Positions 1 to 64,000 are shown, numbered from the stretch's first letter. The stretch is 64,000 bases of DNA from an uncultured virus (IMG/VR IMGVR_UViG_3300024319_000691) (IMGVR_UViG_3300024319_000691); one strand, 5' to 3'. Translations and numbers: made by a program. Notes: generated by a model from the sequence alone, not told the origin.

Positions 1-1569
1 AACTATGAAATTACGGATTATGGCCGACAGGCAAATGCATTTAAAGAATTTGAAGCAGAACATAATGGTAAAAAAGTAAAGGTAAAATTAACTGCAATGT
101 ATGGTGTTAAGTTAGAAGTAACTGACGATGTACGCAGCGCTAGATTTAATAAAGAAGTAAAGCTAAATTCTATTATTTTAGAATCGGTTAATGAAGGTAA
201 GTTTGACGGTATTGCAGATTTAGTAAAATCTTTACATTTTGAAATGGATCCTAAAACTGCCGAAGAAAAGAAGATTGAAATAGGTTACAGACAAGGAGAA
301 GTAACAAAGCGTAAACAAATTGAAGGTGGTAATTATTCACTAAGAAGATTCAGAAAAGAAATTAAATATTGGGACGGTAATAAAAGAGATCAAGAATGGG
401 CAGAAGGCGTATTTGCTGGTCCAGACCATTATAATACTGTAAAGTCAACATTAGGAGCTGGTCCTCATAAGAAAGCTGTTAAGAAAGTAAGATGGACTCA
501 AAGGAAATATGACCAATGGTTAGAAGACGTTGCATCAAACGACGGTTGGAAGAATGCCTATGATATGGCACAAAACGCCCAATTCGAACCAGGTCTTATT
601 GATTGGGTTGAGAAAAACTTTAGAGGTGATGATCCAATGCAAAGAATCCAATGGGATATTGAAGCATTTGCAGAATCAACATCCACTAAACTGACTCATT
701 TAAAATCTATTAATGAAGATGTTATTTTAGATAAAGAAACAGATGATGAAATATTCGATTCAGAAACATACTATACAATAAGTAAGGTTTTAGCTATTGC
801 TAGAAAATCTAAAGAATGTAAAGAAGCATACAAAAGAGAATCTAACTTCGGTAATGGTTTACAAATGGCTGAACGTTTAAAAAAGGAATTTCCAAAAATT
901 CAATTCAAATGTAGAGTTTATAGATCAGAATGGAATTATGGAGGTAACTTATGTTTGAGCATTGAGCTTCGAGGAAAATCATGGAAACATGAAGTATTTA
1001 AGTTTCAGTCTAACAACTCAACGCGTAAACCTAATTATTCATTTGCAAAATTATTCAATGGAACCAAAAAAGTATCAACTGGAAAGGTAGAAGATGATTG
1101 GGGTATGGGAACTGTACATGGTTCTTATCAATCTATTTCTAGCTTTGATAAATTTATGGATGATGTAGTTGGAGTTTTCAAAGATTACAAAAGAGTAAAC
1201 GGAGTAGAATTTGACATGAAAACTATCCTAGCAGGTTTTAAAGCTAATGATAAAATATTAGCCGAATGGACTAGATTAAAGCCAAGAATCGAAAAGCAAT
1301 ATGACATCGCAAAGGCAAGCGGAAGAAAAGCACATAGAAGAATAGAATTAAGAATGCCTTATATTAGAACGGCTGAAAAGAAAGTTTATTATAAGACTGA
1401 CGAGCCAAGAGAATTAAGACATCCTGATGAATATGGAGAAAGCGCTTATAATATTATAGATGGAAGAGATTACGCTAAGTACGAAGCTGCTCAAGCTAAG
1501 GTTTCAGATATGATTGAAAAGTTTTGTAAGAAACATAACTTTGAATTTGTATGGGCTGCTAGCTGGTAA
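1..1569 (+). CDS. 5'-truncated hypothetical protein, possibly a head-protease-processed internal polyprotein
   Basis: Frame is open from base 1 (NYEITDYGR...) into the listed ORF at 97; internal 'LESVNE/G' and 'LKSINE/D' motifs resemble the N-terminal motifs of other late proteins here. Confidence 0.6.
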   Translation, partial: NYEITDYGRQANAFKEFEAEHNGKKVKVKLTAMYGVKLEVTDDVRSARFNKEVKLNSIILESVNEGKFDGIADLVKSLHFEMDPKTAEEKKIEIGYRQGEVTKRKQIEGGNYSLRRFRKEIKYWDGNKRDQEWAEGVFAGPDHYNTVKSTLGAGPHKKAVKKVRWTQRKYDQWLEDVASNDGWKNAYDMAQNAQFEPGLIDWVEKNFRGDDPMQRIQWDIEAFAESTSTKLTHLKSINEDVILDKETDDEIFDSETYYTISKVLAIARKSKECKEAYKRESNFGNGLQMAERLKKEFPKIQFKCRVYRSEWNYGGNLCLSIELRGKSWKHEVFKFQSNNSTRKPNYSFAKLFNGTKKVSTGKVEDDWGMGTVHGSYQSISSFDKFMDDVVGVFKDYKRVNGVEFDMKTILAGFKANDKILAEWTRLKPRIEKQYDIAKASGRKAHRRIELRMPYIRTAEKKVYYKTDEPRELRHPDEYGESAYNIIDGRDYAKYEAAQAKVSDMIEKFCKKHNFEFVWAASW

Positions 1570-1583
1570 TCTTTAAAATATTT

Positions 1584-1610
1584 AAACAATTTAAGAATGC
1601 TCTGTATAAC
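1584..1610 (+). promoter_or_regulatory. class 2 (putative middle) promoter AAAC-N17-TATAAC
   Basis: Matches a motif recurring with fixed 17-nt spacing; overlaps terminator hairpin. Confidence 0.6.
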
Positions 1611-1625
1611 TACAGAGCATTTTTT
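1597..1625 (+). terminator. intrinsic terminator
   Basis: ATGCTCTGTA-taac-TACAGAGCAT followed by T-run. Confidence 0.7.
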
Positions 1626-1636
1626 ATTAATAGAGT

Positions 1637-2029
1637 ATGGACAAGATGAGATTCGCATTAATTGCGCACGATAACAAAAAAGCAGACATGGTAGCATTTG
1701 TATCTAAGAGATTAGATTTCTTTAACAGTGATGCAGTAGACATAGTTACCACAGGAACTACGGGGAAAAAGGTAGAGCATGCTGGAATTGATAGAGTTTC
1801 TACTGTTCAAAGTGGTCCTCTAGGTGGAGATGCTGAAATAGCGGCAATGGTAGTTAGAGGAGAAATCACAGGCGTAATATTCATGAGAGACCCTCTAGAT
1901 AAACATCCACATGATGTAGATATATCAATGCTAATGAGACTTTGCGATGTCCATGACATCCCCTTGGCTACCAACTACAGCACTGCAAGTATTCTTATCA
2001 AGTGGTATAGATCTAAATATAAAATATAA
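1637..2029 (+). CDS. mgsA: methylglyoxal synthase
   Basis: ALIAHDNKK, TTGTTG, SGPLGGDAEI, DPLDKHPHDVD, LCDVHDIPLATN motifs. Confidence 0.93.
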   Translation: MDKMRFALIAHDNKKADMVAFVSKRLDFFNSDAVDIVTTGTTGKKVEHAGIDRVSTVQSGPLGGDAEIAAMVVRGEITGVIFMRDPLDKHPHDVDISMLMRLCDVHDIPLATNYSTASILIKWYRSKYKI

Positions 2030-2054
2030 ACAATTTAGTTTTTTTAAGTATAAT
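2028..2054 (+). promoter_or_regulatory. class 2 promoter AAAC-N17-TATAAT
   Basis: Motif match upstream of ORF 2060. Confidence 0.6.
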
Positions 2055-2059
2055 ACAAT

Positions 2060-2305
2060 ATGGATAACATTATCTTCAGACCCGAAAACTTTAACACATG
2101 GTCAATTCAAGCGATAGAGAAAATCGAAACTGTGATTGATTCATGTTCTAGTCTTTCCCATCTAGATGGAGCTAGAAAATTAGTTGATAACTTTACTATC
2201 ATCACTGCACTTGAAGAAGATGATGAAAAATCTATTGAAATAATTATTCACCAGTTGTGGCTCAGAATTAAGTTACAAGAAAATAAAATAAATGGATCAA
2301 AATAA
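2060..2305 (+). CDS. hypothetical protein
   Basis: 81-aa ORF in operon, overlapping next gene. Confidence 0.7.
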   Translation: MDNIIFRPENFNTWSIQAIEKIETVIDSCSSLSHLDGARKLVDNFTIITALEEDDEKSIEIIIHQLWLRIKLQENKINGSK

Positions 2306-2786
2306 AGGTAAAATAGGATTTACAGCAGGGAACTTCGATCTTCTTCACCCTGGATATATTTACACATTCGAAACAGCAAAAGAACACTGTGATTACTTTA
2401 TGGTATTTCTGCAAAGAGATCCTTCGGAAACTAGATTTACTAAATACAAGCCAGTAATTCCATTATACGAAAGATATAAAACTTTAATGGCTATTAAATA
2501 CGTAGACGAAGTAGTTACATATCAAACAGAAGAAGATCTTATTAACTTAATGGAATTTTATAAACCAGATGTTAGAATTTTAGGAGATGATTACATTGGT
2601 AAAAGATTCACAGGAGATCACATGCCAATTGAGGTTATTTATACAACTAGATCACATAATTGGTCTACGACAAGAATTAAAGATTTAATAACTAAGCAAA
2701 CCATCTTACAGAATCCTTCTATTATAGAAGAAAACGTAAAGTCATTAACAGCTGATGAAGCGGCTAAAATAATTAATAACAAATGA
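2292..2786 (+). CDS. cytidylyltransferase-like nucleotidyltransferase (TagD/RfaE family)
   Basis: GFTAGNFDLLHPGY (HxGH variant), ER...KYVDEV, GDDY, STTRIK. Confidence 0.85.
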   Translation: MDQNKGKIGFTAGNFDLLHPGYIYTFETAKEHCDYFMVFLQRDPSETRFTKYKPVIPLYERYKTLMAIKYVDEVVTYQTEEDLINLMEFYKPDVRILGDDYIGKRFTGDHMPIEVIYTTRSHNWSTTRIKDLITKQTILQNPSIIEENVKSLTADEAAKIINNK

Positions 2787-3712
2787 GAATAATAGTAACT
2801 GGTGGATTTGGATTTATAGGATCTGAATTTGTAAACACGATTGGTAGAAAAAACCCAACAGCAGAAATTGTAGTAGTTGATAAAATGACTTATGCTGCAA
2901 ATCCAAATAACATTAAAACTAAAGTAACATTAATTCAGAAAGATATTTGCGAAGTAACAGTAGAAGATCTAGGAGAATATGATTTCCTTGTTCACTTCGC
3001 AGCTGAGAGTCATGTAGATAATTCTATTAAAGACGGAAGACCTTTCGTTAGAACAAACGTTGAAGGAACGTTCAATCTTTTAGAGTGTGCTAGACAAAAC
3101 CCTAATCTTAGAAAATTTATTCATATTTCTACAGATGAAGTTTACGGCGACATGGACGACATTAGTAAGGACGTAGTAGCGGATGAAGAATTTCCGCTAG
3201 TAGCTTCTTCTTATTATTCGGCGACTAAAGCATCATCAGACATGCTAGTCCTTTCAGCTAACAGAACATTTGATCTTCCATATATTATTACCAGAACATG
3301 TAACAATTATGGTGCTCATCAACATAAAGAAAAATTTATCCCAACTATCATGCGCTCTATTAAAGAAGGAAAGAAAATTCCTGTTTATGGAGATGGAAAG
3401 CAAGTTAGAGAATGGATGGACGTAACAGACAACACTTTAGTTATTTATAACTTAATGATGTCAGACCGAATTAACGAAGTATTTAATATTGGTTCAGAGG
3501 AAAGATACACTAATTTAGAAGTTATTGAAATGATAGGAAACATCATGGGCAAAACTCCTGAATTTGAATTTGTAGCAGACCGTCTAGGACATGATAGAAG
3601 ATACGCACTTAATAGCTCAAAGGTAAATGCTATTTTAGGAGAAATGATCCCTTTATCCTTTGAAGAATTTTTAAAAGAAGAAACATTTAAACTACTAGAA
3701 ACTCAATTATGA
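2783..3712 (+). CDS. rmlB: dTDP-glucose 4,6-dehydratase
   Basis: TGGFGFIG, DKMTYA, HFAAESHVDNSI, STDEVYG, YSATKAS, DRLGHDRRYA. Confidence 0.93.
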   Translation: MRIIVTGGFGFIGSEFVNTIGRKNPTAEIVVVDKMTYAANPNNIKTKVTLIQKDICEVTVEDLGEYDFLVHFAAESHVDNSIKDGRPFVRTNVEGTFNLLECARQNPNLRKFIHISTDEVYGDMDDISKDVVADEEFPLVASSYYSATKASSDMLVLSANRTFDLPYIITRTCNNYGAHQHKEKFIPTIMRSIKEGKKIPVYGDGKQVREWMDVTDNTLVIYNLMMSDRINEVFNIGSEERYTNLEVIEMIGNIMGKTPEFEFVADRLGHDRRYALNSSKVNAILGEMIPLSFEEFLKEETFKLLETQL

Positions 3713-3924
3713 ATAAGAAATTAATCGAAATGCTAAGAGCTAGTGCCTTAGCTGAAAAATCAAAAGCACTTTTATCTTTAGATCTTTTAGGAAATAAAGG
3801 ATCTGGTATTGGAGATCACTCAACTGGTGATTTCTATAAAAATGCAGAAGAAGCTTTATCAATGTTAGTTGACGCTGATGATAAGTTAGAAGCACTTGAC
3901 AAGTATTTTCCAGAAGATTTGTAA
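3709..3924 (+). CDS. hypothetical protein
   Basis: 71-aa ORF translationally coupled to rmlB. Confidence 0.7.
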   Translation: MNKKLIEMLRASALAEKSKALLSLDLLGNKGSGIGDHSTGDFYKNAEEALSMLVDADDKLEALDKYFPEDL

Positions 3925-3960
3925 AACATTGCACTTTTTTTGAAAAAAAGCAGCCCGAGA

Positions 3961-3992
3961 TTTTTTTATCTCGGGTTTTTTTGTTATATTAG
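3961..3992 (+). promoter_or_regulatory. class 1 (putative early) promoter repeat, copy 1, overlapping a hairpin
   Basis: TTTTTTTATCTCggg...TTGTTATATTAG; forms CCCGAGA/TCTCGGG stem followed by T-run. Confidence 0.65.
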
Positions 3993-4019
3993 TATAGTAA
4001 TTAATAAACAAAGCAATAA

Positions 4020-4961
4020 ATGAAAAGATATTCGAAAGGAATTAAAACCAACGACCACACATTAACAGATGTATTTTCAGCCTATGAATGTAATAGAGAA
4101 ACTCAATTCGTAGAAGCCTTTTTTGGCAAAGAAGAAATGAACACTGTAATCGAAGCATGTGGTTTATCCAGCATTGAAGATATAGACAGAAAATTAGAAA
4201 CACCTATCACAATTGGAATGGCAACCAAAAGAGCTGATCTTACGTTTGAAGACGAAGGACAGATGTATTATTTTGAAGTGATGAGTCAATCTCAAAAGGG
4301 TAAATGGGACAATGATCACCATGAACAGTTCTATCTTAAATCCAATAGACTTAAACAGGATTACGAACAAGTATATTCATTTGCAATTGCGTTTAAAGAA
4401 TTCGATGCACCCTATCTTAATGAATTTTCTAAGATGGAAGATTCTTATGCTATACATCTAAGGTTCAATGATCAAGGTTATTTTGCAGATGTATATGGAA
4501 TAGAAGAAAAGAAGGAAAAGGTTTCAGTTAAACTCGCTTCGCTTGAAGAGCTTGGTTTAAAATGGATGAAAGTCGCTTCATCTGAAATGGGATTCAAAAA
4601 TAGAAAAGAATTACCACACCGCAGTAGATACCTTTATATTGGAAAGGCTTATACTGGTTCTAGATTGGGTATAGAATGGGTTATTAATCAAAAGAACCAT
4701 GACCTTGGAATTAAAATATCAGGATATTTAGTTAAAGATCATGGACTTACTAGAATCATAGATGAAACAGGAAAGATAATTGATAGTATAAAATCTAAAG
4801 TTCCAGGTTTTGAATTCGTAAAAGAAAGCACAGGTGCAAATGATAAAACAATTTCATTTAAATTTGATAACACTGATTTCTCAGAAGAAAATGTAAAGCT
4901 GCTAAAGGATATCACAGTTGCTTTCGCCGAAGAATTAGGAATAGAAAACTTACTAAAATAA
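4020..4961 (+). CDS. putative PD-(D/E)XK endonuclease with C-terminal DUF4268-like region
   Basis: RADL...YFEVMSQ...WDNDHHEQ resembles the RxDI...IENQ...DHDHLGQ pattern of EndoMS/DUF4268-type nucleases. Confidence 0.55.
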   Translation: MKRYSKGIKTNDHTLTDVFSAYECNRETQFVEAFFGKEEMNTVIEACGLSSIEDIDRKLETPITIGMATKRADLTFEDEGQMYYFEVMSQSQKGKWDNDHHEQFYLKSNRLKQDYEQVYSFAIAFKEFDAPYLNEFSKMEDSYAIHLRFNDQGYFADVYGIEEKKEKVSVKLASLEELGLKWMKVASSEMGFKNRKELPHRSRYLYIGKAYTGSRLGIEWVINQKNHDLGIKISGYLVKDHGLTRIIDETGKIIDSIKSKVPGFEFVKESTGANDKTISFKFDNTDFSEENVKLLKDITVAFAEELGIENLLK

Positions 4962-4968
4962 AACAAAG

Positions 4969-5145
4969 ATGAGCAAAGAAGACGTAAAGGTATTGGTTAA
5001 TCTACTAACCAATGCAGCAGATGAAATTAAGTATGCAAACATGGACCACGAAACACAATTCGCGTATAACGAAGGAATTGAAGATCTAATAATTCTAGTA
5101 GAATCAAAATTAGAAAAATTAGCCGTAAACAAAACGCATATATAG
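4969..5145 (+). CDS. small hypothetical protein (58 aa, not in ORF track)
   Basis: ATG at 4969 to TAG at 5145: MSKEDVKVLVNLLTNAADEIKY... Confidence 0.6.
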   Translation: MSKEDVKVLVNLLTNAADEIKYANMDHETQFAYNEGIEDLIILVESKLEKLAVNKTHI

Positions 5146-5153
5146 AGTATAAT
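5127..5153 (+). promoter_or_regulatory. class 2 promoter AAAC-N17-TATAAT
   Basis: Motif match upstream of 5170. Confidence 0.6.
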
Positions 5154-5169
5154 AATTAAACACATTCTT

Positions 5170-5436
5170 ATGAAAAGTATCTTAGAAGAAGCAAACGAAA
5201 TTGTAAACAACAGGAGTGAAGAAGCGGATCGTAATTACGGTCCTTTTTCAGAAGGCATGGACAGAGCTGCCCTAATATTTAAAGGTATGACAGGCCATGA
5301 TGTAAGTGGCGCTGATATGTTTAAAGCATTAGTTGCTCTTAAGTTTTCAAGAGAAAGTTACAATCATAAAAGAGATAATCTCTTAGATGCAGTAGCATAC
5401 ATTCAAGGTTTAGATAATTACGAAAACGGAAAATAA
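5170..5436 (+). CDS. DUF6378-like small helical phage protein
   Basis: ILEEANEIVN.R...YG....M...LKFSRE....KRDNLLDAVAY pattern. Confidence 0.6.
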   Translation: MKSILEEANEIVNNRSEEADRNYGPFSEGMDRAALIFKGMTGHDVSGADMFKALVALKFSRESYNHKRDNLLDAVAYIQGLDNYENGK

Positions 5437-5790
5437 ATGAAAGTACAGGTAAGAAGAACCGAGTATCGATATATTGCCGAAGCAACTCCTATCGTAACAT
5501 TAGACACTGAAAAATTCCCTAATTATAAAGGAGCAACCGAAGAAGAATTCGTTCAATACTTAGCAGAAAACTATTGGGAGCTGGAAGGAATGGACGAATT
5601 AGTAGGAACTGATATCGGGGTAAATGACGAAGAAACACATAACGCATTAGGAGATTTAGTCTATTCCGAAATGGACGTATATTCTGATTCATCTGAAAAA
5701 GGATATGAAGGAGAAATACAAATAGGAGAAGAAGACCAATCATACAGAAAACATGGAGGATTTAACATAAAACACGGATCACAAATATGA
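5437..5790 (+). CDS. acidic hypothetical protein
   Basis: 117-aa ORF abutting neighbours. Confidence 0.7.
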   Translation: MKVQVRRTEYRYIAEATPIVTLDTEKFPNYKGATEEEFVQYLAENYWELEGMDELVGTDIGVNDEETHNALGDLVYSEMDVYSDSSEKGYEGEIQIGEEDQSYRKHGGFNIKHGSQI

Positions 5791-7010
5791 AAATAGCATT
5801 AGTATTAGCAAAAGGAGTTGAAGGTTGTGGACTCACAAGACACACAATCGAATTTTATAATTGGCTTATAAAAGAAGGCCATGATGCCACGATTTATGCA
5901 GCGGTAGAAAAGAAATGGCCTCGCCATAAAACTACAGATATTGTTTGCACTGAATTTAAAAGAAAGGATATTCCTAATATCGCTAAAGAACTTGAAAAAA
6001 GTGATGTAGTATATTACACATCGTATCCGCATAAATCAGTAGGAGATGAATTCAACGAAGATTTTATTGAGCACTGTATTTATGGTTTAGAAAATCCTAT
6101 TAAAATAGGAAACTGCTTAGATCATAACACTGCAAACTTAGCAAAGAATTATAAGTATTGGGAAATCATGAAATCAATGGACGCTATGTTCAACTATTCT
6201 GCAAGATCTAATTTTGCAAATAAATTAAGAGAACATGCACCTGATACTCCATTAATCGAAATGAATCTTAATCCTTATGACTATGATGCATGGTCTAATA
6301 TTGTGGTTCCAGTTGAAGAACAAGAAAGAAGAACTACATACTTTGGAAGATTTGCTGGATTTAAAGATCCTTTTAGAATGTTCGATATTATGGAACTATT
6401 GAAAGGTAATAATTTCGTAACAGAATGTAGAGGAGTTGAAAGATCTATTGGAGCTCTTCCTATGTTTTTACAAGAAGATAGAAAAACTCTAAGAGAAGAT
6501 ATCTTTGAAGTTCATGAAATCAAAAACCCTGTTACATATCCACAAGTCGAAGACAGAATGTATATGTATGGGCCTTATAATTTAGCAGAAGGAATGGCAG
6601 AACTTGGAAAATCAATGTTCGGTGCAGAATTCTTTAACTTACCAGAAAGACTCTATGGTTCAATGATTGAATATGCAATGTGTGAGGTTATTGCAGCGGG
6701 AACTATACCACTATTTGACAAACACTGGGGAACTCACGTTATTCACAGAACAGAAGGAGTTCCTTTCATAGAACTTGAAGATTTTGCAATCTTCGTAGAC
6801 AAAGAAGATATTGCAGCTTCTATTCCACAGATTTTAGAATTAGCAAACAATAACGAAAGAAGAGAAGAGTTTAGAAAAAACTCTTTAAGATTAGCTAAAT
6901 TACACAACGCGCCAGAAGTTGTTAACAATGATCTCTTTGAAGCTATTAACAATGTTAATAAAAGATCAGTAGAAAAACCAGTAGAATTAAAAACAGATTC
7001 ATTATTTTAA
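5787..7010 (+). CDS. agt: DNA alpha-glucosyltransferase-like glycosyltransferase (T4 Agt homolog, GT-B)
   Basis: KGVEGCGLT, GRFAGFKD..RMFD, RGVERS, IEYAMCE..AAGTIPLF are colinear with T4 Agt motifs as remembered (RGLEGCGVT, GRTTTWKG..QMFD, EGLERS, LEY...GACGTIPVF); similar length of about 400 aa. Confidence 0.8.
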   Translation: MKIALVLAKGVEGCGLTRHTIEFYNWLIKEGHDATIYAAVEKKWPRHKTTDIVCTEFKRKDIPNIAKELEKSDVVYYTSYPHKSVGDEFNEDFIEHCIYGLENPIKIGNCLDHNTANLAKNYKYWEIMKSMDAMFNYSARSNFANKLREHAPDTPLIEMNLNPYDYDAWSNIVVPVEEQERRTTYFGRFAGFKDPFRMFDIMELLKGNNFVTECRGVERSIGALPMFLQEDRKTLREDIFEVHEIKNPVTYPQVEDRMYMYGPYNLAEGMAELGKSMFGAEFFNLPERLYGSMIEYAMCEVIAAGTIPLFDKHWGTHVIHRTEGVPFIELEDFAIFVDKEDIAASIPQILELANNNERREEFRKNSLRLAKLHNAPEVVNNDLFEAINNVNKRSVEKPVELKTDSLF

Positions 7011-7017
7011 GTAGAAT
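6991..7017 (+). promoter_or_regulatory. class 2 promoter AAAC-N17-TAGAAT
   Basis: Motif match upstream of dCTPase and the polymerase N-half. Confidence 0.6.
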
Positions 7018-7046
7018 AATAAGTAACATTAAAAAGTAGCGAAAAA

Positions 7047-7514
7047 ATGGCAAACATTGACAACGAATGTAAAGATCTAGAAGTAAAAGATTTTTACGAC
7101 CAATCAACAACACACTTAGCAGATATCATGGAAAACCAAAAGAAGATGCAAGAGCAGACTTATGGTTTTAACTTTGATAATATGACAATCCGAGAAATTA
7201 TGGATTTCTGGCACTGTAACACACATGCAGTAGTTGACGAAATTCATGAAATGACAGATGCTCTAGGCGGTATTAAAGACGGAAGTGGTAATGCAGTATG
7301 GAAATACTGGAAAAAAGACTTCACTAAGTATGATAAGTTAAAAATTTCTGACATGTCCGAAGGCGACAAAAAAGAATTGTATATGGAATGGGTAGACATT
7401 CTACACTTCTTTATTAATTACGCCGCTTCAATTGGGCTAGATGCTAAAACAGCATACAACTACTACTTCGCAAAAGCAGAAGAGAATGTTAACCGTCAGA
7501 AAAATAACTATTAA
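7047..7514 (+). CDS. dCTPase/dUTPase (T4 gp56-like, all-alpha NTP pyrophosphatase)
   Basis: DEIHEM, WKYWKK, ELYMEWVDILHFF, KAEENVNRQKNNY. Confidence 0.8.
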   Translation: MANIDNECKDLEVKDFYDQSTTHLADIMENQKKMQEQTYGFNFDNMTIREIMDFWHCNTHAVVDEIHEMTDALGGIKDGSGNAVWKYWKKDFTKYDKLKISDMSEGDKKELYMEWVDILHFFINYAASIGLDAKTAYNYYFAKAEENVNRQKNNY

Positions 7515-8911
7515 TGATATTAGATATTGAACAGAGAGACAGGGATGTTATCATCTCTTACTACGACACCGAAGGTAAAGTAGCATTTAAACAATATCCA
7601 ATTTCACAGTATCAGAACTGGTATGTATGTAATGATAATGATAAAGGCAGAAGTCTAGATCATAAAAACTGGGATGGCAGATCAGTCAAACTAGGAAGTG
7701 CAAGAAGATATAATAAGTTTTCTTTAACTTATTTCTTAGATTCATTACCCGCAAAGGATAAAGAAGAAATCTTTGCATACAATATGCCTAAAACATACTT
7801 CGTCGATATTGAAACTGAAATCGTAGATGGCTTTCCAAAAGCTGAAGAAGCTAAAAGTAGAATCCTATCATTTTCCATAATTACACCAGAACATAAAGCT
7901 ATTGTATTAGGATTGGAAGATATGGATTCTAAAAGCATCCAAAAAATTGAAGACGATACTAATAAGTATTTCAAAGACTTTGATCAGGATTGGGAATTCA
8001 AATATCAGAAATTCGAGTCAGAATATGACATGGTCTATACGTTCTTAATGAAGTTCCTACCTAAGTTTCCAATGATGACAGGCTGGAACTTTATTAATTA
8101 TGATTGGCAATATATTGTAAACAGATGTAAAAGATTACAAATTGATATTGCTGAAGTTTCTATGACACAATCTTTGGATAGAAATGACAGCAGACCCTTA
8201 CATATTGGAATCTTAGATTACATGCAATTATATGATAAGTATGATAGAAGTGTAAAGGTAAAAGAATCTAATGCACTTGATTATGTCTCAGGTCAAGTTC
8301 TTAATGTTAACAAGATTAAATTTACAGGATCTCTACAGGATTTATATAGGGATGATTTTGTAAAATACATTTACTACAATGTAGTCGATTCCGTATTGGT
8401 TTATTATATAGATCAAAAGTTGAAATCGATGGAAGTTCTTTTAACCTTGGCAAACATCACAAAGATGCCTCTATATAAAGCAGCATCGCCAGTGGCAGTT
8501 ACAGAATCTCTGATTGCACGAAAATTATCAGAAGAAGGTAAACGAATTGGATCTGAAAAGAAGGAAGACAGTGAAAAGAATGCACAATATGCCGGTGCTT
8601 ATGTAAAAGAACCCATTACTGGATATTATGCAGGTGTAAGTGCATTTGACTTTGCATCACTATATCCTTCTATAATGAGACAATTTAATATTTCACCTGA
8701 CGCCTTTGTTGAAAAGGTAGCAAAGCATGAAGTCGCTGAGCGAAGAAAGGATAAAGAAGTAATCGTTTGTGAAAACGGAGTAGTCTATAAACAAGAGACT
8801 TCAATGTTAAAGAAAATTCTAGGAGATTTATATGATCAGCGTAAAGATTATAAACAAACCTCATACGAATATTTCACTAAAGCCGACAGACTTAAAAAAA
8901 GATTAAGATAA
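7514..8911 (+). CDS. family B DNA polymerase, N-terminal part (3'-5' exonuclease + motif A)
   Basis: ExoI DIETE, ExoII GWNFINYD, ExoIII YNVVDS, YAGAYV, motif A DFASLYPS; ends in the fingers region. Confidence 0.92.
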   Translation: MILDIEQRDRDVIISYYDTEGKVAFKQYPISQYQNWYVCNDNDKGRSLDHKNWDGRSVKLGSARRYNKFSLTYFLDSLPAKDKEEIFAYNMPKTYFVDIETEIVDGFPKAEEAKSRILSFSIITPEHKAIVLGLEDMDSKSIQKIEDDTNKYFKDFDQDWEFKYQKFESEYDMVYTFLMKFLPKFPMMTGWNFINYDWQYIVNRCKRLQIDIAEVSMTQSLDRNDSRPLHIGILDYMQLYDKYDRSVKVKESNALDYVSGQVLNVNKIKFTGSLQDLYRDDFVKYIYYNVVDSVLVYYIDQKLKSMEVLLTLANITKMPLYKAASPVAVTESLIARKLSEEGKRIGSEKKEDSEKNAQYAGAYVKEPITGYYAGVSAFDFASLYPSIMRQFNISPDAFVEKVAKHEVAERRKDKEVIVCENGVVYKQETSMLKKILGDLYDQRKDYKQTSYEYFTKADRLKKRLR

Positions 8912-8947
8912 TCTTTTTGTCTCGAGAGGCAGTCCATTATTCTACAT

Positions 8948-8956
8948 GAATATATA
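8948..8956 (+). promoter_or_regulatory. class 3 (putative late) motif GAATATATA followed by a 5' stem-loop
   Basis: Motif also seen upstream of structural genes; GAGACCAA...TTGGTCTT hairpin follows. Confidence 0.4.
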
Positions 8957-9039
8957 GACTACTAACGAGACCAATCTGTTACCAGTTGGTCTTTTGTAGA
9001 CTTTAGGAACTAGTTAAAAAATTTAAGAAAACATAATTT

Positions 9040-10047
9040 ATGAAACCATCAATATTTAAAGAAAGAATAGAATACAAACCGTTTGAATATCCAGTATATT
9101 ATACTGAAGGATGGTTAAAACAAGCACAGGCGTTTTGGTTACATACCGAAATTTCAATGCAAGGCGATGTCAAGGATTGGAATGAAACACTTACAGATTC
9201 TGAAAAGAATTTAGTTGGAAATATTCTTTTGGGGTTTGCACAAACTGAATGTGCAGTTTCAGATTATTGGACAGGGATGGTTACTGATTGGTTTCCTAAA
9301 TGGGAAATCAAACACATGGCAATGTTGTTTGGTTCTCAAGAAACTATTCATGCAACCGCTTACTCTTATTTAAATGAAACATTAGGCCTTGAAGATTTTG
9401 AAGCATTCTTACATGAACCAACAACAGCAGAAAGATTCGATTATTTAATGAATACAGAAGCAGAATATACTCATGAAGACCTTTTGAAAAATCCAACAGC
9501 TAGGAAGGATGTTGCTAGATCTTTAGCAATATTCAGTGCATTTGGAGAAGGAGTTGCATTATACTCTTCATTCGCCGTTCTTTATTCTTTTCAAATGAGA
9601 AATAAACTTAAGGGAATCGGACAACAAATGAAGTGGTCAGTTAGGGATGAATCTCTTCATTCAAAAATGGGTTGTCAATTATTTAACCACATGTGCGAAG
9701 AATATACTGATCTTAGAGATTCAGTTCAATCTCAAGTAGAAGAAGCAGCTAAGTTAATGGTTGAAATGGAAATGAAGTTTATTGATAAGATGTTTGAAAT
9801 GGGAGATTTAGAAAATCTTAAGAAAGAAGATCTTAAAGAATTTATTAAGAAAAGAGCTAATGAAAAATTAGCAGAAATAGGATATCAATCTATCTTTGAA
9901 TACAATGAAGAAAGTGCTTCAGAATTAGATTGGTTCTATCACTTAACAGGTGGACATACACATACGGATTTCTTTGCAGTAAGACCTACTGATTATTCTA
10001 AAGCAGGCGAAGATGAAAACTGGGATGAAGACGATTTGTTTTCATAA
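9040..10047 (+). CDS. nrdB: ribonucleotide reductase class I beta subunit
   Basis: AFWLHTEI, ETIHATAYS, EGVALYSSF, RDESLH, HTDFFA. Confidence 0.95.
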   Translation: MKPSIFKERIEYKPFEYPVYYTEGWLKQAQAFWLHTEISMQGDVKDWNETLTDSEKNLVGNILLGFAQTECAVSDYWTGMVTDWFPKWEIKHMAMLFGSQETIHATAYSYLNETLGLEDFEAFLHEPTTAERFDYLMNTEAEYTHEDLLKNPTARKDVARSLAIFSAFGEGVALYSSFAVLYSFQMRNKLKGIGQQMKWSVRDESLHSKMGCQLFNHMCEEYTDLRDSVQSQVEEAAKLMVEMEMKFIDKMFEMGDLENLKKEDLKEFIKKRANEKLAEIGYQSIFEYNEESASELDWFYHLTGGHTHTDFFAVRPTDYSKAGEDENWDEDDLFS

Positions 10048-10074
10048 CAAATCAATAATTCTAATATAAAATAT

Positions 10075-11925
10075 ATGATGATAAGAAATTACAACGACGC
10101 ACCAAACCCCGAATACAATGAAAAGGGAAAAGAAAGAAACTTCGGAGAATCTGAAGGATGGAAATTAGGAGTAGACTTCCCAGTATGGGCTAATACTGAA
10201 GTTTATGTAAAAACTGTTTCTAAGGGATATTTACTAGAAGGAGAAACTCCAAAGGATGCATACTGGAGAGTATCGACAACAGTTGCACAAAGATTAAGAA
10301 AGCCAGAATTAGCAAGTAAATTCTTTGATTATATGTGGAAAGGATGGTTAAATCTTGCAACTCCAGTTTTTTCAAACACGGGTTCAGAAAGAGGTCTTCC
10401 AATTTCATGTTTCGGTATAGATGTAGCAGATTCAATTCACGATATAGGTTCAAAGAATTTAGAATTAATGTTACTTGCTAAACATGGAGGCGGTGTTGGT
10501 ATCGGAGTAAATCAGATAAGACCGGCAGGAGCAACCATTACAGGAAACGGAACTTCAGACGGAGTAGTTCCATTTATAAAAATTTATGATTCTACTATTT
10601 TAGCAACTAATCAAGGTTCAGTAAGAAGAGGTGCAGCGTCAGTCAATATAGATATAGAACATGATGATTTTTGGGAATGGTTAGAGGTTAGAGAACCTAA
10701 GGGTGATGTAAATAGACAATGTTTAAACGTACATCAATGTATCGTAGTATCTGACGGGTTTATGCAAAAGATCGAGGCTGGAGATAAAGAAGCTCGTAAA
10801 AGATGGGCCGCTGTGATTAGAAAAAGAAGAGCAACAGGAGAACCTTATATAATGTTTAAGGGTAATATCAATAGAATGAATCCGGATGCGTATAAGCAAA
10901 ATGGTTTAAAGGTTTATATGACTAACATCTGTTCTGAGATTACTTTACACACCGATGAAAATCATTCATTTGTATGTTGTTTATCTTCTGTGAATCTTAA
11001 AAGATATGAAGAATGGAAAGATACTGATTTAATCTATACTGCAACTTACTTTTTAGATGGAGTTCTTCAGGAGTTTATTCATAGAGCGAAATATATGAGA
11101 GGCTTTGAAAATGCAGTAAGATCCGCTGAAAAAGGTAGAGCATTAGGTTTAGGAGTTCTCGGATGGCATACTTATTTACAAGATAGAAATATTCCATTCG
11201 ATTCTTTGACAGCTCAATTTGAAACTAGAAAGATATTTTCTCAAATCAAAGTAGAAAGTGAAAGAGCAAGTAGAGATTTAGCTACAGAATTTGGAGAACC
11301 TCTTTGGTGTGTAGGAACTGGAATGAGAAACACACACTTAAGAGCAATTGCTCCTACTGTTTCTAATTCTAAATTAGCAGGAAATGTTTCACCAGGCATT
11401 GAACCATGGGCAGCAAATGTATTTACTGAACAAACTGCAAAAGGAACTTTTATTAGAAAGAACCCTGCACTTGAAAATATGTTAACTAAGATCAAGCAAA
11501 ATAAGAAAACAGTATGGGACAAAATACTAGAAGACGGTGGTTCAGTTCAAGGCGTTGATGTATTAGGAGAATATTGGGTAAAGGAAGGAAGTAGTGATGC
11601 CCCGATTAAGCAAGCCACTTATGACAAATTAACAGATCACGAAAAGGATCTTTATATTTCTGTTAAAGATGTATTTAGAACCTTTAAAGAAATTAATCAA
11701 ATGGAATTAGTTAAACAAGCTGGTGTAAGACAACAATATATTGATCAAGCAGTTTCATTAAATTTAGCTTTTCCTACACAGGCTGAACCTAAATATATTA
11801 ATCAAGTTCATTTAGAAGCTTATAAGCAGGGAATAAAAACTCTTTATTATATGAGAACAGAATCTGTATTAAGAGGAGACATCGCACAGCGAGCAATGGA
11901 AGATTGTTTAGCATGTGATGGATAA
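10075..11925 (+). CDS. nrdA: ribonucleotide reductase class I alpha subunit (no obvious ATP-cone)
   Basis: ATPVFSN, ISCF, GGGVG, QGSVRRGA, TNICSE, AIAPT, KTLYYMR, C-terminal CLAC. Confidence 0.95.
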   Translation: MMIRNYNDAPNPEYNEKGKERNFGESEGWKLGVDFPVWANTEVYVKTVSKGYLLEGETPKDAYWRVSTTVAQRLRKPELASKFFDYMWKGWLNLATPVFSNTGSERGLPISCFGIDVADSIHDIGSKNLELMLLAKHGGGVGIGVNQIRPAGATITGNGTSDGVVPFIKIYDSTILATNQGSVRRGAASVNIDIEHDDFWEWLEVREPKGDVNRQCLNVHQCIVVSDGFMQKIEAGDKEARKRWAAVIRKRRATGEPYIMFKGNINRMNPDAYKQNGLKVYMTNICSEITLHTDENHSFVCCLSSVNLKRYEEWKDTDLIYTATYFLDGVLQEFIHRAKYMRGFENAVRSAEKGRALGLGVLGWHTYLQDRNIPFDSLTAQFETRKIFSQIKVESERASRDLATEFGEPLWCVGTGMRNTHLRAIAPTVSNSKLAGNVSPGIEPWAANVFTEQTAKGTFIRKNPALENMLTKIKQNKKTVWDKILEDGGSVQGVDVLGEYWVKEGSSDAPIKQATYDKLTDHEKDLYISVKDVFRTFKEINQMELVKQAGVRQQYIDQAVSLNLAFPTQAEPKYINQVHLEAYKQGIKTLYYMRTESVLRGDIAQRAMEDCLACDG

Positions 11926-11985
11926 GATTAGTTGTGGTTAAGTCCACTTCTTAGGACCGAGATAGTTCTCGGATCGAGGCCAGGA

Positions 11986-12014
11986 GTTCGCTACTTCCTG
12001 GCCTCACTTTTTTT
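11986..12014 (+). terminator. intrinsic terminator after nrdA
   Basis: 3' arm and T-run of the GAGGCCAGGA...TCCTGGCCTC stem (stem begins at about 11976). Confidence 0.7.
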
Positions 12015-12018
12015 ACTG

Positions 12019-12045
12019 AAACTATTTGTGATTTTTGTGTAGAAT
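12019..12045 (+). promoter_or_regulatory. class 2 promoter AAAC-N17-TAGAAT
   Basis: Motif match upstream of the clamp and polymerase C-half. Confidence 0.6.
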
Positions 12046-12071
12046 AATAAACAAATAAAAATTATACATTC

Positions 12072-12827
12072 ATGAAAATTTCAATCAGTAAGGTCGATTC
12101 AAACAACTTCATCGGCTTCGTTAATAGACTTAAAGTAATTGATTCTTTTGTCTATTTTAAATTAAAAGATGGTGTCGTACAGGCATCCGCTTATTTACCA
12201 CAAAGAGATGCTGTTAAGCATCACAGAATGCCGATTTCTCAAGTTTTTCAAATCGAAGATGGTGAAATCTCTACAGACAAAGAATTAAAGATTGCATTCT
12301 TTGACGCTTCTAAAATAACAGATGCATTCAAACAATTTGACTATGATGCTATTTCAGCTGAAATCGAATTCGTTGAAAACGAAGAAGATTGTGTTGCAAC
12401 TACATTCAAAATATTTAATGATGAATTAGAAATTACACTTGCATGTTCAGAGCCATCTTTAGGTTATAAAGATCTAACTGATGCACAGATTCAAGGTATC
12501 TTTAACACCGAAGCTTCTACTTTTAAATTCGATTTAGATTACACTTCACTTGCAAAGGTAAGAAACCTATTCTCTTTAGATAAAGAAGAAACGTTCTCAA
12601 TAAATGCAAACGGAAATGGTGTAAAGCTTTTAGGAAAAACCTACAACATGTTAGTAACACCAGATTATGACGGTGAATCAGGAACTAACGTTACATTATT
12701 CAAAAAATATCTTAACCTTTTAGATAAAGAAGATTACACTGCCCATGTATTAGACAATAGAGTAGTTCTTAGATCTAATGATTCAGAAACTTTGCTAACG
12801 ATTGCAACTTGCCAAACAGCAGAGTAA
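12072..12827 (+). CDS. probable sliding clamp (gp45-like)
   Basis: 251-aa acidic alpha/beta protein directly upstream of the polymerase; clamp loader present elsewhere; no exact motif. Confidence 0.5.
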   Translation: MKISISKVDSNNFIGFVNRLKVIDSFVYFKLKDGVVQASAYLPQRDAVKHHRMPISQVFQIEDGEISTDKELKIAFFDASKITDAFKQFDYDAISAEIEFVENEEDCVATTFKIFNDELEITLACSEPSLGYKDLTDAQIQGIFNTEASTFKFDLDYTSLAKVRNLFSLDKEETFSINANGNGVKLLGKTYNMLVTPDYDGESGTNVTLFKKYLNLLDKEDYTAHVLDNRVVLRSNDSETLLTIATCQTAE

Positions 12828-12830
12828 TTT

Positions 12831-14030
12831 ATGGATATAAACACACTAATTAACAAGCCCGAAGACGACCTTACGCGGGATGAAATGCAAACCTTGGCGG
12901 ATCACTATCAAACAATGTCCGCCAAGTTTACTGCATACGAACAGGCCGTTAAAGTAACTCTTAACTCGATCTATGGTGCATTTGGTAATAAGTGGTTTCA
13001 CTTTTTTAATATAGACATTGCAGAATCTATTACACTACAAGGACAGAATGCAATTCTATATTCTGAAAAGATTCTTAATAAATATTTTCAAGAGTTTTGG
13101 CCTAAAGATACTGTGGTCCATGAACATTTCAATATTTCTATTAAGAATAAATTAGTAAGACCTTCCGTGGTTTATATTGATACAGATTCATGTTACGTTC
13201 AGTTTGAAGAAATGTATGAATCTATTGAATGGCTAGGAGATAATAAACTACCAATTGATAAGTTTATTATGGAATTATATACGTTCAGAATCAAAGACTA
13301 TATCACGAAATGTATGGCAAAGTATGCCGAAGTTACGAACACAGACAACTTTTTATATTTCGATTTAGAAACAATTGCATATTCAGGAATATGGTTAGCT
13401 AAAAAGAAATATTTACAAGACATTGCATGGGAAGATAAGCTCGAAGTAGACGATAGATACCCTTCTCTTAAGAAGATTAAGACGATTGGATTTGATACTA
13501 TTCAATCTTCTACTCCTACATTAGCAAGAAAGCATTTGACTGAAGCTCTTAAATTGATTTTATCTGAAAAGCCAACTGCAGAGATGTTAAGTAGATTAGT
13601 TTCTTTTTTGAAAACGGCAAAGAAAGAGTTTAAGATGTCTAATGTTGATGAAATAGCTTTCAATAAAAGAACTAATAATATTGAAAAATACATTGTAGAT
13701 GATACGATAGAATTTCAATATGGTTTAAAATGTCCTCCGAACGTCAAGGCAGCAGGATTCTATAACTTCTTAATGAATCAGAATCCAAAATATAAAAACA
13801 AGTATAAAATGATTGGTAATGGCGAAAAGCTAAAATTATATCATTGTAAACATAATGTATGTGAAATGTATGCATATCAACCAGGTGCCCATCCTTATGA
13901 AATTGCACCACAGGTAGATTATGAAACACAATTTGAAAAATCTGTAATAGATCCTATCAATAGAGTATTATCTTCAGTAGGTCTTCAGAGACTAAACAGA
14001 AATCTAATATATTCATCTTCATTATTCTAA
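12831..14030 (+). CDS. family B DNA polymerase, C-terminal part (motifs B, C, thumb)
   Basis: KVTLNSIYG (motif B), SITLQG, YIDTDS (motif C), KKKY, SSTP, C-terminal SSLF clamp-binding-like tail. Confidence 0.92.
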   Translation: MDINTLINKPEDDLTRDEMQTLADHYQTMSAKFTAYEQAVKVTLNSIYGAFGNKWFHFFNIDIAESITLQGQNAILYSEKILNKYFQEFWPKDTVVHEHFNISIKNKLVRPSVVYIDTDSCYVQFEEMYESIEWLGDNKLPIDKFIMELYTFRIKDYITKCMAKYAEVTNTDNFLYFDLETIAYSGIWLAKKKYLQDIAWEDKLEVDDRYPSLKKIKTIGFDTIQSSTPTLARKHLTEALKLILSEKPTAEMLSRLVSFLKTAKKEFKMSNVDEIAFNKRTNNIEKYIVDDTIEFQYGLKCPPNVKAAGFYNFLMNQNPKYKNKYKMIGNGEKLKLYHCKHNVCEMYAYQPGAHPYEIAPQVDYETQFEKSVIDPINRVLSSVGLQRLNRNLIYSSSLF

Positions 14031-14041
14031 AAATAAACAAA

Positions 14042-14218
14042 ATGGATTTTAAAAGTAAAATAATAGAATTGGTTGAACAAACCCCTAATAATTATGAATT
14101 AGGAGATAAGGTAAGAAAAATGATTTGGCCTTTAATTTTTAAAGAAAAAACAATTTCAAATGATCCTAAACAAATTAGTATCTTTGACGAAATAGAAGAA
14201 AGAAAAAACAATGCTTGA
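14042..14218 (+). CDS. small hypothetical protein (58 aa, not in ORF track)
   Basis: MDFKSKIIELVEQTPNNYELGDKVRKM... fills the gap and overlaps next start. Confidence 0.6.
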   Translation: MDFKSKIIELVEQTPNNYELGDKVRKMIWPLIFKEKTISNDPKQISIFDEIEERKNNA

Positions 14219-14399
14219 TCCAAATAATCTTACGGAAGAACAGAATGTATTTGTTGCAAAATACAAAACACTCTATAATAGGCTAGTTTCTCTTCAAGAA
14301 AAAATGGATTCTATGAAAAAGGAATCCGATGTTCTTATTAAAGAACTCGAAACACTAAGAAAACAAGAAAAAAACATATTTAAAAATGGCAAAAAATAA
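14211..14399 (+). CDS. small coiled-coil hypothetical protein
   Basis: 62-aa ORF coupled to uvsX. Confidence 0.6.
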   Translation: MLDPNNLTEEQNVFVAKYKTLYNRLVSLQEKMDSMKKESDVLIKELETLRKQEKNIFKNGKK

Positions 14400-15495
14400 A
14401 GACTTTACATTCGACGATTTAAATAAGCAATTAGCTGATTTAAATCCATTAGGATCTATCATGGAAACTTCAAACTTTTCAAAGGTAACAGATTGGATTC
14501 ACACAGGAAATTATCATTTGAACGCATGTGTATCAGGTTCATTATTTAAAGGATGGCCAAACAATAGATCATCATCTATCGCTGGTCCTTCAGGAACAGG
14601 TAAAACATTCTTAATGTTAAACACAGTTAGAGAAGCTATTGATAAAGGATATAGTGTAATTTATTATGATTCTGAAGCAGCCGTTGATAAGGAACAAATG
14701 GAAAAGTTTGGAATTGATACTTCCAAAGTAAATTACCAACCTACAAATACAGTTCAAGATTTTAGAACTTCTGTAACTACAATTACTAAGAAAATGCAAG
14801 ATGCTAAAAGAGCAGGTGGTGAAGTTCCTAAAGTAATGATTATTTTAGATTCAGCCGGTAACTTAGCGACTGCGAAAGAAATAGCAGATGCAGCAAGTGG
14901 TTCTGACAAATCAGATATGACTAGATCTAAGGTTTTAAAATCTATCTTTAGAATTATAATGACTCCATTAGCAGATCTTAAAATACCTTTCTTATTTACA
15001 AACCATACATACCAATCTCAATCCTTTATTCCAATGCAAATCGCAGGTGGTGGAACAGGACCACAGTATGCAGCATCAATTGTACTGATGTTAAACAAGG
15101 CTCAATTAAAGGACGGAGCTGAAAAAGTAGGTATTATAGTTACGGCTAAACCTGATAAAAATAGATTTGCAAAGCCACATCCTATTAAGTTTCACTTAAA
15201 CTTTACAGAAGGTATGAATCCTTATGTTGGATTAGAACAATATGCTACATGGGATATTTGTGGAATTACTAGAGGAAATATTGTAAAAGGAGAAAAGATT
15301 CCAAAGGCAACAGCAAGAACATGGATATGTAAACACCTAGATCATACTGTTGCGAATAAAGATTTCTTTTCTGAAATGGTATTTACACAAACCGTACTAG
15401 AGCAAATAGAATCGCACATTCAACCTTTGTTTAATTACAACACTGAAATTTCTGAAATTGACGTAGAAGAAATGTTAGAAGATAGTGAAGCATAA
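14386..15495 (+). CDS. uvsX: RecA/UvsX-like recombinase
   Basis: Walker A GPSGTGKT, YYDSE, IILDS, NHTY, GGGTG..YAAS. Confidence 0.9.
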   Translation: MAKNKDFTFDDLNKQLADLNPLGSIMETSNFSKVTDWIHTGNYHLNACVSGSLFKGWPNNRSSSIAGPSGTGKTFLMLNTVREAIDKGYSVIYYDSEAAVDKEQMEKFGIDTSKVNYQPTNTVQDFRTSVTTITKKMQDAKRAGGEVPKVMIILDSAGNLATAKEIADAASGSDKSDMTRSKVLKSIFRIIMTPLADLKIPFLFTNHTYQSQSFIPMQIAGGGTGPQYAASIVLMLNKAQLKDGAEKVGIIVTAKPDKNRFAKPHPIKFHLNFTEGMNPYVGLEQYATWDICGITRGNIVKGEKIPKATARTWICKHLDHTVANKDFFSEMVFTQTVLEQIESHIQPLFNYNTEISEIDVEEMLEDSEA

Positions 15496-15806
15496 TGAAG
15501 TTGAACATAAACAAGATAAACGAAGATAAGCTTCCAATTAAATATATTCTAGGAATACAAGAAGAATTAGAATCTTTTCCCGATGCATTTGACATTATGC
15601 ATATATTTATAACTAGAGCAGTGAGACAGCCTGACAGACAAAAGGCGTCTTTCACCAAACATGCTCTCAATAAATATTTCGCAAAGGGGAAAAATGAAAA
15701 TGTAGAATCCGGATTAAATGAAGCAATTGGTATGGGACTAATAGAACAAACCAATTCGAACGAAGGTAAAGAAGCTTATAAAATATTAATTAACCCATTC
15801 CTATGA
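15495..15806 (+). CDS. hypothetical protein (possible winged helix)
   Basis: 103-aa coupled ORF; C-terminal helix-GLIEQ-strand pattern. Confidence 0.55.
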   Translation: MKLNINKINEDKLPIKYILGIQEELESFPDAFDIMHIFITRAVRQPDRQKASFTKHALNKYFAKGKNENVESGLNEAIGMGLIEQTNSNEGKEAYKILINPFL

Positions 15807-16396
15807 TAACAATTAGAGACAACTTTATTAAAGATGAAAAACTCCTCAGAGATATTGCAAATGATAACACATTTTTTGCAGATCCAGGTGTTTATTACTG
15901 GTGGAAAGGATGGTTCAACGAAGAACCAGGCCATGAACCTACAGTAAAACAAAGGCTTATATCAGCTATTTGGGCAAATGATTGCCCAATATCTGAAGTA
16001 TGGGATATAGCAGGATTTGAATATTGGACAGGTATTCAGTCTGCTAATCCTACATTAGGACATAAGGACAATTTAGGATTTCATTTTGATAAAGATGAAT
16101 CTTGGTTCAAGAAAACCAACGGAGAAGAAATAGTAAGACCTGTAATAGGCACTGTATATTATCCGCCACAGCCTGAGTTTGAAGGAGGAGAATTAATAGT
16201 TCATACTGCAGGAAAGGATAAAGCGCCTGATGTAATTCAAACCCGACCTAATAGATTAATTATATTTAGAGCAGGTGATGATGTCCATGCAGTCGATACG
16301 GTTACTAAGGGAACTAGAAAGGCAATTGCAATTAATTTATGGTCAGATGTACCTTTTGCAAAAACAAATGGTGATTTAGTGGTAGAACAAGTATAA
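15803..16396 (+). CDS. 2OG-Fe(II) oxygenase
   Basis: HFD (HxD), FEGGEL, PNRLIIF, HAV, R..IAINLW. Confidence 0.8.
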   Translation: MITIRDNFIKDEKLLRDIANDNTFFADPGVYYWWKGWFNEEPGHEPTVKQRLISAIWANDCPISEVWDIAGFEYWTGIQSANPTLGHKDNLGFHFDKDESWFKKTNGEEIVRPVIGTVYYPPQPEFEGGELIVHTAGKDKAPDVIQTRPNRLIIFRAGDDVHAVDTVTKGTRKAIAINLWSDVPFAKTNGDLVVEQV

Positions 16397-16406
16397 AAAC
16401 TATAAT

Positions 16407-17720
16407 ATGAAATTTGGACCTGATTTTGAAAAAATATTCTTTAAATTATCTTTACAGAAACCCAAGTATCTAGGAAATATTAAACGAGGATTCTACACCT
16501 CAGAAGATATTGACTTAATACACTTCCTTGCTACTAAGTTCTATGATAAGTTTCATGAAACTCCTTCTAACGAGCAAATGAAACTGCTTATTAAGAATGA
16601 TAAGATTTCAGGAAAGGTTGAAGAGTCTATTATAGATATTGTATATAATGTAGACCTTGACCAATATGACGAAGAATGGTTAACTTCTACAGCCGAAGCA
16701 TGGATTAAATGGCGTAACTTTGATAATACTCTTATAGATACTATCGAGTATATTAAAACAACTGAAGTAACACCGGATAATGCAGACTCGATCATCTCTA
16801 AGGTTAAAACTTTAATTAATGATAGAAACTCTATCGTATTTAACTCTGACCTAGGATTAGACTTCTTTAAACCAGAGGATCACTCTTTCGAAGATGCCGT
16901 TAAAGTATCTACAGGATATAACTTTTTAGATCGAGCCTTAAATGGTGGTTATGATAAAGATGGTTCTTTAGTTGTTTATGTAGGTGAACAGAATATCGGT
17001 AAATCAATTTACCTTGCTAACGATGCCGCTAATTTTGTAAAGATGGGAACAAACACTGCGGTAATCACTGCAGAAATGTCAGCTATTAAATTTATGAAAA
17101 GAATCGGTTCTAATTTACTAAGCATAAATATTTCAGACTACGAAGAAAAATCTAAAAATTCTGATTTGATCAAAAGAAAATTAGAAACAGTAGGAGACGG
17201 CTTTACTCCCCCTGGTCAATTATTTGTAAAACAATTTCCAACATCACAGGCGACTGTTCCAGATATTGAAGCATACTTAAAGCAAATTGAAGAAGAAAGA
17301 AAAATAAAACTAGGTGCAGTAGTTATTGACTATATTAATATTCTTTCTAATTTTAGAAATCCTAATTCTGAAAACACATATCTTAAGATCAAGCAGATTG
17401 CAGAAGATCTTAGAGCAATGGGTGTAAGAAACGGATGGCTAATTGTAACAGCAACACAGATTACAAGAAACGGTTATAATTCAAGCGATATCACAATGAC
17501 AGATGTTGCAGAATCAGCAGGTCTATCACATACTGCAGATATTATGCTTGGTATTATACAAGACGATATGATGAGAGCTAGTTATGAATACTGGCTTAAA
17601 ATATTGAAAATACGAGACGGTGAAGGTAGAGGATCTAAATGTAAATTAGGAATTAACTATAATTACATGAGACTTACAGAGACCGATGAAGTTACTAATT
17701 CTAACATACACAGCTTATAA
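16407..17720 (+). CDS. replicative DNA helicase (gp41/DnaB-like)
   Basis: GEQNIGKS, ITAEMS, VIDYINI, TATQITR, AESAGL..TAD, KIRDG. Confidence 0.92.
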   Translation: MKFGPDFEKIFFKLSLQKPKYLGNIKRGFYTSEDIDLIHFLATKFYDKFHETPSNEQMKLLIKNDKISGKVEESIIDIVYNVDLDQYDEEWLTSTAEAWIKWRNFDNTLIDTIEYIKTTEVTPDNADSIISKVKTLINDRNSIVFNSDLGLDFFKPEDHSFEDAVKVSTGYNFLDRALNGGYDKDGSLVVYVGEQNIGKSIYLANDAANFVKMGTNTAVITAEMSAIKFMKRIGSNLLSINISDYEEKSKNSDLIKRKLETVGDGFTPPGQLFVKQFPTSQATVPDIEAYLKQIEEERKIKLGAVVIDYINILSNFRNPNSENTYLKIKQIAEDLRAMGVRNGWLIVTATQITRNGYNSSDITMTDVAESAGLSHTADIMLGIIQDDMMRASYEYWLKILKIRDGEGRGSKCKLGINYNYMRLTETDEVTNSNIHSL

Positions 17721-17722
17721 TT

Positions 17723-18169
17723 ATGAGAACAAAAAGAGATAAAATATTTGACAACACTTTCGAAGACGGCGGAGACTTTGAACTAAATGGAACTATTTCA
17801 TTTAACCTTAATCCACAATACACGGATAACAGAGACGAAGAAGATAAAATAGAAAGTGAACAAATCAGAAATAAGATTCATGAATTAATAGAGGCTTCAA
17901 GATTTAAGAAGTTTAATGAGGTAGATGAATTTCAGCAGATAACTAAATTAAGAAAATTAGACATAAATGAAGTGTATGGGTTTATGTATGACGAACTAAG
18001 CACAAAGTTTTCTATAATAGATTTATTTTCAGAACTATGCGATTACTTTAATATCAATCCAACTAAATTTTATTCTTCACTAAGTAACAAATATAAGGAA
18101 GCCCTTATTCAAGAACTTGACAAGAAAACAAACGTCTTAAAAAGAAAGAACATAAATAAACTTTTCTAA
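17723..18169 (+). CDS. possible late-transcription coactivator (gp33-like C-terminus)
   Basis: C-terminal IDLFSELCDYFNINP...LSNKYKEALIQE...NVLKR...KL resembles gp33 of T4-like phages. Confidence 0.45.
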   Translation: MRTKRDKIFDNTFEDGGDFELNGTISFNLNPQYTDNRDEEDKIESEQIRNKIHELIEASRFKKFNEVDEFQQITKLRKLDINEVYGFMYDELSTKFSIIDLFSELCDYFNINPTKFYSSLSNKYKEALIQELDKKTNVLKRKNINKLF

Positions 18170-18171
18170 AA

Positions 18172-19287
18172 ATGATAGAGCCAAAGGTATTAGAGAAACC
18201 AGTAAATAGAATCTGGATTCTCGGAGATATGCACCTTGGAGTTCGTTCTAATTCTCTGGAATGGTTACAGACACAGAAAGATTTTTACGAAAACCAATTT
18301 ATTCCAACACTAAAAAGAGATGTCAAAGAAGGCGACATTTTAGTTCAGGTTGGAGACGCATTCGATAATAGACAAAGTATAAACTTAAGAGTTCTGCACT
18401 ATGCAGTAGATCTTTTTGAAAGATTAGGTGAAATTTTGCCAGTTCATGTTATATGCGGTAACCATGATATATGGGCTAAAAAATCCAATGATGTAAGTTC
18501 AATAGATTCTTTAAAGTGGATTCCTAACGTTGCAGTATATAAGGAACCTAGGGAATTTAAATGGGGAGGAAAGAAAGTTCTCTTAATGCCATGGAGAAGA
18601 GATTCCACACATGAAGCAGAAACACTTGCACAATTTCCAAATTCAGATATTGTATTTTGCCATTCTGAAGTTTCAGGAGTTTCTTTAAATTCTAAAGTTA
18701 AAAACCACCATGGAACAGATACTATTTCTTATAAAAACTATGATGCAGTTTATTCAGGACATATTCATTATAGACAAACTAAAGGAAAGTTAAGATTAGT
18801 AGGAACTCCTTACGAATTAACAAGATCTGATTCGGGTAACACTAAGGGCTTTGATATGGTTGATCTAGGAACCATGGAAGAAACCTTTTACGAAAATACT
18901 ATATCACCTAAGTTCGTAAAGTTTTATCTTACAGGTCTTTACAATGTTTCTCTTGGTGAATTTAAAGATAAGATTAGAAATAATTATGTAGATTTATATG
19001 TTCCTTCTAATATTGCAACAACAAGTGCACTGTCAAGATTAATAAACAAAATACAAAAAATAGGTAGAAGAATAGAACCAAACATATATGAATTAGATTC
19101 TTTCTTAGATAAGGACTTATATGATATGGATGAAATAGAAGATCTCTATAAGAACTATAACATTCTACACCTATGTAATACGTTCGTTGATGGTCTTCCA
19201 CATGATGACGAAACTAGAGAAAGAGTTAAGACTAGTTTAAAAAACTTGCATGATAAATGTGCATATAATTACGATAACGAAGCATGA
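18172..19287 (+). CDS. recombination nuclease, Mre11/SbcD-like (gp47)
   Basis: GDMHLG, VGDAFD, GNHD, FCH, SGHIH. Confidence 0.9.
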   Translation: MIEPKVLEKPVNRIWILGDMHLGVRSNSLEWLQTQKDFYENQFIPTLKRDVKEGDILVQVGDAFDNRQSINLRVLHYAVDLFERLGEILPVHVICGNHDIWAKKSNDVSSIDSLKWIPNVAVYKEPREFKWGGKKVLLMPWRRDSTHEAETLAQFPNSDIVFCHSEVSGVSLNSKVKNHHGTDTISYKNYDAVYSGHIHYRQTKGKLRLVGTPYELTRSDSGNTKGFDMVDLGTMEETFYENTISPKFVKFYLTGLYNVSLGEFKDKIRNNYVDLYVPSNIATTSALSRLINKIQKIGRRIEPNIYELDSFLDKDLYDMDEIEDLYKNYNILHLCNTFVDGLPHDDETRERVKTSLKNLHDKCAYNYDNEA

Positions 19288-20957
19288 AAATCAAATCAAT
19301 AGAATTTAAAAACTTTGCATCATACGGAAATTCAATTCAAAGGATAGAATTCGAAGATGATAAAGCGGAGTTGTTATTAACTCTTGGTAAAAATGGTCAT
19401 GGTAAAACTACCATCGCCAATGCAATAGTATATGCACTATACGGTAAAGTTGAAGGTGTTAAGATGGCGGACCTTCCTAATAGAATTAATAAGGAATTAT
19501 GGGTAAGAATAGAACTTCAATGTAAAGGAACTATAGTAGAAATCGAGAGAGGTTTGATGCCTAATAGATTTAAAGTTCTTTTAAATGGAATTGAATTTGA
19601 TAAAGCAGGTAAGAAATCAGTTCAGGATTATTTAGAAGAAGAGATATTCGGAATCCCATATCATGTATTTAAAAACATTATAATTTTATCTGTAAATGAT
19701 TTTAAGTCGTTCTTAACAATGACAAATCATGATAAAAGACAAATCATCGATAAAATGTTTGGATTCTCCATCCTTAATGATATGCAAAAGCAGATTAAAG
19801 ATGAAAGAAGAGATCTTAAAATAGAATTAGATTCTTATGAAAAAGAATTAAGCCAGCTTAGTGAAAATATAGTTTCAGTTAATATGAAATTAAATCAATT
19901 ACTAGCAGAAGCTGACACTAAAAACAAAGAAGAAATAGAATCTTTGAAAACTAGTCTTAAAAAATATGATTCTAATAGAATTAAATTAGAAGAGGCAAGC
20001 ACCAAAGTATCTAAAATGATTACTTCTAATTCTTCTGACTTACAGGAAAAACAATCTAAATATACTTCACTTAAATATGAGTTAGTAGAATTAAAGAAAA
20101 AGCTAGCGTTATATGAAACTGATAAATGTCCAACATGTGAAGGCGAACTAACCTCTTCTTTTCACCAAGAAAGAAAAAAAGAAATAGAGTCTAAGGCAGA
20201 ATCTCTTCCTTCTGATATCTCAAAGGCAGAAACAAAGGTGAATGATATTAAATCTAATATTTCAGATTTAAGAATTAAGGACAAGGCAATTAACGATAAA
20301 GTGTCTACTATTAATACTAACATTAGAAATTTAAAGAATGAATTAGTAAAGATAAAAGATTCTTTAAATTCTAATAATGATTTTTCACACTTAAAGCAAA
20401 TCATTGAAGAATTCGAAATACAAGAATCATCAAAGTCAAATTTAAAGGATGAAACTTCTGGTAACTATAATTTCTTAGAAATAATAGAAGAGGTTCTAGG
20501 TGAAGATGGCGTTAAGAACCTTGCAATTCAAACTATTTTACCAGGTCTTAATGCTAATATTGCCGCAATGGGTCAGACAATGCACTTACCTTTCCATATA
20601 AGATTCGATGAAAAGTTTAATTGTCTTATTAATCATTTAGGAGAAGAGATCAATCCACTTACATTATCTACAGGTGAAAGAAAGAAGGCAGACTTTATTA
20701 TAATTATTGCTATCATTAAAATACTTAAGTTAAGATTTCCACAATTAAATCTTTTATTCTTAGACGAGTTATTATCTTCAGTAGATGCAGATGGAGTCCA
20801 TAATATTCTTAAAATTCTATCACAGGTTATTAAAGATAGTAAGATTAATACTTTCGTAATTAATCACACCGTTCTTCCCCATGAATTATTTGATAAAAAG
20901 ATACAAATATATAGAGAAAATGGATTCTCTAAACTCGAGATAGAGGTTATAGAATAA
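19284..20957 (+). CDS. recombination ATPase, Rad50/SbcC-like (gp46)
   Basis: GKNGHGKTT, CPTC hook, LSTGE, FLDE. Confidence 0.92.
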   Translation: MKIKSIEFKNFASYGNSIQRIEFEDDKAELLLTLGKNGHGKTTIANAIVYALYGKVEGVKMADLPNRINKELWVRIELQCKGTIVEIERGLMPNRFKVLLNGIEFDKAGKKSVQDYLEEEIFGIPYHVFKNIIILSVNDFKSFLTMTNHDKRQIIDKMFGFSILNDMQKQIKDERRDLKIELDSYEKELSQLSENIVSVNMKLNQLLAEADTKNKEEIESLKTSLKKYDSNRIKLEEASTKVSKMITSNSSDLQEKQSKYTSLKYELVELKKKLALYETDKCPTCEGELTSSFHQERKKEIESKAESLPSDISKAETKVNDIKSNISDLRIKDKAINDKVSTINTNIRNLKNELVKIKDSLNSNNDFSHLKQIIEEFEIQESSKSNLKDETSGNYNFLEIIEEVLGEDGVKNLAIQTILPGLNANIAAMGQTMHLPFHIRFDEKFNCLINHLGEEINPLTLSTGERKKADFIIIIAIIKILKLRFPQLNLLFLDELLSSVDADGVHNILKILSQVIKDSKINTFVINHTVLPHELFDKKIQIYRENGFSKLEIEVIE

Positions 20958-20958
20958 A

Positions 20959-20966
20959 GATATATA
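20959..20966 (+). promoter_or_regulatory. class 3 (late) motif GATATATA
   Basis: Recurrent motif before virion-associated genes. Confidence 0.55.
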
Positions 20967-20993
20967 AATCAAATAAAAAGATTTCACTTAAAC

Positions 20994-22331
20994 ATGAATA
21001 ATAAAATCTTAAAATACGATCAGTATTTAAATGAAGCTATGAAAACGGGTTCAATAGAACTTGTAAATCCTTCTCTAAATAAAGCAGCTACGATAATCGC
21101 AAGATTTGTAAATAAGAAAACAAAGAAGGACTTTAAAAAGTTTCCATTTGAAATGATAACTGATATGGGTTCTGGAGTAATGTTTTACTCAAGTAAAGGT
21201 ACAGAGGCATTTATGGTAACTCCCGCTGCTGCAAAAAACCCTGGTATTGTAGGTTCTATAATCTATTTCTCAGATGCAGCAGACGCTAAATCTGATTTTT
21301 CTATTTCATCTGAAACATTCCCAATTGTTAAATTAGTTGGAGAATTCGTTAGATTAATGGATAAAAAATACGTTGCATCTATACAAGAGTCAATGTTATT
21401 AGAAAGAAGAACTAAAAGAGCATTCTCTAAAGAAGAAATTAAAATGATCGAGGCTAAATTAGCAGCTGGAATGGCCGTTAATAAAATAGCAGACGAATTA
21501 GAAGTTCCTTATTCTTCAATCATGAATATTAAGAAAGGACAGCAGGTTGTAGTAAAACCTACCGCAGCTGAAACACAAAATGATATGACACTTAATGATA
21601 AGGTTAAATATCTTGAAGAAACAATGGAAGATATTTACGAAATATCAAGAAGAGTCGCTGCAGGTGCATTTAACTCTTTATTTATTTCAGGTAGAGCAGG
21701 TACTGGTAAAACATATAATGTAGAAAGAGCAATGAAAGATGAAGGTCTTGTTGACGAAGAAGATTACGTTATGGTTTCAGGTGCAGCATCTGTTATTATG
21801 ATGTATAAGAAATTCTATCAATATAGAAATAAGACATTAATCTTTGATGACTGTGATGCAGTATTTAGAGATGAAAACGGTAGAAACTTAATGAAAGCGG
21901 CATTAGATACAAAGAAAGTAAGAAAAATCTCTTATTTAAAAAAGACTAAAGCAGTATATGATCCTAAAGATGTGAGTCCTGAAGAAGCATTCACATTAGA
22001 AGAAAATGGAATTGTTCCTAACTCATTTGAATTCGCAGGAAGAGTAATTTTTATTTCGAATTTAGCAAAAGAAAAGGCAGATCCAGATGGAGCTATTAGA
22101 TCTAGATCTATTTTAGTAGATGTAAATCCTGATGATGCAACCTTAATGGAAAGAATGGAAAGGTTATTACCCCATTTAGAACCTACCGAGATGCCACTTA
22201 AAGAAAAGGAAGAAATCTACGAATTTATGAAAAACGCAAACGATATTTCTATGAGAACATTCGTTAAAGCAGCTGGTTTAAAAATGTCAGGTTTACCAAA
22301 CTGGCAAAGAGCAGCGACAAGATACCTATAA
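20994..22331 (+). CDS. AAA+ ATPase with internal HTH and N-terminal capsid-targeting-like peptide
   Basis: GRAGTGKT, LIFDDCD, VIFISN, AIRSRS; HTH-like AVNKIADELEVPYSSIMNI; N-terminus KILKYDQYLNEA. Confidence 0.75.
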   Translation: MNNKILKYDQYLNEAMKTGSIELVNPSLNKAATIIARFVNKKTKKDFKKFPFEMITDMGSGVMFYSSKGTEAFMVTPAAAKNPGIVGSIIYFSDAADAKSDFSISSETFPIVKLVGEFVRLMDKKYVASIQESMLLERRTKRAFSKEEIKMIEAKLAAGMAVNKIADELEVPYSSIMNIKKGQQVVVKPTAAETQNDMTLNDKVKYLEETMEDIYEISRRVAAGAFNSLFISGRAGTGKTYNVERAMKDEGLVDEEDYVMVSGAASVIMMYKKFYQYRNKTLIFDDCDAVFRDENGRNLMKAALDTKKVRKISYLKKTKAVYDPKDVSPEEAFTLEENGIVPNSFEFAGRVIFISNLAKEKADPDGAIRSRSILVDVNPDDATLMERMERLLPHLEPTEMPLKEKEEIYEFMKNANDISMRTFVKAAGLKMSGLPNWQRAATRYL

Positions 22332-22334
22332 TAA

Positions 22335-23228
22335 ATGGCTACATATAATCTTAAATATAACACGGACGATTCTGTAATTAGGCATATAATTATCGGTCTA
22401 TTGGCAGACTTAAATAATAAAGTTTGGTTTCAAAGACAAGTAAGCGCTAATGAGAGAAAGGATATAGACGTTCCTTTTTATTATTCGATCACAGGAGACG
22501 ATCAATTTTTAAGAGATAATTTTCTATTTACAACAGCAAGTGGCGATGACTGCTACCCTGATCCTGGGTTTGCAGATGGAAATTACGATGTAATTCCAAG
22601 AGGAGTCGCTAGAATTTCTTCAATATCTATAGAATCTTCTAAACTAGTCAATAAAAGAATAATGGGAAATTATTCTAGACTTGATGAAGAAGGAGCTCTA
22701 CAAGCATATTCTTCTGAATTTGAAATGATTCCAATTTTAATAAATTTTGACATAGAAGTTTTAGTATCTTCAATGTTAGATTCTTTAAAGATTACTGAAA
22801 TGATAGTAAAGAAATTATATAAATCTAATTACTTTAACATAGAAGTAGGACATCTAGAAGAAGGAACGTACAGATTACCTTCGTATTATTCTTTACCGGA
22901 TGATTATACAGTGGAGGCTCCAATAGATTTTGGATTCGACGATAAAGACAAATATAAAATAACATTTCCAATAGAAGTAAATTCATTTATACCTTCTTTC
23001 TCAAACACGCCAGACGGAAATCCAGGTTCTGGATCATCTGGAGAATCTGGAGAATCTAGAGCATATAGATATGGTTCAGGTGGATCTTCTGAATTTCACG
23101 CTGGAAATAGGATGTTTGAAATAAAACAAAAATCAATTACATCTAATAAAGGAGAGGCAAAGGATGAGCAATCACAGGCACAACCTGACAATCCTAACAT
23201 AATTGATGAAAACGATACAGATATATAG
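22335..23228 (+). CDS. tail terminator/sheath stabilizer (gp15-like)
   Basis: DVPFYY, IPRG, IPILINFDIEV...LKITEMI pattern of gp15. Confidence 0.6.
   Translation: MATYNLKYNTDDSVIRHIIIGLLADLNNKVWFQRQVSANERKDIDVPFYYSITGDDQFLRDNFLFTTASGDDCYPDPGFADGNYDVIPRGVARISSISIESSKLVNKRIMGNYSRLDEEGALQAYSSEFEMIPILINFDIEVLVSSMLDSLKITEMIVKKLYKSNYFNIEVGHLEEGTYRLPSYYSLPDDYTVEAPIDFGFDDKDKYKITFPIEVNSFIPSFSNTPDGNPGSGSSGESGESRAYRYGSGGSSEFHAGNRMFEIKQKSITSNKGEAKDEQSQAQPDNPNIIDENDTDI
23220..23227 (+). promoter_or_regulatory. class 3 (late) motif GATATATA
   Basis: Motif match. Confidence 0.5.
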
Positions 23229-23257
23229 TTAAACAATAAAATTAAACGAATAATAAA

Positions 23258-24010
23258 ATGACAAACATGTTAGCACCTTTCGTAAAAATTGAAGAAAACG
23301 TTCAATTCTATTTAAATAATAGAGCTTACGAAATAAAAGAAAACAACATTGAAATTATCGAAAGACCAACTAATAAAGAATTTTTAAACGCAATTTCTGC
23401 TTTTGAAAACTTCGATATAGTAGGAAACGATATCAAATGGTATAACAAAGGTTCAAAATTTATTTACAACATTGAAGAAGGAAAGTTCTACAATGGAACA
23501 TCTGAAATTACTGAATCATTCTCAACATACGTATTAGCCAGCGGACTAGTTAGATATGACAACAAAAATAAAGCTGAATTATTTGAAAGCCTTTCTACTA
23601 TTGTAGAAAATTTCATGTATTTAGACTTCGCTACCACGTATAAGAAGGGAGGTGTCACTGTTGATTTATTTAAATTAGATGAAAATCTATTTATTTCAAG
23701 ATTCAACAAAGACACCAAATTAAATAAATTCTTTTCAGCTACCGCTAACGAAGCAGTATCTTATATTAAAGCAGAAACTTCAGAAGACGCTTCAGCTGTA
23801 GTAATTGAAATGCTAGAAGGAGAAACTTTAGAACTTGCTAAGAAATCTGAAGAAATTTCAAAGTTTGAAGAAATGATTTCTTTCTTAAAAGATCAAAGAG
23901 GTTTATTAGCTGAAGCTGATAAATCAATTGAAGAAATTAAAGCTGCTGATGCTTTAATTAATTCAGAGATTAAAGTATGGGAAGATAAGATCGAAGCTTT
24001 AAACGCATAA
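23258..24010 (+). CDS. hypothetical protein, probably virion-associated
   Basis: 250-aa ORF after a late motif; C-terminal coiled coil. Confidence 0.7.
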   Translation: MTNMLAPFVKIEENVQFYLNNRAYEIKENNIEIIERPTNKEFLNAISAFENFDIVGNDIKWYNKGSKFIYNIEEGKFYNGTSEITESFSTYVLASGLVRYDNKNKAELFESLSTIVENFMYLDFATTYKKGGVTVDLFKLDENLFISRFNKDTKLNKFFSATANEAVSYIKAETSEDASAVVIEMLEGETLELAKKSEEISKFEEMISFLKDQRGLLAEADKSIEEIKAADALINSEIKVWEDKIEALNA

Positions 24011-24032
24011 GACGTATCATCGTAAAATAGAG

Positions 24033-24055
24033 AAGGGACCATTGGTCCCTTTTTT
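24033..24055 (+). terminator. intrinsic terminator
   Basis: AAGGGACC-att-GGTCCCTT followed by T-run. Confidence 0.75.
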
Positions 24056-24063
24056 AGGTTAAT

Positions 24064-24090
24064 AAACTTTTTAACATTTTTGAGTATAAT
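24064..24090 (+). promoter_or_regulatory. class 2 promoter AAAC-N17-TATAAT upstream of the gp55-like sigma
   Basis: Motif match. Confidence 0.65.
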
Positions 24091-24114
24091 CTCTATAAAT
24101 AAACCAACAACATT

Positions 24115-24498
24115 GTGGCTAAAAGAAGAAAATCAAAAAACTATTTAAATAACAGAGACCTCTTTGATCAAATGGTCCTTTCAAAAGAACAGGATAAATT
24201 AACAAGAGATGCTGAAAAAATGCTAATTCTCTTGGCAGAAAAGGCGATCAATAGGATGAGGTATGTTAGTGAAGATGATAGGAACGATTGTCTACAATTC
24301 GCTATATTAGACCTTTTAAAATATTGGAGAAACTTCAATCCTAAATATCCAAATGCATTTGCTTATTTCACAGAGATAGCAAAGAGAGGATACGCCAAAG
24401 GATGGAATAAGATTCACCCTCAAAAATACAAAGGAACTCTATCTATAGACAAAGGATCAGGCAACTCTGAAAATCAAACAGGAATTTATAGCATCTAA
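24115..24498 (+). CDS. late sigma factor (gp55-like, short)
   Basis: NYLNNRDL, DCLQFAI, NFNPKYPNAFAYFTEIA; GTG start. Confidence 0.75.
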   Translation: MAKRRKSKNYLNNRDLFDQMVLSKEQDKLTRDAEKMLILLAEKAINRMRYVSEDDRNDCLQFAILDLLKYWRNFNPKYPNAFAYFTEIAKRGYAKGWNKIHPQKYKGTLSIDKGSGNSENQTGIYSI

Positions 24499-24986
24499 TG
24501 TCAATAAAGAATGTCAAACCAACTAAAAATTCAGGATTTAATCAAGGTTATTATAAACCTAATAATCCTTCTAAATATGCAGGACCTACTCCTATCATAT
24601 ATAGAAGTTCCTGGGAACGTAAGTTTATGATGTGGTGTGACAAAAATGAAAAGGTAAGTATGTGGTCAAGCGAACCAGTTGAAATACCATATTGGTCTAG
24701 ACAAGATTCTACCAAAAGGAAATATTACCCTGATTTTTATTTTAAGGCAATTCAGCCCGATAAAACTACTAAAGAATATCTAGTAGAAATCAAACCAAAG
24801 CAACAGATAATAAAACCAGAGCCTCCTAGAGTAAATTCTAAGAAGGCTCTTAAGTCATATAAATTTTTAGCAGAGCAATATGTTAAAAATATGGATAAAT
24901 ATAATGCAGCTAAAGAATTCTGCTCTCAAAGAAATTGGAACTTCATAGTTCTAACAGAAGAAACTATAATAAATGGGCTACATTAA
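24498..24986 (+). CDS. head completion nuclease (gp4-like, TnsA fold)
   Basis: YRSSWERKFM, WSSE, YYPDF, VEIKP. Confidence 0.85.
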   Translation: MSIKNVKPTKNSGFNQGYYKPNNPSKYAGPTPIIYRSSWERKFMMWCDKNEKVSMWSSEPVEIPYWSRQDSTKRKYYPDFYFKAIQPDKTTKEYLVEIKPKQQIIKPEPPRVNSKKALKSYKFLAEQYVKNMDKYNAAKEFCSQRNWNFIVLTEETIINGLH

Positions 24987-25569
24987 AGAGGAAATAAAAA
25001 AATTAATAAAGGGCAAGGGTAGGGCCAAGGCGGCCAACGAGGCTGAACAGTGGTTTCAAAAAAGTTTAAAGGATAAAAAGGAAAAGGCAGTGGGTTCTAT
25101 TAGATCTAGATTTGTTCCAGGAAAAATGTATGTATTTGAATATACCCCAATAACAGAGGATATTAAATGGTATGATGATAATCCTGTTGTTCTAGCCTTA
25201 GATCCTTATGAAGGAGACGACATAGGAATTAATATAACAATGCTTCCTCCTAAATTTAGAGAAGAATTCTTAGACGAGATATATGGTAGATACGAATCAT
25301 CTATAAAATCCGCTTCTAAAAAGGAAGACGCTAAAAAACAAAAAGGTTTACCCAGATTTTCATATAAAGGTGCAAAAAGATATCTTGAATCATTTGGATA
25401 TGATTTTGCAATAAGAAGATATAAGCCTTCTAAAAAAACTAATCAAGCTGTAGTAGCTTATAAAGATTGGTGTAAGATGGCAATATGTGACTTCGATTCT
25501 CTTCAGGGAATTGATAAACAGCAGCTTATTAGATTATTTGAAGATCATCGTAGAAAAAAGAATATATAA
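24973..25569 (+). CDS. DNA end protector (gp2-like)
   Basis: PGKMYVFEY, YDDNPVVL, GINITMLPP, IRRY. Confidence 0.7.
   Translation: MGYIKEEIKKLIKGKGRAKAANEAEQWFQKSLKDKKEKAVGSIRSRFVPGKMYVFEYTPITEDIKWYDDNPVVLALDPYEGDDIGINITMLPPKFREEFLDEIYGRYESSIKSASKKEDAKKQKGLPRFSYKGAKRYLESFGYDFAIRRYKPSKKTNQAVVAYKDWCKMAICDFDSLQGIDKQQLIRLFEDHRRKKNI
25560..25568 (+). promoter_or_regulatory. class 3 (late) motif GAATATATA
   Basis: Motif match upstream of portal. Confidence 0.5.
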
Positions 25570-25601
25570 AGAGAAGTATAATACAATTGTAATTTTAACA
25601 C

Positions 25602-27197
25602 ATGGCAGGATTTATAGAAAGAAACGGACCATTAAGTACTGGTAAAAGATCATTCACACTAAGTGATACATTAAAAAGACTCTCGTCTTTCGGAATGTAT
25701 TACGATGATTTAGTCTTAAGACAATCTCAGGCAATAGGCCCTGTAGAAGATGAATTTGGTTACGGCCAAATGAATCAGATGGGTCTAGATGACGATAACA
25801 TGTATGGGGCATTTGCTGCATTATCGATGGCAGATACCAATATGAGAAAAAATATTCCTTTCTTTGACCAAGGTTATGAAGGTAAAAGAGAAGAATTAAG
25901 AAGATTTTCTACACATGATGAAATAGAAGATATATTAGATATCTTATGTGATGAATCTATCGTATATGACAATAAGAACTTTATTGGAAATCCAGAACTT
26001 ATAGGAATGGATGTTTCAGAAGAAGTTACAAAGTACTTAAATAAATCATACAGAGATTTATATCAATATTTTGGATTTAATTCAGATCAATCGGCATGGT
26101 ACTTCTTTAGAAAATTCTTAATTGACGGATATCTTTCTTTTGAAATTATTTACAGCCCAGATCAAGATCAGATTATAGGATTTAAGGAAATAGATCCTAT
26201 TACACTAATGCCAGGTTATAATAAAGATGATGGTAAAAAAGTATGGGTTCAATTTAAGGACGATCCTGTTAAGGAGAGAGTCCTGTATGATTCACAGATT
26301 ATCTATCTTTCTTATTCTTCAATAACCACTGCCTCGAGAGTAAGTTACTTAGAAAGACTTATAAGATCATTTAACCTGATGAGAATAATGGAACATACTA
26401 GAGTTATCTGGGCGGTTACAAACTCATCATATAGAATGAAGTTTATTATTCCAGTTGGTGGTAAATCTAAAACAAGAGCTAAACAATCTCTTGCTCAATT
26501 AATGGGTAATTATAAAGAAGTTGTAGATTTTGATTGGGATTCAGCTACATTAGCAACTAATGGAAAACCAATGCTCCAATTTAACAAAGAATATTGGTTA
26601 CCATCTAAAGAAGGAGAATCTCCAGAGATTGAAACTTTAGGAGGAGACGGTCCCGAATTATCAGATACAGAAGCACTTAAATATTTTAATGATAAATTAA
26701 AAATGGTTTCTAAAATACCATTCAATAGATTCATGTACGAAGACGGTGGAGGTGACTTTAACCTTGCAGCTGATGGTATGATTAGAGATGAAATTAAGTT
26801 TTCTAAATTTATCAAAAGATTACGTTCTTCTTTCCAAGAAATTTTAGTAAAACCCCTATGGTTACAAATGTGTCTTAAATTTCCTGAATTTAAAGATGAT
26901 GCAGGTTTTAGAACTCAAATAGCTATTCAATTTAATGAAGAGAATATGTTTGCTGAATTAAAACAAATGGAAATCATGGAGAAACGATTAGACTTTATAT
27001 CTACAATGCAAGATTCTCTAATGAAAACAGATCCAGTTACTATGGAAGAAATGCCTTACTTTGATATGGAATTCTTAGTAGACAGATATTTAAAATTATC
27101 CCCTGACGATAAAGCTGCAAACGAAGCTTATAAACAAAGACAAGCTTCTGAAGAAGCAGAAGAACCTGAGGTGGACCCTATGGACATGGGATTCTAG
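25602..27197 (+). CDS. portal protein (gp20-like)
   Basis: FLIDG, SYLERL, EYWLP, EIETLGG, RDEIKFSKFIKRLR. Confidence 0.92.
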   Translation: MAGFIERNGPLSTGKRSFTLSDTLKRLSSFGMYYDDLVLRQSQAIGPVEDEFGYGQMNQMGLDDDNMYGAFAALSMADTNMRKNIPFFDQGYEGKREELRRFSTHDEIEDILDILCDESIVYDNKNFIGNPELIGMDVSEEVTKYLNKSYRDLYQYFGFNSDQSAWYFFRKFLIDGYLSFEIIYSPDQDQIIGFKEIDPITLMPGYNKDDGKKVWVQFKDDPVKERVLYDSQIIYLSYSSITTASRVSYLERLIRSFNLMRIMEHTRVIWAVTNSSYRMKFIIPVGGKSKTRAKQSLAQLMGNYKEVVDFDWDSATLATNGKPMLQFNKEYWLPSKEGESPEIETLGGDGPELSDTEALKYFNDKLKMVSKIPFNRFMYEDGGGDFNLAADGMIRDEIKFSKFIKRLRSSFQEILVKPLWLQMCLKFPEFKDDAGFRTQIAIQFNEENMFAELKQMEIMEKRLDFISTMQDSLMKTDPVTMEEMPYFDMEFLVDRYLKLSPDDKAANEAYKQRQASEEAEEPEVDPMDMGF

Positions 27198-27203
27198 AAA
27201 AAA

Positions 27204-27212
27204 GAATATATA
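27204..27212 (+). promoter_or_regulatory. class 3 (late) motif GAATATATA
   Basis: Motif match. Confidence 0.5.
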
Positions 27213-27219
27213 ATTAGCA

Positions 27220-27588
27220 ATGAAACACTTAAAAACATTTAAAAACTACTCTAATTTAACAGAAGATGCACTAGAAGTCGGAGACGATTCAGATGTAATA
27301 GTAGATGATATTCTTTTAGATTCAGGTGAAAAGATTAAATCTGCTGAAATTATAGGAGTAATAAATACAAGTAAAACAGAGAAAGAATTCAAAGAATATT
27401 TTTATAAAGAATACGGTAATAACGCATTTACCGAAGAAGATATGCAAACTCTAGTCACTTATTATTTAGAAGTTGAAACAGAAGTAAAGGCTAAGGAAAC
27501 TGAGGAGGAAGAAGCTGCTAAGAAGGAAGAAGGTGGCGAAGAAGGTGCTGGAGGCTTAGAAGATGAGCTAGGAGATTTAGAAATATAG
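27220..27588 (+). CDS. acidic prohead core/internal protein
   Basis: Between portal and protease; MKHLKTFKNYSNLTE N-terminus. Confidence 0.6.
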   Translation: MKHLKTFKNYSNLTEDALEVGDDSDVIVDDILLDSGEKIKSAEIIGVINTSKTEKEFKEYFYKEYGNNAFTEEDMQTLVTYYLEVETEVKAKETEEEEAAKKEEGGEEGAGGLEDELGDLEI

Positions 27589-27617
27589 AAAAAATGAAAA
27601 ATCATTATTCTTCAAAA

Positions 27618-27625
27618 GATATATA
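27618..27625 (+). promoter_or_regulatory. class 3 (late) motif GATATATA
   Basis: Motif match. Confidence 0.5.
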
Positions 27626-27650
27626 AACAACAAACATAGTATTAAAATAT

Positions 27651-29711
27651 ATGAATACAAAAAACAATCTATTAATCCTAGAAAGATCTTCTAGTGAATT
27701 AGAATTCAAACAAGATGGTGATGGGGCTTATGTCCTTGAAGGTATATTTGGAGAAATTGACAAAAAGAATAGAAATAATAGAATCTATACTGAGTCAGAA
27801 TATGTTCCACAAATTGAAGCTCTTCAATCTAAAATAGGTTCTTCTAAACTTTTAGGAGAATTAGATCACCCACAAACATTTGATGTATCTTTAAAAAACG
27901 TATCTCACGTTATTGAAGAATTATCCTATGATAGCGAAACAAAACAAGTAAAAGGTAAAATCAGATTACTTGATACTGAAGCTGGTCGTCAGGCTAAAGC
28001 TTTGGTTGATGCTGGTGTTCCTTTACAAATTTCATCTAGAGCAGCTGGTACAGTTGAATCTAACGGGACTGTTAAAATTAAGCAATTATTCACTTATGAT
28101 TTAGTTGCAGATCCTGGCTTTGAAAATGCTGAATTAAAAAGAGTTAACGAATCTTTCGGATTTGATAACGATTCTAGCATTCAAATTTATGAAATTGGAA
28201 ATACAAAAGAACTTTTAACAACCGAAAATAAAACTGAAAACAAAATGGCTGAATCAAAATTCGTAAGTACTGATGATTTTAATAAATATTCACAGTATTT
28301 ATCAAGCGAAATAAAAACTATTAAAGAGGGAATGGAATCTTTAAATAGTGATGAATCTGTAAAGTCTGAAGTTGAAAGCGTTAAAGAATATTCAAACTAT
28401 CTTGCTGAGAAATTAGAAAAGACTATCGAGTATTCTGCATACCTTGCTGAAAACTTAGATAATACAATAACTACAAATAACGAAATATCTGAGAAATTAG
28501 ATAATAGCGTTGCATATACTGAGCATGTTGCTGAAGGTGTTGAATCAATTAAAGACTATACTAATTATTTAGCAGAATCTTATAATGAAGGTGCAACAAC
28601 TCATGAAGGCTTATTAAAGTATATTGAATACTTAAAAGAAAATTTAGAAAAAGTTACTGAATACGCAGAATACGTTGCAGAAACAGTTAATTCTAACTTA
28701 TTACTAGAAGATGAAGCTGGTAAAGAAGTTGAAGAAATTGAAGATGAAGACGATTCTACAGATGTTACTGAACCTACAGTTGATGCTGAAGATAATGAAT
28801 TAGATCACGGTGCAGAAGTTGAAGACAAATCTGACGAGTTAGAAGACGAATTAGAAGACACAGTTGACGATGCAGGTGACGAAGAAATTTCTGAAGAAGA
28901 AGACGTTGAAGCAGTTGAAGAAACTGAAGAAGAAGACGTTGAAGAAGGAAATGCATTTGGTGCTGCAAGAGCAAAGGCAATCGCAGACGGAGAAAAAGAA
29001 TTTACAGTAGACGGAGAAACTTATAAAGTTGAAGACGTTGATGCTGAAGATAAAGAAAATGCAGAAGAATTCGTAGAAGAAACTGAAGCAGTAGAAGAAA
29101 CTGAAGAAGAAGAAACTGAAGCAGTAGAAGAAACTGAAGAAGAAGAAACTGAAGCAGTAGAAGAAACTGAAACAGTAGATACATTAGATGCTTACAAATC
29201 TGAAATTAGTTCTAAATTATCTGCTTTAATCGAAAAAGCAACTGTTAAAGAAAATACTAACCCTCATTTCTTTAGATTTATTTCTGAAGCTAAGAAAGCA
29301 GAATATAACGAATTAAATACTGAAGATCAATCTAAAGTATTAAAATCAATCGAAGGAAAAGGATTCTTAACTGAAGGACAAATTCTTACATTATGGAACT
29401 CTTCATTAATAAATAGCGTTAAAACTAACGAACCTAATGTTATTGAAATGATGCCAGAAGAATATAAAGAAGCATGGTCTAACATGTCAGATAACAAGAA
29501 AACAGCTCTTATAGCTCAATCTAAATACCATAAACTAGAAACTGCTTACCAAGTAAGAAACTTCTGGCAAACTAGAGATCTTAGAGATGTCAAAGTTGTT
29601 ATGGAAAAAGTAGAATCAGTAAATGAAGCTGCTCCTGTTATTGAAGACAAAAAACCTTTATATGATTTAACTAATGTTAAGAAGTCTATTAACAAGAGAT
29701 TCAACAAGTAA
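27651..29711 (+). CDS. prohead protease (gp21-like) fused to scaffold (gp22-like) region
   Basis: NRNNRIY, GELDHP, VSH, ISSRAAG, YDLVADPGF; then helical repeats (EYxxYLAE) and an acidic linker. Confidence 0.85.
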   Translation: MNTKNNLLILERSSSELEFKQDGDGAYVLEGIFGEIDKKNRNNRIYTESEYVPQIEALQSKIGSSKLLGELDHPQTFDVSLKNVSHVIEELSYDSETKQVKGKIRLLDTEAGRQAKALVDAGVPLQISSRAAGTVESNGTVKIKQLFTYDLVADPGFENAELKRVNESFGFDNDSSIQIYEIGNTKELLTTENKTENKMAESKFVSTDDFNKYSQYLSSEIKTIKEGMESLNSDESVKSEVESVKEYSNYLAEKLEKTIEYSAYLAENLDNTITTNNEISEKLDNSVAYTEHVAEGVESIKDYTNYLAESYNEGATTHEGLLKYIEYLKENLEKVTEYAEYVAETVNSNLLLEDEAGKEVEEIEDEDDSTDVTEPTVDAEDNELDHGAEVEDKSDELEDELEDTVDDAGDEEISEEEDVEAVEETEEEDVEEGNAFGAARAKAIADGEKEFTVDGETYKVEDVDAEDKENAEEFVEETEAVEETEEEETEAVEETEEEETEAVEETETVDTLDAYKSEISSKLSALIEKATVKENTNPHFFRFISEAKKAEYNELNTEDQSKVLKSIEGKGFLTEGQILTLWNSSLINSVKTNEPNVIEMMPEEYKEAWSNMSDNKKTALIAQSKYHKLETAYQVRNFWQTRDLRDVKVVMEKVESVNEAAPVIEDKKPLYDLTNVKKSINKRFNK
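29076..29171 (+). repeat. 33-bp tandem repeat (about 3 copies) encoding EAVEETEEEET
   Basis: gaagcagtagaagaaactgaagaagaagaaact repeated in frame. Confidence 0.8.
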
Positions 29712-29757
29712 TATCTTAATATTTTAGGAAAAACGTAAAAAACGTAAATATAATAAC

Positions 29758-29765
29758 AATATATA
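29758..29765 (+). promoter_or_regulatory. class 3 (late) motif AATATATA upstream of the major capsid gene
   Basis: Motif match followed by a structured leader. Confidence 0.5.
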
Positions 29766-29866
29766 GTATATCGATAATCAGATAAGAAGAAAAAATCTGA
29801 CAAACATCGAGAAGATCGTTCAATCGATCAAATTTAAACAACCATTAAAAAAAAACAAATAATAAA

Positions 29867-31306
29867 ATGGCAAATTTAATTAACTCTGCAGAAGTTAGAG
29901 AAACTTGGGCTCCGATCATCGAATCAGCTACAGGTATCAACGAAGCAGAAAAACTAGCGTGGATGTCAGAATACTGTCATAACCACAAACTTTACGAAGA
30001 TGCACACATCATGTCTTTAGGGACTGCTGGTAACATCTACGGTATGGGTAATGTATCTTTACCTTCTGCAACTGCAGACGGTTCAGGTGATAAAGCTCCT
30101 ACATTATTACCATTAGCAATGCAAGTTGCTGCACAAACTATAGGTTTAGACTTAGTACCAGTTGTACCAATGGCTGGACCAATGGGTCTTTTATCTTACT
30201 TAGACTTCGTTTACGAAGGTGGTAAATTAGCTGGAGATGTTGCTCCAACTTACATCAAAACTGACGCTGCTAAAGCTGAGGTAGATGGTAACGAATCAGG
30301 TGGATTTACTTTCACTTGGATCGGTTCTTCTAGAATTGACAACATGGATATCTATAAAGTTGCTGAAGCAGCTTCTACTTCAGGTTCTGTTGCTGATGCA
30401 ATCAACGCATTAGATACTGAAGTTGATGCAGATGATGCTACTATCGCTATTGTTAAATCAGTAGAATTAGTAAAAGGTTTAGAAGATCATATTAAAGGAT
30501 TCGCTGCTGCTGACGAAGATGGTAACCCATTCTCAAGAGGTGCAGGTGAACAAACTCCTGACAAAGTTATGGGTCTTTCTTTATTCTCAAAAAGTGTTGC
30601 TGCTGAAACTTTCCAAGTTGCTGCTGCAGTTACTAGAGAACAAGTACAAGATCTTAAACAATTCGGTGTAGATGCTGTTGCTCAAGTTGAGTCAGTATTA
30701 ACTAACGAATTAACTCAGTCAATCAACAACTTAATCTTAGCTAAACTTAATTCTTTAGGTAAAGATAACGTTACAGCTGCTGGTGTAAATTTAGACTGTA
30801 ATTTAGCATTAAATGCTGATTTCGGTGGTGAGACTATCGCTTCTAACCATAGAAGAATCTTAACTTCAATCCTTGCTGCTGCGAACTTTATCGCAAACAG
30901 AGGTAGAAGAGGTGCTGGTAACTTTTGTGTTGTAGGTCCTAAAGTGGCTACAGCTTTACAATCAGTTGCTGGTTTCGTTGCTAACCCAATGGCTAACACA
31001 TTATCACAAGCAGCAGGTGCAATCTACCCAGTAGGTTCTGTAGCTGGTGTAAATGTATACACTGACCCAAGACAAGCATGGGGAGCTAATGATTCTAATT
31101 ACGAAGTAGTAGTTGGTAGAAAAGGTGACGGTAATGGTCCTGGATTAGTATTCATGCCTTACTTAATGGCTGAATCAGTACAAACAATCGCTGAAGGAAC
31201 TATGGCTCCTAAAGTAGCTGTTAAATCTAGATTCGCATTAGTTGAAGCAGGTTTCCACCCAGAAACTCAATATGTTACATACGAAGTTAAAGGATTAGCT
31301 CTTTAA
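29867..31306 (+). CDS. major capsid protein (gp23-like)
   Basis: VPVVPMAGPMG, EQVQDLK, RRGAGNF, VYTDP, FMPY, KSRFAL. Confidence 0.92.
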   Translation: MANLINSAEVRETWAPIIESATGINEAEKLAWMSEYCHNHKLYEDAHIMSLGTAGNIYGMGNVSLPSATADGSGDKAPTLLPLAMQVAAQTIGLDLVPVVPMAGPMGLLSYLDFVYEGGKLAGDVAPTYIKTDAAKAEVDGNESGGFTFTWIGSSRIDNMDIYKVAEAASTSGSVADAINALDTEVDADDATIAIVKSVELVKGLEDHIKGFAAADEDGNPFSRGAGEQTPDKVMGLSLFSKSVAAETFQVAAAVTREQVQDLKQFGVDAVAQVESVLTNELTQSINNLILAKLNSLGKDNVTAAGVNLDCNLALNADFGGETIASNHRRILTSILAAANFIANRGRRGAGNFCVVGPKVATALQSVAGFVANPMANTLSQAAGAIYPVGSVAGVNVYTDPRQAWGANDSNYEVVVGRKGDGNGPGLVFMPYLMAESVQTIAEGTMAPKVAVKSRFALVEAGFHPETQYVTYEVKGLAL

Positions 31307-31334
31307 TTAGAACTAACTTTTAGATTTTAATATT

Positions 31335-31365
31335 AAAGGTCCTCTATTTTAGAGGACCTTTTTTT
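31335..31365 (+). terminator. intrinsic terminator after the capsid gene
   Basis: AAAGGTCCTCT-atttt-AGAGGACCTTT followed by T-run. Confidence 0.8.
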
Positions 31366-31385
31366 GTTTCGTTGAAACTTAAACA

Positions 31386-31393
31386 GATATATA
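31386..31393 (+). promoter_or_regulatory. class 3 (late) motif GATATATA
   Basis: Motif match. Confidence 0.5.
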
Positions 31394-31426
31394 GACTATA
31401 AGTTTATAAATAAATCAATATAAAAG

Positions 31427-32800
31427 ATGAAAACATTCGAACAATGGTATAATTCTACAAAAAAGGCTGATTCAATAGATGAAGCTTCTGAAGATAATAT
31501 ACCTGTAGCTAAATCATCAACTTCAATAGAATCAGACACAACTACTGCCATAGCCTCTCCGGAAGCAACGGGAGAAGAGGGTTATTCTAAAATGATGCAA
31601 GATTGTGATGATATTATCAATTCTCTAAAAACACTTTCTGATCAACTTACGGAATCAGAAGATCAACCATTAAATGAAGCAAATCCTATGGGACAGGTGC
31701 TTATGGAAGATCCTATTATTATGGGAGCAGTTCTAGGATTAACGGCAGTTATTGGTGCAGTTGGTTTAGGTGCAAAGGCTATAAAAGATGGTGCTAAAAA
31801 TAAAAAGACCATTAAAGAAGCAGAAAAAGATTATTCTAAATTAAAGAAATTAAAAATGCAAACCGTTAAAATGGAAGTTGCAGTATTATCTTTAGAGGAT
31901 AAAAGAAGAGAACTTTCAACTACTGAATCAATCGAAGAAGCTGGAGATGATGTAAAGGCGAAGGCAAGCGCAGCAAATAAGAAAAAAGCACTTCAAAAAA
32001 TGAAAGCCAAGTTAGATAATCAAATAGAATCTATGAGGCAGAAAAAAGATGGAATTAATTCAGCTGCTACAGAATATGGATCTTCATTAGAAGTTAAATA
32101 CTCAAAGGTAAGTGGATTTGGATCTGGAAAAGTTAAAACGTTAATCGCTGATATGAGAGATCAAATCACGACAGAAGTTTCAGAATATAAGCTAGATGCA
32201 TGGGGAGATAAGATGAGTGCCGAGACTAAGAAAGATTTAAAAGAAAGAATTACAAAATCTAAACAGGCTCAAAAGGAGAGAATGGATAAAATAACAGCTG
32301 AGCAAGAGAAAAATGCTAAGAAGTTAGATGATGCAGCTAAAAATGACGAAAAGGTTAAAGCTGAGCTAGAGCAAATAAAGGCTGAAAAAGAAAAAGGAAA
32401 AGAAAAAGAAGAAGCTCCAGAAGAAACTCCAGAAGAAACTCCAACGGAGACTCCGGAAGAAACTCCAGAAAAAGAAGATGATTTCGATGCATTTGGAACG
32501 GATGGAGACGATGAAGAATCTCCTGAAGAAGAAACGGAAGAAGTCGATAAGACAGATAACTCAAAGGAAGGAATGACCAAAAGAGTTGATGCTGTTATTG
32601 CAAAGGCAGAAGAGAGTGGAGATGAAGCAAAGCTTAAAAAAGCAAAAGAACTTAAAGCTAAAATTCTTGCAAAAGAATCTTGGCAATTAAATAATACTAA
32701 ATTAGGGTTAATATTTGAATCCGATCTTAGAAAAATGGAAATGGAATCTTTAATACAAGAGTCTATTTCAGTTAAAGATCGTTTCTCTAAACTAATCTAA
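31427..32800 (+). CDS. putative internal head/ejection protein (hydrophobic segment, coiled coil, ETPE repeats)
   Basis: MKTFEQWYN N-terminus; GAVLGLTAVIGAVGLG segment; acidic repeats. Confidence 0.55.
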   Translation: MKTFEQWYNSTKKADSIDEASEDNIPVAKSSTSIESDTTTAIASPEATGEEGYSKMMQDCDDIINSLKTLSDQLTESEDQPLNEANPMGQVLMEDPIIMGAVLGLTAVIGAVGLGAKAIKDGAKNKKTIKEAEKDYSKLKKLKMQTVKMEVAVLSLEDKRRELSTTESIEEAGDDVKAKASAANKKKALQKMKAKLDNQIESMRQKKDGINSAATEYGSSLEVKYSKVSGFGSGKVKTLIADMRDQITTEVSEYKLDAWGDKMSAETKKDLKERITKSKQAQKERMDKITAEQEKNAKKLDDAAKNDEKVKAELEQIKAEKEKGKEKEEAPEETPEETPTETPEETPEKEDDFDAFGTDGDDEESPEEETEEVDKTDNSKEGMTKRVDAVIAKAEESGDEAKLKKAKELKAKILAKESWQLNNTKLGLIFESDLRKMEMESLIQESISVKDRFSKLI

Positions 32801-33304
32801 ATTCTTTTTAGAATTTTTACGAGCTAAATTTAGAAACTCCTGTTGTTGATTCAATAGGAGTTTTTTTATGTGCTTACGGAACTCTATCGATGACTTAAGT
32901 ATTCTAGCATCTACCATAGGAGCCAGTAATGCATCATGATACTCTGGATGAACAAAGTTTTCCAAGCTAAAGTTATCAGTCTTAGATCTGATAGGTTTAC
33001 CAGATAGTGCACAGACCCAATCTATTGTGTTATAGTTTTCTTTAAGATCTTCCATCTTCACAAACGAATCAGTAGACCAATCATAATAATACTTATTTTT
33101 AGAGGAAGTATATCTATGTTGACATATATTGAATATGATATGAACGAACTGATCGCTTTCACACCTTTCACCTAAAATAGGATTTTCTATTAATAGTCTC
33201 TTCTGCTGTCTTGCAAGATTTGATAACTTAATTCCAAATCTATTAGAATAAGGAGAATGAGGGGAAACCCTTTCCAATTTGGGATATTTTTTATTATATG
33301 CCAT
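32792..33304 (-). CDS. hypothetical protein
   Basis: 170-aa ORF filling the gap; GAATAAATA upstream on the minus strand. Confidence 0.7.
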   Translation of the reverse strand: MAYNKKYPKLERVSPHSPYSNRFGIKLSNLARQQKRLLIENPILGERCESDQFVHIIFNICQHRYTSSKNKYYYDWSTDSFVKMEDLKENYNTIDWVCALSGKPIRSKTDNFSLENFVHPEYHDALLAPMVDARILKSSIEFRKHIKKLLLNQQQEFLNLARKNSKKNLD

Positions 33305-33320
33305 ATAGTATTTATTCGTG

Positions 33321-33347
33321 AAACAAAACAGCTATATTATGTATAAT
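33321..33347 (+). promoter_or_regulatory. class 2 promoter AAAC-N17-TATAAT
   Basis: Motif match upstream of clamp loader. Confidence 0.6.
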
Positions 33348-33363
33348 TATTAAACAAATTTAC

Positions 33364-34314
33364 ATGGTTCACACACTGTTCACAGAAAAATATCGTCCAA
33401 ATAACTTAGACGAGTTGATTTTACCAGAAAGAGTAATGTCAAAATTTAAAGATGGTCTAACTCAAAATGTACTTTTGGCTGGAAGCCCTGGTACTGGTAA
33501 GACATCTACTGCGAAGGCGATTGTTAAGCAATTCGAACTTCCTTATATTTACATCAATGCATCAACTGATACTTCAGTAGATGTTATTAGAACCAGGATT
33601 ATGGATTTCTGTTCTACTATGTCTATCTTAGATGATCAAGGTAAGATGAAAATAGTTATCCTCGATGAGGTAGATGGTGTATCTGATCAATTCTTTAAAG
33701 CTCTTCGTGCTACTATGGAACAATTTGCATCTAATTCAAGGTTTATTGCAACCTGTAATTATGTAAATAAAATTCCAGATCCAATTCTTTCAAGGTTCGA
33801 AGTAATTAATTTCGACTTTGATAAAGAAGAAGAGAGCGAATTGACAAAGAAATATATTAGACGAGTATATGATATATGTGGAAAAGAAGAAATGACAATA
33901 GAAAAACCAGCATTGGTTGAATTTGTCCGTAGAAACTTCCCAGATCTTCGCTCGACACTTAATAAATTACAAGGATATAAGTCAGAAGGAACGAGTAAGA
34001 TTACATTAAATGATGTTAAAAAGTTTAACTCAGTCTATAAAGATGTTTTTGAATTAATCTTTAATGAAACAGACCCTGTTAAAAACTATAAGTATTTAGT
34101 AGGTGAATATTCAAATAGAACAGATGAAATACTTCAAACATTAGGAGAAGAGTTCATAGACTATATTCAATCAGAGAAAGGAAATAGCGCAAAGCATATT
34201 CCTCAAATTGCAGTAACTGTAGCAGAACATCAGGCACAAAGGGTTCACGTAATTGACCCAGCGATAACCATGCTAAGTTGTATATATAAGCTACAAGAAA
34301 TAATTAGAAATTAA
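33364..34314 (+). CDS. clamp loader large subunit (gp44/RFC-like)
   Basis: EKYRP, GSPGTGKT, ILDEVD, TCNY, SRF, PDLR. Confidence 0.92.
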   Translation: MVHTLFTEKYRPNNLDELILPERVMSKFKDGLTQNVLLAGSPGTGKTSTAKAIVKQFELPYIYINASTDTSVDVIRTRIMDFCSTMSILDDQGKMKIVILDEVDGVSDQFFKALRATMEQFASNSRFIATCNYVNKIPDPILSRFEVINFDFDKEEESELTKKYIRRVYDICGKEEMTIEKPALVEFVRRNFPDLRSTLNKLQGYKSEGTSKITLNDVKKFNSVYKDVFELIFNETDPVKNYKYLVGEYSNRTDEILQTLGEEFIDYIQSEKGNSAKHIPQIAVTVAEHQAQRVHVIDPAITMLSCIYKLQEIIRN

Positions 34315-34325
34315 TTGCTGAAATA

Positions 34326-34357
34326 TTTTTTTATCTCAGAAATTTTGCTTATATTAG
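34326..34357 (+). promoter_or_regulatory. class 1 (early) promoter repeat, copy 2
   Basis: TTTTTTTATCTCAGAAATTTTGCTTATATTAG. Confidence 0.7.
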
Positions 34358-34375
34358 TAATATAAAACAAAACAC

Positions 34376-35602
34376 ATGAAACTAGGAAAACATACATTGT
34401 TAATTGACGGTAACTATTTTTTACACAGTAGACTATTCGTTCTACCTAGGCCTAAAGGTAAACAATTATTAGGCGATAAAGAATCACAATCTCAACTTAT
34501 GAGAAAGCTATGTATTGACTTCGCCTCAGAAGTTCGTAAAATGGCTCCTTTTGTAGACCAGATTGTTGTTGCAGTTGATGCTAAATCATGGCGTAAAGAT
34601 CTTTTTCCTGATGCACAATATAAAGGAACTAGAACACATGACGATTCTATTAATTGGAAAGCAGTCTTCGGTGTTTATGCTGAATGGCAAAAAATACTAG
34701 AACAAAAGGGTATTATTATCCACCAGGTTCAAGGTGCAGAAGCAGATGATGTAATGTACGGCTGGTCTACTCAATTAAATAGCGAAGGTAAAAATTGCAT
34801 TGCATGGACAGGTGATAGAGATTTAATTCAACTCGTAAACTACAATCAAGCGACAGATGCATATACACTATGGTATTATAATTCTAAGAAAAAGCTTATT
34901 GCCTTTGAAGGTTTCGAAGATGTAATGGCATCTAGAAAAACATCTACAATGACCAATGACGAATTGTTATTCAACATTGCCTCAGAAGAAGCAACGTACG
35001 ACAAGCTAAAGGAAGACTTCCAGGCATGGATGGATAAGAACAGAGTAGAAGTTCAAGAAATTAACTGTGACGACTTTGTATTCGGTAAAATCCTACAAGG
35101 TGACAAATCAGATAATATTCCTTCAGTTATTACATGGACTAAAGCTGCATCTAATGGCAAGATCAGAAACTATTCACTTACAGAAAAACATTGTGTAAAG
35201 ATCTTAGAACAATATAAGAAAGAAGAAAGCGAATTTACAATAGAACACTTTTTCAATAGAGGTCAAGTAAATAAGCTAGTAGATATTATTTATAGAGTTG
35301 TTGGTAAATCTGATCCTAAGGAAATCAGAATTAGATTTAATCAAAACTTAGATCTAGTTCTTCTTCACTATAATACTATTCCCCTTGCAATTCAAAAAGG
35401 TATTTATAATAATATTGAAGCAGATAGAAATGTTTTACCAGAGTTCTCTAATATCACTCAGATGGAAAAGATCTTAGAAGGAACAGATTGGATGGCAAAG
35501 AAATCACAGGGTGCTCCTAAAAAGTATGATGCCTTCGCAGGATTAAAAGAAGATAGTAGCAAGGAAAGACCTTCTACTAAGAAATTGAACGAACTTTTTT
35601 AA
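34376..35602 (+). CDS. rnh: 5'-3' exonuclease / RNase H (T4 rnh-like, FEN family)
   Basis: LIDGN, SWRK..YKGTR, EADD, GDRDLIQL, GDKSDNIP. Confidence 0.85.
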   Translation: MKLGKHTLLIDGNYFLHSRLFVLPRPKGKQLLGDKESQSQLMRKLCIDFASEVRKMAPFVDQIVVAVDAKSWRKDLFPDAQYKGTRTHDDSINWKAVFGVYAEWQKILEQKGIIIHQVQGAEADDVMYGWSTQLNSEGKNCIAWTGDRDLIQLVNYNQATDAYTLWYYNSKKKLIAFEGFEDVMASRKTSTMTNDELLFNIASEEATYDKLKEDFQAWMDKNRVEVQEINCDDFVFGKILQGDKSDNIPSVITWTKAASNGKIRNYSLTEKHCVKILEQYKKEESEFTIEHFFNRGQVNKLVDIIYRVVGKSDPKEIRIRFNQNLDLVLLHYNTIPLAIQKGIYNNIEADRNVLPEFSNITQMEKILEGTDWMAKKSQGAPKKYDAFAGLKEDSSKERPSTKKLNELF

Positions 35603-35603
35603 T

Positions 35604-35630
35604 AAACTTATAGCAAGTTTACAGTATAAT
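35604..35630 (+). promoter_or_regulatory. class 2 promoter AAAC-N17-TATAAT
   Basis: Motif match. Confidence 0.6.
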
Positions 35631-35634
35631 TTAT

Positions 35635-36066
35635 ATGCTAGACGAAACAAAATTATTTGATTTTGTAAAGATCATGTTTACAAAACCTAATCAATACAAG
35701 AACGTAAAGAACTTTAATAAGAAGAGACACCACTTCATGATTAACAGATTTTTTGCTATTAAATATCCATCAAATGCACAGTTATTTAATGTGAATGGAA
35801 TTAATGGCAATGCAGTTATAGATAGTTGGCACATGGTATCTTCAAGATTTCGTTCAGTTCCAGGGTGGATCTATACTAAAACTAAGAAGGCAGCTCCAAA
35901 ACCTAAAAAATCAAAAAAAGAATATATACCTAAAGAAGAAACAATTAAATTCTTTTTACAAAGAAATGAAATTGGAATGAGAGAGTTCAATGATCTTAAG
36001 AAATTCAACCCGGTTGAATTAAATAATAATCTATTGGAATTAGAAAACACAATGCAGGTATATTAA
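35635..36066 (+). CDS. possible clamp loader small subunit (gp62-like)
   Basis: LFDFVK...FMINRFF...W pattern, size, and proximity to gp44. Confidence 0.45.
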   Translation: MLDETKLFDFVKIMFTKPNQYKNVKNFNKKRHHFMINRFFAIKYPSNAQLFNVNGINGNAVIDSWHMVSSRFRSVPGWIYTKTKKAAPKPKKSKKEYIPKEETIKFFLQRNEIGMREFNDLKKFNPVELNNNLLELENTMQVY

Positions 36067-36720
36067 ATGATTAGTTACTACGACTTTAATGATGTGGCTA
36101 CGGTTGTTGACGCCACCCTATTCAAATATAATTACATCGACAATAAGATTCTTACACTAGTAAAGAATCAATTAGACTATAGGGTCGTTAATGATGGATC
36201 TCTTCTAGTAAGTAAAGAGCAATTATCTTTGTTTTTAAAAGAAAACTTTCAATCCGATATTAATAGAATTAATGCAACTGGTTTTGAACAATTTCATAAA
36301 GAAGCAACTACTATCTATTTTCTACATAAGATTTTAAATGATTTTACAAATCTAGAATATGTTAAACTGACTATCAATAAGAATAAATCTTATAGTAGAT
36401 TATCTGACATAGATGGAATTAAGACTCTTAGATTTAATTTTAAAGTATTGGCAGGAACATTAAGGCTATATGATATATTTCAACAAGAAAAAGATTTACA
36501 AGAAATAAACTCTATTTTAATTTCACTAGGTCTTATGAAAAAGAATGTTCCTTACGCAAGGCACAATGCTTCTCATATATTTAATGCCTTAGATTCTTTT
36601 GTAAGATCGAGAGAAGGTTCAGATGGAAAAGAATTTGATACTGCATTAGATCTAATGGACTGCATAGAAGCTAAGATCCAAGATGATAATCCCAAAATAA
36701 TGTTAATCACTGATTACTAG
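36067..36720 (+). CDS. hypothetical protein
   Basis: 217-aa coupled ORF. Confidence 0.7.
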   Translation: MISYYDFNDVATVVDATLFKYNYIDNKILTLVKNQLDYRVVNDGSLLVSKEQLSLFLKENFQSDINRINATGFEQFHKEATTIYFLHKILNDFTNLEYVKLTINKNKSYSRLSDIDGIKTLRFNFKVLAGTLRLYDIFQQEKDLQEINSILISLGLMKKNVPYARHNASHIFNALDSFVRSREGSDGKEFDTALDLMDCIEAKIQDDNPKIMLITDY

Positions 36721-36731
36721 CTTTCTTTAAC

Positions 36732-36740
36732 GAATATATA
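36732..36740 (+). promoter_or_regulatory. class 3 (late) motif GAATATATA
   Basis: Motif match. Confidence 0.5.
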
Positions 36741-36761
36741 GACAAAAGAACTAGATATTAA

Positions 36762-38711
36762 ATGGTAACAGGATATACTGCAAACGCAAACGGAGATCAA
36801 CTCATAGCATCCCTACAAGATCCTTTTCAGAACGTAATAAAGATTACGGATTGGGAAATTATAGCAGGTTTAACAACACCACAGACAAAGGGTGTAGTTA
36901 TATTGAATGCAGGATCTCCAACAGTAATAGGAATGGGAACAGATTTTACATTTCTAGCCAATGGTGATGAAATTGTATTAGGAAATAAGATATTTCAAAT
37001 TAGTTCCGTACCAGACGCATACACCCTGGAATTAACAACGTCACCCCAGTTTTCAACACAACCATCTGGAATAGAATTTTTCTTAGTTCCTAATGAATTA
37101 AATAAATTTGATTATGAATTTAGATGGTCACAGACTGGTGGATCTTTTTCAGAATTTTCAGAATTAAATAAAACTTCAAACATCGGAGATTTATTCAGTT
37201 TAGATTTTAATAATACACTTCCACTTTACATTGACCTAAAAGCAGAAGTATCTTCATTATCCGGAGGTAACTCTTTATCTCTTATTTCAATCACATATAC
37301 TACACAGACTGAAGACGGTATTGTTGAAGCATGTCCTAACTTTTGTGTTGAGTGTTTAGATCCCTTTTCAATGGACGGATGTGCAAACATTATCGTAGAA
37401 GAATGTAATGATAATTTATTTAATCCATATAATTTAAGTAAATCTACTAAATTTGTAAAACAAATCACAGGATTAGTAAGCAATATATTTGGCCATGAAG
37501 TAAACTATTTTAGAACTGAACCAGATATGAGAACAGAAGATGTTACTCTTATGGAATATAGTTTACATGATGTAGTAGATAATAAAAACATAAAGATATT
37601 AGTCCCGGGAAATGAATTTCCTGAAGAAAGTATAACTTTCGATATATTCGGAATGGATTTTGCAGACTTTGAAATTCACATTACTCAAGAAGAATTTGAT
37701 AGAGCGTTTGGTGAAAGAGATTCTCAAGGAAATTTAATAAAAAGCAGATATCCTAGATCTAAGGATTACATGTATATTCCTATTATTAATAGAATGTATG
37801 AAGTTCATACCATAGCTTTAGCTGACGAGTTTAATAAGACCAATTCATACTGGAGAGTAATGCTGAAGAAATATCAAGAAAGAACTTCAGTTAATAAAAA
37901 TACATTCAACGCCGCAACTGACACGTTAACCACTGGAATCGAAGAAGTTTTTGGAGAAAGACAAAGGGAAGAGCAGGAAAAGGTTTCGAATCCGCAGCAA
38001 TTTCAAACAGTTATTTCTACACACAAGGATGGTATTAGAAATTTCTATAATAAAGATTTACAAATAATAGATTTTGAATTAAAAAACAGATGGACAATTG
38101 TTAGTAAAAATTATTATGACTTATCTGGAGTAGCGGAAGGAGATTTATGTATCGAATATGATGCACCATCTAGTCTAGAAACAGGCAAAAACATGGCAAT
38201 TTCCGGATGGTTTAATCCACAGTTTGAAATTGGAAGTGGAGATCATTTCATAATAGGAGATCCAACCGCGCTTACAGGATTTAAAACTTATTTAAACGAT
38301 TCAGAATTTAAAATAATGGTTAATGGAAATACAGTTACATTTAACCACGGCCTTTCTTTAGAAAAAAGATGGTATGGATTTACTTTAAATATAAGTAATG
38401 AATTTTCCACAACTAGTTTAAGTATTTATAACTTAAATGAATCTGGATTACCTCAAAGCGCAACCTCTCAATTAACTGAAGTGTTTAATGAAGTTAAACC
38501 TTCGGGCTTAGTTTGGAACTCTAATTCTAATTTCCAAATAAGAGGAAATAGTATGTATATGACCAACATTAGAGTATTCGATCAAATGATAGAAGAAGAA
38601 CAAAGATCTAATATATTAAATCAATATATAGTTAGAGATAATCAACTTGCTAAATTAATAGACAATGCAATACCTAGTATTGGGTTTCAGAAATTTAGAC
38701 ACACTAGGTAA
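36762..38711 (+). CDS. neck protein (gp14-like core) with extra N- and C-terminal beta-rich domains
   Basis: Central FGHEVNYF...FGMDF..EIHI...F...PRSKDYMYIPIINRMYEV resembles gp14. Confidence 0.55.
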   Translation: MVTGYTANANGDQLIASLQDPFQNVIKITDWEIIAGLTTPQTKGVVILNAGSPTVIGMGTDFTFLANGDEIVLGNKIFQISSVPDAYTLELTTSPQFSTQPSGIEFFLVPNELNKFDYEFRWSQTGGSFSEFSELNKTSNIGDLFSLDFNNTLPLYIDLKAEVSSLSGGNSLSLISITYTTQTEDGIVEACPNFCVECLDPFSMDGCANIIVEECNDNLFNPYNLSKSTKFVKQITGLVSNIFGHEVNYFRTEPDMRTEDVTLMEYSLHDVVDNKNIKILVPGNEFPEESITFDIFGMDFADFEIHITQEEFDRAFGERDSQGNLIKSRYPRSKDYMYIPIINRMYEVHTIALADEFNKTNSYWRVMLKKYQERTSVNKNTFNAATDTLTTGIEEVFGERQREEQEKVSNPQQFQTVISTHKDGIRNFYNKDLQIIDFELKNRWTIVSKNYYDLSGVAEGDLCIEYDAPSSLETGKNMAISGWFNPQFEIGSGDHFIIGDPTALTGFKTYLNDSEFKIMVNGNTVTFNHGLSLEKRWYGFTLNISNEFSTTSLSIYNLNESGLPQSATSQLTEVFNEVKPSGLVWNSNSNFQIRGNSMYMTNIRVFDQMIEEEQRSNILNQYIVRDNQLAKLIDNAIPSIGFQKFRHTR

Positions 38712-38715
38712 TTAG

Positions 38716-38723
38716 GATATATA
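38716..38723 (+). promoter_or_regulatory. class 3 (late) motif GATATATA
   Basis: Motif match. Confidence 0.5.
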
Positions 38724-38743
38724 ATCCTATAAAACAATAACTT

Positions 38744-39394
38744 ATGTCAGAAGAAAAGAAGTCAATAAAAGACCAAGCAGAAGATATTAGAAAAGAGCTT
38801 GATGAACTTATTGGTGAAAGTGTAGATATAACAGAGGCTACGGATACTGATCCAGCGTTTCTTCCACTTCAACCAAAGGAAGTTCTTCCATCATTTGGAG
38901 AACTTAAAACAAGATCTACTAAAACAGCTAAGAAAACTATAACAGCCCTTATGAAATTTTATCTTGCAGAAGATATAATTGAAAAGGATGAATATATCGC
39001 TGCTAAGAAAAAGATGGATGAGATGACAATGTCTTCTTTAGTTTATCAATTACAAGCAGGTGAAAGAGCTCTTACAACACTATTAGAAACTATCGAAGAT
39101 GGCGAATTAGCTCCAAGAATGTTTGAAGTTCTTGCAACTTTACAGAAATCAATGCTAGATATTATTAAATCCCAAACAATGTATTTAATGGCAACTGAAG
39201 AAAGTGCTAAACGAATTTCTAGAGATATAGAAATTTACAAGAAAAGAGATGATGTTAGGGAAATAGAAGAATCAGGAGGTTCCACTGGTGATTCTGCGGT
39301 TCAAAGAGGAACTAAAGATCTTATGAGAATGATTCGTTCTGGAATCGATTCAGAAACTCAAGATATCGAAGATGTAGAACCTAACGAAGAATAA
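38744..39394 (+). CDS. terminase small subunit (gp16-like)
   Basis: PRMFEVLATL motif; directly upstream of large terminase. Confidence 0.7.
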   Translation: MSEEKKSIKDQAEDIRKELDELIGESVDITEATDTDPAFLPLQPKEVLPSFGELKTRSTKTAKKTITALMKFYLAEDIIEKDEYIAAKKKMDEMTMSSLVYQLQAGERALTTLLETIEDGELAPRMFEVLATLQKSMLDIIKSQTMYLMATEESAKRISRDIEIYKKRDDVREIEESGGSTGDSAVQRGTKDLMRMIRSGIDSETQDIEDVEPNEE

Positions 39395-39396
39395 CA

Positions 39397-41223
39397 ATGA
39401 GCGATTACGTAGGAGATAATATGTGGATTCCGAAAGGAGACAAAAGCGATCCTGGTCAAAAGCTGGTATGGTCGACTAAGAATGTTGATGATCTTTTAGT
39501 AGCACTAGATAAAGGATATCGCCCACAAGTTTCTATGCCCTTTTATGAGGGTAAGCAGTTTTTACGTAAGGGTAATATTGTATTTGAATATACTGAAGAG
39601 GAAATTGCAGAGCTGGCTAAATGCGCAAATGATATTGTTTATTTTGCAGAAAAGTATGCAGTAGTAATGACAGATGAAGGTATTCAACAGGTGAAACTTA
39701 GAGAATATCAAAAAGAATTATTACATAACTTTCAAAACGAAAGATTTAATATTGTATTAGCGGCCAGACAAATGGGTAAAACTGTAACGGCTTCTATTTT
39801 TAATGCATGGTATGTTACATTTAACTATGATAAAACTACTCTTCTTTTAGCTAATAAATCAGATTCAACAAAAGAAATTATAGATAAAGCAAAGGTAGTT
39901 ATTGAAAACCTTCCTTTCTTTATGAAACCAGGTATTATTAAGTATGACGTTATGAATGTACGTTCAGATAATGGATGTAGATTAGTAGGTCAATCAACTA
40001 CCGCAAAATCAGGTATTGGTTTTACTATTCATAACTTATATCTTGATGAGTTCGCACACATTCATCCAACTATAGTTGATTCATTCTATGAAAATGTATA
40101 TCCTACATTATCAGCTTCTAAGGTATCTAGAATTAATATTACTTCAACACCGAATGGATTTAATAAATTCTATGAAATTTATGCAGGTGCTGAAAAAGGA
40201 GAAAATGAATATACACCAACGAGAGTTGATTGGTGGCAGCATCCGGATAGAGATGATGCATGGTATGAAAGAGAACTTGGAAACTTAGGTTCTGAAGAAG
40301 CCTTTAATAGACAATATGGAAATGAATTCGTAAGTTCTTCTAATCTATTATTAAGCCCAATGGTTATGAAAACCATGAGAAAGAATTCACATGAATTTAT
40401 ATGGCATGATTTAGAAGATTTCGAAAATATACAAATAGATACAAAGGGAGTTTTAGGATTTCATAAAGACTTCGATCCTGAAGGAGCAAAAGAATCTAAT
40501 AGATTTTATTTGTTTTCAGTAGACATCGCAGAAGGCAACGGAGGTGATTACTCTGTAATTAATGTTTTCGAAGTAGAACCAATGGAAGATAAGGACATTA
40601 TTGATGCAGTGACACCCGGTGCAATGTATGACTTTTTTAGATTGAATCAAGTGGCAGTCTTTAGATCTAATGAACATGTTATTGAAGATTTTGCAAAGGT
40701 TCTATATACATTAGCTGTTGAGATATTTAATCCTGAAAATGTTAAGATGATTATAGAATTCAATACATACGGTTCTATCTTATTGAAATATTTACAAACA
40801 GTTTATCCTTCAAGAAATGAATTTGAAGACGAGATGGTATTAAGGTTTAAACATAGACATGATTCAAGAGCCTTAAAACCAGGTATAAAATTAAAAGCAG
40901 ATAACAAATCAGTGTTTTGCCAAAATTTTAAAAAATTAATTGAAAATAATAGAATAAAAATAAATGACACAGAAACTGTAAATGAAGCAAGTCTTTTCGG
41001 TAGTCTTAAAAATGGAAGCTATGGTGCTCAAATGGGTAATGATGATATCATTATGACAGGAATCACTGCCACTGAATTTTTTAACACTACAGATTATGCA
41101 GATTACATCGAAGAATTGCTAGATTTTATAGATCCTGAAAAGTATAAATTAATGGAAACTACTCTATATCAACAAAACGATTCAGCCGGAGATATGCAGT
41201 ATGATATTTATGATCTTATATAG
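39397..41223 (+). CDS. terminase large subunit (gp17-like)
   Basis: LREYQ, ARQMGKT, LYLDEFA, TSTPNG, SVDIAEG..GDYS, GNDD. Confidence 0.95.
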   Translation: MSDYVGDNMWIPKGDKSDPGQKLVWSTKNVDDLLVALDKGYRPQVSMPFYEGKQFLRKGNIVFEYTEEEIAELAKCANDIVYFAEKYAVVMTDEGIQQVKLREYQKELLHNFQNERFNIVLAARQMGKTVTASIFNAWYVTFNYDKTTLLLANKSDSTKEIIDKAKVVIENLPFFMKPGIIKYDVMNVRSDNGCRLVGQSTTAKSGIGFTIHNLYLDEFAHIHPTIVDSFYENVYPTLSASKVSRINITSTPNGFNKFYEIYAGAEKGENEYTPTRVDWWQHPDRDDAWYERELGNLGSEEAFNRQYGNEFVSSSNLLLSPMVMKTMRKNSHEFIWHDLEDFENIQIDTKGVLGFHKDFDPEGAKESNRFYLFSVDIAEGNGGDYSVINVFEVEPMEDKDIIDAVTPGAMYDFFRLNQVAVFRSNEHVIEDFAKVLYTLAVEIFNPENVKMIIEFNTYGSILLKYLQTVYPSRNEFEDEMVLRFKHRHDSRALKPGIKLKADNKSVFCQNFKKLIENNRIKINDTETVNEASLFGSLKNGSYGAQMGNDDIIMTGITATEFFNTTDYADYIEELLDFIDPEKYKLMETTLYQQNDSAGDMQYDIYDLI

Positions 41224-41244
41224 ACTAAACTCCAGATTTACACG

Positions 41245-41252
41245 GATATATA
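41245..41252 (+). promoter_or_regulatory. class 3 (late) motif GATATATA
   Basis: Motif match upstream of sheath. Confidence 0.55.
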
Positions 41253-41285
41253 GATTAACAAATAAAAAAATAAAATTAAATAACT

Positions 41286-43952
41286 ATGGCACTAAGTCCT
41301 CAATTATTACAATTCAAGAGTTCAGGCGTTTACAGATTGGAATTTGATAAATCTCAAACTGCTAATATTGACGTTTCTACTCTTAGGCTGGTTGTTGGTC
41401 ACTCAAGAAAGGGACCTTATAATACACCAGTATTAATCGAAAACGTTGAAGCATTCATTCAAGTATATGGAAACATTGACAAATCGTTAGAGAAAAAAGG
41501 AATGTTCTTCCACAGATCAGCTAAAGCTGCTCTTTCAAGAGGACCTATCCTAGCTCTTAACCTTGCTCAATTTGGAGTAAATGATTTAGCTTCAGCTGCA
41601 CAAATTTCAACAAACGGATCATATGAATCTGATCCAGTATCGAATAGATATTCAGCGCCGCTTCCAACGGATGTAGCATTTGAAGTAGGTGATCCTATTC
41701 CAGATACAGGATCTGTTCCAGTTGCAACTGCTATTACAGACGCTGCAGCAGCTACACTTTCAGTAGACGGTTTAACTTTAACACTAGCAGGTGTAGATTT
41801 AACATCTAGCCTAGCAGGTACTTTCTATTTACTTTCAGATGCAGGTAATGAACCTCATATTGCAGCAACAGCTGCGTTTGATGGTACAGATACTGTAATT
41901 ACAGCTTTAGCTGCTATCAATACAGCTCACGGTGGTGGTTCAACAAGTTTTGATATTTATGACAGTGCAGCGACTATTGCTCCCGATCAGTATACTCTAG
42001 CACAAGTTGAAGCTGATACGTTTTATACTTATCCTTCACTAGGTCATCAGACTGGAGACTATACTTATTCAAGTTTCTTTGACACTGATAAATTTATGAT
42101 TCCTTCTGATGAGAAATTATTACAAACATTAGGTGAAGATGCTAACCAAGTTTTAAACTTTGTTAATATTAAACAAACACCAATCACAGTTTTCACAAGA
42201 AAAGCGCAAGATACGGCTGGATTTGATGTTACTGCAAGAGAATGGTATGGAGAAGGAAATGTTCCAGCATATTTAAATGACAAAGATTTAATGTCAGATT
42301 ATATGATTGATGTATTTGTATTCAAAGGTCAATTTGATGCTGCAGCAATGGACACCGATCCAGTTTATGGATTTTACTTCGACAGTAAAGGTTTAAGAAA
42401 AGAGCTAATAGAACAATTTGCAAATTTAAGACAAGTTGAAATGATAGGTTCTTATTCTGGTTCAATGCTTCCAGGTTTTAAAGACTTAGAAGGAAGAAAC
42501 GTATATATCGAAACAATGATTAACGCTGAAGCAAGAAGAACAGGTTTATTCTGTGCAATTGCTGAAGATTTAGTAACTGATGAATCTGGAGATACTCCAA
42601 TTGATTTAGTTGGTCACACATTTGACGAAGACGGATCAGATCAAGTAGTATTATCTTACGATGTTGAAATGAGATCAATAGCATTACCTAACGCTGATGT
42701 ATATGCCGCGGAAGGAGAAGATGCAAAATTTACTTTTAACGATCCTAATCATCCAAAGCCAGAAATTACAAAAGGAAACTATATTAGAGTAGGTGAAAGA
42801 TTAGCTTTAGTTAAACAAGTATCAGTTGAAAAAACAGATTTAGTAACTATATGGACTGTTAAATTATCAGAAGCAGCTCCTTTAGTAGCTCCTTCAGTTT
42901 ATGTTGAATCTTTAGAAGATGCAGCTGAGTCATATACTCCATTTGTATTAAATGGTGCTCAAATTGAAGCAGAAACTATTTTCTCATGTTTAGAAGCTAT
43001 TAAAGTAGGAACAGGATTAGCAACTGGTTTAGTAGATAAAGATGCAATCGAATTTAGATATATTGTTGATACATTTGGTTCTTTTGATAATCAATTAAGA
43101 GATAAAATCCAATTATCTCAATTAGCAAAAGAAAGACAAAATGCATCAGCTATATTAAATGCACCAATGGTAAAAGATTTTAAAGCATCTACGGATCCTT
43201 CATTTATCAATGCATTTAGCCAGTCATTCCAAACTTCATACATTCCAGAAGGAGGTAACTTAGATTTAAATCCAACATCCTTATACACATTACCAAGTAT
43301 CGCAGATGGTGCAAATTACGCATTCTACTACGGTCCTGGTCTTATTGTAAGAGAAAATGGAAAAGACATCATGGTTCCACCAGCTGCGTATGTATCTAAT
43401 AACTATATTGATAAATACACAGATGCTTTACCATGGTCAATTGTTGCTGGTCCTAGAAGAGGAGTTGTTGCTGGCCCTAATGTTGTAGGTGCTGAATACT
43501 CTTTTGACAAAGCAGACAGAGACATTTTAGAGCCATTTGGTTATAATCCAATTGTATTCCAAAGAGGAGTTGGTTTAACTATCTTAGGAAATAAAACTGC
43601 ACAGCAGTCTATTAAATCATCACTATCTTCAGCTCACGTTAGAGAAGTGTTAATTTACATTCAAGATGCAATGGCAGATATCCTTAAAGATTACGTATTC
43701 GAATTTAACAATGCACAAACTAGATTAGAAATCAAAACTCTAGCAGATTCATTAATGGAATCAGTTAGACAAGATGGTGGTGTATACGATTTCAAAAACG
43801 TAATGGATCAATCAAATAACACAGGTGAGGTAATTGACAACAACATAGGTATCATAGATACATTTGTTGAGCCAGTTAAAGGTTTAGAAATAGTTGTGCA
43901 TAGAACAACAATTTTAAATACTGGTGAAATTTCAACCGGAAACTTTAGTTAA
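41286..43952 (+). CDS. tail sheath protein (gp18-like)
   Basis: SSGVYRLEFD, KGPYNTPV, PWSIVAGPRRG, GNKT, FEFNN. Confidence 0.9.
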   Translation: MALSPQLLQFKSSGVYRLEFDKSQTANIDVSTLRLVVGHSRKGPYNTPVLIENVEAFIQVYGNIDKSLEKKGMFFHRSAKAALSRGPILALNLAQFGVNDLASAAQISTNGSYESDPVSNRYSAPLPTDVAFEVGDPIPDTGSVPVATAITDAAAATLSVDGLTLTLAGVDLTSSLAGTFYLLSDAGNEPHIAATAAFDGTDTVITALAAINTAHGGGSTSFDIYDSAATIAPDQYTLAQVEADTFYTYPSLGHQTGDYTYSSFFDTDKFMIPSDEKLLQTLGEDANQVLNFVNIKQTPITVFTRKAQDTAGFDVTAREWYGEGNVPAYLNDKDLMSDYMIDVFVFKGQFDAAAMDTDPVYGFYFDSKGLRKELIEQFANLRQVEMIGSYSGSMLPGFKDLEGRNVYIETMINAEARRTGLFCAIAEDLVTDESGDTPIDLVGHTFDEDGSDQVVLSYDVEMRSIALPNADVYAAEGEDAKFTFNDPNHPKPEITKGNYIRVGERLALVKQVSVEKTDLVTIWTVKLSEAAPLVAPSVYVESLEDAAESYTPFVLNGAQIEAETIFSCLEAIKVGTGLATGLVDKDAIEFRYIVDTFGSFDNQLRDKIQLSQLAKERQNASAILNAPMVKDFKASTDPSFINAFSQSFQTSYIPEGGNLDLNPTSLYTLPSIADGANYAFYYGPGLIVRENGKDIMVPPAAYVSNNYIDKYTDALPWSIVAGPRRGVVAGPNVVGAEYSFDKADRDILEPFGYNPIVFQRGVGLTILGNKTAQQSIKSSLSSAHVREVLIYIQDAMADILKDYVFEFNNAQTRLEIKTLADSLMESVRQDGGVYDFKNVMDQSNNTGEVIDNNIGIIDTFVEPVKGLEIVVHRTTILNTGEISTGNFS

Positions 43953-43955
43953 GAA

Positions 43956-43963
43956 GATATATA
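43956..43963 (+). promoter_or_regulatory. class 3 (late) motif GATATATA
   Basis: Motif match. Confidence 0.5.
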
Positions 43964-43988
43964 ATAAAAAATAAAACAATAAAGACTT

Positions 43989-44543
43989 ATGGCTTTACCA
44001 CACTATTCACAAGATCAAACTAGTAAGGCGGGTAGACAATTCGAACCAGTACAAGGAAACTTATTTGAGGTAACTATTTTACCTCCAGCTGGCGTTTCTG
44101 ATGCTCCACTATTACTACAACACGTTAACACTATTGGCGGGTTGGAATTATACAAAGATGCAGGTACCGTCGAACAGAAATACAAGTTCTCAAAAAGATC
44201 TTATGCTGGTATGCCAGATGATACTTCACTTACAGTGGCTATCAATTTCTCTTTGAACTTAAACGACGCTAACCAAGCTTATTTATATAAAACAATGAGA
44301 CAATGGTATAACTTAGCTTACAATCCACAAACTGGAGAAATGGGCTTAAAGAAAGACTATACTGGAACAATAGTAATCGTTCAATTTAACAGAGCTGGAG
44401 ATATTTTCAGAACTGTAACATTAGAAGATTGCTGGATTTCTTCTGGACTTCCATTCACTAACGACTTAAGTTATGAATCTCCAGAAGCTGCTGCTTTAGA
44501 CGTATCATGGAGATGTGATACCTTTAAAGAAGTATTAGCTTAA
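43989..44543 (+). CDS. tail tube protein (gp19-like)
   Basis: Follows sheath; NLFEV, YAG, W.....YNPQTG, QFNRAG. Confidence 0.8.
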   Translation: MALPHYSQDQTSKAGRQFEPVQGNLFEVTILPPAGVSDAPLLLQHVNTIGGLELYKDAGTVEQKYKFSKRSYAGMPDDTSLTVAINFSLNLNDANQAYLYKTMRQWYNLAYNPQTGEMGLKKDYTGTIVIVQFNRAGDIFRTVTLEDCWISSGLPFTNDLSYESPEAAALDVSWRCDTFKEVLA

Positions 44544-44554
44544 TTTATTAAAAG

Positions 44555-44586
44555 TAGGACGGCTTTAATTAGTTCGTCCTATTTTT
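44555..44586 (+). terminator. intrinsic terminator
   Basis: TAGGACG...CGTCCTA followed by T-run. Confidence 0.6.
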
Positions 44587-44620
44587 ATGAAACTAAAATA
44601 TAATATAATGATATAATAAT

Positions 44621-44839
44621 ATGTCCAGTAAACTAACGAAGAAATTACAGGTATTACTCTCTGAAGAAGAAGTGTTTATCATAAACAGGATTATACTAAA
44701 CGAGGCGATTGAAAATGGAGAGAGACCGGTTTCAGTTTCGGCGTTTATCAGAGACTTAATAAGACAAGAAATAGATAAAAAAAGCGATCTTCAAAAGAGT
44801 TGGGATCGAAATAGAATTAAACAACTCAAATCTAAATAA
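44621..44839 (+). CDS. small ribbon-helix-helix-like protein
   Basis: KKLQVLLSEEE...SVSAFIRDLIRQEI. Confidence 0.5.
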   Translation: MSSKLTKKLQVLLSEEEVFIINRIILNEAIENGERPVSVSAFIRDLIRQEIDKKSDLQKSWDRNRIKQLKSK

Positions 44840-44845
44840 TAAAAC

Positions 44846-45817
44846 ATGAGCAAAGACAAAAACAAAAAAGAAGAAGAAATCAATTTAGACGATCAATACA
44901 AAGCTATTGTTGAAGCTAATGAGAACGAATCTTCAGTAGAATCAGAAGAGCCTAAGAATTTAGGTAAAGTTGATATGTCTAGATTTCAACCAGCTGAAGC
45001 AAAGGAAGCTGATTTTCATTTAGGATATCATTCAGTTAAAATAGATTCACTACCGTCAGGTGGAATGTTCTATACTCCAGATACTGAAATTTCTATTAGA
45101 TCTGCAAAGGTTGCAGAGATTAGACATTTCTCTACCATGGACGAAACCAACATTCTAGATGTAGATGAAAAATTAAATGCTATAGTAGAGTCATGTCTTA
45201 GAATAACTTCTAAGAAAAAAAGACTTTCATATAAGGATATTTTAGAAGAAGATAGATTTTGGTTAATTTTAGCAATCAGAGATTTAACTTTCCCTGAGCC
45301 TGAAAATGCATTAACTGTTAAGTATCAAGATAAGAGAGGTGTTTCTCACGATGCATCAATTGATAAGAAATATTTTCAATACTTTTCTATTCCAGAAGAA
45401 TTAGATAAATATTACGATCAAGATAAAAGAACCTTTATTATTGAGACAAAATCATTTGGTAACATTGAAATGAGACCTCCTACAATTGGTCTAATGCAAA
45501 AGGTTACTAAGTATATTAAAGAAAAGCAAGAAAAGGGATTACAGGCTGATCAGTCTTTAATTCAATTAATTCCATATCTATATACAGATTGGAGAGGCTT
45601 TGATGATAAATCAATCTTTAATTTTGAAGTAGAATTAAACGGATGGAACAATAGAAAATATGCTTTAGTATATAAACTCGCTGAAAAAATGAAAGTCGGA
45701 ATTCAACCTGAGATGTTGGTAACGCATGAGGATGACGAGGTCCTCGTTCCGATTGGGTTTCGTGACGGAATCAAATCTATTTTCCTTGTTCAGGATATCG
45801 CTGGAGAACTTCTTTAA
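44846..45817 (+). CDS. baseplate hub/tail assembly protein (gp26-like, duplicated domain)
   Basis: LPSGG, IRSAKVAE, DRFWLILAIR, MRPPT. Confidence 0.6.
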   Translation: MSKDKNKKEEEINLDDQYKAIVEANENESSVESEEPKNLGKVDMSRFQPAEAKEADFHLGYHSVKIDSLPSGGMFYTPDTEISIRSAKVAEIRHFSTMDETNILDVDEKLNAIVESCLRITSKKKRLSYKDILEEDRFWLILAIRDLTFPEPENALTVKYQDKRGVSHDASIDKKYFQYFSIPEELDKYYDQDKRTFIIETKSFGNIEMRPPTIGLMQKVTKYIKEKQEKGLQADQSLIQLIPYLYTDWRGFDDKSIFNFEVELNGWNNRKYALVYKLAEKMKVGIQPEMLVTHEDDEVLVPIGFRDGIKSIFLVQDIAGELL

Positions 45818-46034
45818 AACTAAGTTCTACCTTTATAAGCATCTTTCAATACAACCCTCTGAACTTGAAAACATGGAATATTATGAATTCCATTATATTG
45901 TCAAGGAGTTAATTGAAATGATTAAAGCTGAAAACGAAGCGAACAAAGGGCAAAATGATCAAACTAACGAGATGATGGGAAGTATGAAAATGCCTTCTTT
46001 CAAAATGCCAAGTTTCAACATGCCTAAAATGTAA
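45726..46034 (+). CDS. gp51-like tail/hub assembly protein (start uncertain)
   Basis: SLENFFKTKFYL...SELENMEYYE...L resembles the small gp51-like ORFs that follow gp26. Confidence 0.55.
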   Translation: MRMTRSSFRLGFVTESNLFSLFRISLENFFKTKFYLYKHLSIQPSELENMEYYEFHYIVKELIEMIKAENEANKGQNDQTNEMMGSMKMPSFKMPSFNMPKM

Positions 46035-46037
46035 TAG

Positions 46038-46070
46038 AAAAAGGAGGTCCTAGATTGGACCTCCTTTTAT
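46038..46070 (+). terminator. intrinsic terminator
   Basis: AAAAGGAGGTCC-tagatt-GGACCTCCTTTT. Confidence 0.75.
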
Positions 46071-46073
46071 TTA

Positions 46074-46081
46074 GATATATA
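46074..46081 (+). promoter_or_regulatory. class 3 (late) motif GATATATA
   Basis: Motif match. Confidence 0.5.
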
Positions 46082-46106
46082 CTAAAAGAAAATAACATAT
46101 ATTGCG

Positions 46107-46553
46107 ATGAAAAAAGTAAAATCATATAATAATTTCGTAAACGAATCTTTAATTACTGAAATTATAGATCCTATCACCTTAACATTTGCTATAGCAGGAA
46201 TAGGTATAGCGTTTGGACCTGAAATCATGAAAGCATATAGATCGAGAAAAATATCTAATGCAGATCTTAAAGATCTTACGAAGATGTTATCTAAGGCTAA
46301 AGCTAAGGCAAAGAAATATGAAAGACAAGGTCTAGATCATGATTCTGCAGAAGCACAGTCTGAAGTAGATCATATTGAAGCAAGAATAGATGATCTTCGA
46401 GGTGAAATGAGTAACCATGATGAAATTATTAAAGATTTTGAAAAGGATAAAAAGACACATAAGGAACTAGAACAGGAACTTAAAGATGTTGATCCTGAAG
46501 TTTTAAGAAAGGCATTAAGAGATGCAAAGAAAGAAGCTTCTAAATTAAAATAA
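46107..46553 (+). CDS. putative internal head protein (capsid-targeting-like N-terminus, hydrophobic segment)
   Basis: MKKVKSYNNFVNES; ITLTFAIAGIGIAFG. Confidence 0.55.
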   Translation: MKKVKSYNNFVNESLITEIIDPITLTFAIAGIGIAFGPEIMKAYRSRKISNADLKDLTKMLSKAKAKAKKYERQGLDHDSAEAQSEVDHIEARIDDLRGEMSNHDEIIKDFEKDKKTHKELEQELKDVDPEVLRKALRDAKKEASKLK

Positions 46554-46570
46554 AAGCCCGCAATACCTAA

Positions 46571-49500
46571 ATGGCAAACACCAACTCCGAAAAGGCGTTA
46601 ATGGGATTCGCAATGAGTTCCAACTCGCTTCTGCAGAAAATAGAGGCTATAGAGAATCAAACCAGAGATACTTTATTTAGAATAGAGAGTATCATGGTTA
46701 CGAGTTTCTCTGTTACACAGGGTATTGCCGCAAGTCTTACTGAAAACAACAAAATACTTAAAGAAATAAAGGAAATCATTTCCAGAAAAAGCGAGGCTGA
46801 AAAGGCTCAATTTGGAGGTGGTGGAGGAATAAGTAAACTTCTAGGACTAGGAGGGTTTATCGCACTTACAGGAATAGGAATGTTCGGTCTAGCGATGGCA
46901 TTTCAAGAAGCAGGTAAGGTAAGTCCTACGGCTATAGTTTCGGGTGTTGCTTTATTCGCAGCAATGTTCCCTATTGCAAAAATCCTAGGAGCTATAATGG
47001 CAGATCCTAGTAGTGGTGGAGTTTTTGGTCAAATCAAGGTAATGAAAAAACTAGTTTTAACAATGGGTATGTCTATGTTAATGTTAGTTGCTATGTCATT
47101 GGCATTAAACTCAATGGCACCTGTAAGTGGTGATAAATTAGTGGCCGCTCTGGCAATCGGTGCAGTTATCTATATAATGGGTCAAACTTTCGTTCAATTA
47201 ATTAAGGCATGGGAATTTTCAGGTATTATGAATTTTATGCTTAATAAGAATAACACCGATGATATTATGAGGGCCATGTTCCTTATGACTATTCAAATGG
47301 TTGTTTTAGCAGCTGCAATGAATTTAATGCCATCTGTTAAAATGGATGATGCATTTAATTTTGTAATAATATCAGCAGCAATGATACCTCTTGCAGTTGC
47401 CCTAGTTGCAATGAGATTTGCACTTCCAGCTATTGAAAAGATAAAGGTAGGCACTATTGCTAAAGCAGGTTTAGCGGTTGCAATGCTAGGATTAGCTCTA
47501 GTTCCTGTTGCGATGGCAGCGAGGCTAGTTGGTAAGGTAGGAATATCGGAACAGGAAATTTCTAGATTAGTAAGTATTACAATGGCACTTGCACCTTTAA
47601 TAGCTGTAATAGGAGTTATCACTGCAATTATTAATTTTGCAAAAGAAGGTAGAGTTAATAAATCTGCAAGTGGAGGTAATTCTCTACTTAAACAAGATAA
47701 TTCTAGAAAGAGAAATCAGAAAATGAATTTAAAAGGAATTGCAATATTTGGTCTACAAGCCGTTGTTATTCTCGGAGTATTAGCCCTTACTGCAGTTGCC
47801 TTCAAATTTGGAGCGCCAATGATAGCAGCGGGTGCACAAGCCGCTAGGCAAATTGACATGATAGGTGTAATGAAATTAATGTTTACATTAGGAGGATTAT
47901 TATTAATAGGAGGTCTTGTAATAGGGATGACAATTAAAATGATGAAGGGTAAGCAAAAATCACAAAAAACTGGACTTATACCAGGAATGGGATCTAGTTC
48001 AGAAAAACCAGGAGCATTATCAAAGCAAGATTTAATAGCATCCATGGTAATATTACCAATTATAGTATTATCAATGGCAGCAGCAGTTATGGCATTTAAA
48101 TTAATGCCATCTATTCCTAAAATAGAAGATGGATTCTTATCGTTTGTATTTATTACAGGTATTGCAATATTTATATACGGATTTGCAATGGCAAAGGTGT
48201 TTAGCGCATTAGCAGGTAAGTCTAAAGGTCCAGGTGCAGGAATGTTTGGTTTTGGAGGTTCATCTAAAAGAGGAAAATTAGGTATTAAAGATATATTACT
48301 AGCGGCACTTATGGTTCCTATAGTAGCATTAGCTATTGTCGGAGCAGCTTATGTATTTCAAATGATGCCAGCTACTTCTGCGGAGATGGCACCTGATTTG
48401 ATGTGGGCTTTAAAATCATCAATCGCATTAATGATATTTGGTGGAGCGATGATAATAATTGGAAAGCTTGCTAAGAATATGGATTTTAAAGCAGCAGCTA
48501 AAGCAATGTTAGTAGTTGCTCTTGCAGCACTAACTATATTATTGGTTGCATTTGCATTTAGTCTCGCTGGAGACATATCTTACGGAGAAGCGCCACCACT
48601 TCCATGGTCAGTTGGTGTAGGAATAGCTCTATTTATATTAGGTGGTGTAATTTTAGCCCTTGGTGCAATTGCGACAGTAGTAACTCCTGTAGGGATATTA
48701 TTAGGTGCTCTTACCGTATTAGTAGGTGCAGCTGTATTGTATGCTGTTGCATGGATATTTACACAAATTGGTAAAATTGACGGTCTTAAAGAAGCTGCTC
48801 AAACAATAACCGATGTTTTATTTATGCCATTTAATGCAATGGTAGATTTATTTAAAAGATTTAAAGATGAGATAGGAATAGAAAACATGGGAGGACTTGC
48901 AGCTGGTATAGGTCAAATAGCACTTGCATGGATAGGTCTTTCTATGGCACTTGCTGGTTCTGCAGCATCTGGATTATTTTCTAAGCTAGCAGGAGTTGGA
49001 GGAGCAATATTAGATGGTATAACATCCTTTCTAGGAGGAGATGTAGAAATGACACCATCTCAATTATTAAAATATTTAGTTAGAAATGCTGAAAAATTAG
49101 TAGTTACTGGAAATGCAATACAAATGGTATCAAAGGCATACACTAATGTAGCGGGTATGAGTGAGGCATTTATTGCTGGAATAGCTCCATTTGGAGAATT
49201 CGTAAACAGGTTGGGAAGTTATACCGGTACTCTTGCTAGCGAAAATATGAAAGGTCTTTCTAAAGCTTATGGACAATATGCTAAAGCTAACAATTCCTTA
49301 GACGTAACTAAAGTTGAAGCAACTACAAAGATGTTTAACGCACTTGCAGATCTTGCTAAAAATAATGGTGAAAATGCAATGAAAGTTCTTGCTGATCAAT
49401 TATTAAACGCAGTAGCACAATTATCGGATGCTGTTGCAGATCTAGATAGAGCAGTTGCTAAGCAAGGTAAATCTACTGGCGGATTTGGAGATGCAGTTTC

Positions 49501-49663
49501 TGGAGCTATTGATAAATTTAAAGAAGTAGTTACTGGAAATACCAAAAAGGTAGAAGCAATGACTCCAAAGGCCGGAAGCAATGCAGATATCATAGAAGCG
49601 ATTCAAGATTTAGAAGATACATTAGTGGCTTCAGGAATCAAGATCAAGCAATCTGCATATTAA
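46571..49663 (+). CDS. tape measure-like protein
   Basis: 1030 aa, Ala/Gly-rich helical and hydrophobic repeats, downstream of tube and gp26/gp51-like genes. Confidence 0.65.
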   Translation: MANTNSEKALMGFAMSSNSLLQKIEAIENQTRDTLFRIESIMVTSFSVTQGIAASLTENNKILKEIKEIISRKSEAEKAQFGGGGGISKLLGLGGFIALTGIGMFGLAMAFQEAGKVSPTAIVSGVALFAAMFPIAKILGAIMADPSSGGVFGQIKVMKKLVLTMGMSMLMLVAMSLALNSMAPVSGDKLVAALAIGAVIYIMGQTFVQLIKAWEFSGIMNFMLNKNNTDDIMRAMFLMTIQMVVLAAAMNLMPSVKMDDAFNFVIISAAMIPLAVALVAMRFALPAIEKIKVGTIAKAGLAVAMLGLALVPVAMAARLVGKVGISEQEISRLVSITMALAPLIAVIGVITAIINFAKEGRVNKSASGGNSLLKQDNSRKRNQKMNLKGIAIFGLQAVVILGVLALTAVAFKFGAPMIAAGAQAARQIDMIGVMKLMFTLGGLLLIGGLVIGMTIKMMKGKQKSQKTGLIPGMGSSSEKPGALSKQDLIASMVILPIIVLSMAAAVMAFKLMPSIPKIEDGFLSFVFITGIAIFIYGFAMAKVFSALAGKSKGPGAGMFGFGGSSKRGKLGIKDILLAALMVPIVALAIVGAAYVFQMMPATSAEMAPDLMWALKSSIALMIFGGAMIIIGKLAKNMDFKAAAKAMLVVALAALTILLVAFAFSLAGDISYGEAPPLPWSVGVGIALFILGGVILALGAIATVVTPVGILLGALTVLVGAAVLYAVAWIFTQIGKIDGLKEAAQTITDVLFMPFNAMVDLFKRFKDEIGIENMGGLAAGIGQIALAWIGLSMALAGSAASGLFSKLAGVGGAILDGITSFLGGDVEMTPSQLLKYLVRNAEKLVVTGNAIQMVSKAYTNVAGMSEAFIAGIAPFGEFVNRLGSYTGTLASENMKGLSKAYGQYAKANNSLDVTKVEATTKMFNALADLAKNNGENAMKVLADQLLNAVAQLSDAVADLDRAVAKQGKSTGGFGDAVSGAIDKFKEVVTGNTKKVEAMTPKAGSNADIIEAIQDLEDTLVASGIKIKQSAY

Positions 49664-49666
49664 CTG

Positions 49667-49693
49667 AAACAACCCCCTCTTATTTAGTATAAT
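49667..49693 (+). promoter_or_regulatory. class 2 promoter AAAC-N17-TATAAT
   Basis: Motif match upstream of ORF 49737 and the tRNAs. Confidence 0.6.
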
Positions 49694-49736
49694 TAATAGT
49701 TCTTTGACAGCTATACTTAAAAATAAACACAAGTAT

Positions 49737-50066
49737 ATGGAAACAACTATTATTACATTCGGTCTGGGTGTGGTGCTAACTCTAATTATTTTAGGCGCAG
49801 TGTCATTGTTCAGGTCAACTAAAAAAATCAGTGAATTAGATTCGTTGATTAATCACATCGAAAGCGATATTCAAAGTAGAATAGATTCAGTCGAAAACTA
49901 TTTAGATAATTGCATAGATGATCTAGATAGAAGATTAGATTCTAGAGTAGATAGAGCAATTTCTCAATTTGAGAAAGAAATAGAAGTAATGGATTTAAGA
50001 TTAGATAAAATTATTGATAGTTTTAATCTTCAAAAATCCAAAGAAAAGGAAAACATTCCTAATTAA
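49737..50066 (+). CDS. membrane-anchored coiled-coil protein
   Basis: ATG at 49737 (METTIITFGLGVVLTLIILG) preferred over the TTG at 49704. Confidence 0.65.
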   Translation: METTIITFGLGVVLTLIILGAVSLFRSTKKISELDSLINHIESDIQSRIDSVENYLDNCIDDLDRRLDSRVDRAISQFEKEIEVMDLRLDKIIDSFNLQKSKEKENIPN

Positions 50067-50106
50067 TTTAAATAAATAAACATTAACCCATAGTTGTTGA
50101 AGAATA

Positions 50107-50191
50107 GGAGAAGTGGCAGAGTGGTCGAATGCACTGGTCTTGAAAACCAGCGAACTTCACGGTTCCAGGGGTTCGAATCCCTTCTTCTCCG
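50107..50191 (+). tRNA. tRNA-Ser (anticodon TGA)
   Basis: GGAGAAG/CTTCTCC acceptor, CTGGT-cTTGAAa-ACCAG anticodon arm, long variable arm, GGTTCGAATCC; no encoded CCA. Confidence 0.93.
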
Positions 50192-50196
50192 CAATT

Positions 50197-50273
50197 GGTC
50201 TGGTAGTTCAGTTGGTTAGAATACATGCCTGTCACGCATGGGGTCGCGAGTTCGAGTCTCGTCCAGACCGCCA
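50197..50273 (+). tRNA. tRNA-Asp (anticodon GTC)
   Basis: GGTCTGG/CCAGACC acceptor, CATGC-ctGTCac-GCATG, GTTCGAGTC, encoded CCA. Confidence 0.95.
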
Positions 50274-50289
50274 CTTAGAGAAGCACATG

Positions 50290-50316
50290 AAACATTGTGC
50301 TTTTTGGGGGTATAAC
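50290..50316 (+). promoter_or_regulatory. class 2 promoter AAAC-N17-TATAAC overlapping a terminator hairpin
   Basis: Motif match; AAGCACA...TGTGCTT followed by T-run at 50281-50305. Confidence 0.55.
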
Positions 50317-50337
50317 TAATATAGAAAACAATTTAAA

Positions 50338-50574
50338 ATGAGAAAAGTACACAGAGGTAGTCGAGGAATGGTTGCTGGAGTATGTGATGGTTTAGGATAT
50401 TATTTTGGAATTGATCCATTAATATTTAGACTTTTATTCACATTAGCATTCTTTACACCTACAATTCCAGCAATATTAATATACATTATATTTTGGATAG
50501 TAATACCAGCAAATAAAAAAACAAAAACAAATGACAAGAGCGCAAATAGTTCAAAAGCTACTAGACGAAAATAA
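50338..50574 (+). CDS. pspC: PspC domain membrane protein
   Basis: MVAGVCDGLGYYFGIDPLIFRLLF...YIIFWIVIP. Confidence 0.85.
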   Translation: MRKVHRGSRGMVAGVCDGLGYYFGIDPLIFRLLFTLAFFTPTIPAILIYIIFWIVIPANKKTKTNDKSANSSKATRRK

Positions 50575-50710
50575 GATAACAACAGCAGAAGCTGTAGTTC
50601 TTCTTACACCAGAGGATTCATACACTCGTCCTACAACTTATTTACCTTACCAACCACAACGAGGAACAGATCCTTATTGGTTTACAACATCGACACATGA
50701 TAACGCCTAA
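50531..50710 (+). CDS. small hypothetical protein (59 aa, not in ORF track)
   Basis: MTRAQIVQKLLDENKITTAEAVVLL... Confidence 0.55.
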   Translation: MTRAQIVQKLLDENKITTAEAVVLLTPEDSYTRPTTYLPYQPQRGTDPYWFTTSTHDNA

Positions 50711-51095
50711 CTACACCTTTAACGCAAAATTAATTAGAGTAGTAGACGGAGATACTGTATGGGCACATGTAGATTTAGGATTTGATATTTGGAAAAAGGT
50801 AAACGTTAGACTACATGGAATCGATACTCCTGAAACTAGGACTAGAGATCTAGTAGAAAAAAGAGCAGGTCTTAAATCTAAAGAAAGACTAGTGCAATTA
50901 CTAGAACAAGGAAACAATGAATTCGTATTGGTTTCTAAAGAAGTGGATAAATATGGAAGAGCGCTAGGAGAACTATATAATGGTTATCATGAAGTTCATG
51001 TCCATGAAGGTGAAACTAGACCTATATCAATTAGTATAAATCAAGTATTATTAAACGAAGGTTTAGCAAAACCTTATAATGGAGGAAAAAGATAA
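50697..51095 (+). CDS. thermonuclease (SNase-like)
   Basis: RVVDGDTV, VRLHGIDTPE, DKYGRALG, EGLA. Confidence 0.88.
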   Translation: MITPNYTFNAKLIRVVDGDTVWAHVDLGFDIWKKVNVRLHGIDTPETRTRDLVEKRAGLKSKERLVQLLEQGNNEFVLVSKEVDKYGRALGELYNGYHEVHVHEGETRPISISINQVLLNEGLAKPYNGGKR

Positions 51096-51098
51096 AAT

Positions 51099-51677
51099 AT
51101 GAAATCAAGAAAATTTAGCATTTCAGGATTATTAGAATTAAGACCTGGAAAATTTGAAGATGAAAGAGGAGAGTTTATAGAAACATTCAAATCTTCAAAA
51201 CTTAAAGAACTTGGAATTACAGAAGAATTTCTACAAGATAATCAATCTGTTTCTAAGAAAGGAGTATTTAGAGGAATACATTTACAAACCGGAGATAGTG
51301 CTCAAGGAAAATTAGTAAGAGTTTCTAAAGGAGCTGTTGTAGATTTCGCAGTAGATCTTAGACCTGGTTCCCCATCCTATGGAGAATGGACTTATGTATT
51401 ATTAAGTGCGCACGTAGGAAATCAATTTTGGATTCCGGCCGGATTTGGCCATGCGTTTCTTGCCCTTGAGGATGATACAATCTTTTCATATAAATGTACT
51501 AAAGAATATGATAAGAGTGCAGAGGAGTGTCTCCTATGGACCGACAAGGATATAGATCTGACTATAGATAAGAGTATACTTACACAATTCAATATATCAG
51601 ACATCTTAGTCTCCGAAAAGGATAAAGAAGGTATTACGCTAAAGGAATATACTAAAAAATATGGCGTACTGGTTTAA
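51099..51677 (+). CDS. rmlC: dTDP-4-dehydrorhamnose 3,5-epimerase
   Basis: DERGEF, QDNQSVS, RGIHLQ, QGKLVRV, VDLRPGSP, IPAGFGHAF. Confidence 0.93.
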   Translation: MKSRKFSISGLLELRPGKFEDERGEFIETFKSSKLKELGITEEFLQDNQSVSKKGVFRGIHLQTGDSAQGKLVRVSKGAVVDFAVDLRPGSPSYGEWTYVLLSAHVGNQFWIPAGFGHAFLALEDDTIFSYKCTKEYDKSAEECLLWTDKDIDLTIDKSILTQFNISDILVSEKDKEGITLKEYTKKYGVLV

Positions 51678-52146
51678 AAGAAAATACAGACAAATTAAAA
51701 GAGTCTTAGATTACTTGCCAATTATTTGGAAAGGTTATGATTTTGATTATAGATACGCAATTGATTTATTTAAACATCAATTAATACGTACTTCTAATTT
51801 TATGGAATCAGATAGAGCGTATGCCATCGATTCCGATATGAGAGCTAAGAGAATTAAAACCGCTATCGAACTTCTTGATAAAGTTTACGATGAAGAATAT
51901 GGAATGGAATACCAAGATCAGATGAAAAAGATTTATGGCGATAACGTATTAGATTGGAACTTTGAAGATACTGGAAGGGGAGATGGAACTTCATATATTA
52001 ATTATGAATACGAGAAGTGGGAAAACAAAGATAAAGTTAAAGAAACCTTTGATAAACTATTTAAACAGTCTAAAGAAAAGCAAATTAAAGCAGAGAAATT
52101 AGTATGGAAATTTATATCCCATAACATCCGAGGATGGTGGGATTAA
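51661..52146 (+). CDS. hypothetical protein
   Basis: 161-aa ORF ending WWD. Confidence 0.7.
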   Translation: MAYWFKRKYRQIKRVLDYLPIIWKGYDFDYRYAIDLFKHQLIRTSNFMESDRAYAIDSDMRAKRIKTAIELLDKVYDEEYGMEYQDQMKKIYGDNVLDWNFEDTGRGDGTSYINYEYEKWENKDKVKETFDKLFKQSKEKQIKAEKLVWKFISHNIRGWWD

Positions 52147-52173
52147 AATAATTTGAAAATAATTGCCTAAATA

Positions 52174-52205
52174 TTTTTTTATCTCAGATATTTTGCTTAT
52201 ATTAG
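52174..52205 (+). promoter_or_regulatory. class 1 (early) promoter repeat, copy 3
   Basis: TTTTTTTATCTCAGATATTTTGCTTATATTAG. Confidence 0.7.
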
Positions 52206-52233
52206 TATAGTAATAATCAATAAAGCAAAAGAT

Positions 52234-52461
52234 ATGTCACTTAATTTAAACTTAGAAAAAGCTTGGGTAACCTTCTTAAATGATGGTTGGGAAAGCGTTT
52301 GGCATCCAGTAACAGACGTTCTTGGAAACCATTTAGACTGGTCAGACGAAATCATGGACCATTGTAGAAAACAATTTAATGACTCTGACAATTGGGTTAG
52401 TTTTGGAATCGCTCCTACTTCTCAAATGTTAATTAAAAACTCAGTAAGAGATAACCTTTAA
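52234..52461 (+). CDS. hypothetical protein
   Basis: ORF directly after class 1 promoter. Confidence 0.65.
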   Translation: MSLNLNLEKAWVTFLNDGWESVWHPVTDVLGNHLDWSDEIMDHCRKQFNDSDNWVSFGIAPTSQMLIKNSVRDNL

Positions 52462-52471
52462 AAATATAAAA

Positions 52472-52930
52472 ATGAAAACAGTAATTTTCGATTTAGATGG
52501 AACTCTCGCTCTTATCGACGATAGGAGAGCTATTTCCACAAAAGATAATGGTAAAATGGATTGGGACACTTTCTTCGATCCAGCAAACATTCAATTAGAT
52601 AAACCGAATTGGCCAGTTATTCACATGGCACGACTTCTTAAAAAAGATGGACATCGTGTTGTAATTTTCAGTGGAAGATCTAAAGCTACTAAAGACGCAA
52701 CGAAAGATTGGTTAAACGATCTTGATATTCCATTTGATGTTTTAAAGATGCGACCAACTGCTGGAGGTTTTAAGTTTATGAAAGATGATGTATTAAAGAA
52801 AAAGTGGCTTGATGATTTATTTCCAAACACTGACGATATTACATGTGTCTTTGACGATAGAGATAAAGTAGTTCAAATGTGGAGAGATAATGGTATCACT
52901 TGCTTTCAAGTAGCTGACGGTAATTTTTAA
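52472..52930 (+). CDS. HAD-family phosphatase (PseT/PNK 3'-phosphatase-like)
   Basis: FDLDGTLA, FSGR, MRP, K...K, FDDRDKVVQMWR. Confidence 0.85.
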   Translation: MKTVIFDLDGTLALIDDRRAISTKDNGKMDWDTFFDPANIQLDKPNWPVIHMARLLKKDGHRVVIFSGRSKATKDATKDWLNDLDIPFDVLKMRPTAGGFKFMKDDVLKKKWLDDLFPNTDDITCVFDDRDKVVQMWRDNGITCFQVADGNF

Positions 52931-52940
52931 AATAAAAGAT

Positions 52941-53225
52941 ATGAAATTCAAAGATTTAACATTTAACAAACAAACACACGGTGGTGTAGGAGCTACTGCA
53001 AAATTCAAAGAAGTTACAGTGAGTATTCAGGCTGGTAAGTTTGTTTACAGTAATCCTCGAGAGGATGGCTTAGACTCTACACAATACTCTTCATTCGAAG
53101 TTGCTATATGGGAGAACTCCAAAGACGGAAGTTTTGTCACTTCTAAATTTATAGATACTGAAGACGAAGTTGCAGGATGGACTTCTAAAAAAGATATTGA
53201 TAATCTTTTACAAAAATTGAAATAA
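52941..53225 (+). CDS. hypothetical protein
   Basis: 94-aa ORF. Confidence 0.65.
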   Translation: MKFKDLTFNKQTHGGVGATAKFKEVTVSIQAGKFVYSNPREDGLDSTQYSSFEVAIWENSKDGSFVTSKFIDTEDEVAGWTSKKDIDNLLQKLK

Positions 53226-53452
53226 TGGGAATAGAAGGATTATTTTTAACAATTTTTTTAGGAGCATTTGCATTCGTAATGGGATGGATGAAAGGATGTG
53301 AAGACGAGCAATCGAGAATTAGAGAAGCTTTCAGGTCAGAAGAATATGACTATGAAGGCTTCTTTAACGTTCTTGAAAAATACGAAGAGGAGAAGGAAGC
53401 GGCTAAGCAATGGGCTAAGTTTAATAAAAAAAGAAAAAAAAATCAAAAATAA
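53225..53452 (+). CDS. small membrane protein
   Basis: N-terminal hydrophobic helix. Confidence 0.6.
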   Translation: MGIEGLFLTIFLGAFAFVMGWMKGCEDEQSRIREAFRSEEYDYEGFFNVLEKYEEEKEAAKQWAKFNKKRKKNQK

Positions 53453-53463
53453 ACAGCCTAGAA

Positions 53464-53495
53464 TTTTTTTATCTCAGATTTTTTGCTTATATTAG
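53464..53495 (+). promoter_or_regulatory. class 1 (early) promoter repeat, copy 4
   Basis: TTTTTTTATCTCAGATTTTTTGCTTATATTAG. Confidence 0.7.
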
Positions 53496-53524
53496 TAGAG
53501 TAATAATTAATAAAAGAAACCATT

Positions 53525-53725
53525 ATGGCAGAATTAAAAAACAAACAATATATGTTCACCTTTGAAGGTGGCGGTTGGAACACAGTGTGGGCCAAAACTA
53601 AACGCGGTGCAATTAAAGCCGCTCTTAAAGAATACTCAGATTCAAATACTTTGAATCCACGTATTGATTCTTTTCATAAAGCTACCGAAGAAGGTCTTCG
53701 AAATGCAATGTCTCTTTTCTACTAA
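53525..53725 (+). CDS. hypothetical protein
   Basis: ORF after class 1 promoter. Confidence 0.65.
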   Translation: MAELKNKQYMFTFEGGGWNTVWAKTKRGAIKAALKEYSDSNTLNPRIDSFHKATEEGLRNAMSLFY

Positions 53726-53735
53726 AAAAATAAAA

Positions 53736-54080
53736 ATGAATAAACTACAATCACTTAAATGCGTTGAAGTAACTTCACAGACGCAAGCCGACAATGGAAC
53801 TATTTGTTACCATGACCCTATCACGAATACTGACTATCTTTCTTATGAAAGTGGATATATTCGTAGAGCATATACCCGTAATTACGAAAATTACAAAGGA
53901 TATGAATGGTCTCATCGAACGATCTATCAATTAAATCCTACTAAGAAATCAATGCATGAATGGAATGGAACCACATGGCCTTCAACTGAAAGGATTATGA
54001 TCGAAGATCCAAGCGAGCGTTTAGACAGACTTGCAAAGGCTGTAGTTAATTATAGAAAAACTCTTAGTAAGAATGCGTAA
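53736..54080 (+). CDS. hypothetical protein
   Basis: Likely start MNKLQSLK at 53736. Confidence 0.65.
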   Translation: MNKLQSLKCVEVTSQTQADNGTICYHDPITNTDYLSYESGYIRRAYTRNYENYKGYEWSHRTIYQLNPTKKSMHEWNGTTWPSTERIMIEDPSERLDRLAKAVVNYRKTLSKNA

Positions 54081-54189
54081 ACTAAAACATACACTTAAGC
54101 AGATTGATAGCGTAGACATCGTCCTAATTACTGCATTTGGACTTTATATGATTCTACTTGTTTCTAACCTTTTAAAAATGGTAAACTAA
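54073..54189 (+). CDS. 38-aa membrane peptide (not in ORF track)
   Basis: MRKLKHTLKQIDSVDIVLITAFGLYMILLVSNLLKMVN; overlaps neighbours' stop and start. Confidence 0.45.
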   Translation: MRKLKHTLKQIDSVDIVLITAFGLYMILLVSNLLKMVN

Positions 54190-54422
54190 TGAGATATACA
54201 GTAACATTTGAAGTATACATTGATGCAGATAACGATAAACATGCTCTTTCAAAGGGTGAACTTATCGCTGACAATCAAGAAAATAAGTACGGCCAATCAT
54301 GGGATGTAACTGAATTACACCAAACTCCTTTCGCTTCTTTTAATACAAAAAAAGTAGATATTCAAAAACTTAGAACGGAGCAAATGATTAAATCAATAGA
54401 AGAAGATCCATTACCGTTTTAA
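54189..54422 (+). CDS. hypothetical protein
   Basis: 77-aa ORF. Confidence 0.6.
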   Translation: MRYTVTFEVYIDADNDKHALSKGELIADNQENKYGQSWDVTELHQTPFASFNTKKVDIQKLRTEQMIKSIEEDPLPF

Positions 54423-54423
54423 T

Positions 54424-54615
54424 ATGATAACTTATCTATTTATTGGGGTAATTTATTCTTTTATTATGCACCTTTCATGGGATCATCATAGAAGAAATGA
54501 TAAAAACTTTGGATTAGAAAAGTGGACACTTAAAGAATCTTTGGTATTAACGGTAATTTGGCCACTATACCTTCTATATTTCATTTATTCTTTTTTTAAA
54601 GGATTAGGAGATTAA
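54424..54615 (+). CDS. small two-TM membrane protein
   Basis: YLFIGVIYS...LTVIWPLYLLY. Confidence 0.6.
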   Translation: MITYLFIGVIYSFIMHLSWDHHRRNDKNFGLEKWTLKESLVLTVIWPLYLLYFIYSFFKGLGD

Positions 54616-54640
54616 ACTTTTTATAAAACTCATATATAAT
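54614..54640 (+). promoter_or_regulatory. class 2 promoter AAAC-N17-TATAAT
   Basis: Motif match upstream of glycosylase. Confidence 0.55.
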
Positions 54641-54644
54641 CAAT

Positions 54645-55478
54645 ATGCCAGAATTAGCAGAATTAAAATTTACAGCAGATTACGTTAACCAAATGTCGGA
54701 AGGCATGAAATATGTTAACGTAGTAAAAAACCCAGAACATAAGTGTGAAGATCTAAATATACCCTTTAAGTTTTTTAAAATTAAAGCAGAATCTAGGGGT
54801 AAGGAAATGGTTCTTCTTATTTTAGATAATGATTCTGATAAAATTATTCCAATTCGAATGACAATGGGAATGAGCGGGTATTTTAAATTGACTAATACTG
54901 GTGACGAAGCAAAACATTCACACCTTAAATTTCATCGCAAAGACGGAACAACCCTTTCATTTGTAGATATGCGTAGATTTGGCAAGTGGAAGCAGGGTTT
55001 ATGGTGGAATGATACACGAGGGGAGGATCCAACGACCTCCTTTGATTCTTTTTGGAAAGATATAATGACTAATCTAACGTCACGCGCTTTCAGGAAACCA
55101 CTCTATGAAGTCCTGATGAACCAAAAATATTTTAATGGAATAGGAAATTACCTAAGAGCGGAGATTATTTATAGAGCCAAAGATGTAGATCCGTTTCTTC
55201 CAGCTGGAATGCAACTAGCAAAATACCCTAAAATACTAGAACTATGTAAAGATATTCCAATGCTAGCATACGCAAAAGGAGGAGGAAGCATTAAAGATTG
55301 GGATAATCCATTCGGAACAGATGCTATTCAAGAAAAATTCATGCTATGTTATGGAAATCCTGTTATGTCGAAAAGAAAAGATTCGAATGGAAGAACATTT
55401 TGGTATGATTCTAAATGGGACAATGTTCCTACAAGTAGAGACGATTTAAAAGAATATTTCCATGGCGATAGAAGCTAA
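54645..55478 (+). CDS. nei: Fpg/Nei-family DNA glycosylase/AP lyase, NEIL1-like
   Basis: MPELAE, RGKE, GMSG, FVDMRRFGKW, H2TH NQKYFNGIGNYLRAEI, zincless-finger-like DSNGRTFWY. Confidence 0.9.
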   Translation: MPELAELKFTADYVNQMSEGMKYVNVVKNPEHKCEDLNIPFKFFKIKAESRGKEMVLLILDNDSDKIIPIRMTMGMSGYFKLTNTGDEAKHSHLKFHRKDGTTLSFVDMRRFGKWKQGLWWNDTRGEDPTTSFDSFWKDIMTNLTSRAFRKPLYEVLMNQKYFNGIGNYLRAEIIYRAKDVDPFLPAGMQLAKYPKILELCKDIPMLAYAKGGGSIKDWDNPFGTDAIQEKFMLCYGNPVMSKRKDSNGRTFWYDSKWDNVPTSRDDLKEYFHGDRS

Positions 55479-55647
55479 GAAGTGGCTTAACGAAAACGAA
55501 TGGCCAGATAATAATATAGACAGTGATGCATTTTCTCATTACACTAAAATGAGCAGTATCATGGAACAATATGCCAGAGAATATCATGCTAAGAAATTAG
55601 AAGAAGCTCGAAAAAAAGAAGTAACACAATTTAAAAAGTTCTTATGA
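55462..55647 (+). CDS. hypothetical protein
   Basis: 61-aa coupled ORF. Confidence 0.6.
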   Translation: MAIEAKKWLNENEWPDNNIDSDAFSHYTKMSSIMEQYAREYHAKKLEEARKKEVTQFKKFL

Positions 55648-56276
55648 AGAAACTAGAACGCATGCAAAACTTAATCGTAGTTGGACATCCTGATAAAAAA
55701 TCATTTTGTTATAACGGAATTTTTAAAACAATCCAAGAATCTCTATTAGATAGTGATTACCTAAATGAAATACAGGTAATAGATTTATATAGAGATGATT
55801 TTTCTCAACCAAGAAAAGATCTTATTAAGGAATATCAAGATGCTGTAACATGGGCGGATAGAATTTACTTCGTATCTCCTGTTTGGTGGTTTAGATTAAC
55901 ACCTAGAATGGAAATATTCTTTGACGAAGTATTTACCCCAGGTTTTGCGTATAAGTTTGTTCCCCTTTTCGGAGCATACGCGTATCCAAAGCCATTCTTA
56001 AGTGATAAAAAGGTAAGGACATATATAACCCATGGAGCTCCTTCATTACCCGTAAGAACTCTATATTTAAACTCAGTTAAATTACGTTTAGTGATGGGAG
56101 TATTTACATTTGTATTTGGATGGAATATTTCAAGATGGTTAAAGACAAAACAATTTTGGTCAGTTCCCTTCGTGAGCGATGCAAAAAGAAAGAAATATTT
56201 AGACAGAGTTAAAAAAGATATTAAGAGAGATCTTAAAAAACATCAAACATTACCTATGCAACATGAAAGTATATAG
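55644..56276 (+). CDS. NAD(P)H:quinone oxidoreductase, flavodoxin-like fold
   Basis: GHPDKKSF, DLYRDDF, PVWW, DEVFTPGFAY. Confidence 0.85.
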   Translation: MKKLERMQNLIVVGHPDKKSFCYNGIFKTIQESLLDSDYLNEIQVIDLYRDDFSQPRKDLIKEYQDAVTWADRIYFVSPVWWFRLTPRMEIFFDEVFTPGFAYKFVPLFGAYAYPKPFLSDKKVRTYITHGAPSLPVRTLYLNSVKLRLVMGVFTFVFGWNISRWLKTKQFWSVPFVSDAKRKKYLDRVKKDIKRDLKKHQTLPMQHESI

Positions 56277-56514
56277 ACCCACAAAAGAAATGAGAATTAA
56301 TCCACTTTCCTTACAGGAGGGAGGATCTACAGTAACGGTGATTTACGATAATTACGCCGTTGAATTTACAAACATTAAATCTCCTTATTCGTATATTTCT
56401 TCTATTCGCTTTGCTAAACGCAATGATATTTCTCTTAGAGGTTTTTTAATAAACGGTGAAGTATATGACATGTGTAGTGGTAATAAAGAAACAAAAATAA
56501 ATAAATCAGTATAA
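56263..56514 (+). CDS. hypothetical protein
   Basis: 83-aa coupled ORF. Confidence 0.6.
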   Translation: MKVYRPTKEMRINPLSLQEGGSTVTVIYDNYAVEFTNIKSPYSYISSIRFAKRNDISLRGFLINGEVYDMCSGNKETKINKSV

Positions 56515-56515
56515 T
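56489..56515 (+). promoter_or_regulatory. class 2 promoter AAAC-N17-TATAAT
   Basis: Motif match upstream of epimerase. Confidence 0.55.
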
Positions 56516-56520
56516 ATTAT

Positions 56521-57414
56521 ATGAAAAACGTATTAGTCACAGGTGGTGCAGGATTTGTCGGAAGCAACCTCATTAAACACCTACAGGAAACCTACCCAAA
56601 AATTAAAATAACTTCATTAGATAATTACTTCACGGGAAAAGAAGAAAATCATGTTCCTGGCGTAACCTATTATAGAGGACATACTTGGGAAGCAGATACT
56701 ATTTTTGAAAAATTAACAGAAGAAAATTACTTTGACACTGTATTTCACTTTGGAGAATATAGTAGAATTGTTCAATCGTTTGAAGATATTGATTTTGTTC
56801 ATAGGTCTATTCTATCTGGAACACCTGTTATATTAGAACTATGTAGAAAATGGAATTCAAAGTTAATTTATTCTGCATCTAGTTCTAAATTCGGTAACAA
56901 CGGTGAAGATGAGAATCTTTCTCCTTATGCTTGGATGAAATCTAAGATGGTAGAATTAATCAAAAACTATAATACATGGTATGATCTTCAATATGAGATC
57001 TGTTATTTCTTTAATGTATATGGACCTGGCCAAATTACATCAGGTGATTATGCAACAGTTGTCGGTATTTTTGAAAGACAATTTAAAGCAGGTGAAAAGT
57101 GTTCAGTAGTTTCTCCTGGAAATCAAAGCAGAGACTTCACACACGTTGAAGACGTAGTTACAGCTCTTGGATTAGCAGCACAGAGAAAAGACAATCACGA
57201 ATGGCACCTGAGAAGCGGAGTTAATACTACAATGATAGAATTAGCAGAAATGTATGGTGATTGGGTAATGATTCCTGAAAGAAGAGGCGAAAGGTTTACA
57301 AGCGAAGACTTCCCATCAGACACTGAAGAAAAATTAGGCTGGAAACCAACTTGGAAATTACAAGATTGGGTAAATTTAGTAACATCATCAAAACAAGAAA
57401 AAATTAATGCATAA
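56521..57414 (+). CDS. NAD-dependent nucleotide-sugar epimerase/dehydratase
   Basis: TGGAGFVGS, ASSS, YAWMK (YxxxK), FNVYGP, RDFTHVEDV. Confidence 0.88.
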   Translation: MKNVLVTGGAGFVGSNLIKHLQETYPKIKITSLDNYFTGKEENHVPGVTYYRGHTWEADTIFEKLTEENYFDTVFHFGEYSRIVQSFEDIDFVHRSILSGTPVILELCRKWNSKLIYSASSSKFGNNGEDENLSPYAWMKSKMVELIKNYNTWYDLQYEICYFFNVYGPGQITSGDYATVVGIFERQFKAGEKCSVVSPGNQSRDFTHVEDVVTALGLAAQRKDNHEWHLRSGVNTTMIELAEMYGDWVMIPERRGERFTSEDFPSDTEEKLGWKPTWKLQDWVNLVTSSKQEKINA

Positions 57415-57898
57415 AAAAGGTAAAATAGTATTAGTAGGAAAGGCAGCCGCTGGAAAAGATTATTTAAGAACTAGATATGAAAATAGAGGTTTCGTTTTTG
57501 GAGTCTCTTATACTACTCGTCCTCCTCGTAAGAAGGCAAACGAACAAGAAGGAGTAGACTACTATTTTGTAAACGAAGATAGCTTTAAAAACATGATCGA
57601 TAATGATGAATTCGTTGAGTATCAAAAATTTAACGGATGGTATTACGGAATCACAAAGGAAGAATTTGAAAGATGTGACGTAATGATTTTAAATGCGGAA
57701 GCAGTCGATTTATTAAATGAAGAATATCGAAGCAGATGCTTTGTAACTTATATAGATATACCAATTGACGTAAGAAGATCAAGGATCATAGAAAGAAACG
57801 ACCCAGATGACAATTTTGAAAGAAGAATTCAGGCTGATGAAGATCAATTTAGAAACTTTTTCAATTATGATTGTAGAATAACTAACCACAACTTTTAA
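57407..57898 (+). CDS. gmk: guanylate kinase-like NMP kinase
   Basis: GKAAAGKD, SYTTRPPR, EGVDYYFV, WYYG. Confidence 0.8.
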   Translation: MHKKGKIVLVGKAAAGKDYLRTRYENRGFVFGVSYTTRPPRKKANEQEGVDYYFVNEDSFKNMIDNDEFVEYQKFNGWYYGITKEEFERCDVMILNAEAVDLLNEEYRSRCFVTYIDIPIDVRRSRIIERNDPDDNFERRIQADEDQFRNFFNYDCRITNHNF

Positions 57899-57920
57899 AA
57901 CAACAATAAATAATAATAAG

Positions 57921-58433
57921 ATGGCAGATTTAAAGATGAACTTATCACAACTAGAAACAAAGAGAGACGAACTTATCAAAGAAATTGATGCGACTTCAAA
58001 GGATATGACTAATAAAACCTATGATGTTGATTTCGTAAGTAACGCTAATATTAACAAAACATTATCTCATCTAGATAAAAATTACAAATGGACAGTTAAG
58101 AATGCTGCTCTTTTAATTAATCTTCACGAAGCTCTAAAGGCTGAAAAAACTAGAATTTCAAAAGAAGGTGGCGATGCAATAGTAGCCCTAAAAACAGTTC
58201 CACTTAATACACTATACAGTGCTCTGACAACACTTGAAGGAACAGGTGTATCTCAGGCAAAAGCATTTACAACTCTTCTTACACAGGTAGGTTTCAATAT
58301 TAGTGAAGCCATGAAAACTATGCAGGAATCAAATAAAGAAATACAAACTCTTCATGTTTCTTTAGCTGAAGTTGAAAAAGAAATAGAAGAGAATAACGTA
58401 GAAACAGTAACACCGGATGAAGTTAGCAAGTAA
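57921..58433 (+). CDS. hypothetical helical protein
   Basis: 170-aa ORF. Confidence 0.7.
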   Translation: MADLKMNLSQLETKRDELIKEIDATSKDMTNKTYDVDFVSNANINKTLSHLDKNYKWTVKNAALLINLHEALKAEKTRISKEGGDAIVALKTVPLNTLYSALTTLEGTGVSQAKAFTTLLTQVGFNISEAMKTMQESNKEIQTLHVSLAEVEKEIEENNVETVTPDEVSK

Positions 58434-58932
58434 ATCTAAAAACAGATTAGAACTCTTAGACGTAATTCAAGAAGGAATTACGGTCGAAGATACGACTCTA
58501 TCTGTTGAAAAGATTAAGCAATTAGCCTATCCTAGCCTTTTAGAAAAGGTAAGTGGATGGGTTACTGAAAAGAAAGGTTTTAGCGGAGGTCTTGCAAAAG
58601 AGAAAGCTAAAACAATGATTAAATTTGATAGTAGTAAAACAACGGGTGCAAGAAGCATGCATTTTATGGGAACTACTAACAAGCCCACTCTCACCGTAGA
58701 GAGTGCTGGAATTAAGGTTGCTATAGAATTTATTAAAGGAGATAGAGGCTCAGATTTAAGAGAAGCCATCGGACAATCGATGATATACTCAACAGCGTAT
58801 GATTTTGTAATGTGTGTATTTTTAGATTCAACTGATGATAAAAGAATTAAAGGAGGATCTTCTTCAATCACAGAACATTATTTTTTAAACAACCTTTGGG
58901 ATAATTTTAACGTAAAGTTTACATTAGTATAA
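58417..58932 (+). CDS. PD-(D/E)XK-fold protein with degenerate active site
   Basis: KPTL...VAIEFIKG...LREAIGQSMIYS. Confidence 0.45.
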   Translation: MKLASKSKNRLELLDVIQEGITVEDTTLSVEKIKQLAYPSLLEKVSGWVTEKKGFSGGLAKEKAKTMIKFDSSKTTGARSMHFMGTTNKPTLTVESAGIKVAIEFIKGDRGSDLREAIGQSMIYSTAYDFVMCVFLDSTDDKRIKGGSSSITEHYFLNNLWDNFNVKFTLV

Positions 58933-58942
58933 CAAACCATAT

Positions 58943-59473
58943 ATGCAAATATTCGTAACATCAAACCAACAGTTTGGGAGACCTGGGGCTATCAAGAAGT
59001 ATGATAGGCCCTTTTCTTCGCTAGAAGAAATGAATGAAACATTAATAGAAAACTGGAACCTTACAGTTTCACCCGAAGATGTAGTATATGTTTTAGGTAA
59101 TTTTGGATGGGATCCGACCACCGTAGAGAACTGTATTAATACATTAAATGGCCATATATATTTTATAGAAGGAGAATTTGATAAAGCGACTGTTGACGTT
59201 TCTATGCTTCCTAACGCAGATAAGAAGATGGAAGAAATAGGACAAATAGACTTTTTACCAGAAATGGACGCATGTATGTCTTATTGGCCTCTTTCAATTT
59301 GGCCTGGTAAATACTTATTAAGCGGTCATCCTTCTAAGAAAATTAAAACAAGTCCTTCTAAAAAGATAATTAACGTATCATGTGACCAATGGTCTTATAA
59401 ACCAGTTAACATAAAATCACTGATAGGGTTGTTCGAGGAAAATAATTTGAAAAAAAGTGAAAATAAACAGTAA
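58943..59473 (+). CDS. calcineurin-like metallophosphoesterase homolog with substituted metal ligands
   Basis: FVTSNQQFG, MNETLIENWN, VYVLGNF, IEGEFD, LSGH, INVSCDQWSYKPV. Confidence 0.7.
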   Translation: MQIFVTSNQQFGRPGAIKKYDRPFSSLEEMNETLIENWNLTVSPEDVVYVLGNFGWDPTTVENCINTLNGHIYFIEGEFDKATVDVSMLPNADKKMEEIGQIDFLPEMDACMSYWPLSIWPGKYLLSGHPSKKIKTSPSKKIINVSCDQWSYKPVNIKSLIGLFEENNLKKSENKQ

Positions 59474-59477
59474 AAAG

Positions 59478-59509
59478 TTTTTTTATCTCAGATATTTTGC
59501 TTATATTAG
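59478..59509 (+). promoter_or_regulatory. class 1 (early) promoter repeat, copy 5, upstream of the ECF sigma
   Basis: TTTTTTTATCTCAGATATTTTGCTTATATTAG. Confidence 0.7.
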
Positions 59510-59543
59510 TATAGTAATTAATTAAAAACCAAAAATATAACGT

Positions 59544-60143
59544 ATGGCTACCTACAAACAACTAACTCAAAACTTTCTAGAAACAGGATCAGATCAAGAC
59601 TTCGCAGCTCTTTACAACAAGATAAAGCCAGGTCTAACTTCGTACATTTACAAAATAGTTAAAGATCGTGAAATGGCAGAAGACATTGCAGTAAACACAT
59701 TAACTAAGATGTGGACCAAAATAGAACAATATAACCCAAGTTACGGAATTACTACTTGGTTATATAGAATCGCATTTAACGACTCTTTAGGTTATATTAA
59801 AAAAAGAAATCAAACTACGTCTTTGAGTAAATTATCAGAATATGGTGTAGAAGTAAGTGGCACTGGATCAGTTTCAAATACTCTAAAAGATTTAGTCTTA
59901 GATCATGAAGAAAAAACTGAACAAGATTATCTAGAAGAAGATGACGCTCTTCAAGACAAATACATTAAAACTCTAGAAGCTATGCAAAATCTAAAAGAAA
60001 TGTATAGAGATATTCTAGTAGACAGAATGGTAAATCATATGAAATATGACCAACTAGCAACTAAATATAAACTTCCACTGCAGACTATTAAAAATAGAAT
60101 TCGTAGAGGTAAAGCTTTAATCGTTGAAGCTGTAGAAAAATAA
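59544..60143 (+). CDS. ECF-type RNA polymerase sigma factor
   Basis: Region 2 AEDIAVNTLTKMW...TTWLYRIAFN; region 4 MKYDQLA.....QTIKNRIRRGK. Confidence 0.88.
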   Translation: MATYKQLTQNFLETGSDQDFAALYNKIKPGLTSYIYKIVKDREMAEDIAVNTLTKMWTKIEQYNPSYGITTWLYRIAFNDSLGYIKKRNQTTSLSKLSEYGVEVSGTGSVSNTLKDLVLDHEEKTEQDYLEEDDALQDKYIKTLEAMQNLKEMYRDILVDRMVNHMKYDQLATKYKLPLQTIKNRIRRGKALIVEAVEK

Positions 60144-60238
60144 ATATGAAAGGAAGCACAACATGCAAGAAGGAAAGAAGAATGACCCAGAGTTTGTGTT
60201 CTGTTATTGGGACGAATTTAAACCTAACGTAGAAAAAG

Positions 60239-60451
60239 ATGATAGTAGTAGTTTACAAGAAGAGCAAGACGGCAAAGAAATTATACATGACGGTATTCGA
60301 AAACGAAGCAACACCGGACAGGATAATAAATGCGAAAGCAAGAAAGCCTCTGATTCCGAATGAATATGAAATCGTAGAGTTAGGAATGGGATCAAGTTTT
60401 ATTAAGTGGTATAAAGATAAGCATAAAATTAAAAAACATGAATTGGCGTAA
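60239..60451 (+). CDS. hypothetical protein
   Basis: 70-aa ORF MIVVVYKK... Confidence 0.55.
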   Translation: MIVVVYKKSKTAKKLYMTVFENEATPDRIINAKARKPLIPNEYEIVELGMGSSFIKWYKDKHKIKKHELA

Positions 60452-60578
60452 TCAAATTGACGAATGGGACGAAGAATTTTACGAAGATCGTCCTAGGAAG
60501 GGTAAATTGCCTAAAATGAAAGACGTTGAAAAATCGCTAGCAAGCAAAAAAAGAAAAGATATTGAAAATAAACAGTAA
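60438..60578 (+). CDS. 46-aa hypothetical protein (not in ORF track)
   Basis: MNWRNQIDEWDEEFYEDRPRKGK... Confidence 0.45.
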   Translation: MNWRNQIDEWDEEFYEDRPRKGKLPKMKDVEKSLASKKRKDIENKQ

Positions 60579-60582
60579 AAAG

Positions 60583-60614
60583 TTTTTTTATCTCAGAAAT
60601 TTTGCTTATATTAG
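60583..60614 (+). promoter_or_regulatory. class 1 (early) promoter repeat, copy 6
   Basis: TTTTTTTATCTCAGAAATTTTGCTTATATTAG. Confidence 0.7.
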
Positions 60615-60637
60615 ATAAGTAATTAATTAAACAAGTA

Positions 60638-61195
60638 ATGAATCATCAAGAAACATCAATAGAAAAATTAGAATCAGCTCCTCAAAGTACAACTGAGAAA
60701 GCAATCGATACTCTATTTTCTGTACTATGTTCTTCTTCTAAAAAAAGCAAGAAGATAGTTTACGTGGATATGGATGGCGTCTTAGTAGATTTACATGCAA
60801 AACTCAGAGAATATCCTGAAGACGTTGTAAAATCTCTAGGAAACGATATTGATAAATTACCTGCTCTTTTCCTCGATCCTCCTCCAATGGAAGGTGCGAT
60901 TGAAGCCTTTAACATTCTTTGTTCTTTATTCGATGTGTATATTCTATCAACTGCACCTTGGGATAATCCTGAAGCTTTAATGCACAAAAGACTATGGGTT
61001 GAAAAGCATCTAGGAAAAAATGCATATAAAAGATTAATTCTTTCTCACAACAAACATTTAAATGTTGGAGACTTTTTAATCGATGATAGAACTGCAAACG
61101 GAGCTGGTCAATTTACAGGAGAACATATTCATTTTGGAACAGAAAAATGGCCAGATTGGAAGGCTACTTTAGACTATCTTATACCTCACGCTTAA
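60638..61195 (+). CDS. 5'(3')-deoxyribonucleotidase (HAD, NT5C-like)
   Basis: YVDMDGVLVD, LSTAPW, KRLWVEKH, LIDDR. Confidence 0.85.
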   Translation: MNHQETSIEKLESAPQSTTEKAIDTLFSVLCSSSKKSKKIVYVDMDGVLVDLHAKLREYPEDVVKSLGNDIDKLPALFLDPPPMEGAIEAFNILCSLFDVYILSTAPWDNPEALMHKRLWVEKHLGKNAYKRLILSHNKHLNVGDFLIDDRTANGAGQFTGEHIHFGTEKWPDWKATLDYLIPHA

Positions 61196-61556
61196 ATATA
61201 AGCTTAATCCAGTTATATCTTTTTCTGGATTCTAAGTATTTATAATTCTTTTCATTGGCATACGCTTCTCTTTCAAATGAGATGTTACGGTATGCTCCGG
61301 TTCCATAGATGAACAATTTTATAAACCATTCAGTAACATATAGAATATAGAAAGGAATCACTAAAAGTTCTTCCTGCTGCTTTATATGTATAGATTCATG
61401 ATTAATAATCCTCTTCGCTCTTCCTCTCCACCATTTACCAGAATCATACTTTTCTCTTAGAACGATAAAGGGCCAAAGGGTAATTCCTCCAATTGACATA
61501 AACCAGCTTACTGCGTTTAAAAATCTGTCACTATATTTAATAATCGGTGTTTTCAT
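61179..61556 (-). CDS. HExxH putative zinc metallopeptidase-like membrane protein
   Basis: NHESIHIKQQ, ISFEREAY; likely start MKTPIIK at 61556. Confidence 0.65.
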   Translation of the reverse strand: MKTPIIKYSDRFLNAVSWFMSIGGITLWPFIVLREKYDSGKWWRGRAKRIINHESIHIKQQEELLVIPFYILYVTEWFIKLFIYGTGAYRNISFEREAYANEKNYKYLESRKRYNWIKLIFKREV

Positions 61557-61559
61557 ATA

Positions 61560-61577
61560 GTATATATCAGATATATA
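61560..61577. promoter_or_regulatory. back-to-back divergent class 3 (late) motifs
   Basis: gTATATATCaGATATATA = GATATATA on each strand, between divergent genes. Confidence 0.55.
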
Positions 61578-61647
61578 ACCTAAGCCCACGTCAGAACGCT
61601 GACATTTAACTTCTTGGGCAGAAATCTATTAAACACTTTTTTTACAA

Positions 61648-62925
61648 ATGCTGAAATACTCAATGATAGCCTTTCTGGGGCTTTTCCTAGTTACTAGCGC
61701 CTATGCGCAAACCTGTGATTTAACACTCATAAGTCAAACACCACCTGCCACAACAGAAGATGACCATTCTTTTGTAATTGAATTTGTTAATGCAGAAAAT
61801 TGTGGATGTAATGAATTTACTCAATACGATGGAAATACTTGCGATGGCAATGGGTCTAGTTCCGTAAATAATAATGAAAATGTATCTCATCTTGTTTTTG
61901 GTATTCATTATGTAAATGAAATCACTGGAGAAGACTTAGGAGAAAACACAGATTGTACTTCTACAACATTTCATCCAGGTTGGTCATATACTAATGTTAC
62001 AAATTGGGGTGGTTGGGAAACTGGCGATGTTGTTACTATTAATATAAATCCACCATTTGCTTGGGAATGTATTTTAGCCACACCTCTTGAGGGATATTGT
62101 TGGGAAGTAGTAATATGGCAGATTAATCTTTCTCAAACTGCGGGTTATGATGATTTTCCAGATAACGGATGGACTGTTGGTAATAGTTTTAATCAAACGC
62201 AAACATATCCTGATATTAATATAGATGATAATAGAATAGCTGTTTGTTATGATCCTTGTGTACCTGACACTATAATCGAATACATTACTGATACGATTTA
62301 TATAGAAACTATTGATACTCTTTATGTAACTGATACTATTATTGAATATGTAGACAATTTTATTACTGATACTCTTTATGTAGAAACCATTGACACAGTA
62401 TATGTTGATGTTGAAGTTTTCGTTGAGGTTTTTATCACCGATACTATTACTGAAATTGAGTACATTACAGAATATGTTACTGACACTCTTTTTATTACAA
62501 CTGTCGATACAGTTGAAGTTATTGTATATGAATTCTTAACAGATACGGTTTATGAGTATATTTCTATTGATTGTGAAACTGGATTAGAATGTATTGATGA
62601 TCCTGGATTAACTTGCCCAGATTGGACTTCAGTTTATCTTCCAAATACATTTACACCAAATAATGATGGTTTAAATGATACATGGCAAATGGTTTATGAT
62701 TTAGAATGTTGGGTCGATGTAGAATTTAAAATATTTAATAGATGGGGTGACATGATCTATTCAGGTATGGGTGATTATTACGATTCATATCCTTATTGGG
62801 ATGGAAGTGTAAATGGTGGTAATCACTATGCATCTGATGGCGTTTACACATATACGTTCTACGCAAGAAAATTAAACTCAACCGAAATCTTTCAAAGACA
62901 CGGACATATAACAATATTTAGATAA
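61648..62925 (+). CDS. secreted protein with T9SS type-B (gliding-motility-associated) C-terminal domain
   Basis: Signal peptide ...SAYA/Q; D/T/E/I/Y-rich repeats; YLPNTFTPNNDGLNDTW...IFNRWGDMIY...WDG...GVYTY. Confidence 0.85.
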   Translation: MLKYSMIAFLGLFLVTSAYAQTCDLTLISQTPPATTEDDHSFVIEFVNAENCGCNEFTQYDGNTCDGNGSSSVNNNENVSHLVFGIHYVNEITGEDLGENTDCTSTTFHPGWSYTNVTNWGGWETGDVVTININPPFAWECILATPLEGYCWEVVIWQINLSQTAGYDDFPDNGWTVGNSFNQTQTYPDINIDDNRIAVCYDPCVPDTIIEYITDTIYIETIDTLYVTDTIIEYVDNFITDTLYVETIDTVYVDVEVFVEVFITDTITEIEYITEYVTDTLFITTVDTVEVIVYEFLTDTVYEYISIDCETGLECIDDPGLTCPDWTSVYLPNTFTPNNDGLNDTWQMVYDLECWVDVEFKIFNRWGDMIYSGMGDYYDSYPYWDGSVNGGNHYASDGVYTYTFYARKLNSTEIFQRHGHITIFR

Positions 62926-62926
62926 C

Positions 62927-63292
62927 ATGAAATCATTACTTATTTCCTTATTATTTCTTTTACCATTTTACACAGTAGCACAATGCAATCAACATGTTTT
63001 TTCCTCAGTCGGAGCTGAGAAATGGACTAACTTCCAATATCAAGACTGTGATGGATGGAATCATTACTTTGGTCTTCCCGCTGGAGGATATACTATAATC
63101 TTTTGTGCAGATATTGGCACCGCTTTTGTTTTAAATGGGGATGGATTTGTATTTCCTTTGGCGAATGAACACCCCAATTACGCTTCCTGTATTCAACCAG
63201 AAACTGAATGTGAAGGTGATTTTGATGGAGATGGAATAGTAGGAGCAGAGGATCTTCTTACCTTTTTATCAAACTACGGTATGTGTGAATAA
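62927..63292 (+). CDS. secreted Cys-rich protein with dockerin/EF-hand-like C-terminus
   Basis: Signal peptide ...TVA/QC; CEGDFDGDGIVGAEDLLTFLSNYG. Confidence 0.7.
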   Translation: MKSLLISLLFLLPFYTVAQCNQHVFSSVGAEKWTNFQYQDCDGWNHYFGLPAGGYTIIFCADIGTAFVLNGDGFVFPLANEHPNYASCIQPETECEGDFDGDGIVGAEDLLTFLSNYGMCE

Positions 63293-63325
63293 ATTTCATT
63301 TTTTTTGAAAATAAACAGCTAAAAG

Positions 63326-63357
63326 TTTTTTTATCTCAGAATTTTTGCTTATATTAG
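63326..63357 (+). promoter_or_regulatory. class 1 (early) promoter repeat, copy 7
   Basis: TTTTTTTATCTCAGAATTTTTGCTTATATTAG. Confidence 0.7.
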
Positions 63358-63387
63358 TAGAGTAATAATTAATAAAAGAAACAAACC

Positions 63388-63675
63388 ATGTACACAGAAC
63401 TTTCAAACAGAAACAAAGAATTACTTTTAAACGGAGCAAAAACAATAGGATCCTTTACAGAAGGATATTACTATATTGAAGAAAGCCTATATAGCGATGA
63501 AGCTAATGAGCTTTATTCTTTTTGTGAATGGATCGACAATATTATTGGAGGTGCAGGCCCTGCAAACATTGAAACTCTATGGTTAGGATTTAAATATCCT
63601 GAAGTAGATGCATTTTCTGAATCTTGTGTCTATATAAAAAAGCAGATGGACAGAATTAAAGCATACTCTATATAA
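63388..63675 (+). CDS. hypothetical protein
   Basis: ORF after class 1 promoter. Confidence 0.65.
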   Translation: MYTELSNRNKELLLNGAKTIGSFTEGYYYIEESLYSDEANELYSFCEWIDNIIGGAGPANIETLWLGFKYPEVDAFSESCVYIKKQMDRIKAYSI

Positions 63676-64000
63676 TGAAAACATATAAAATCCAAAGACA
63701 ACCTCCATTCCGAGATTTTGCGATAGTTAAAACCTTAAGTGGAACTTATGTGTGCCCTGGATGGCATCCCGTTGAACCTGGAACTACACGAGAGCAGATA
63801 ATCTTAGTAGAACCTGAAGACGCTCCAGTTATTAACAAACCTGTTAAAAAGTTAGTCACAAATCAAGTGAAACAAACTAAAACCTTTAAGGTATTATCTA
63901 GTAACGGTAAGTCATATTACAATGTTCAATTTAATGGTAAAGATTGGAGTTGTGATTGTCCCGCAAGTAATTTCTTTCGAGGTCCTTGTAAACACATTAA
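63675..64000 (+). CDS. SWIM zinc-finger protein (3'-truncated, not in ORF track)
   Basis: MKTYKIQRQ...YNVQFNGKDWSCDCPASNFFRGPCKHI (CxC...CxH). Confidence 0.7.
   Translation, partial: MKTYKIQRQPPFRDFAIVKTLSGTYVCPGWHPVEPGTTREQIILVEPEDAPVINKPVKKLVTNQVKQTKTFKVLSSNGKSYYNVQFNGKDWSCDCPASNFFRGPCKHI

Follow-up and report, generated by a model that had tools for sequence, protein, structure and literature searches.

The window analysed here, a 64-kb stretch of DNA, fits an uncultured giant phage with a Bacteroidota host, and a CHU_C type IX secretion domain at 61648–62925 agrees with this host guess. All gene coordinates named in an earlier note on this DNA were confirmed, on the + strand, including those of the RmlB-like, small nucleotidyltransferase, MgsA, DUF6378, RmlC, second SDR and NMP kinase genes; the window features described below all lie on this strand.

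At the centre of the locus is a gene (Agt, 5787–7010) for a DNA alpha-glycosyltransferase of the T4 AGT family, which we take to be CAZy class GT72. The protein matches Pfam PF11440 (AGT; E 3.1e-18, 66.4 bits against a cut-off of 25) across model positions 1–352 of 355, a match found again in the long record G002, as well as the alpha-glucosyltransferase family PHROG 2888 (9.3e-67). By tblastn, it is 26.6% identical to T4 a-gt across 87% of length and 28.8% identical to gp306 of Bacillus phage G. Its PDB sequence match is T4 AGT (1XV5, E 7.2e-24), and a Foldseek search with an AlphaFold model (pLDDT 89, pTM 0.86) returned T4 AGT chains at ranks 1–9 (TM 0.75–0.84, E 1e-27 to 1.7e-24), followed by PimA (TM 0.51, E 4e-11). 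Judged by this model, the nearest solved fold is that of T4 AGT, a GT-B enzyme, and no other is close. The Agt-like glycosyltransferase proposed from first inspection is therefore a true T4 AGT family member, grouping with T4 AGT rather than with LPS or protein glycosyltransferases. In an alignment of 14 family members, including those of T4 and phage G, residues G13, G15, R188, K193, E295 and E300 are invariant, and the D112–H113 pair is common to T4, whereas the phage G type has E-L. By analogy with retaining GT-B enzymes, the glycine loop, R-x4-K and E-x4-E presumably have donor-binding roles.

Downstream lies a gp56-like dCTP/dUTP pyrophosphatase (7047–7514), 30–37% identical to annotated T-even gp56 dCTPases over 83–98% of length (E 1e-15 to 6e-17) and matching PHROG 173 (1.4e-13) and PHROG 18650; no Pfam family or PDB sequence match was found, and its model is all-helical at low confidence (pLDDT 52). 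This full-length homology bears out the gp56-like assignment made earlier. The N-terminal half of a family B DNA polymerase, PolB, follows (7514–8911; PF03104, PF00136; PHROG 2062, 2.2e-82), with the small and large subunits of ribonucleotide reductase (9040–11925; PF00268, 2.1e-57; PF02867, 2.3e-90) between it and the C-terminal half (12831–14030; PF00136, 1.2e-17; PHROG 1918, 8.3e-68).

Upstream of Agt, the locus opens with MgsA, a methylglyoxal synthase homologue (1637–2029; NF003559, 149.9 bits against a cut-off of 84; Pfam MGS, 5.5e-13), and orf81 (2060–2305; family searches without match), which overlaps the start of NTase1. The latter, a small nucleotidyltransferase of the cytidylyltransferase family (2292–2786; PF01467, 1.3e-13; PHROG 7878, 1.8e-33), scores under the NCBIfam cut-offs for rfaE domain II (68 against 181.5) and TagD (66 against 165) and has homologues, 35–46% identical, in marine phages, among them cyanophages and Vibrio phages. 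The RmlB-like NDP-hexose 4,6-dehydratase (2783–3712; PF01370, 3e-52) reaches 319 bits against TIGR01181, under its cut-off of 365.1, and contains TDE and YxxxK, which we take to be dehydratase motifs. Beyond orf71 (3709–3924; PHROG 1811, 1.7e-6), a T-run is followed by a 50-nt cassette (3960–4009; 53 bits in a PWM scan that found 11 copies in G002), placed 60 nt upstream of orf313 (4020–4961; without match in Pfam, PHROG or NCBIfam, with a weak PDDEXK_4 lead in the Atlas). The cassette appears promoter-like and would set the orf313/Agt unit apart from that of RmlB. A DUF6378 protein (5170–5436; PF19905, 4.3e-10) and orf117 (5437–5790; family searches without match), which overlaps the Agt start, complete the upstream region.

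Further sugar genes lie elsewhere. RmlC, a dTDP-4-dehydrorhamnose 3,5-epimerase (51099–51677; PHROG 8784, 2.7e-54), passes the TIGR01221 equivalog cut-off (192 bits against 155.75); its end is overlapped by orf161 (51661–52146; family searches without match, viral hypothetical clusters in the Atlas), a 40% identical homologue of which (25403–25885) stands directly upstream of Agt (25929) in the relative G004. A second SDR nucleotide-sugar epimerase/reductase (56521–57414; PHROG 540, 2.5e-47) lacks the TDE motif and has heptose epimerase as its best NCBIfam match (91.7 against 274.6), and it is paired, also in G004, with a guanylate-kinase-like NMP kinase (57407–57898; PHROG 1815, 1.3e-38; TIGR03263, 81.5 bits against 160). 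Downstream of the window, a 230-aa RmlD-like protein (L005:18824–19516) matches TIGR01214 at 69 bits against 224, over the N-terminal half of the model only.

Probable hydroxymethylcytosine and its glycosylation

The earlier note had seen no hydroxymethylase in the window, and this caveat holds: neither the window nor the 102.5-kb record G001 contains a thymidylate-synthase (TS) family gene. A search beyond the window recovered one in G002, which is 99.93% identical to the window across all 64 kb. This gp42-like dCMP hydroxymethylase, a TS homologue, lies 91 kb upstream, outside the window (G002 12889–13788), and is present in all three near-identical long records (G002, G003 and G005); we attribute it to the window's phage through these records, which are 99.9% identical to the window. 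It scores 60.1 bits against PF00303 (cut-off 24.3), and its best PDB match is T4 dCMP hydroxymethylase (E 8e-16). Aligned to T4 1B49 and gp42 of Aeromonas phage 25, it has the catalytic Cys, Asp at Cys-3 as the acidic residue of the hydroxymethyl position, 143, D169 and Asp at position 177. According to PMC13326640, Asp at ThyA position 177 denotes dCMP and an acidic residue at 143 hydroxymethyl, and retention of Asp169 sets an enzyme apart from 5-hydroxy-dCMP synthase; since D169 is kept, the predicted product is hydroxymethyl-dCMP rather than 5-hydroxy-dCMP. The signature thus supports, at the level of sequence, a dCMP-hydroxymethylase-type enzyme in the same phage that would account for the substituted pyrimidine suggested earlier. 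G002 also encodes a dCMP deaminase; its completeness by CheckV is about 59%, and RmlA, ThyA or other genes could lie in the part that the record does not cover.

Among the nine distant Agt loci that we compared, four have a TS homologue with matching signature within 1.3 kb, five an adjoining NTP pyrophosphatase and two a dCMP deaminase, which supports a repeated adjacency of the Agt family and dCMP-hydroxymethylase-type TS homologues in distant phages; as counter-examples, LR756500 and RsoM2USA have such a TS homologue and lack AGT. Because the AGT family member and the gp56-like dCTPase occur with a hydroxymethylase encoded in a 99.93% identical record, glycosylated hydroxymethylcytosine (hmC) DNA is likely in this phage.

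From family membership, fold, signature residues and gene neighbourhoods, we infer a T4-route cytosine replacement in which Agt glycosylates hmC in duplex DNA and the sugar toolkit is separate, a joint reading that we hold with intermediate confidence. The gp56-like pyrophosphatase would remove dCTP, and the gp42-like enzyme would make 5hm-dCMP, which could then be raised to the triphosphate by a phage NMP kinase, with the guanylate-kinase-like protein as candidate, and by the host NDP kinase. The split PolB would incorporate hm-dCTP, and the Agt homologue would then put a hexose on hmC, most likely from host UDP-glucose and in alpha linkage. The RmlB/RmlC/RmlD-like, PMM, SDR and small nucleotidyltransferase genes would form a separate, lineage-variable glycan toolkit, most likely directed at virion proteins, here the collagen-like fibres, or at glycans of the host surface.

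It had also been noted, by eye, that 6-bp palindromes are not avoided. Over 179 kb, the four sites named then are indeed near expectation (observed/expected: GAATTC 80/103, AGATCT 111/101, TCTAGA 96/95, GGATCC 16/25), and 50 palindromes have a median observed/expected ratio of 0.92, compared with 0.99 for hexamers that are not palindromic; the statement does not extend to CATATG (5/45, about nine-fold) and GTAC (218/386), both strongly depleted. NdeI, the enzyme for CATATG, is reported to remain able to cut sugar-modified cytosine DNA.

Sugar genes across relatives

To place the sugar genes, 45 judgeable close Agt loci were compared along with the nine distant ones. The overlapping NTase1/RmlB pair, here 2 kb upstream of Agt, is found 2–3.5 kb upstream in 37 of the 45 close loci, although these 37 fall into only three related clades, and orf81 is kept together with the pair in relatives. 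DUF6378 precedes Agt in 45/45 close and 4/9 distant loci; MgsA does so solely in clades with Agt identity of at least 87%, orf313 is missing in the 87–91% and lower clades, and orf117 is missing in the 82% and 78–79% clades and missing or 75–76% identical in some close loci. NTase1/RmlB was found near Agt at none of the seven loci of the 78–79% clade and none of the nine distant loci, so that the coupling of these genes to Agt is not conserved across relatives. G004, whose Agt is 79% identical and of which 170 kb were seen (70% by CheckV), shows no RmlB/C/D, PMM or MgsA over that length; it carries Glf, Ugd, GlmS, GT1/4, GT9, GT25, two sulfotransferases, an APS kinase and a carbamoyltransferase.

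These patterns bear directly on the central suggestion of the earlier note, namely that the phage makes its own donor through NTase1 and the RmlB-like and RmlC/RmlD-like proteins, a 6-deoxyhexose or other activated sugar, and that Agt transfers this non-glucose sugar to hmC. That the phage's own rhamnose-type genes supply Agt's sugar is possible, but not supported by relatives, and we consider the suggestion as a whole unlikely. The proximity of NTase1/RmlB to Agt, the dehydratase motifs of RmlB and the RmlC score above the equivalog cut-off all argue for it, yet the promoter-like cassette splits the RmlB and Agt units, RmlC lies 45 kb from Agt, the RmlD-like and PMM genes are about 65 kb away, and the sugar genes are spread across 75 kb. 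An RmlA-type (PF00483) gene was not found in the incomplete records G002, G004 and G005, while a control was detected in 14/14 genomes. A donor-making role is also hard to reconcile with the 78–79% clade, which keeps the Agt allele without these genes, with the absence of any SDR within 8 kb of Agt at the nine distant loci, and with the complete genomes of P-TIM68 (two NTases and SDRs) and phAPEC8 (rmlBACD), which carry matching sugar modules and lack both AGT and TS. In Agt itself, the T4-type D-H, R-x4-K and E-x4-E positions are kept, and a retaining GT-B enzyme with a beta-L-rhamnose donor would be unusual. Some co-variation does exist: in L107, L108 and L110, Agt is merely 40–42% identical, other neighbours are 75–88% identical and NTase1/RmlB is absent, so Agt allele and sugar genes co-vary loosely. 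In phage G, two AGT homologues flank a sugar-1-phosphate nucleotidyltransferase and a HAD phosphatase, an arrangement that likewise favours a phage-made donor. Published precedents point the same way: RB69 and DLP3 make UDP-arabinose for their own DNA, and the literature describes heptosyl-5hmC made jointly by a cytidylyltransferase, a HAD-APH enzyme and a GT-B enzyme, phage DNA glycosyltransferases that depend on a partner epimerase, and clusters needing a partner epimerase or cytidylyltransferase.

Equally doubtful is a two-stage glycan, in which Agt would prime hmC with alpha-glucose and a GT-A enzyme (GT25 or a GT2) would add a phage-made sugar such as rhamnose. The model for this is TAGT of T6, which has a GT-A fold near GT2 and extends glucosyl-hmC; modified cytosine carrying di- and tri-saccharides has been published. 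The G002 GT25 gene is two genes from the hydroxymethylase, the two being tightly packed with orf100 (12889–14913), but its phage homologues are few (8 records): they come from cyanophages, with 2OG oxygenases in the annotation, and from Burkholderia AP3, a pattern that fits protein modification. GT25 and GT10 fucosyltransferase genes follow AGT in two of the nine distant loci (L111 and L117), with an NTP_transferase fusion in L117; the two may, however, be one lineage, and the GT25s are barely alike (against that of G002, L111 is 26% identical, G004 gives no match and L117 none at E 1e-4). The GT2 genes, for their part, adjoin collagen-like fibre genes.

The separate toolkit of our preferred reading is in line with the caveat, raised at the outset, that these genes could instead serve virion or host-surface glycosylation, which is at least as well supported: the toolkit lies near collagen-like fibre genes, G002 and G004 both keep fibre genes with collagen repeats, preceded by DUF2827 and GT2 genes, and two 2OG-Fe(II) oxygenases are present in the phage.

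Finally, it is very unlikely that the DNA is not glycosylated, with an Agt homologue that is inactive or has another acceptor and with the TS homologue and pyrophosphatase serving ordinary nucleotide metabolism. Three observations would fit such a reading: G004 combines Agt and a gp56-like gene with canonical ThyA only, no hydroxymethylase-type TS being found in the 170 kb seen; some phages with gp56-like proteins, PAU among them, are not known for hmC; and two C-containing palindromes are strongly avoided. Against it, the TS homologue's signature residues are at odds with a thymidylate synthase, the catalytic positions of Agt are conserved, AGT lies next to TS homologues and NTP pyrophosphatases in phages of unrelated types, and the family is reported from phages only.

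Relation to known systems

The dTDP-rhamnose sets of Phapecoctavirus (phAPEC8) resemble the present sugar genes in an RmlB that is 46% identical and in Rml genes beside RNR genes; phAPEC8, however, has the full rmlBACD and neither AGT nor TS homologue, whereas in the present phage no RmlA was found and the genes are scattered. DNA sugar donors of phage origin have been published before, and rhamnose glycosylating hydroxymethylated bases has been speculated upon in print by Olsen et al. With the own-donor clusters for arabosyl-5-hydroxycytosine in RB69/DLP3 and that of RL38J1 (PMC13326640), and with the MT/TET-dependent GT clusters of Pyle et al. (bioRxiv 10.1101/2023.12.21.572611), the phage shares a TS-family enzyme for modified dCMP, a dCTPase, a kinase, GT-B DNA transferases and sugar-nucleotide genes in the genome, some close to the transferase. 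It differs in the predicted product of its D169-retaining TS homologue, in sugar genes that are Rml-type rather than for arabinose, Galf or heptose, and in their coupling to Agt, which is not conserved.

The gp306/gp313 region of Bacillus phage G provides the best cultured-phage match to Agt and has a TS homologue with matching signature and a dCMP deaminase within 10 kb; it departs from the present locus in its pair of AGT paralogues, which flank an RmlA-type nucleotidyltransferase and a HAD phosphatase, and in having E-L in place of D-H. Compared with the T-even glucosyl-hmC system, the present phage is Bacteroidota-hosted, much larger and only a distantly T4-like myovirus, no beta-glucosyltransferase homologue was noticed in it, its kinase is guanylate-kinase-like rather than demonstrably gp1-like as in T4, identities to T4 counterparts are only 24–37%, and the hydroxymethylase is about 97 kb from Agt. 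Nonetheless, the phage has homologues of each of gp56, gp42 and a-gt as well as a dCMP deaminase, Agt stands beside the dCTPase and the polymerase, and its fold and conserved positions match those of T4 AGT.

An AGT-family glycosyltransferase and its genomic setting

The glycosyltransferase Agt (5787–7010) matched the Pfam AGT family over the whole model (66.4 bits, cut-off 25), PHROG 2888 (9.3e-67) and the PDB sequence of T4 AGT (7.2e-24). Using an AlphaFold model built from 29 sequences (pLDDT 89), a Foldseek search returned T4 AGT chains at ranks 1–9 (E 1e-27 to 1.7e-24, TM 0.75–0.84), followed after a gap by PimA and BshA (E about 1e-10, TM about 0.5–0.6), which therefore places Agt outside the LPS and protein glycosyltransferases. 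An earlier note on this DNA had named a grouping with those enzymes as a refutation of its reading; Agt falls instead with T4 AGT, and every gene named in that note is present. Our comparison of the donor pocket, based on conserved columns and on analogy, showed G13, G15, R188, K193, E295 and E300 to be invariant in 14 family members, T4 and both paralogues of phage G included.

A large protein collection contained 69 Agt homologues, many about 40% identical. Close loci numbered 69, of which 45 could be judged because 4 kb or more was available upstream of Agt. By scanning viral contigs with a profile we obtained 13 new distant AGT loci and examined nine of them, omitting one whose match starts right at the end of its contig (L112) and three (L115, L116 and L118) that appear to represent the phage of L117. 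Thymidylate-synthase (TS) homologues, each with the hydroxymethylase signature, lay within 1.3 kb of AGT at four of the nine (L106, L109, L113 and L114); an NTP pyrophosphatase adjoined AGT at five (gp56-like at L107, L108 and L110, MazG at L113, PRA-PH at L114), and a dCMP deaminase was found at two. Siphovirus-like and PolA-type phages are among these nine, and the association of AGT, TS homologue and pyrophosphatase is therefore not merely inherited synteny. Directly upstream of AGT, a DUF6378 gene (here 5170–5436) was present at 45/45 judgeable close loci and at four of the nine distant ones (L106, L107, L108 and L109), and its product may be part of the DNA-modification module. At distant locus L111 (501–2154), an HhH-GPD gene overlaps the AGT start. 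In the relative G004, of the clade with 79% identical Agt, DUF6378-Agt is closely preceded by genes for a canonical ThyA and for a DNA glycosylase of the HhH-GPD type (20491–27149), and we saw no hydroxymethylase-type TS in the 170 kb of this record.

The window, with a G+C content of 30–37% and nearly all genes on the + strand, carries a distant T4-like core comprising a split family B polymerase, UvsX, a DnaB-like helicase, SbcCD, a clamp loader and a gp55-like late sigma factor, together with genes for portal, prohead protease, major capsid protein, terminase, sheath and tube. Both ribonucleotide reductase (RNR) subunits and orf251 separate the polymerase halves (7514–8911 and 12831–14030); the split is kept in all relatives, and at L110 the halves are parted by an orf251 homologue only. 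The closest terminase relative belongs to an uncultured 462-kb phage (43.5% identity), followed by those of Sphingomonas phage PAU, Tenacibaculum phage PTm1 and Flavobacterium phage MaF61 (31–34%). A CHU_C type IX secretion domain at 61648–62925 fits a Bacteroidota host, in agreement with the earlier note. Other genes include a staphylococcal-nuclease homologue (50697–51095), an Fpg/Nei-type DNA glycosylase (54645–55478), a flavodoxin-like FMN reductase (55644–56276), an NT5C deoxyribonucleotidase (60638–61195) and adjacent tRNAs for Ser(TGA) and Asp(GTC) (50107–50273).

We took genome context from G002, a 178.7-kb record (59% complete by CheckV) in which positions 104458–168469 are 99.93% identical to the whole window; G002 in turn shares 99.99% identity with a further record, G001. 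Gene starts, mostly those of small genes, are preceded at a distance of 51–67 nt by a near-invariant cassette of about 50 nt, itself located behind a T-run. Copies lie at 3960–4009, 34337–34386, 52185–52234, 53475–53524, 59489–59538, 60594–60643 and 63337–63386, and the 179-kb record holds 11, some of them outside the window. The cassette resembles a terminator combined with a strong promoter, forming a unit for one temporal class. We rejected TATAAATA as a T4-like late promoter, as none of its 18 copies precedes portal, capsid or sheath genes, and it gives no timing classes.

Predicted cytosine hydroxymethylation and restriction sites

The product of 7047–7514 is without a Pfam family and shares 30–37% identity with annotated gp56 dCTPases of T-even-like phages; its structural model was of poor quality. 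At L107, L108 and L110, the gp56-like protein is 83–88% and PolB 75–79% identical to the window's, but Agt only 40–42%, whereas G004 shows the opposite pattern (Agt 79%, gp56-like 50%). Given these opposite patterns, Agt and the pyrophosphatase seem to have been exchanged, or to be diverging, independently of each other.

The earlier note had seen no hydroxymethylase in the window, and indeed neither the window nor G001 contains a TS-family gene. Its suggestion to search the rest of the genome for a gp42- or TS-like enzyme proved fruitful: three longer near-identical records each encode a 299-aa TS homologue, located some 91 kb before the window begins. The best solved relative of this protein is T4 dCMP hydroxymethylase (8e-16), which ranks above MilA and every thymidylate synthase. 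In alignments, it has an Asp at the third position ahead of the catalytic Cys, the block MRSND and an Asp at the ThyA-177 position. According to Lee et al. (PMC13326640), N177D denotes dCMP and L143D/E goes with hydroxymethyl rather than methyl transfer, while the recently discovered 5-hydroxy-dCMP synthases of RB69, DLP3 and RL38J1 are distinguished by D169N. Since D169 is kept in the TS homologue, its product is predicted to be 5hm-dCMP. G002 also has a dCMP deaminase, and neither ThyX nor canonical ThyA occurs in the part of this 59% complete genome seen.

Across 179 kb, palindromic hexamers as a whole fell slightly short, with a median observed/expected ratio of 0.92, compared to 0.99 for other hexamers. 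The earlier view that 6-bp palindromes are not avoided stands for the four sites it named, which are near expectation, as other palindromes are, but two are strongly depleted: CATATG occurs 5 times where 45 are expected, a deficit of about nine-fold (in G002 plus 710 nt), and GTAC 218 times where 386 are expected (ratio 0.57; 0.34 within the window). NdeI, which cuts CATATG, has been reported to still cut the heavily glycosylated cytosine DNA of DLP1, DLP2, DLP3 and RB69. Avoidance of CATATG would make sense in a phage protected elsewhere by modification; the pattern is suggestive only.

Possible origin of the predicted DNA sugar

We weighed whether the phage makes the DNA sugar itself, for which the evidence is mixed and, on balance, negative. 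The RmlB-like protein (2783–3712) is a short-chain dehydrogenase/reductase (SDR) with TDE and YxxxK motifs, which we take to be those of a 4,6-dehydratase; it scores 319 bits against the RmlB model, under the cut-off of 365. Its gene overlaps that of a small cytidylyltransferase-family enzyme, NTase1 (2292–2786), and the pair ends 2 kb before Agt, separated from orf313 and Agt by one copy of the promoter-like cassette. RmlC (51099–51677) and the methylglyoxal synthase MgsA (1637–2029) exceed their NCBIfam equivalog cut-offs, the latter occurring only in clades with Agt identity of at least 87%. Atlas look-ups returned no function for orf313 (4020–4961) or orf161 (51661–52146). Downstream of the window, G001 encodes a eukaryote-type phosphomannomutase (PMM), a 2OG-Fe(II) oxygenase, a thioesterase, a short RmlD-like protein and a second small nucleotidyltransferase. 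The Rml genes are scattered over about 75 kb, and we saw no RmlA-type gene.

Phage-made donors have precedents, in that published clusters can require partner epimerases, or a cytidylyltransferase with an HAD-APH enzyme, for DNA glycosylation (Pyle et al., who give 419 amu as the mass of 5-hexosylmethyl-dC), and RB69 and DLP3 are reported to make UDP-arabinose for their own DNA. In phage G, two AGT paralogues flank an RmlA-type enzyme and an HAD phosphatase. RmlB itself lies upstream of Agt at 37/45 close loci; however, these loci represent three related clades (26/26 with Agt identity of at least 96%, 7/8 at 87–91% and 4/4 at 82%), and the 78–79% clade has none (0/7). G004, at 170 kb and 70% completeness by CheckV, is without RmlB, RmlC, RmlD-like protein, PMM and MgsA. 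No SDR lies within 8 kb of AGT at any of the nine distant loci, four of which hold less than 6 kb upstream, and neither NTase1 nor RmlB is found at L107, L108 and L110, where the neighbouring genes are 75–88% identical and the Agt allele 40–42%. Of the co-occurrence of agt with rmlB/C that the earlier note had raised, rmlB upstream of agt is therefore confined, among the loci compared, to three clades of close relatives, and the note's proposal that Agt uses a phage-made donor is on balance not supported.

The nearest phage homologues of these genes also point away from Agt: those of RmlB belong to Phapecoctavirus and cyanophages, and those of NTase1 to cyanophages and Vibrio, Caulobacter and Roseobacter phages. 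Two complete genomes of such kinds, P-TIM68 (two NTases, SDRs, phosphoheptose isomerase and a glycosyltransferase) and phAPEC8 (rmlBACD beside RNR), have neither AGT nor TS homologue, in a search whose AGT arm was positive in G002, G004 and phage G.

One loose end keeps the reading of a deoxyhexose on DNA alive. In G002, a GT25 gene lies two genes after the hydroxymethylase, and at L111 and L117 GT25 follows AGT, along with a GT10 fucosyltransferase; the sugar on T6 DNA is reported to be extended by a GT-A enzyme. The GT25 genes of the loci compared are barely alike. We rejected G002 GT25 as a relative of T6 TAGT, its few phage homologues being those of cyanophages, annotated with 2OG oxygenases, and Burkholderia AP3. 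In this Bacteroidota jumbo phage, a glycan on hmC containing a phage-made 6-deoxyhexose of rhamnose type, added directly by Agt or by GT25/GT2 onto an Agt-installed hexose, appears unlikely; if true, phage DNA would have its first known deoxyhexose.

Possible fibre glycosylation and comparison with known systems

Outside the window, G002 encodes at 20165–33158 an 1852-aa collagen-repeat fibre protein with an endosialidase-chaperone domain. DUF2827, three GT2 genes, DUF6445 and an ATP-grasp protein flank its gene, with DUF2827 and two GT2 genes directly upstream; the further glycan-related genes of G002 are a GT2 of 624 aa, DUF6445, the ATP-grasp protein and another GT2. Two prolyl-hydroxylase-type 2OG oxygenases are present. 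G004 retains collagen-like fibres (three such proteins) and DUF2827/GT2 genes, while its remaining glycan genes differ (Glf, Ugd, GlmS, GT1/4, a GT9 fusion and GT25) and are joined by two sulfotransferases, APS kinase, a carbamoyltransferase and methyltransferases. The setting of the G002 fibre gene and the three collagen-like proteins of G004 suggest glycosylated fibres of this type, as in giant viruses. Between close relatives, then, the glycan toolkit is replaced but the Agt-dCTPase-PolB block is retained, which is the pattern expected for virion or surface decoration; such turnover is not proof, because in RL38J1 Glf has been linked to the DNA glycan as well.

Published work already describes phages that encode donor synthesis for their DNA glycans, and our literature search found rhamnosylated phage DNA not as a report but only as the speculation of Olsen et al. 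for Phapecoctavirus. If the prediction of a hydroxymethylcytosine system holds, cytosine replacement and sugar coating of the T4 type reach large uncultured Bacteroidota phages, and AGT is a widespread environmental DNA-modifying family travelling with hydroxymethylase-type TS homologues. This would bear on the resistance of such phages to restriction and CRISPR, and on the recovery and reading of their DNA in metagenomes. Taken together, the phage most likely glycosylates hydroxymethylcytosine by a system of the T4 type, in a phage lineage and a host range that are new for it, and the sugar on hmC would most simply be host glucose.

What the first reader, a model, noticed from the sequence alone, without database searches (positions are those of the whole stretch)
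54645..55478. Glycosylase that looks closer to animal NEIL1 than to bacterial Fpg/Nei
Seen: SRGKEM, GMSGYF, KHSHLKF, LSFVDMRRFGKW, AFRKPLYEVLMNQKYFNGIGNYLRAEIIYR...PF, ILELCKDIP, CYGNPVMS...DSNGRTFW, and no four-Cys zinc finger. From memory, human NEIL1 has colinear ARGKEL, GMSGSF, RHAHLRF, LCFVDIRRFGRW, AFDRPICEALLDQRFFNGIGNYLRAEILYR..PF, LLELCHSVP, CYGMPGMS..DRHGRTIW. Inference: a phage member of the NEIL1 clade, relevant to the origin of eukaryotic NEIL1. It may repair oxidised pyrimidines in a modified genome, or process modified bases.
Basis: partly seen in the sequence, partly recalled or inferred. Interest (0 to 1): 0.7.

Follow-up and report, generated by a model that had tools for sequence, protein, structure and literature searches.

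The report
NEIL1-type repair glycosylase in marine phage
A large uncultured T4-like seawater phage carries an intact DNA-repair enzyme far closer to the NEIL1 enzyme of animals and amoebae than to bacterial Fpg/Nei, and its mostly phage-borne family is NEIL1's nearest kin, though who gave the gene to whom stays open.

Summary
ORF 54645-55478 (+, 277 aa) carries every quoted motif and has no Cys4 zinc finger. By sequence it matches human NEIL1 at E 7e-39, against 1e-8 for mimivirus Nei1 and 2e-7 for E. coli Fpg. A template-free model superposes on NEIL1 at Z 30.7, against 24.1 for MutM and 22.6 for MvNei1.

Catalytic Pro2, Glu3, Lys53, the Met76/Arg110/Phe112 triad and finger Arg250 are invariant in the alignments. 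dN/dS is about 0.11.

The window is a T4-like myovirus from seawater. Relatives lie on 138 IMG/VR contigs. None was found in 800 other Bacteroidota genomes.

In trees the tail-less forms plus eukaryotic NEIL1 separate from Fpg at 99/100. Eukaryotes form one clade. Sister versus nested placement is unresolved (AU p 0.22).

Most likely it is a bifunctional glycosylase/beta,delta-lyase that repairs oxidised bases in phage DNA. A T4 Pnk-type 3'-phosphatase, the polymerase and a ligase are available in this phage, but the phosphatase is not a conserved partner.

This scan found the same family earlier in at least four other phage genomes. I found no paper describing it.

The parts
54645..55478 (+). 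NEIL1-type Fpg/Nei DNA glycosylase/AP lyase gene (277 aa, catalytic core only, no C-terminal tail)
   Evidence: ORF. Human NEIL1 E 7e-39. Model Z 30.7 to NEIL1. dN/dS about 0.11.
54645..54989 (+). N-terminal catalytic domain (residues 1-115) with Pro2, Glu3, Glu6, Lys53 and Met76
   Evidence: PF01149 at 2.7e-12 over residues 1-115. Invariant columns.
55056..55268 (+). Helix-two-turn-helix DNA-binding region (residues 138-208), including the NQKYFNGIGNYLRAEIIYR motif
   Evidence: PF06831 at 4.6e-5, 23.8 bits, below its 34.7 cut-off. Q160, F163, G167, N168, Y169, L170, R171, E173 and R177 are invariant with eukaryotic NEIL1.
55275..55334 (+). Flexible loop (residues 211-230) at the place of NEIL1's lesion-recognition loop. 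The phage type reads GG-x-IKDW-x-NP and is 4 residues longer than the vertebrate GKGY..DP
   Evidence: pLDDT 67 and 62 in these two blocks of ten. Alignment. Human numbering.
55335..55409 (+). Zincless finger (residues 231-255): a beta-hairpin with invariant Arg250 and no zinc ligands
   Evidence: PF09292 Neil1-DNA_bind at 3.1e-5, 24.1 bits against a 25 cut-off. Strands 242-245 and 251-254 in the model. R250 invariant.
52472..52930 (+). Stand-alone T4 Pnk-type 3'-phosphatase domain (152 aa). Inferred to remove the 3'-phosphate left by beta,delta-elimination in this phage; not a conserved partner
   Evidence: PF25109 at 1.2e-30. Matches T4 Pnk residues 160-301 and Capnocytophaga Pnkp1. Over the cut-off in only 4 of 10 NEIL1-bearing records.
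55644..56276 (+). Flavodoxin-like-fold (NAD(P)H quinone reductase type) gene immediately downstream, the most conserved annotated close neighbour
   Evidence: PF02525 at 3.2e-21. Found within the flanks held of 9/9, 6/6, 21/24, 5/13 and 0/28 loci across identity bands.
7514..8911 (+). Family B DNA polymerase, N-terminal piece (inferred gap-filling polymerase)
   Evidence: PF03104 and PF00136 profile positions 22-137.
12831..14030 (+). Family B DNA polymerase, C-terminal piece
   Evidence: PF00136 profile positions 149-238.

Best explanation
The gene encodes an active, phage-borne enzyme of the NEIL1 branch of the Fpg/Nei superfamily, reduced to the catalytic core. The N-terminal Pro2 amine (after Met removal) would attack C1' of a damaged nucleotide flipped out of the helix. 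Glu3 and Lys53 would assist base release. Met76, Arg110 and Phe112 would fill the gap in the helix. The H2TH motif and the zincless finger (Arg250) would hold the DNA backbone. The Schiff-base intermediate would then resolve by beta,delta-elimination, leaving a one-nucleotide gap with a 3'-phosphate. In this phage the 3'-phosphate could be removed by its own T4 Pnk-type phosphatase, the gap filled by its family B polymerase and sealed by its ATP-dependent ligase. In relatives that lack the phosphatase, host enzymes would have to do that step. The likely biological role is repair of oxidised bases (oxidised pyrimidines, formamidopyrimidines, hydantoins) in phage DNA damaged in sunlit seawater, as T4 endonuclease V does for UV dimers. 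Shown here: homology, fold, conserved catalytic residues, purifying selection and phage location. Inferred: chemistry, substrates, hand-off to the other enzymes and biological role.
For: Homology and fold: the NEIL1 versus MvNei1/Fpg/Nei scores are in the observation check. blastp to tuatara NEIL1 gives 164 bits and 35% identity over residues 1-255. That is as good as three amoebozoan NEIL1s (142-160 bits) and near a choanoflagellate's (179), while E. coli Fpg and Nei reach 41 and 38. The AlphaFold2 model was built from 66 tail-less sequences without templates and has pLDDT 91.9. All of Foldseek's listed top matches are human NEIL1. VIA gives Z 30.7, rmsd 2.0 A over 254 residues, against MutM 24.1 and MvNei1 22.6. 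Active site: P2, E3, K53, E54, G75, Q160, G167, Y169, P183 and R250 are invariant in 66 sequences. P2, E3, E6, K53, M76, R110, F112 and R250 are invariant with eight named and no-name eukaryotic NEIL1s. Selection: dN/dS is 0.11 against three loci with unsaturated dS of 0.61-0.72. Phage location: the window holds a Gp20 portal, Gp23 capsid, T4-type terminase and clamp loader. Nine IMG/VR contigs carry a 100% identical protein and also hold all 20 neighbouring genes tested. 5 of 5 large NEIL1-bearing records (183-318 kb) have a T4 portal. Downstream enzymes: phosphatase, polymerase, and ATP ligase in the same record and in 5 of 5 records searched. Metatranscriptome contigs from 4 of 4 runs laid cover the gene, and two contigs span it whole.
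Against: No activity was measured. The loop at the place of NEIL1's lesion-recognition loop differs: Gly and Ile stand where human NEIL1 has K/R242 and Y244, and there is a 4-residue insertion with a conserved Trp, so substrate range may differ. The phosphatase is not a conserved partner. It is within the flanks held only in close relatives. It is over the cut-off in 4 of 10 records, and in neither of the two records that are at least 96% complete (one of those has an 18.6-bit match). H2TH and PF09292 both score below Pfam's cut-offs. RNA-library contigs do not prove transcription, because DNA carry-over is possible.
Confidence: 0.7

Rival explanations
1. It acts on modified rather than damaged bases. 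It might trim or police the phage's own hypermodified DNA, attack competing phages or host DNA that carry unusual bases, or deal with abasic sites made by host defence glycosylases.
For: The window has a DNA alpha-glucosyltransferase homologue (3e-18) and many sugar-nucleotide enzymes. The substrate loop differs from vertebrate NEIL1. A preprint reports that overexpressed bacterial Fpg gives about 100-fold protection against a 7-deazaguanine phage (passages read in 10.1101/2025.10.29.685425).
Against: No modification gene travels with this gene. Across 80 loci the conserved neighbours are a flavodoxin-like gene and a guanylate-kinase-like to sigma-factor block. No dCMP or dUMP hydroxymethylase was seen in the 102 kb held, but that record is only 34% complete. 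The damage-repair catalytic set is fully conserved.
Confidence: 0.15
2. It is an ordinary bacterial Fpg/Nei picked up from the host, and its likeness to NEIL1 is superficial.
For: NCBIfam's best model is bacterial fpg (1.8e-20). Pfam's N-terminal domain is shared by the whole superfamily.
Against: The fpg model scores 73 bits against a cut-off of 203, and nei scores 34 against 252. There is no zinc finger. Among 400 other genomes of the Flavobacteriaceae MAG's family the best match is 32.6 bits, and no match reaches E 1e-10 in 400 other genomes of its phylum. Trees separate it from Fpg at 97 and at 99/100.
Confidence: 0.02
3. It is a eukaryotic NEIL1 sequence that entered the record by contamination or chimeric assembly.
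For: Its similarity to NEIL1 equals that of protist NEIL1s.
Against: GC is about 33% throughout the window, with no break at the gene. It has the same strand and packing as its neighbours. The identical gene sits in contigs from nine other IMG/VR records that hold all 20 neighbouring genes tested. There are 138 viral relatives, graded from 53 to 100% identity. It lacks the eukaryotic insert after the H2TH and the basic tail.
Confidence: 0.01
4. It is a retained but catalytically idle DNA-binding protein (pseudo-enzyme).
For: None specific. Activity was not measured.
Against: The nucleophile and all helper residues are invariant across 66 and 13 sequences. dN/dS is 0.11.
Confidence: 0.04

Closest known systems
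Eukaryotic NEIL1 (endonuclease VIII-like 1; human structures 1TDH, 4NRV, 5ITQ-5ITY, 6LWA-6LWR, 8FTJ)
   Same: Colinear over the whole catalytic core at 31-35% identity. It shares Pro2/Glu3/Lys, the Met/Arg/Phe helix-filling triad, a near-identical H2TH motif and a zincless finger with the conserved Arg. Z 30.7, rmsd 2.0 A over 254 residues.
   Different: It has no basic, disordered C-terminal tail. It lacks the roughly 20-residue insert after the H2TH that most of the aligned eukaryotes have, including the one vertebrate. The lesion loop lacks the K/R242 and Y244 equivalents and is 4 residues longer with a conserved Trp. It is encoded by a bacteriophage.
Mimivirus Nei1 (MvNei1, 'viral NEIL1 ortholog'; 3A42, 3A45/3A46, 3VK7/3VK8)
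   Same: A virus-encoded Fpg/Nei enzyme. The zincless finger is recalled from the literature, not tested here.
   Different: It is much more distant: 37 bits to the phage protein and only 28 bits to a vertebrate NEIL1, with Z 22.6. By these scores the phage family is far closer to NEIL1 than MvNei1 is.
Bacterial Fpg/MutM and Nei (E. coli 1K82, 1K3W)
   Same: Same superfamily fold and the same N-terminal Pro/Glu chemistry (Z 22-24).
   Different: Those proteins have a Cys4 zinc finger (recalled knowledge; the paper PMC3188539 read states it for the bacterial clades). Identity is about 20%. They score 18-34 bits and fall well under the NCBIfam cut-offs.
T4 endonuclease V (DenV), a phage-encoded glycosylase/AP lyase for UV dimers
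   Same: A functional precedent, recalled knowledge: a T4-type phage carries its own bifunctional glycosylase to repair its DNA. A DenV-family gene (PF03013) is present in 2 of 5 NEIL1-bearing records.
   Different: Unrelated fold and lesion class. No DenV was found in the 102 kb held for this phage.
Mammalian NEIL1-PNKP, AP-endonuclease-independent base excision repair
   Same: The logic is recalled knowledge: beta,delta-elimination leaves a 3'-phosphate that a polynucleotide 3'-phosphatase removes. This phage has such a phosphatase 1.7 kb upstream.
   Different: The phage phosphatase is the T4 Pnk type and has no kinase domain. The pairing is not conserved among relatives.

Membership tests
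NEIL1 clade of Fpg/Nei | N-terminal Pro2 nucleophile with Glu3 and the conserved Lys (human K54) | tested here: met
   The protein starts MPE. P2, E3 and K53 are invariant in 66 and in 13 sequences, and align to the human residues.
NEIL1 clade of Fpg/Nei | Helix-filling triad (human Met81, Arg118, Phe120; numbering recalled) | tested here: met
   M76, R110 and F112 are invariant with eukaryotic NEIL1 and align to GMSG and RRFG of human NEIL1.
NEIL1 clade of Fpg/Nei | H2TH DNA-binding motif | tested here: met
   PF06831 at 4.6e-5, below the curated cut-off. The FNGIGNYLRAEI(I/L)YR motif is nearly identical to human NEIL1.
NEIL1 clade of Fpg/Nei | Zincless finger: a beta-hairpin without Cys4 but with the conserved Arg (human R277) | tested here: met
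   No CxxC. PF09292 scores 24.1 bits against a 25 cut-off. Hairpin at 242-245 and 251-254. R250 invariant.
NEIL1 clade of Fpg/Nei | Closer to NEIL1 than to any other Fpg/Nei branch, and grouping with it in a tree | tested here: met
   136.6 bits to NEIL1 against at most 37 to the others. The ingroup separates from Fpg at 97 and 99/100. It lies outside the eukaryotic crown clade, which has SH-aLRT 99 in the two quick trees and 90/66 in the careful tree. MvNei1, plant/fungal Fpg, actinobacterial Nei and NEIL2/3 could not be put in the tree.
Vertebrate NEIL1 (narrow sense) | Lesion-recognition loop with K/R242 and Y244 | tested here: not met
   Gly and Ile align there, and the loop is 4 residues longer with a conserved Trp. 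The choanoflagellate, euglenid and amoebozoan NEIL1s also lack GKGY, so this feature does not define the wider clade.
Vertebrate NEIL1 (narrow sense) | Disordered basic C-terminal interaction tail | tested here: not met
   The protein ends 24 residues after the finger's conserved Trp253. Most aligned eukaryotic homologues carry K/R-rich tails of about 60-200 residues, but two are as short as the phage forms.
NEIL1 clade of Fpg/Nei | Glycosylase plus beta,delta-lyase activity on oxidised pyrimidines, Fapy and hydantoin lesions | not testable with these tools
   Needs enzyme assays.
Bacterial Fpg (MutM) | Cys4 zinc finger and a score over the equivalog cut-off | tested here: not met
   No CxxC. 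TIGR00577 scores 73.4 against 203.3, and NF002211 scores 71.9 against 212.
Bacterial Nei (endonuclease VIII) | Score over the equivalog cut-off | tested here: not met
   NF007763 scores 34.4 against 252. It scores 17.5 bits to 1K3W.

The most novel reading that the evidence does not exclude
Eukaryotic NEIL1 was captured from a large T4-like phage, or from the phage-bacterial gene pool, before Amoebozoa and animals or choanoflagellates diverged. The tail-less forms would then be the ancestral stock, and the eukaryotic insert and basic tail would be later additions. Both quick trees place the single eukaryotic clade inside the tail-less diversity. The careful tree and the AU test neither confirm nor reject this.
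Probability: 0.3. Interest if true: 0.8.

Novelty: new member of a known kind. Interest (0 to 1): 0.6.

Why it matters
NEIL1 is treated in the repair literature as an animal enzyme. The 2011 Fpg/Nei clade survey read names the clade 'MeNeil1', and mimivirus Nei1 is treated as its only viral counterpart. Here a compact 277-aa phage version is as close to vertebrate NEIL1 as amoebozoan NEIL1s are, and far closer than MvNei1. It belongs to a large family: 1186 cluster representatives at 90% identity, and 137 of the 50%-identity clusters at E <= 1e-30, eukaryotic NEIL1s included. This makes three things testable: the origin of NEIL1 and its zincless finger, a minimal tail-less model enzyme for structure and mechanism work, and the idea that big marine phages carry their own oxidative-damage repair.

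Tried and rejected
1. Cultured-phage records. tblastn found only 8 records, all at or below 32.5% identity and Fpg-like, several of them unverified records. Megablast of 19 kb found one 68-base match. No cultured relative is available.

2. The phosphatase as an obligate partner was rejected.

3. Pairing with an MBD4/HhH glycosylase, a lead from earlier scan notes. PF00730 was over the cut-off in 0 of 5 records.

4. A hydroxymethylase to back a glucosyl-hmC genome. None was seen among the ORFs of at least 100 aa (120 inside the window) that were scanned from the 102 kb record. The record is 34% complete, so nothing follows from this.

5. Provenance of deep-branching tail-less representatives. 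A P0138 scan of IMG/VR found nothing. P0145 found only relatives at or below 42% identity. Only 7 of 86 short representatives are at least 50% identical to a fetched viral locus. All ten looked up are unnamed metagenome proteins. My 'phage' label on tree rows therefore rests on architecture and on Atlas taxon shares, not on proof.

6. Promoter and terminator scan: fewer hits than in shuffles.

7. Transcription. RNA-library contigs cover the gene, but DNA carry-over cannot be excluded.

8. E. coli Nei was an unstable long branch (5.25) in the careful tree.

9. The window's own assembly is not held, so record G001 was used instead.

Full report
**Observation.** The ORF listing shows one ATG-started ORF at 54645-55478 on the + strand, 277 aa. 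It has three cysteines in all (C34, C201, C235) and no CxxC pair. GC content is about 33% across the window, with no break at the gene.

**What the protein is.**
- Pfam finds the Fpg/Nei N-terminal catalytic domain (2.7e-12, residues 1-115).
- It also finds the NEIL1-specific finger domain PF09292 (3.1e-5; 24.1 bits against a cut-off of 25) and H2TH (4.6e-5, below its cut-off).
- NCBIfam's bacterial fpg and nei equivalogs score 73 against 203 and 34 against 252. PHROGs gives only a family of unknown function.
- Against all PDB sequences, the fifteen best distinct sequences are human NEIL1 (E 7e-39 to 5e-37, 131-137 bits). Then come mimivirus Nei1 (37 bits), E. coli Fpg (33.6), plant Fpg (23), E. 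coli Nei (17.5), NEIL2 (14) and mimivirus Nei2 (11.8).
- For comparison, a vertebrate NEIL1 (tuatara, P0172) scores only 28 bits to MvNei1. By these scores the phage protein is far closer to NEIL1 than the published 'viral NEIL1 ortholog' is.
- blastp to tuatara NEIL1 gives 164 bits and 35% identity over residues 1-255 for the phage protein. Three amoebozoan NEIL1s give 142-160, a choanoflagellate 179, a ctenophore 214, and E. coli Fpg and Nei 41 and 38.

**Fold.** The AlphaFold2 model was made from an alignment of the window protein and 65 tail-less homologues, with no templates and no eukaryotic rows. It has mean pLDDT 91.9 and pTM 0.87.
- All rows Foldseek listed (down to rank 50) are human NEIL1 chains, with TM about 0.8.
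- VIA-align gives Z 30.7, rmsd 2.0 A over 254 residues at 33% identity to NEIL1. MutM reaches 24.1 and MvNei1 22.6.
- The model shows the finger as a hairpin (strands 242-245 and 251-254).
- It has a low-confidence loop at 211-230, where NEIL1 has its flexible lesion-recognition loop.

**Active site and differences from NEIL1.** In 66 tail-less sequences the invariant residues are M1, P2, E3, K53, E54, G75, Q160, G167, Y169, P183 and R250.

With eight eukaryotic rows added (seven named, one unnamed), P2, E3, E6, K53, M76, R110, F112, the H2TH core and R250 stay invariant.

Three differences stand out:
- The phage forms lack an insert of about 20 residues after the H2TH that most of the aligned eukaryotes have.
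- They lack the basic C-terminal tail.
- Their lesion loop reads GG-x-IKDW-x-NP, where vertebrates read GKGY..DP. Gly and Ile therefore stand at the human 242 and 244 positions.

The protist NEIL1s also lack GKGY, so that loop defines vertebrate NEIL1 rather than the wider clade.

**A real gene under selection.** Against three loci with unsaturated dS (0.61-0.72), dN/dS is 0.108-0.114. It stays at 0.10-0.18 at greater distances, where dS is near saturation (15 of my 80 loci were compared, chosen to span the identity range).

**Genome.** The window encodes:
- a T4-type portal, prohead protease, Gp23 capsid, terminase, sheath and clamp loader;
- a RecA/UvsX-like protein, DnaB-like helicase, Mre11/Rad50-like pair and RNR;
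- a family B polymerase in two pieces, a DNA alpha-glucosyltransferase homologue, several sugar-nucleotide enzymes and a sigma factor;
- a protein with a CHU_C type IX secretion domain, and two tRNAs.

It matches IMG/VR record G001, which is 102.5 kb and estimated 34% complete. The rest of that record adds gp32, a UvsW-like helicase and an ATP-dependent DNA ligase.

The habitat is seawater. A Bacteroidota host is inferred only from two things. One is the CHU_C domain. The other is a related phage contig binned into a Flavobacteriaceae MAG, where L002 is the same 41,865-bp contig as IMG/VR locus L035.

**Distribution.**
- The 5.8-billion-protein search gave 1186 hits at E <= 1e-5. The 120 listed are 69-97% identical, all from metagenomes, and some are auto-named 'endonuclease VIII-like 1' by JGI.
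- The exhaustive search of 50%-identity representatives gave 1904 hits at E <= 1e-3 and 137 at E <= 1e-30.
- IMG/VR holds 138 relatives of the window protein, of which 80 were fetched (53-100% identity).
- 5 of 5 large bearing records (183-318 kb, one with terminal repeats and estimated 100% complete) have a T4-type portal.
- The Atlas labels the nearest clusters 78-93% viral, mostly Uroviricota, among the members that have a taxon.
- The only bacterial hit is the MAG that carries the phage contig. In 400 other genomes of its family the best match is 32.6 bits, and it is Fpg-like. In 400 other genomes of its phylum none reaches E 1e-10. These are samples, so 'not found in those searched' is all that can be said.
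- No cultured-phage record has a close relative.

**Phylogeny, rows used.** From the 150 listed representatives I kept the 120 that start with MPE and are at least 240 aa long. The 30 dropped were fragments or N-terminally different. I added the window protein and five outgroups: E. coli Fpg, E. coli Nei and three Fpg-type proteins from 'phage' records.

**Phylogeny, results.**
- Quick tree (126 rows): the NEIL1-like ingroup is separated at SH-aLRT 97. All 34 long rows plus 7 shorter ones form one clade at 99, placed inside the tail-less diversity.
- Look-ups name members of that clade as tuatara, snail, oyster, sponge, ctenophore, choanoflagellate, three amoebozoans, a euglenid and an MMETSP transcript. 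11 of the 21 'eukaryote' rows in my reduced set are so named.
- Careful tree: 75 rows, made up of 44 tail-less, 21 eukaryote-clade and 10 outgroups, five of them Flavobacteriaceae Fpg. Fpg is separated from the rest at 99/100. The eukaryotes form one clade at 90/66, and in 92% of bootstrap trees. The tail-less rows are one group in 13% of bootstrap trees. E. coli Nei is an unstable long branch.
- AU test holding the 44 tail-less rows together: delta lnL 33, p 0.221. The group was named after seeing a tree.

The phage-type family is therefore NEIL1's nearest kin among what I could include. Sister versus nested placement, and so the direction of transfer, stay open. MvNei1, plant/fungal Fpg, actinobacterial Nei and NEIL2/3 could not be included, because no tool here gave me their sequences.

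**Neighbourhood and pathway.** I searched the flanks held at each of the 80 loci (up to 8 kb on each side) for the window's neighbouring genes.
- Conserved are the short ORF and the flavodoxin-like gene just downstream. The flavodoxin-like gene is found in 21 of 24 loci in the 70-85% identity band, 5 of 13 in the 60-70% band and 0 of 28 in the 50-60% band.
- Also conserved is a block from a guanylate-kinase-like gene to the sigma factor (found in 13-18 of 24, 13 and 28 loci per band). Many loci are cut by contig ends.
- The T4 Pnk-type phosphatase at 52472-52930 is found in those flanks only in the 15 closest loci and three others.
- The phosphatase is over Pfam's cut-off in 4 of 10 bearing records (G001, G791, G792, G797). 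It is over the cut-off in neither of the two records that are at least 96% complete.
- ATP ligase is present in 5 of 5 records, a DenV-type gene in 2 of 5 and HhH-GPD over the cut-off in 0 of 5.

The NEIL1-to-3'-phosphatase-to-polymerase-to-ligase route is therefore available in this phage. It is not a conserved cassette.

**Expression.** Six metatranscriptomic runs hold 66-99% of the sampled words of a 5.1-kb stretch. In the four runs laid, contigs at 95% identity or more cover the gene. Two contigs (53466-55588 and 53491-55821) span it whole. Contigs cannot show strand or level, and DNA carry-over is possible.

**Literature.** Five full-text searches returned no paper on a phage NEIL1-type enzyme among the titles and abstract openings listed. 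In the passages read, 'NEIL1 ortholog' refers to MvNei1.
- In PMC3188539 I read passages only. It names the NEIL1 clade 'MeNeil1' among nine Fpg/Nei clades and has no phage clade.
- In PMC9611531 the single passage is a giant-virus Fpg hit in a table.
- In the preprint 10.1101/2025.10.29.685425 the passages concern host defence glycosylases, not phage-encoded ones.
- Subscription journals are not in the library, so 'not in print' holds only for these searches.

**Earlier scan notes.** The same family was reported before from at least four other phage genomes and one Poribacteria genome, with the same reading. My tests agree independently. I did not test the bacterial members.

**Verdict.** This is a functional-looking, tail-less NEIL1-type glycosylase of a large marine T4-like phage. 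It most likely repairs oxidised bases in phage DNA. It is an undescribed member of a known enzyme kind, and its main interest is evolutionary.

Noticed in passing
window 7514-8911 and 12831-14030, with 9040-12827 between: The family B DNA polymerase is in two ORFs (exonuclease plus the start of the polymerase domain, then the rest). They are separated by about 3.9 kb holding RNR small and large subunit genes and an unannotated 251-aa ORF.
   Followed up: no
window 5787-7010; also 1637-3712, 51099-51677, 56521-57414; L095:5869-7737; L096:2958-3776, 7325-8014 and 8663-9127: There is a DNA alpha-glucosyltransferase homologue (3e-18). There is also an unusually rich set of sugar-nucleotide genes: four cytidylyltransferase-like, three epimerase/dehydratase, RmlC, RmlD-like, a eukaryotic-type phosphomannomutase and an MGS-like gene. 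This could mean glycosylated DNA or surface-sugar remodelling. No hydroxymethylase was seen in the 102 kb held.
   Followed up: partly
window 55644-56276: A flavodoxin-like-fold (quinone reductase type) gene sits directly downstream of the glycosylase. It stays there in 21 of 24 loci of the 70-85% identity band. A shared oxidative-stress theme is possible.
   Followed up: partly
window 24498-24986: A TnsA-like endonuclease N-terminal domain protein (6.6e-17) lies just upstream of the portal gene. It may be a homing-type nuclease.
   Followed up: no
window 61648-62925: A phage protein with a CHU_C type IX secretion sorting domain (1.2e-13) hints at a Bacteroidota host.
   Followed up: no
window 15803-16396 and L096:3902-4492: Two 2OG-Fe(II) oxygenase genes occur in one phage record.
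   Followed up: no
window 53418-53520: RNA-library contigs from several runs end or begin here, in the A/T-rich gap before ORF 53525. Two runs show a contig that joins 53514 back to 52400 with 175 other letters between. This could be strain variation or a repeat.
   Followed up: no
window 54902: All four RNA-library runs read C where the window has T, at a third codon position of the glycosylase gene. This is a strain variant.
   Followed up: no
G795:C1:92089-93633: In a related 318-kb phage record the ATP ligase match is split into two frames, one with an in-frame TAG.
   Followed up: no
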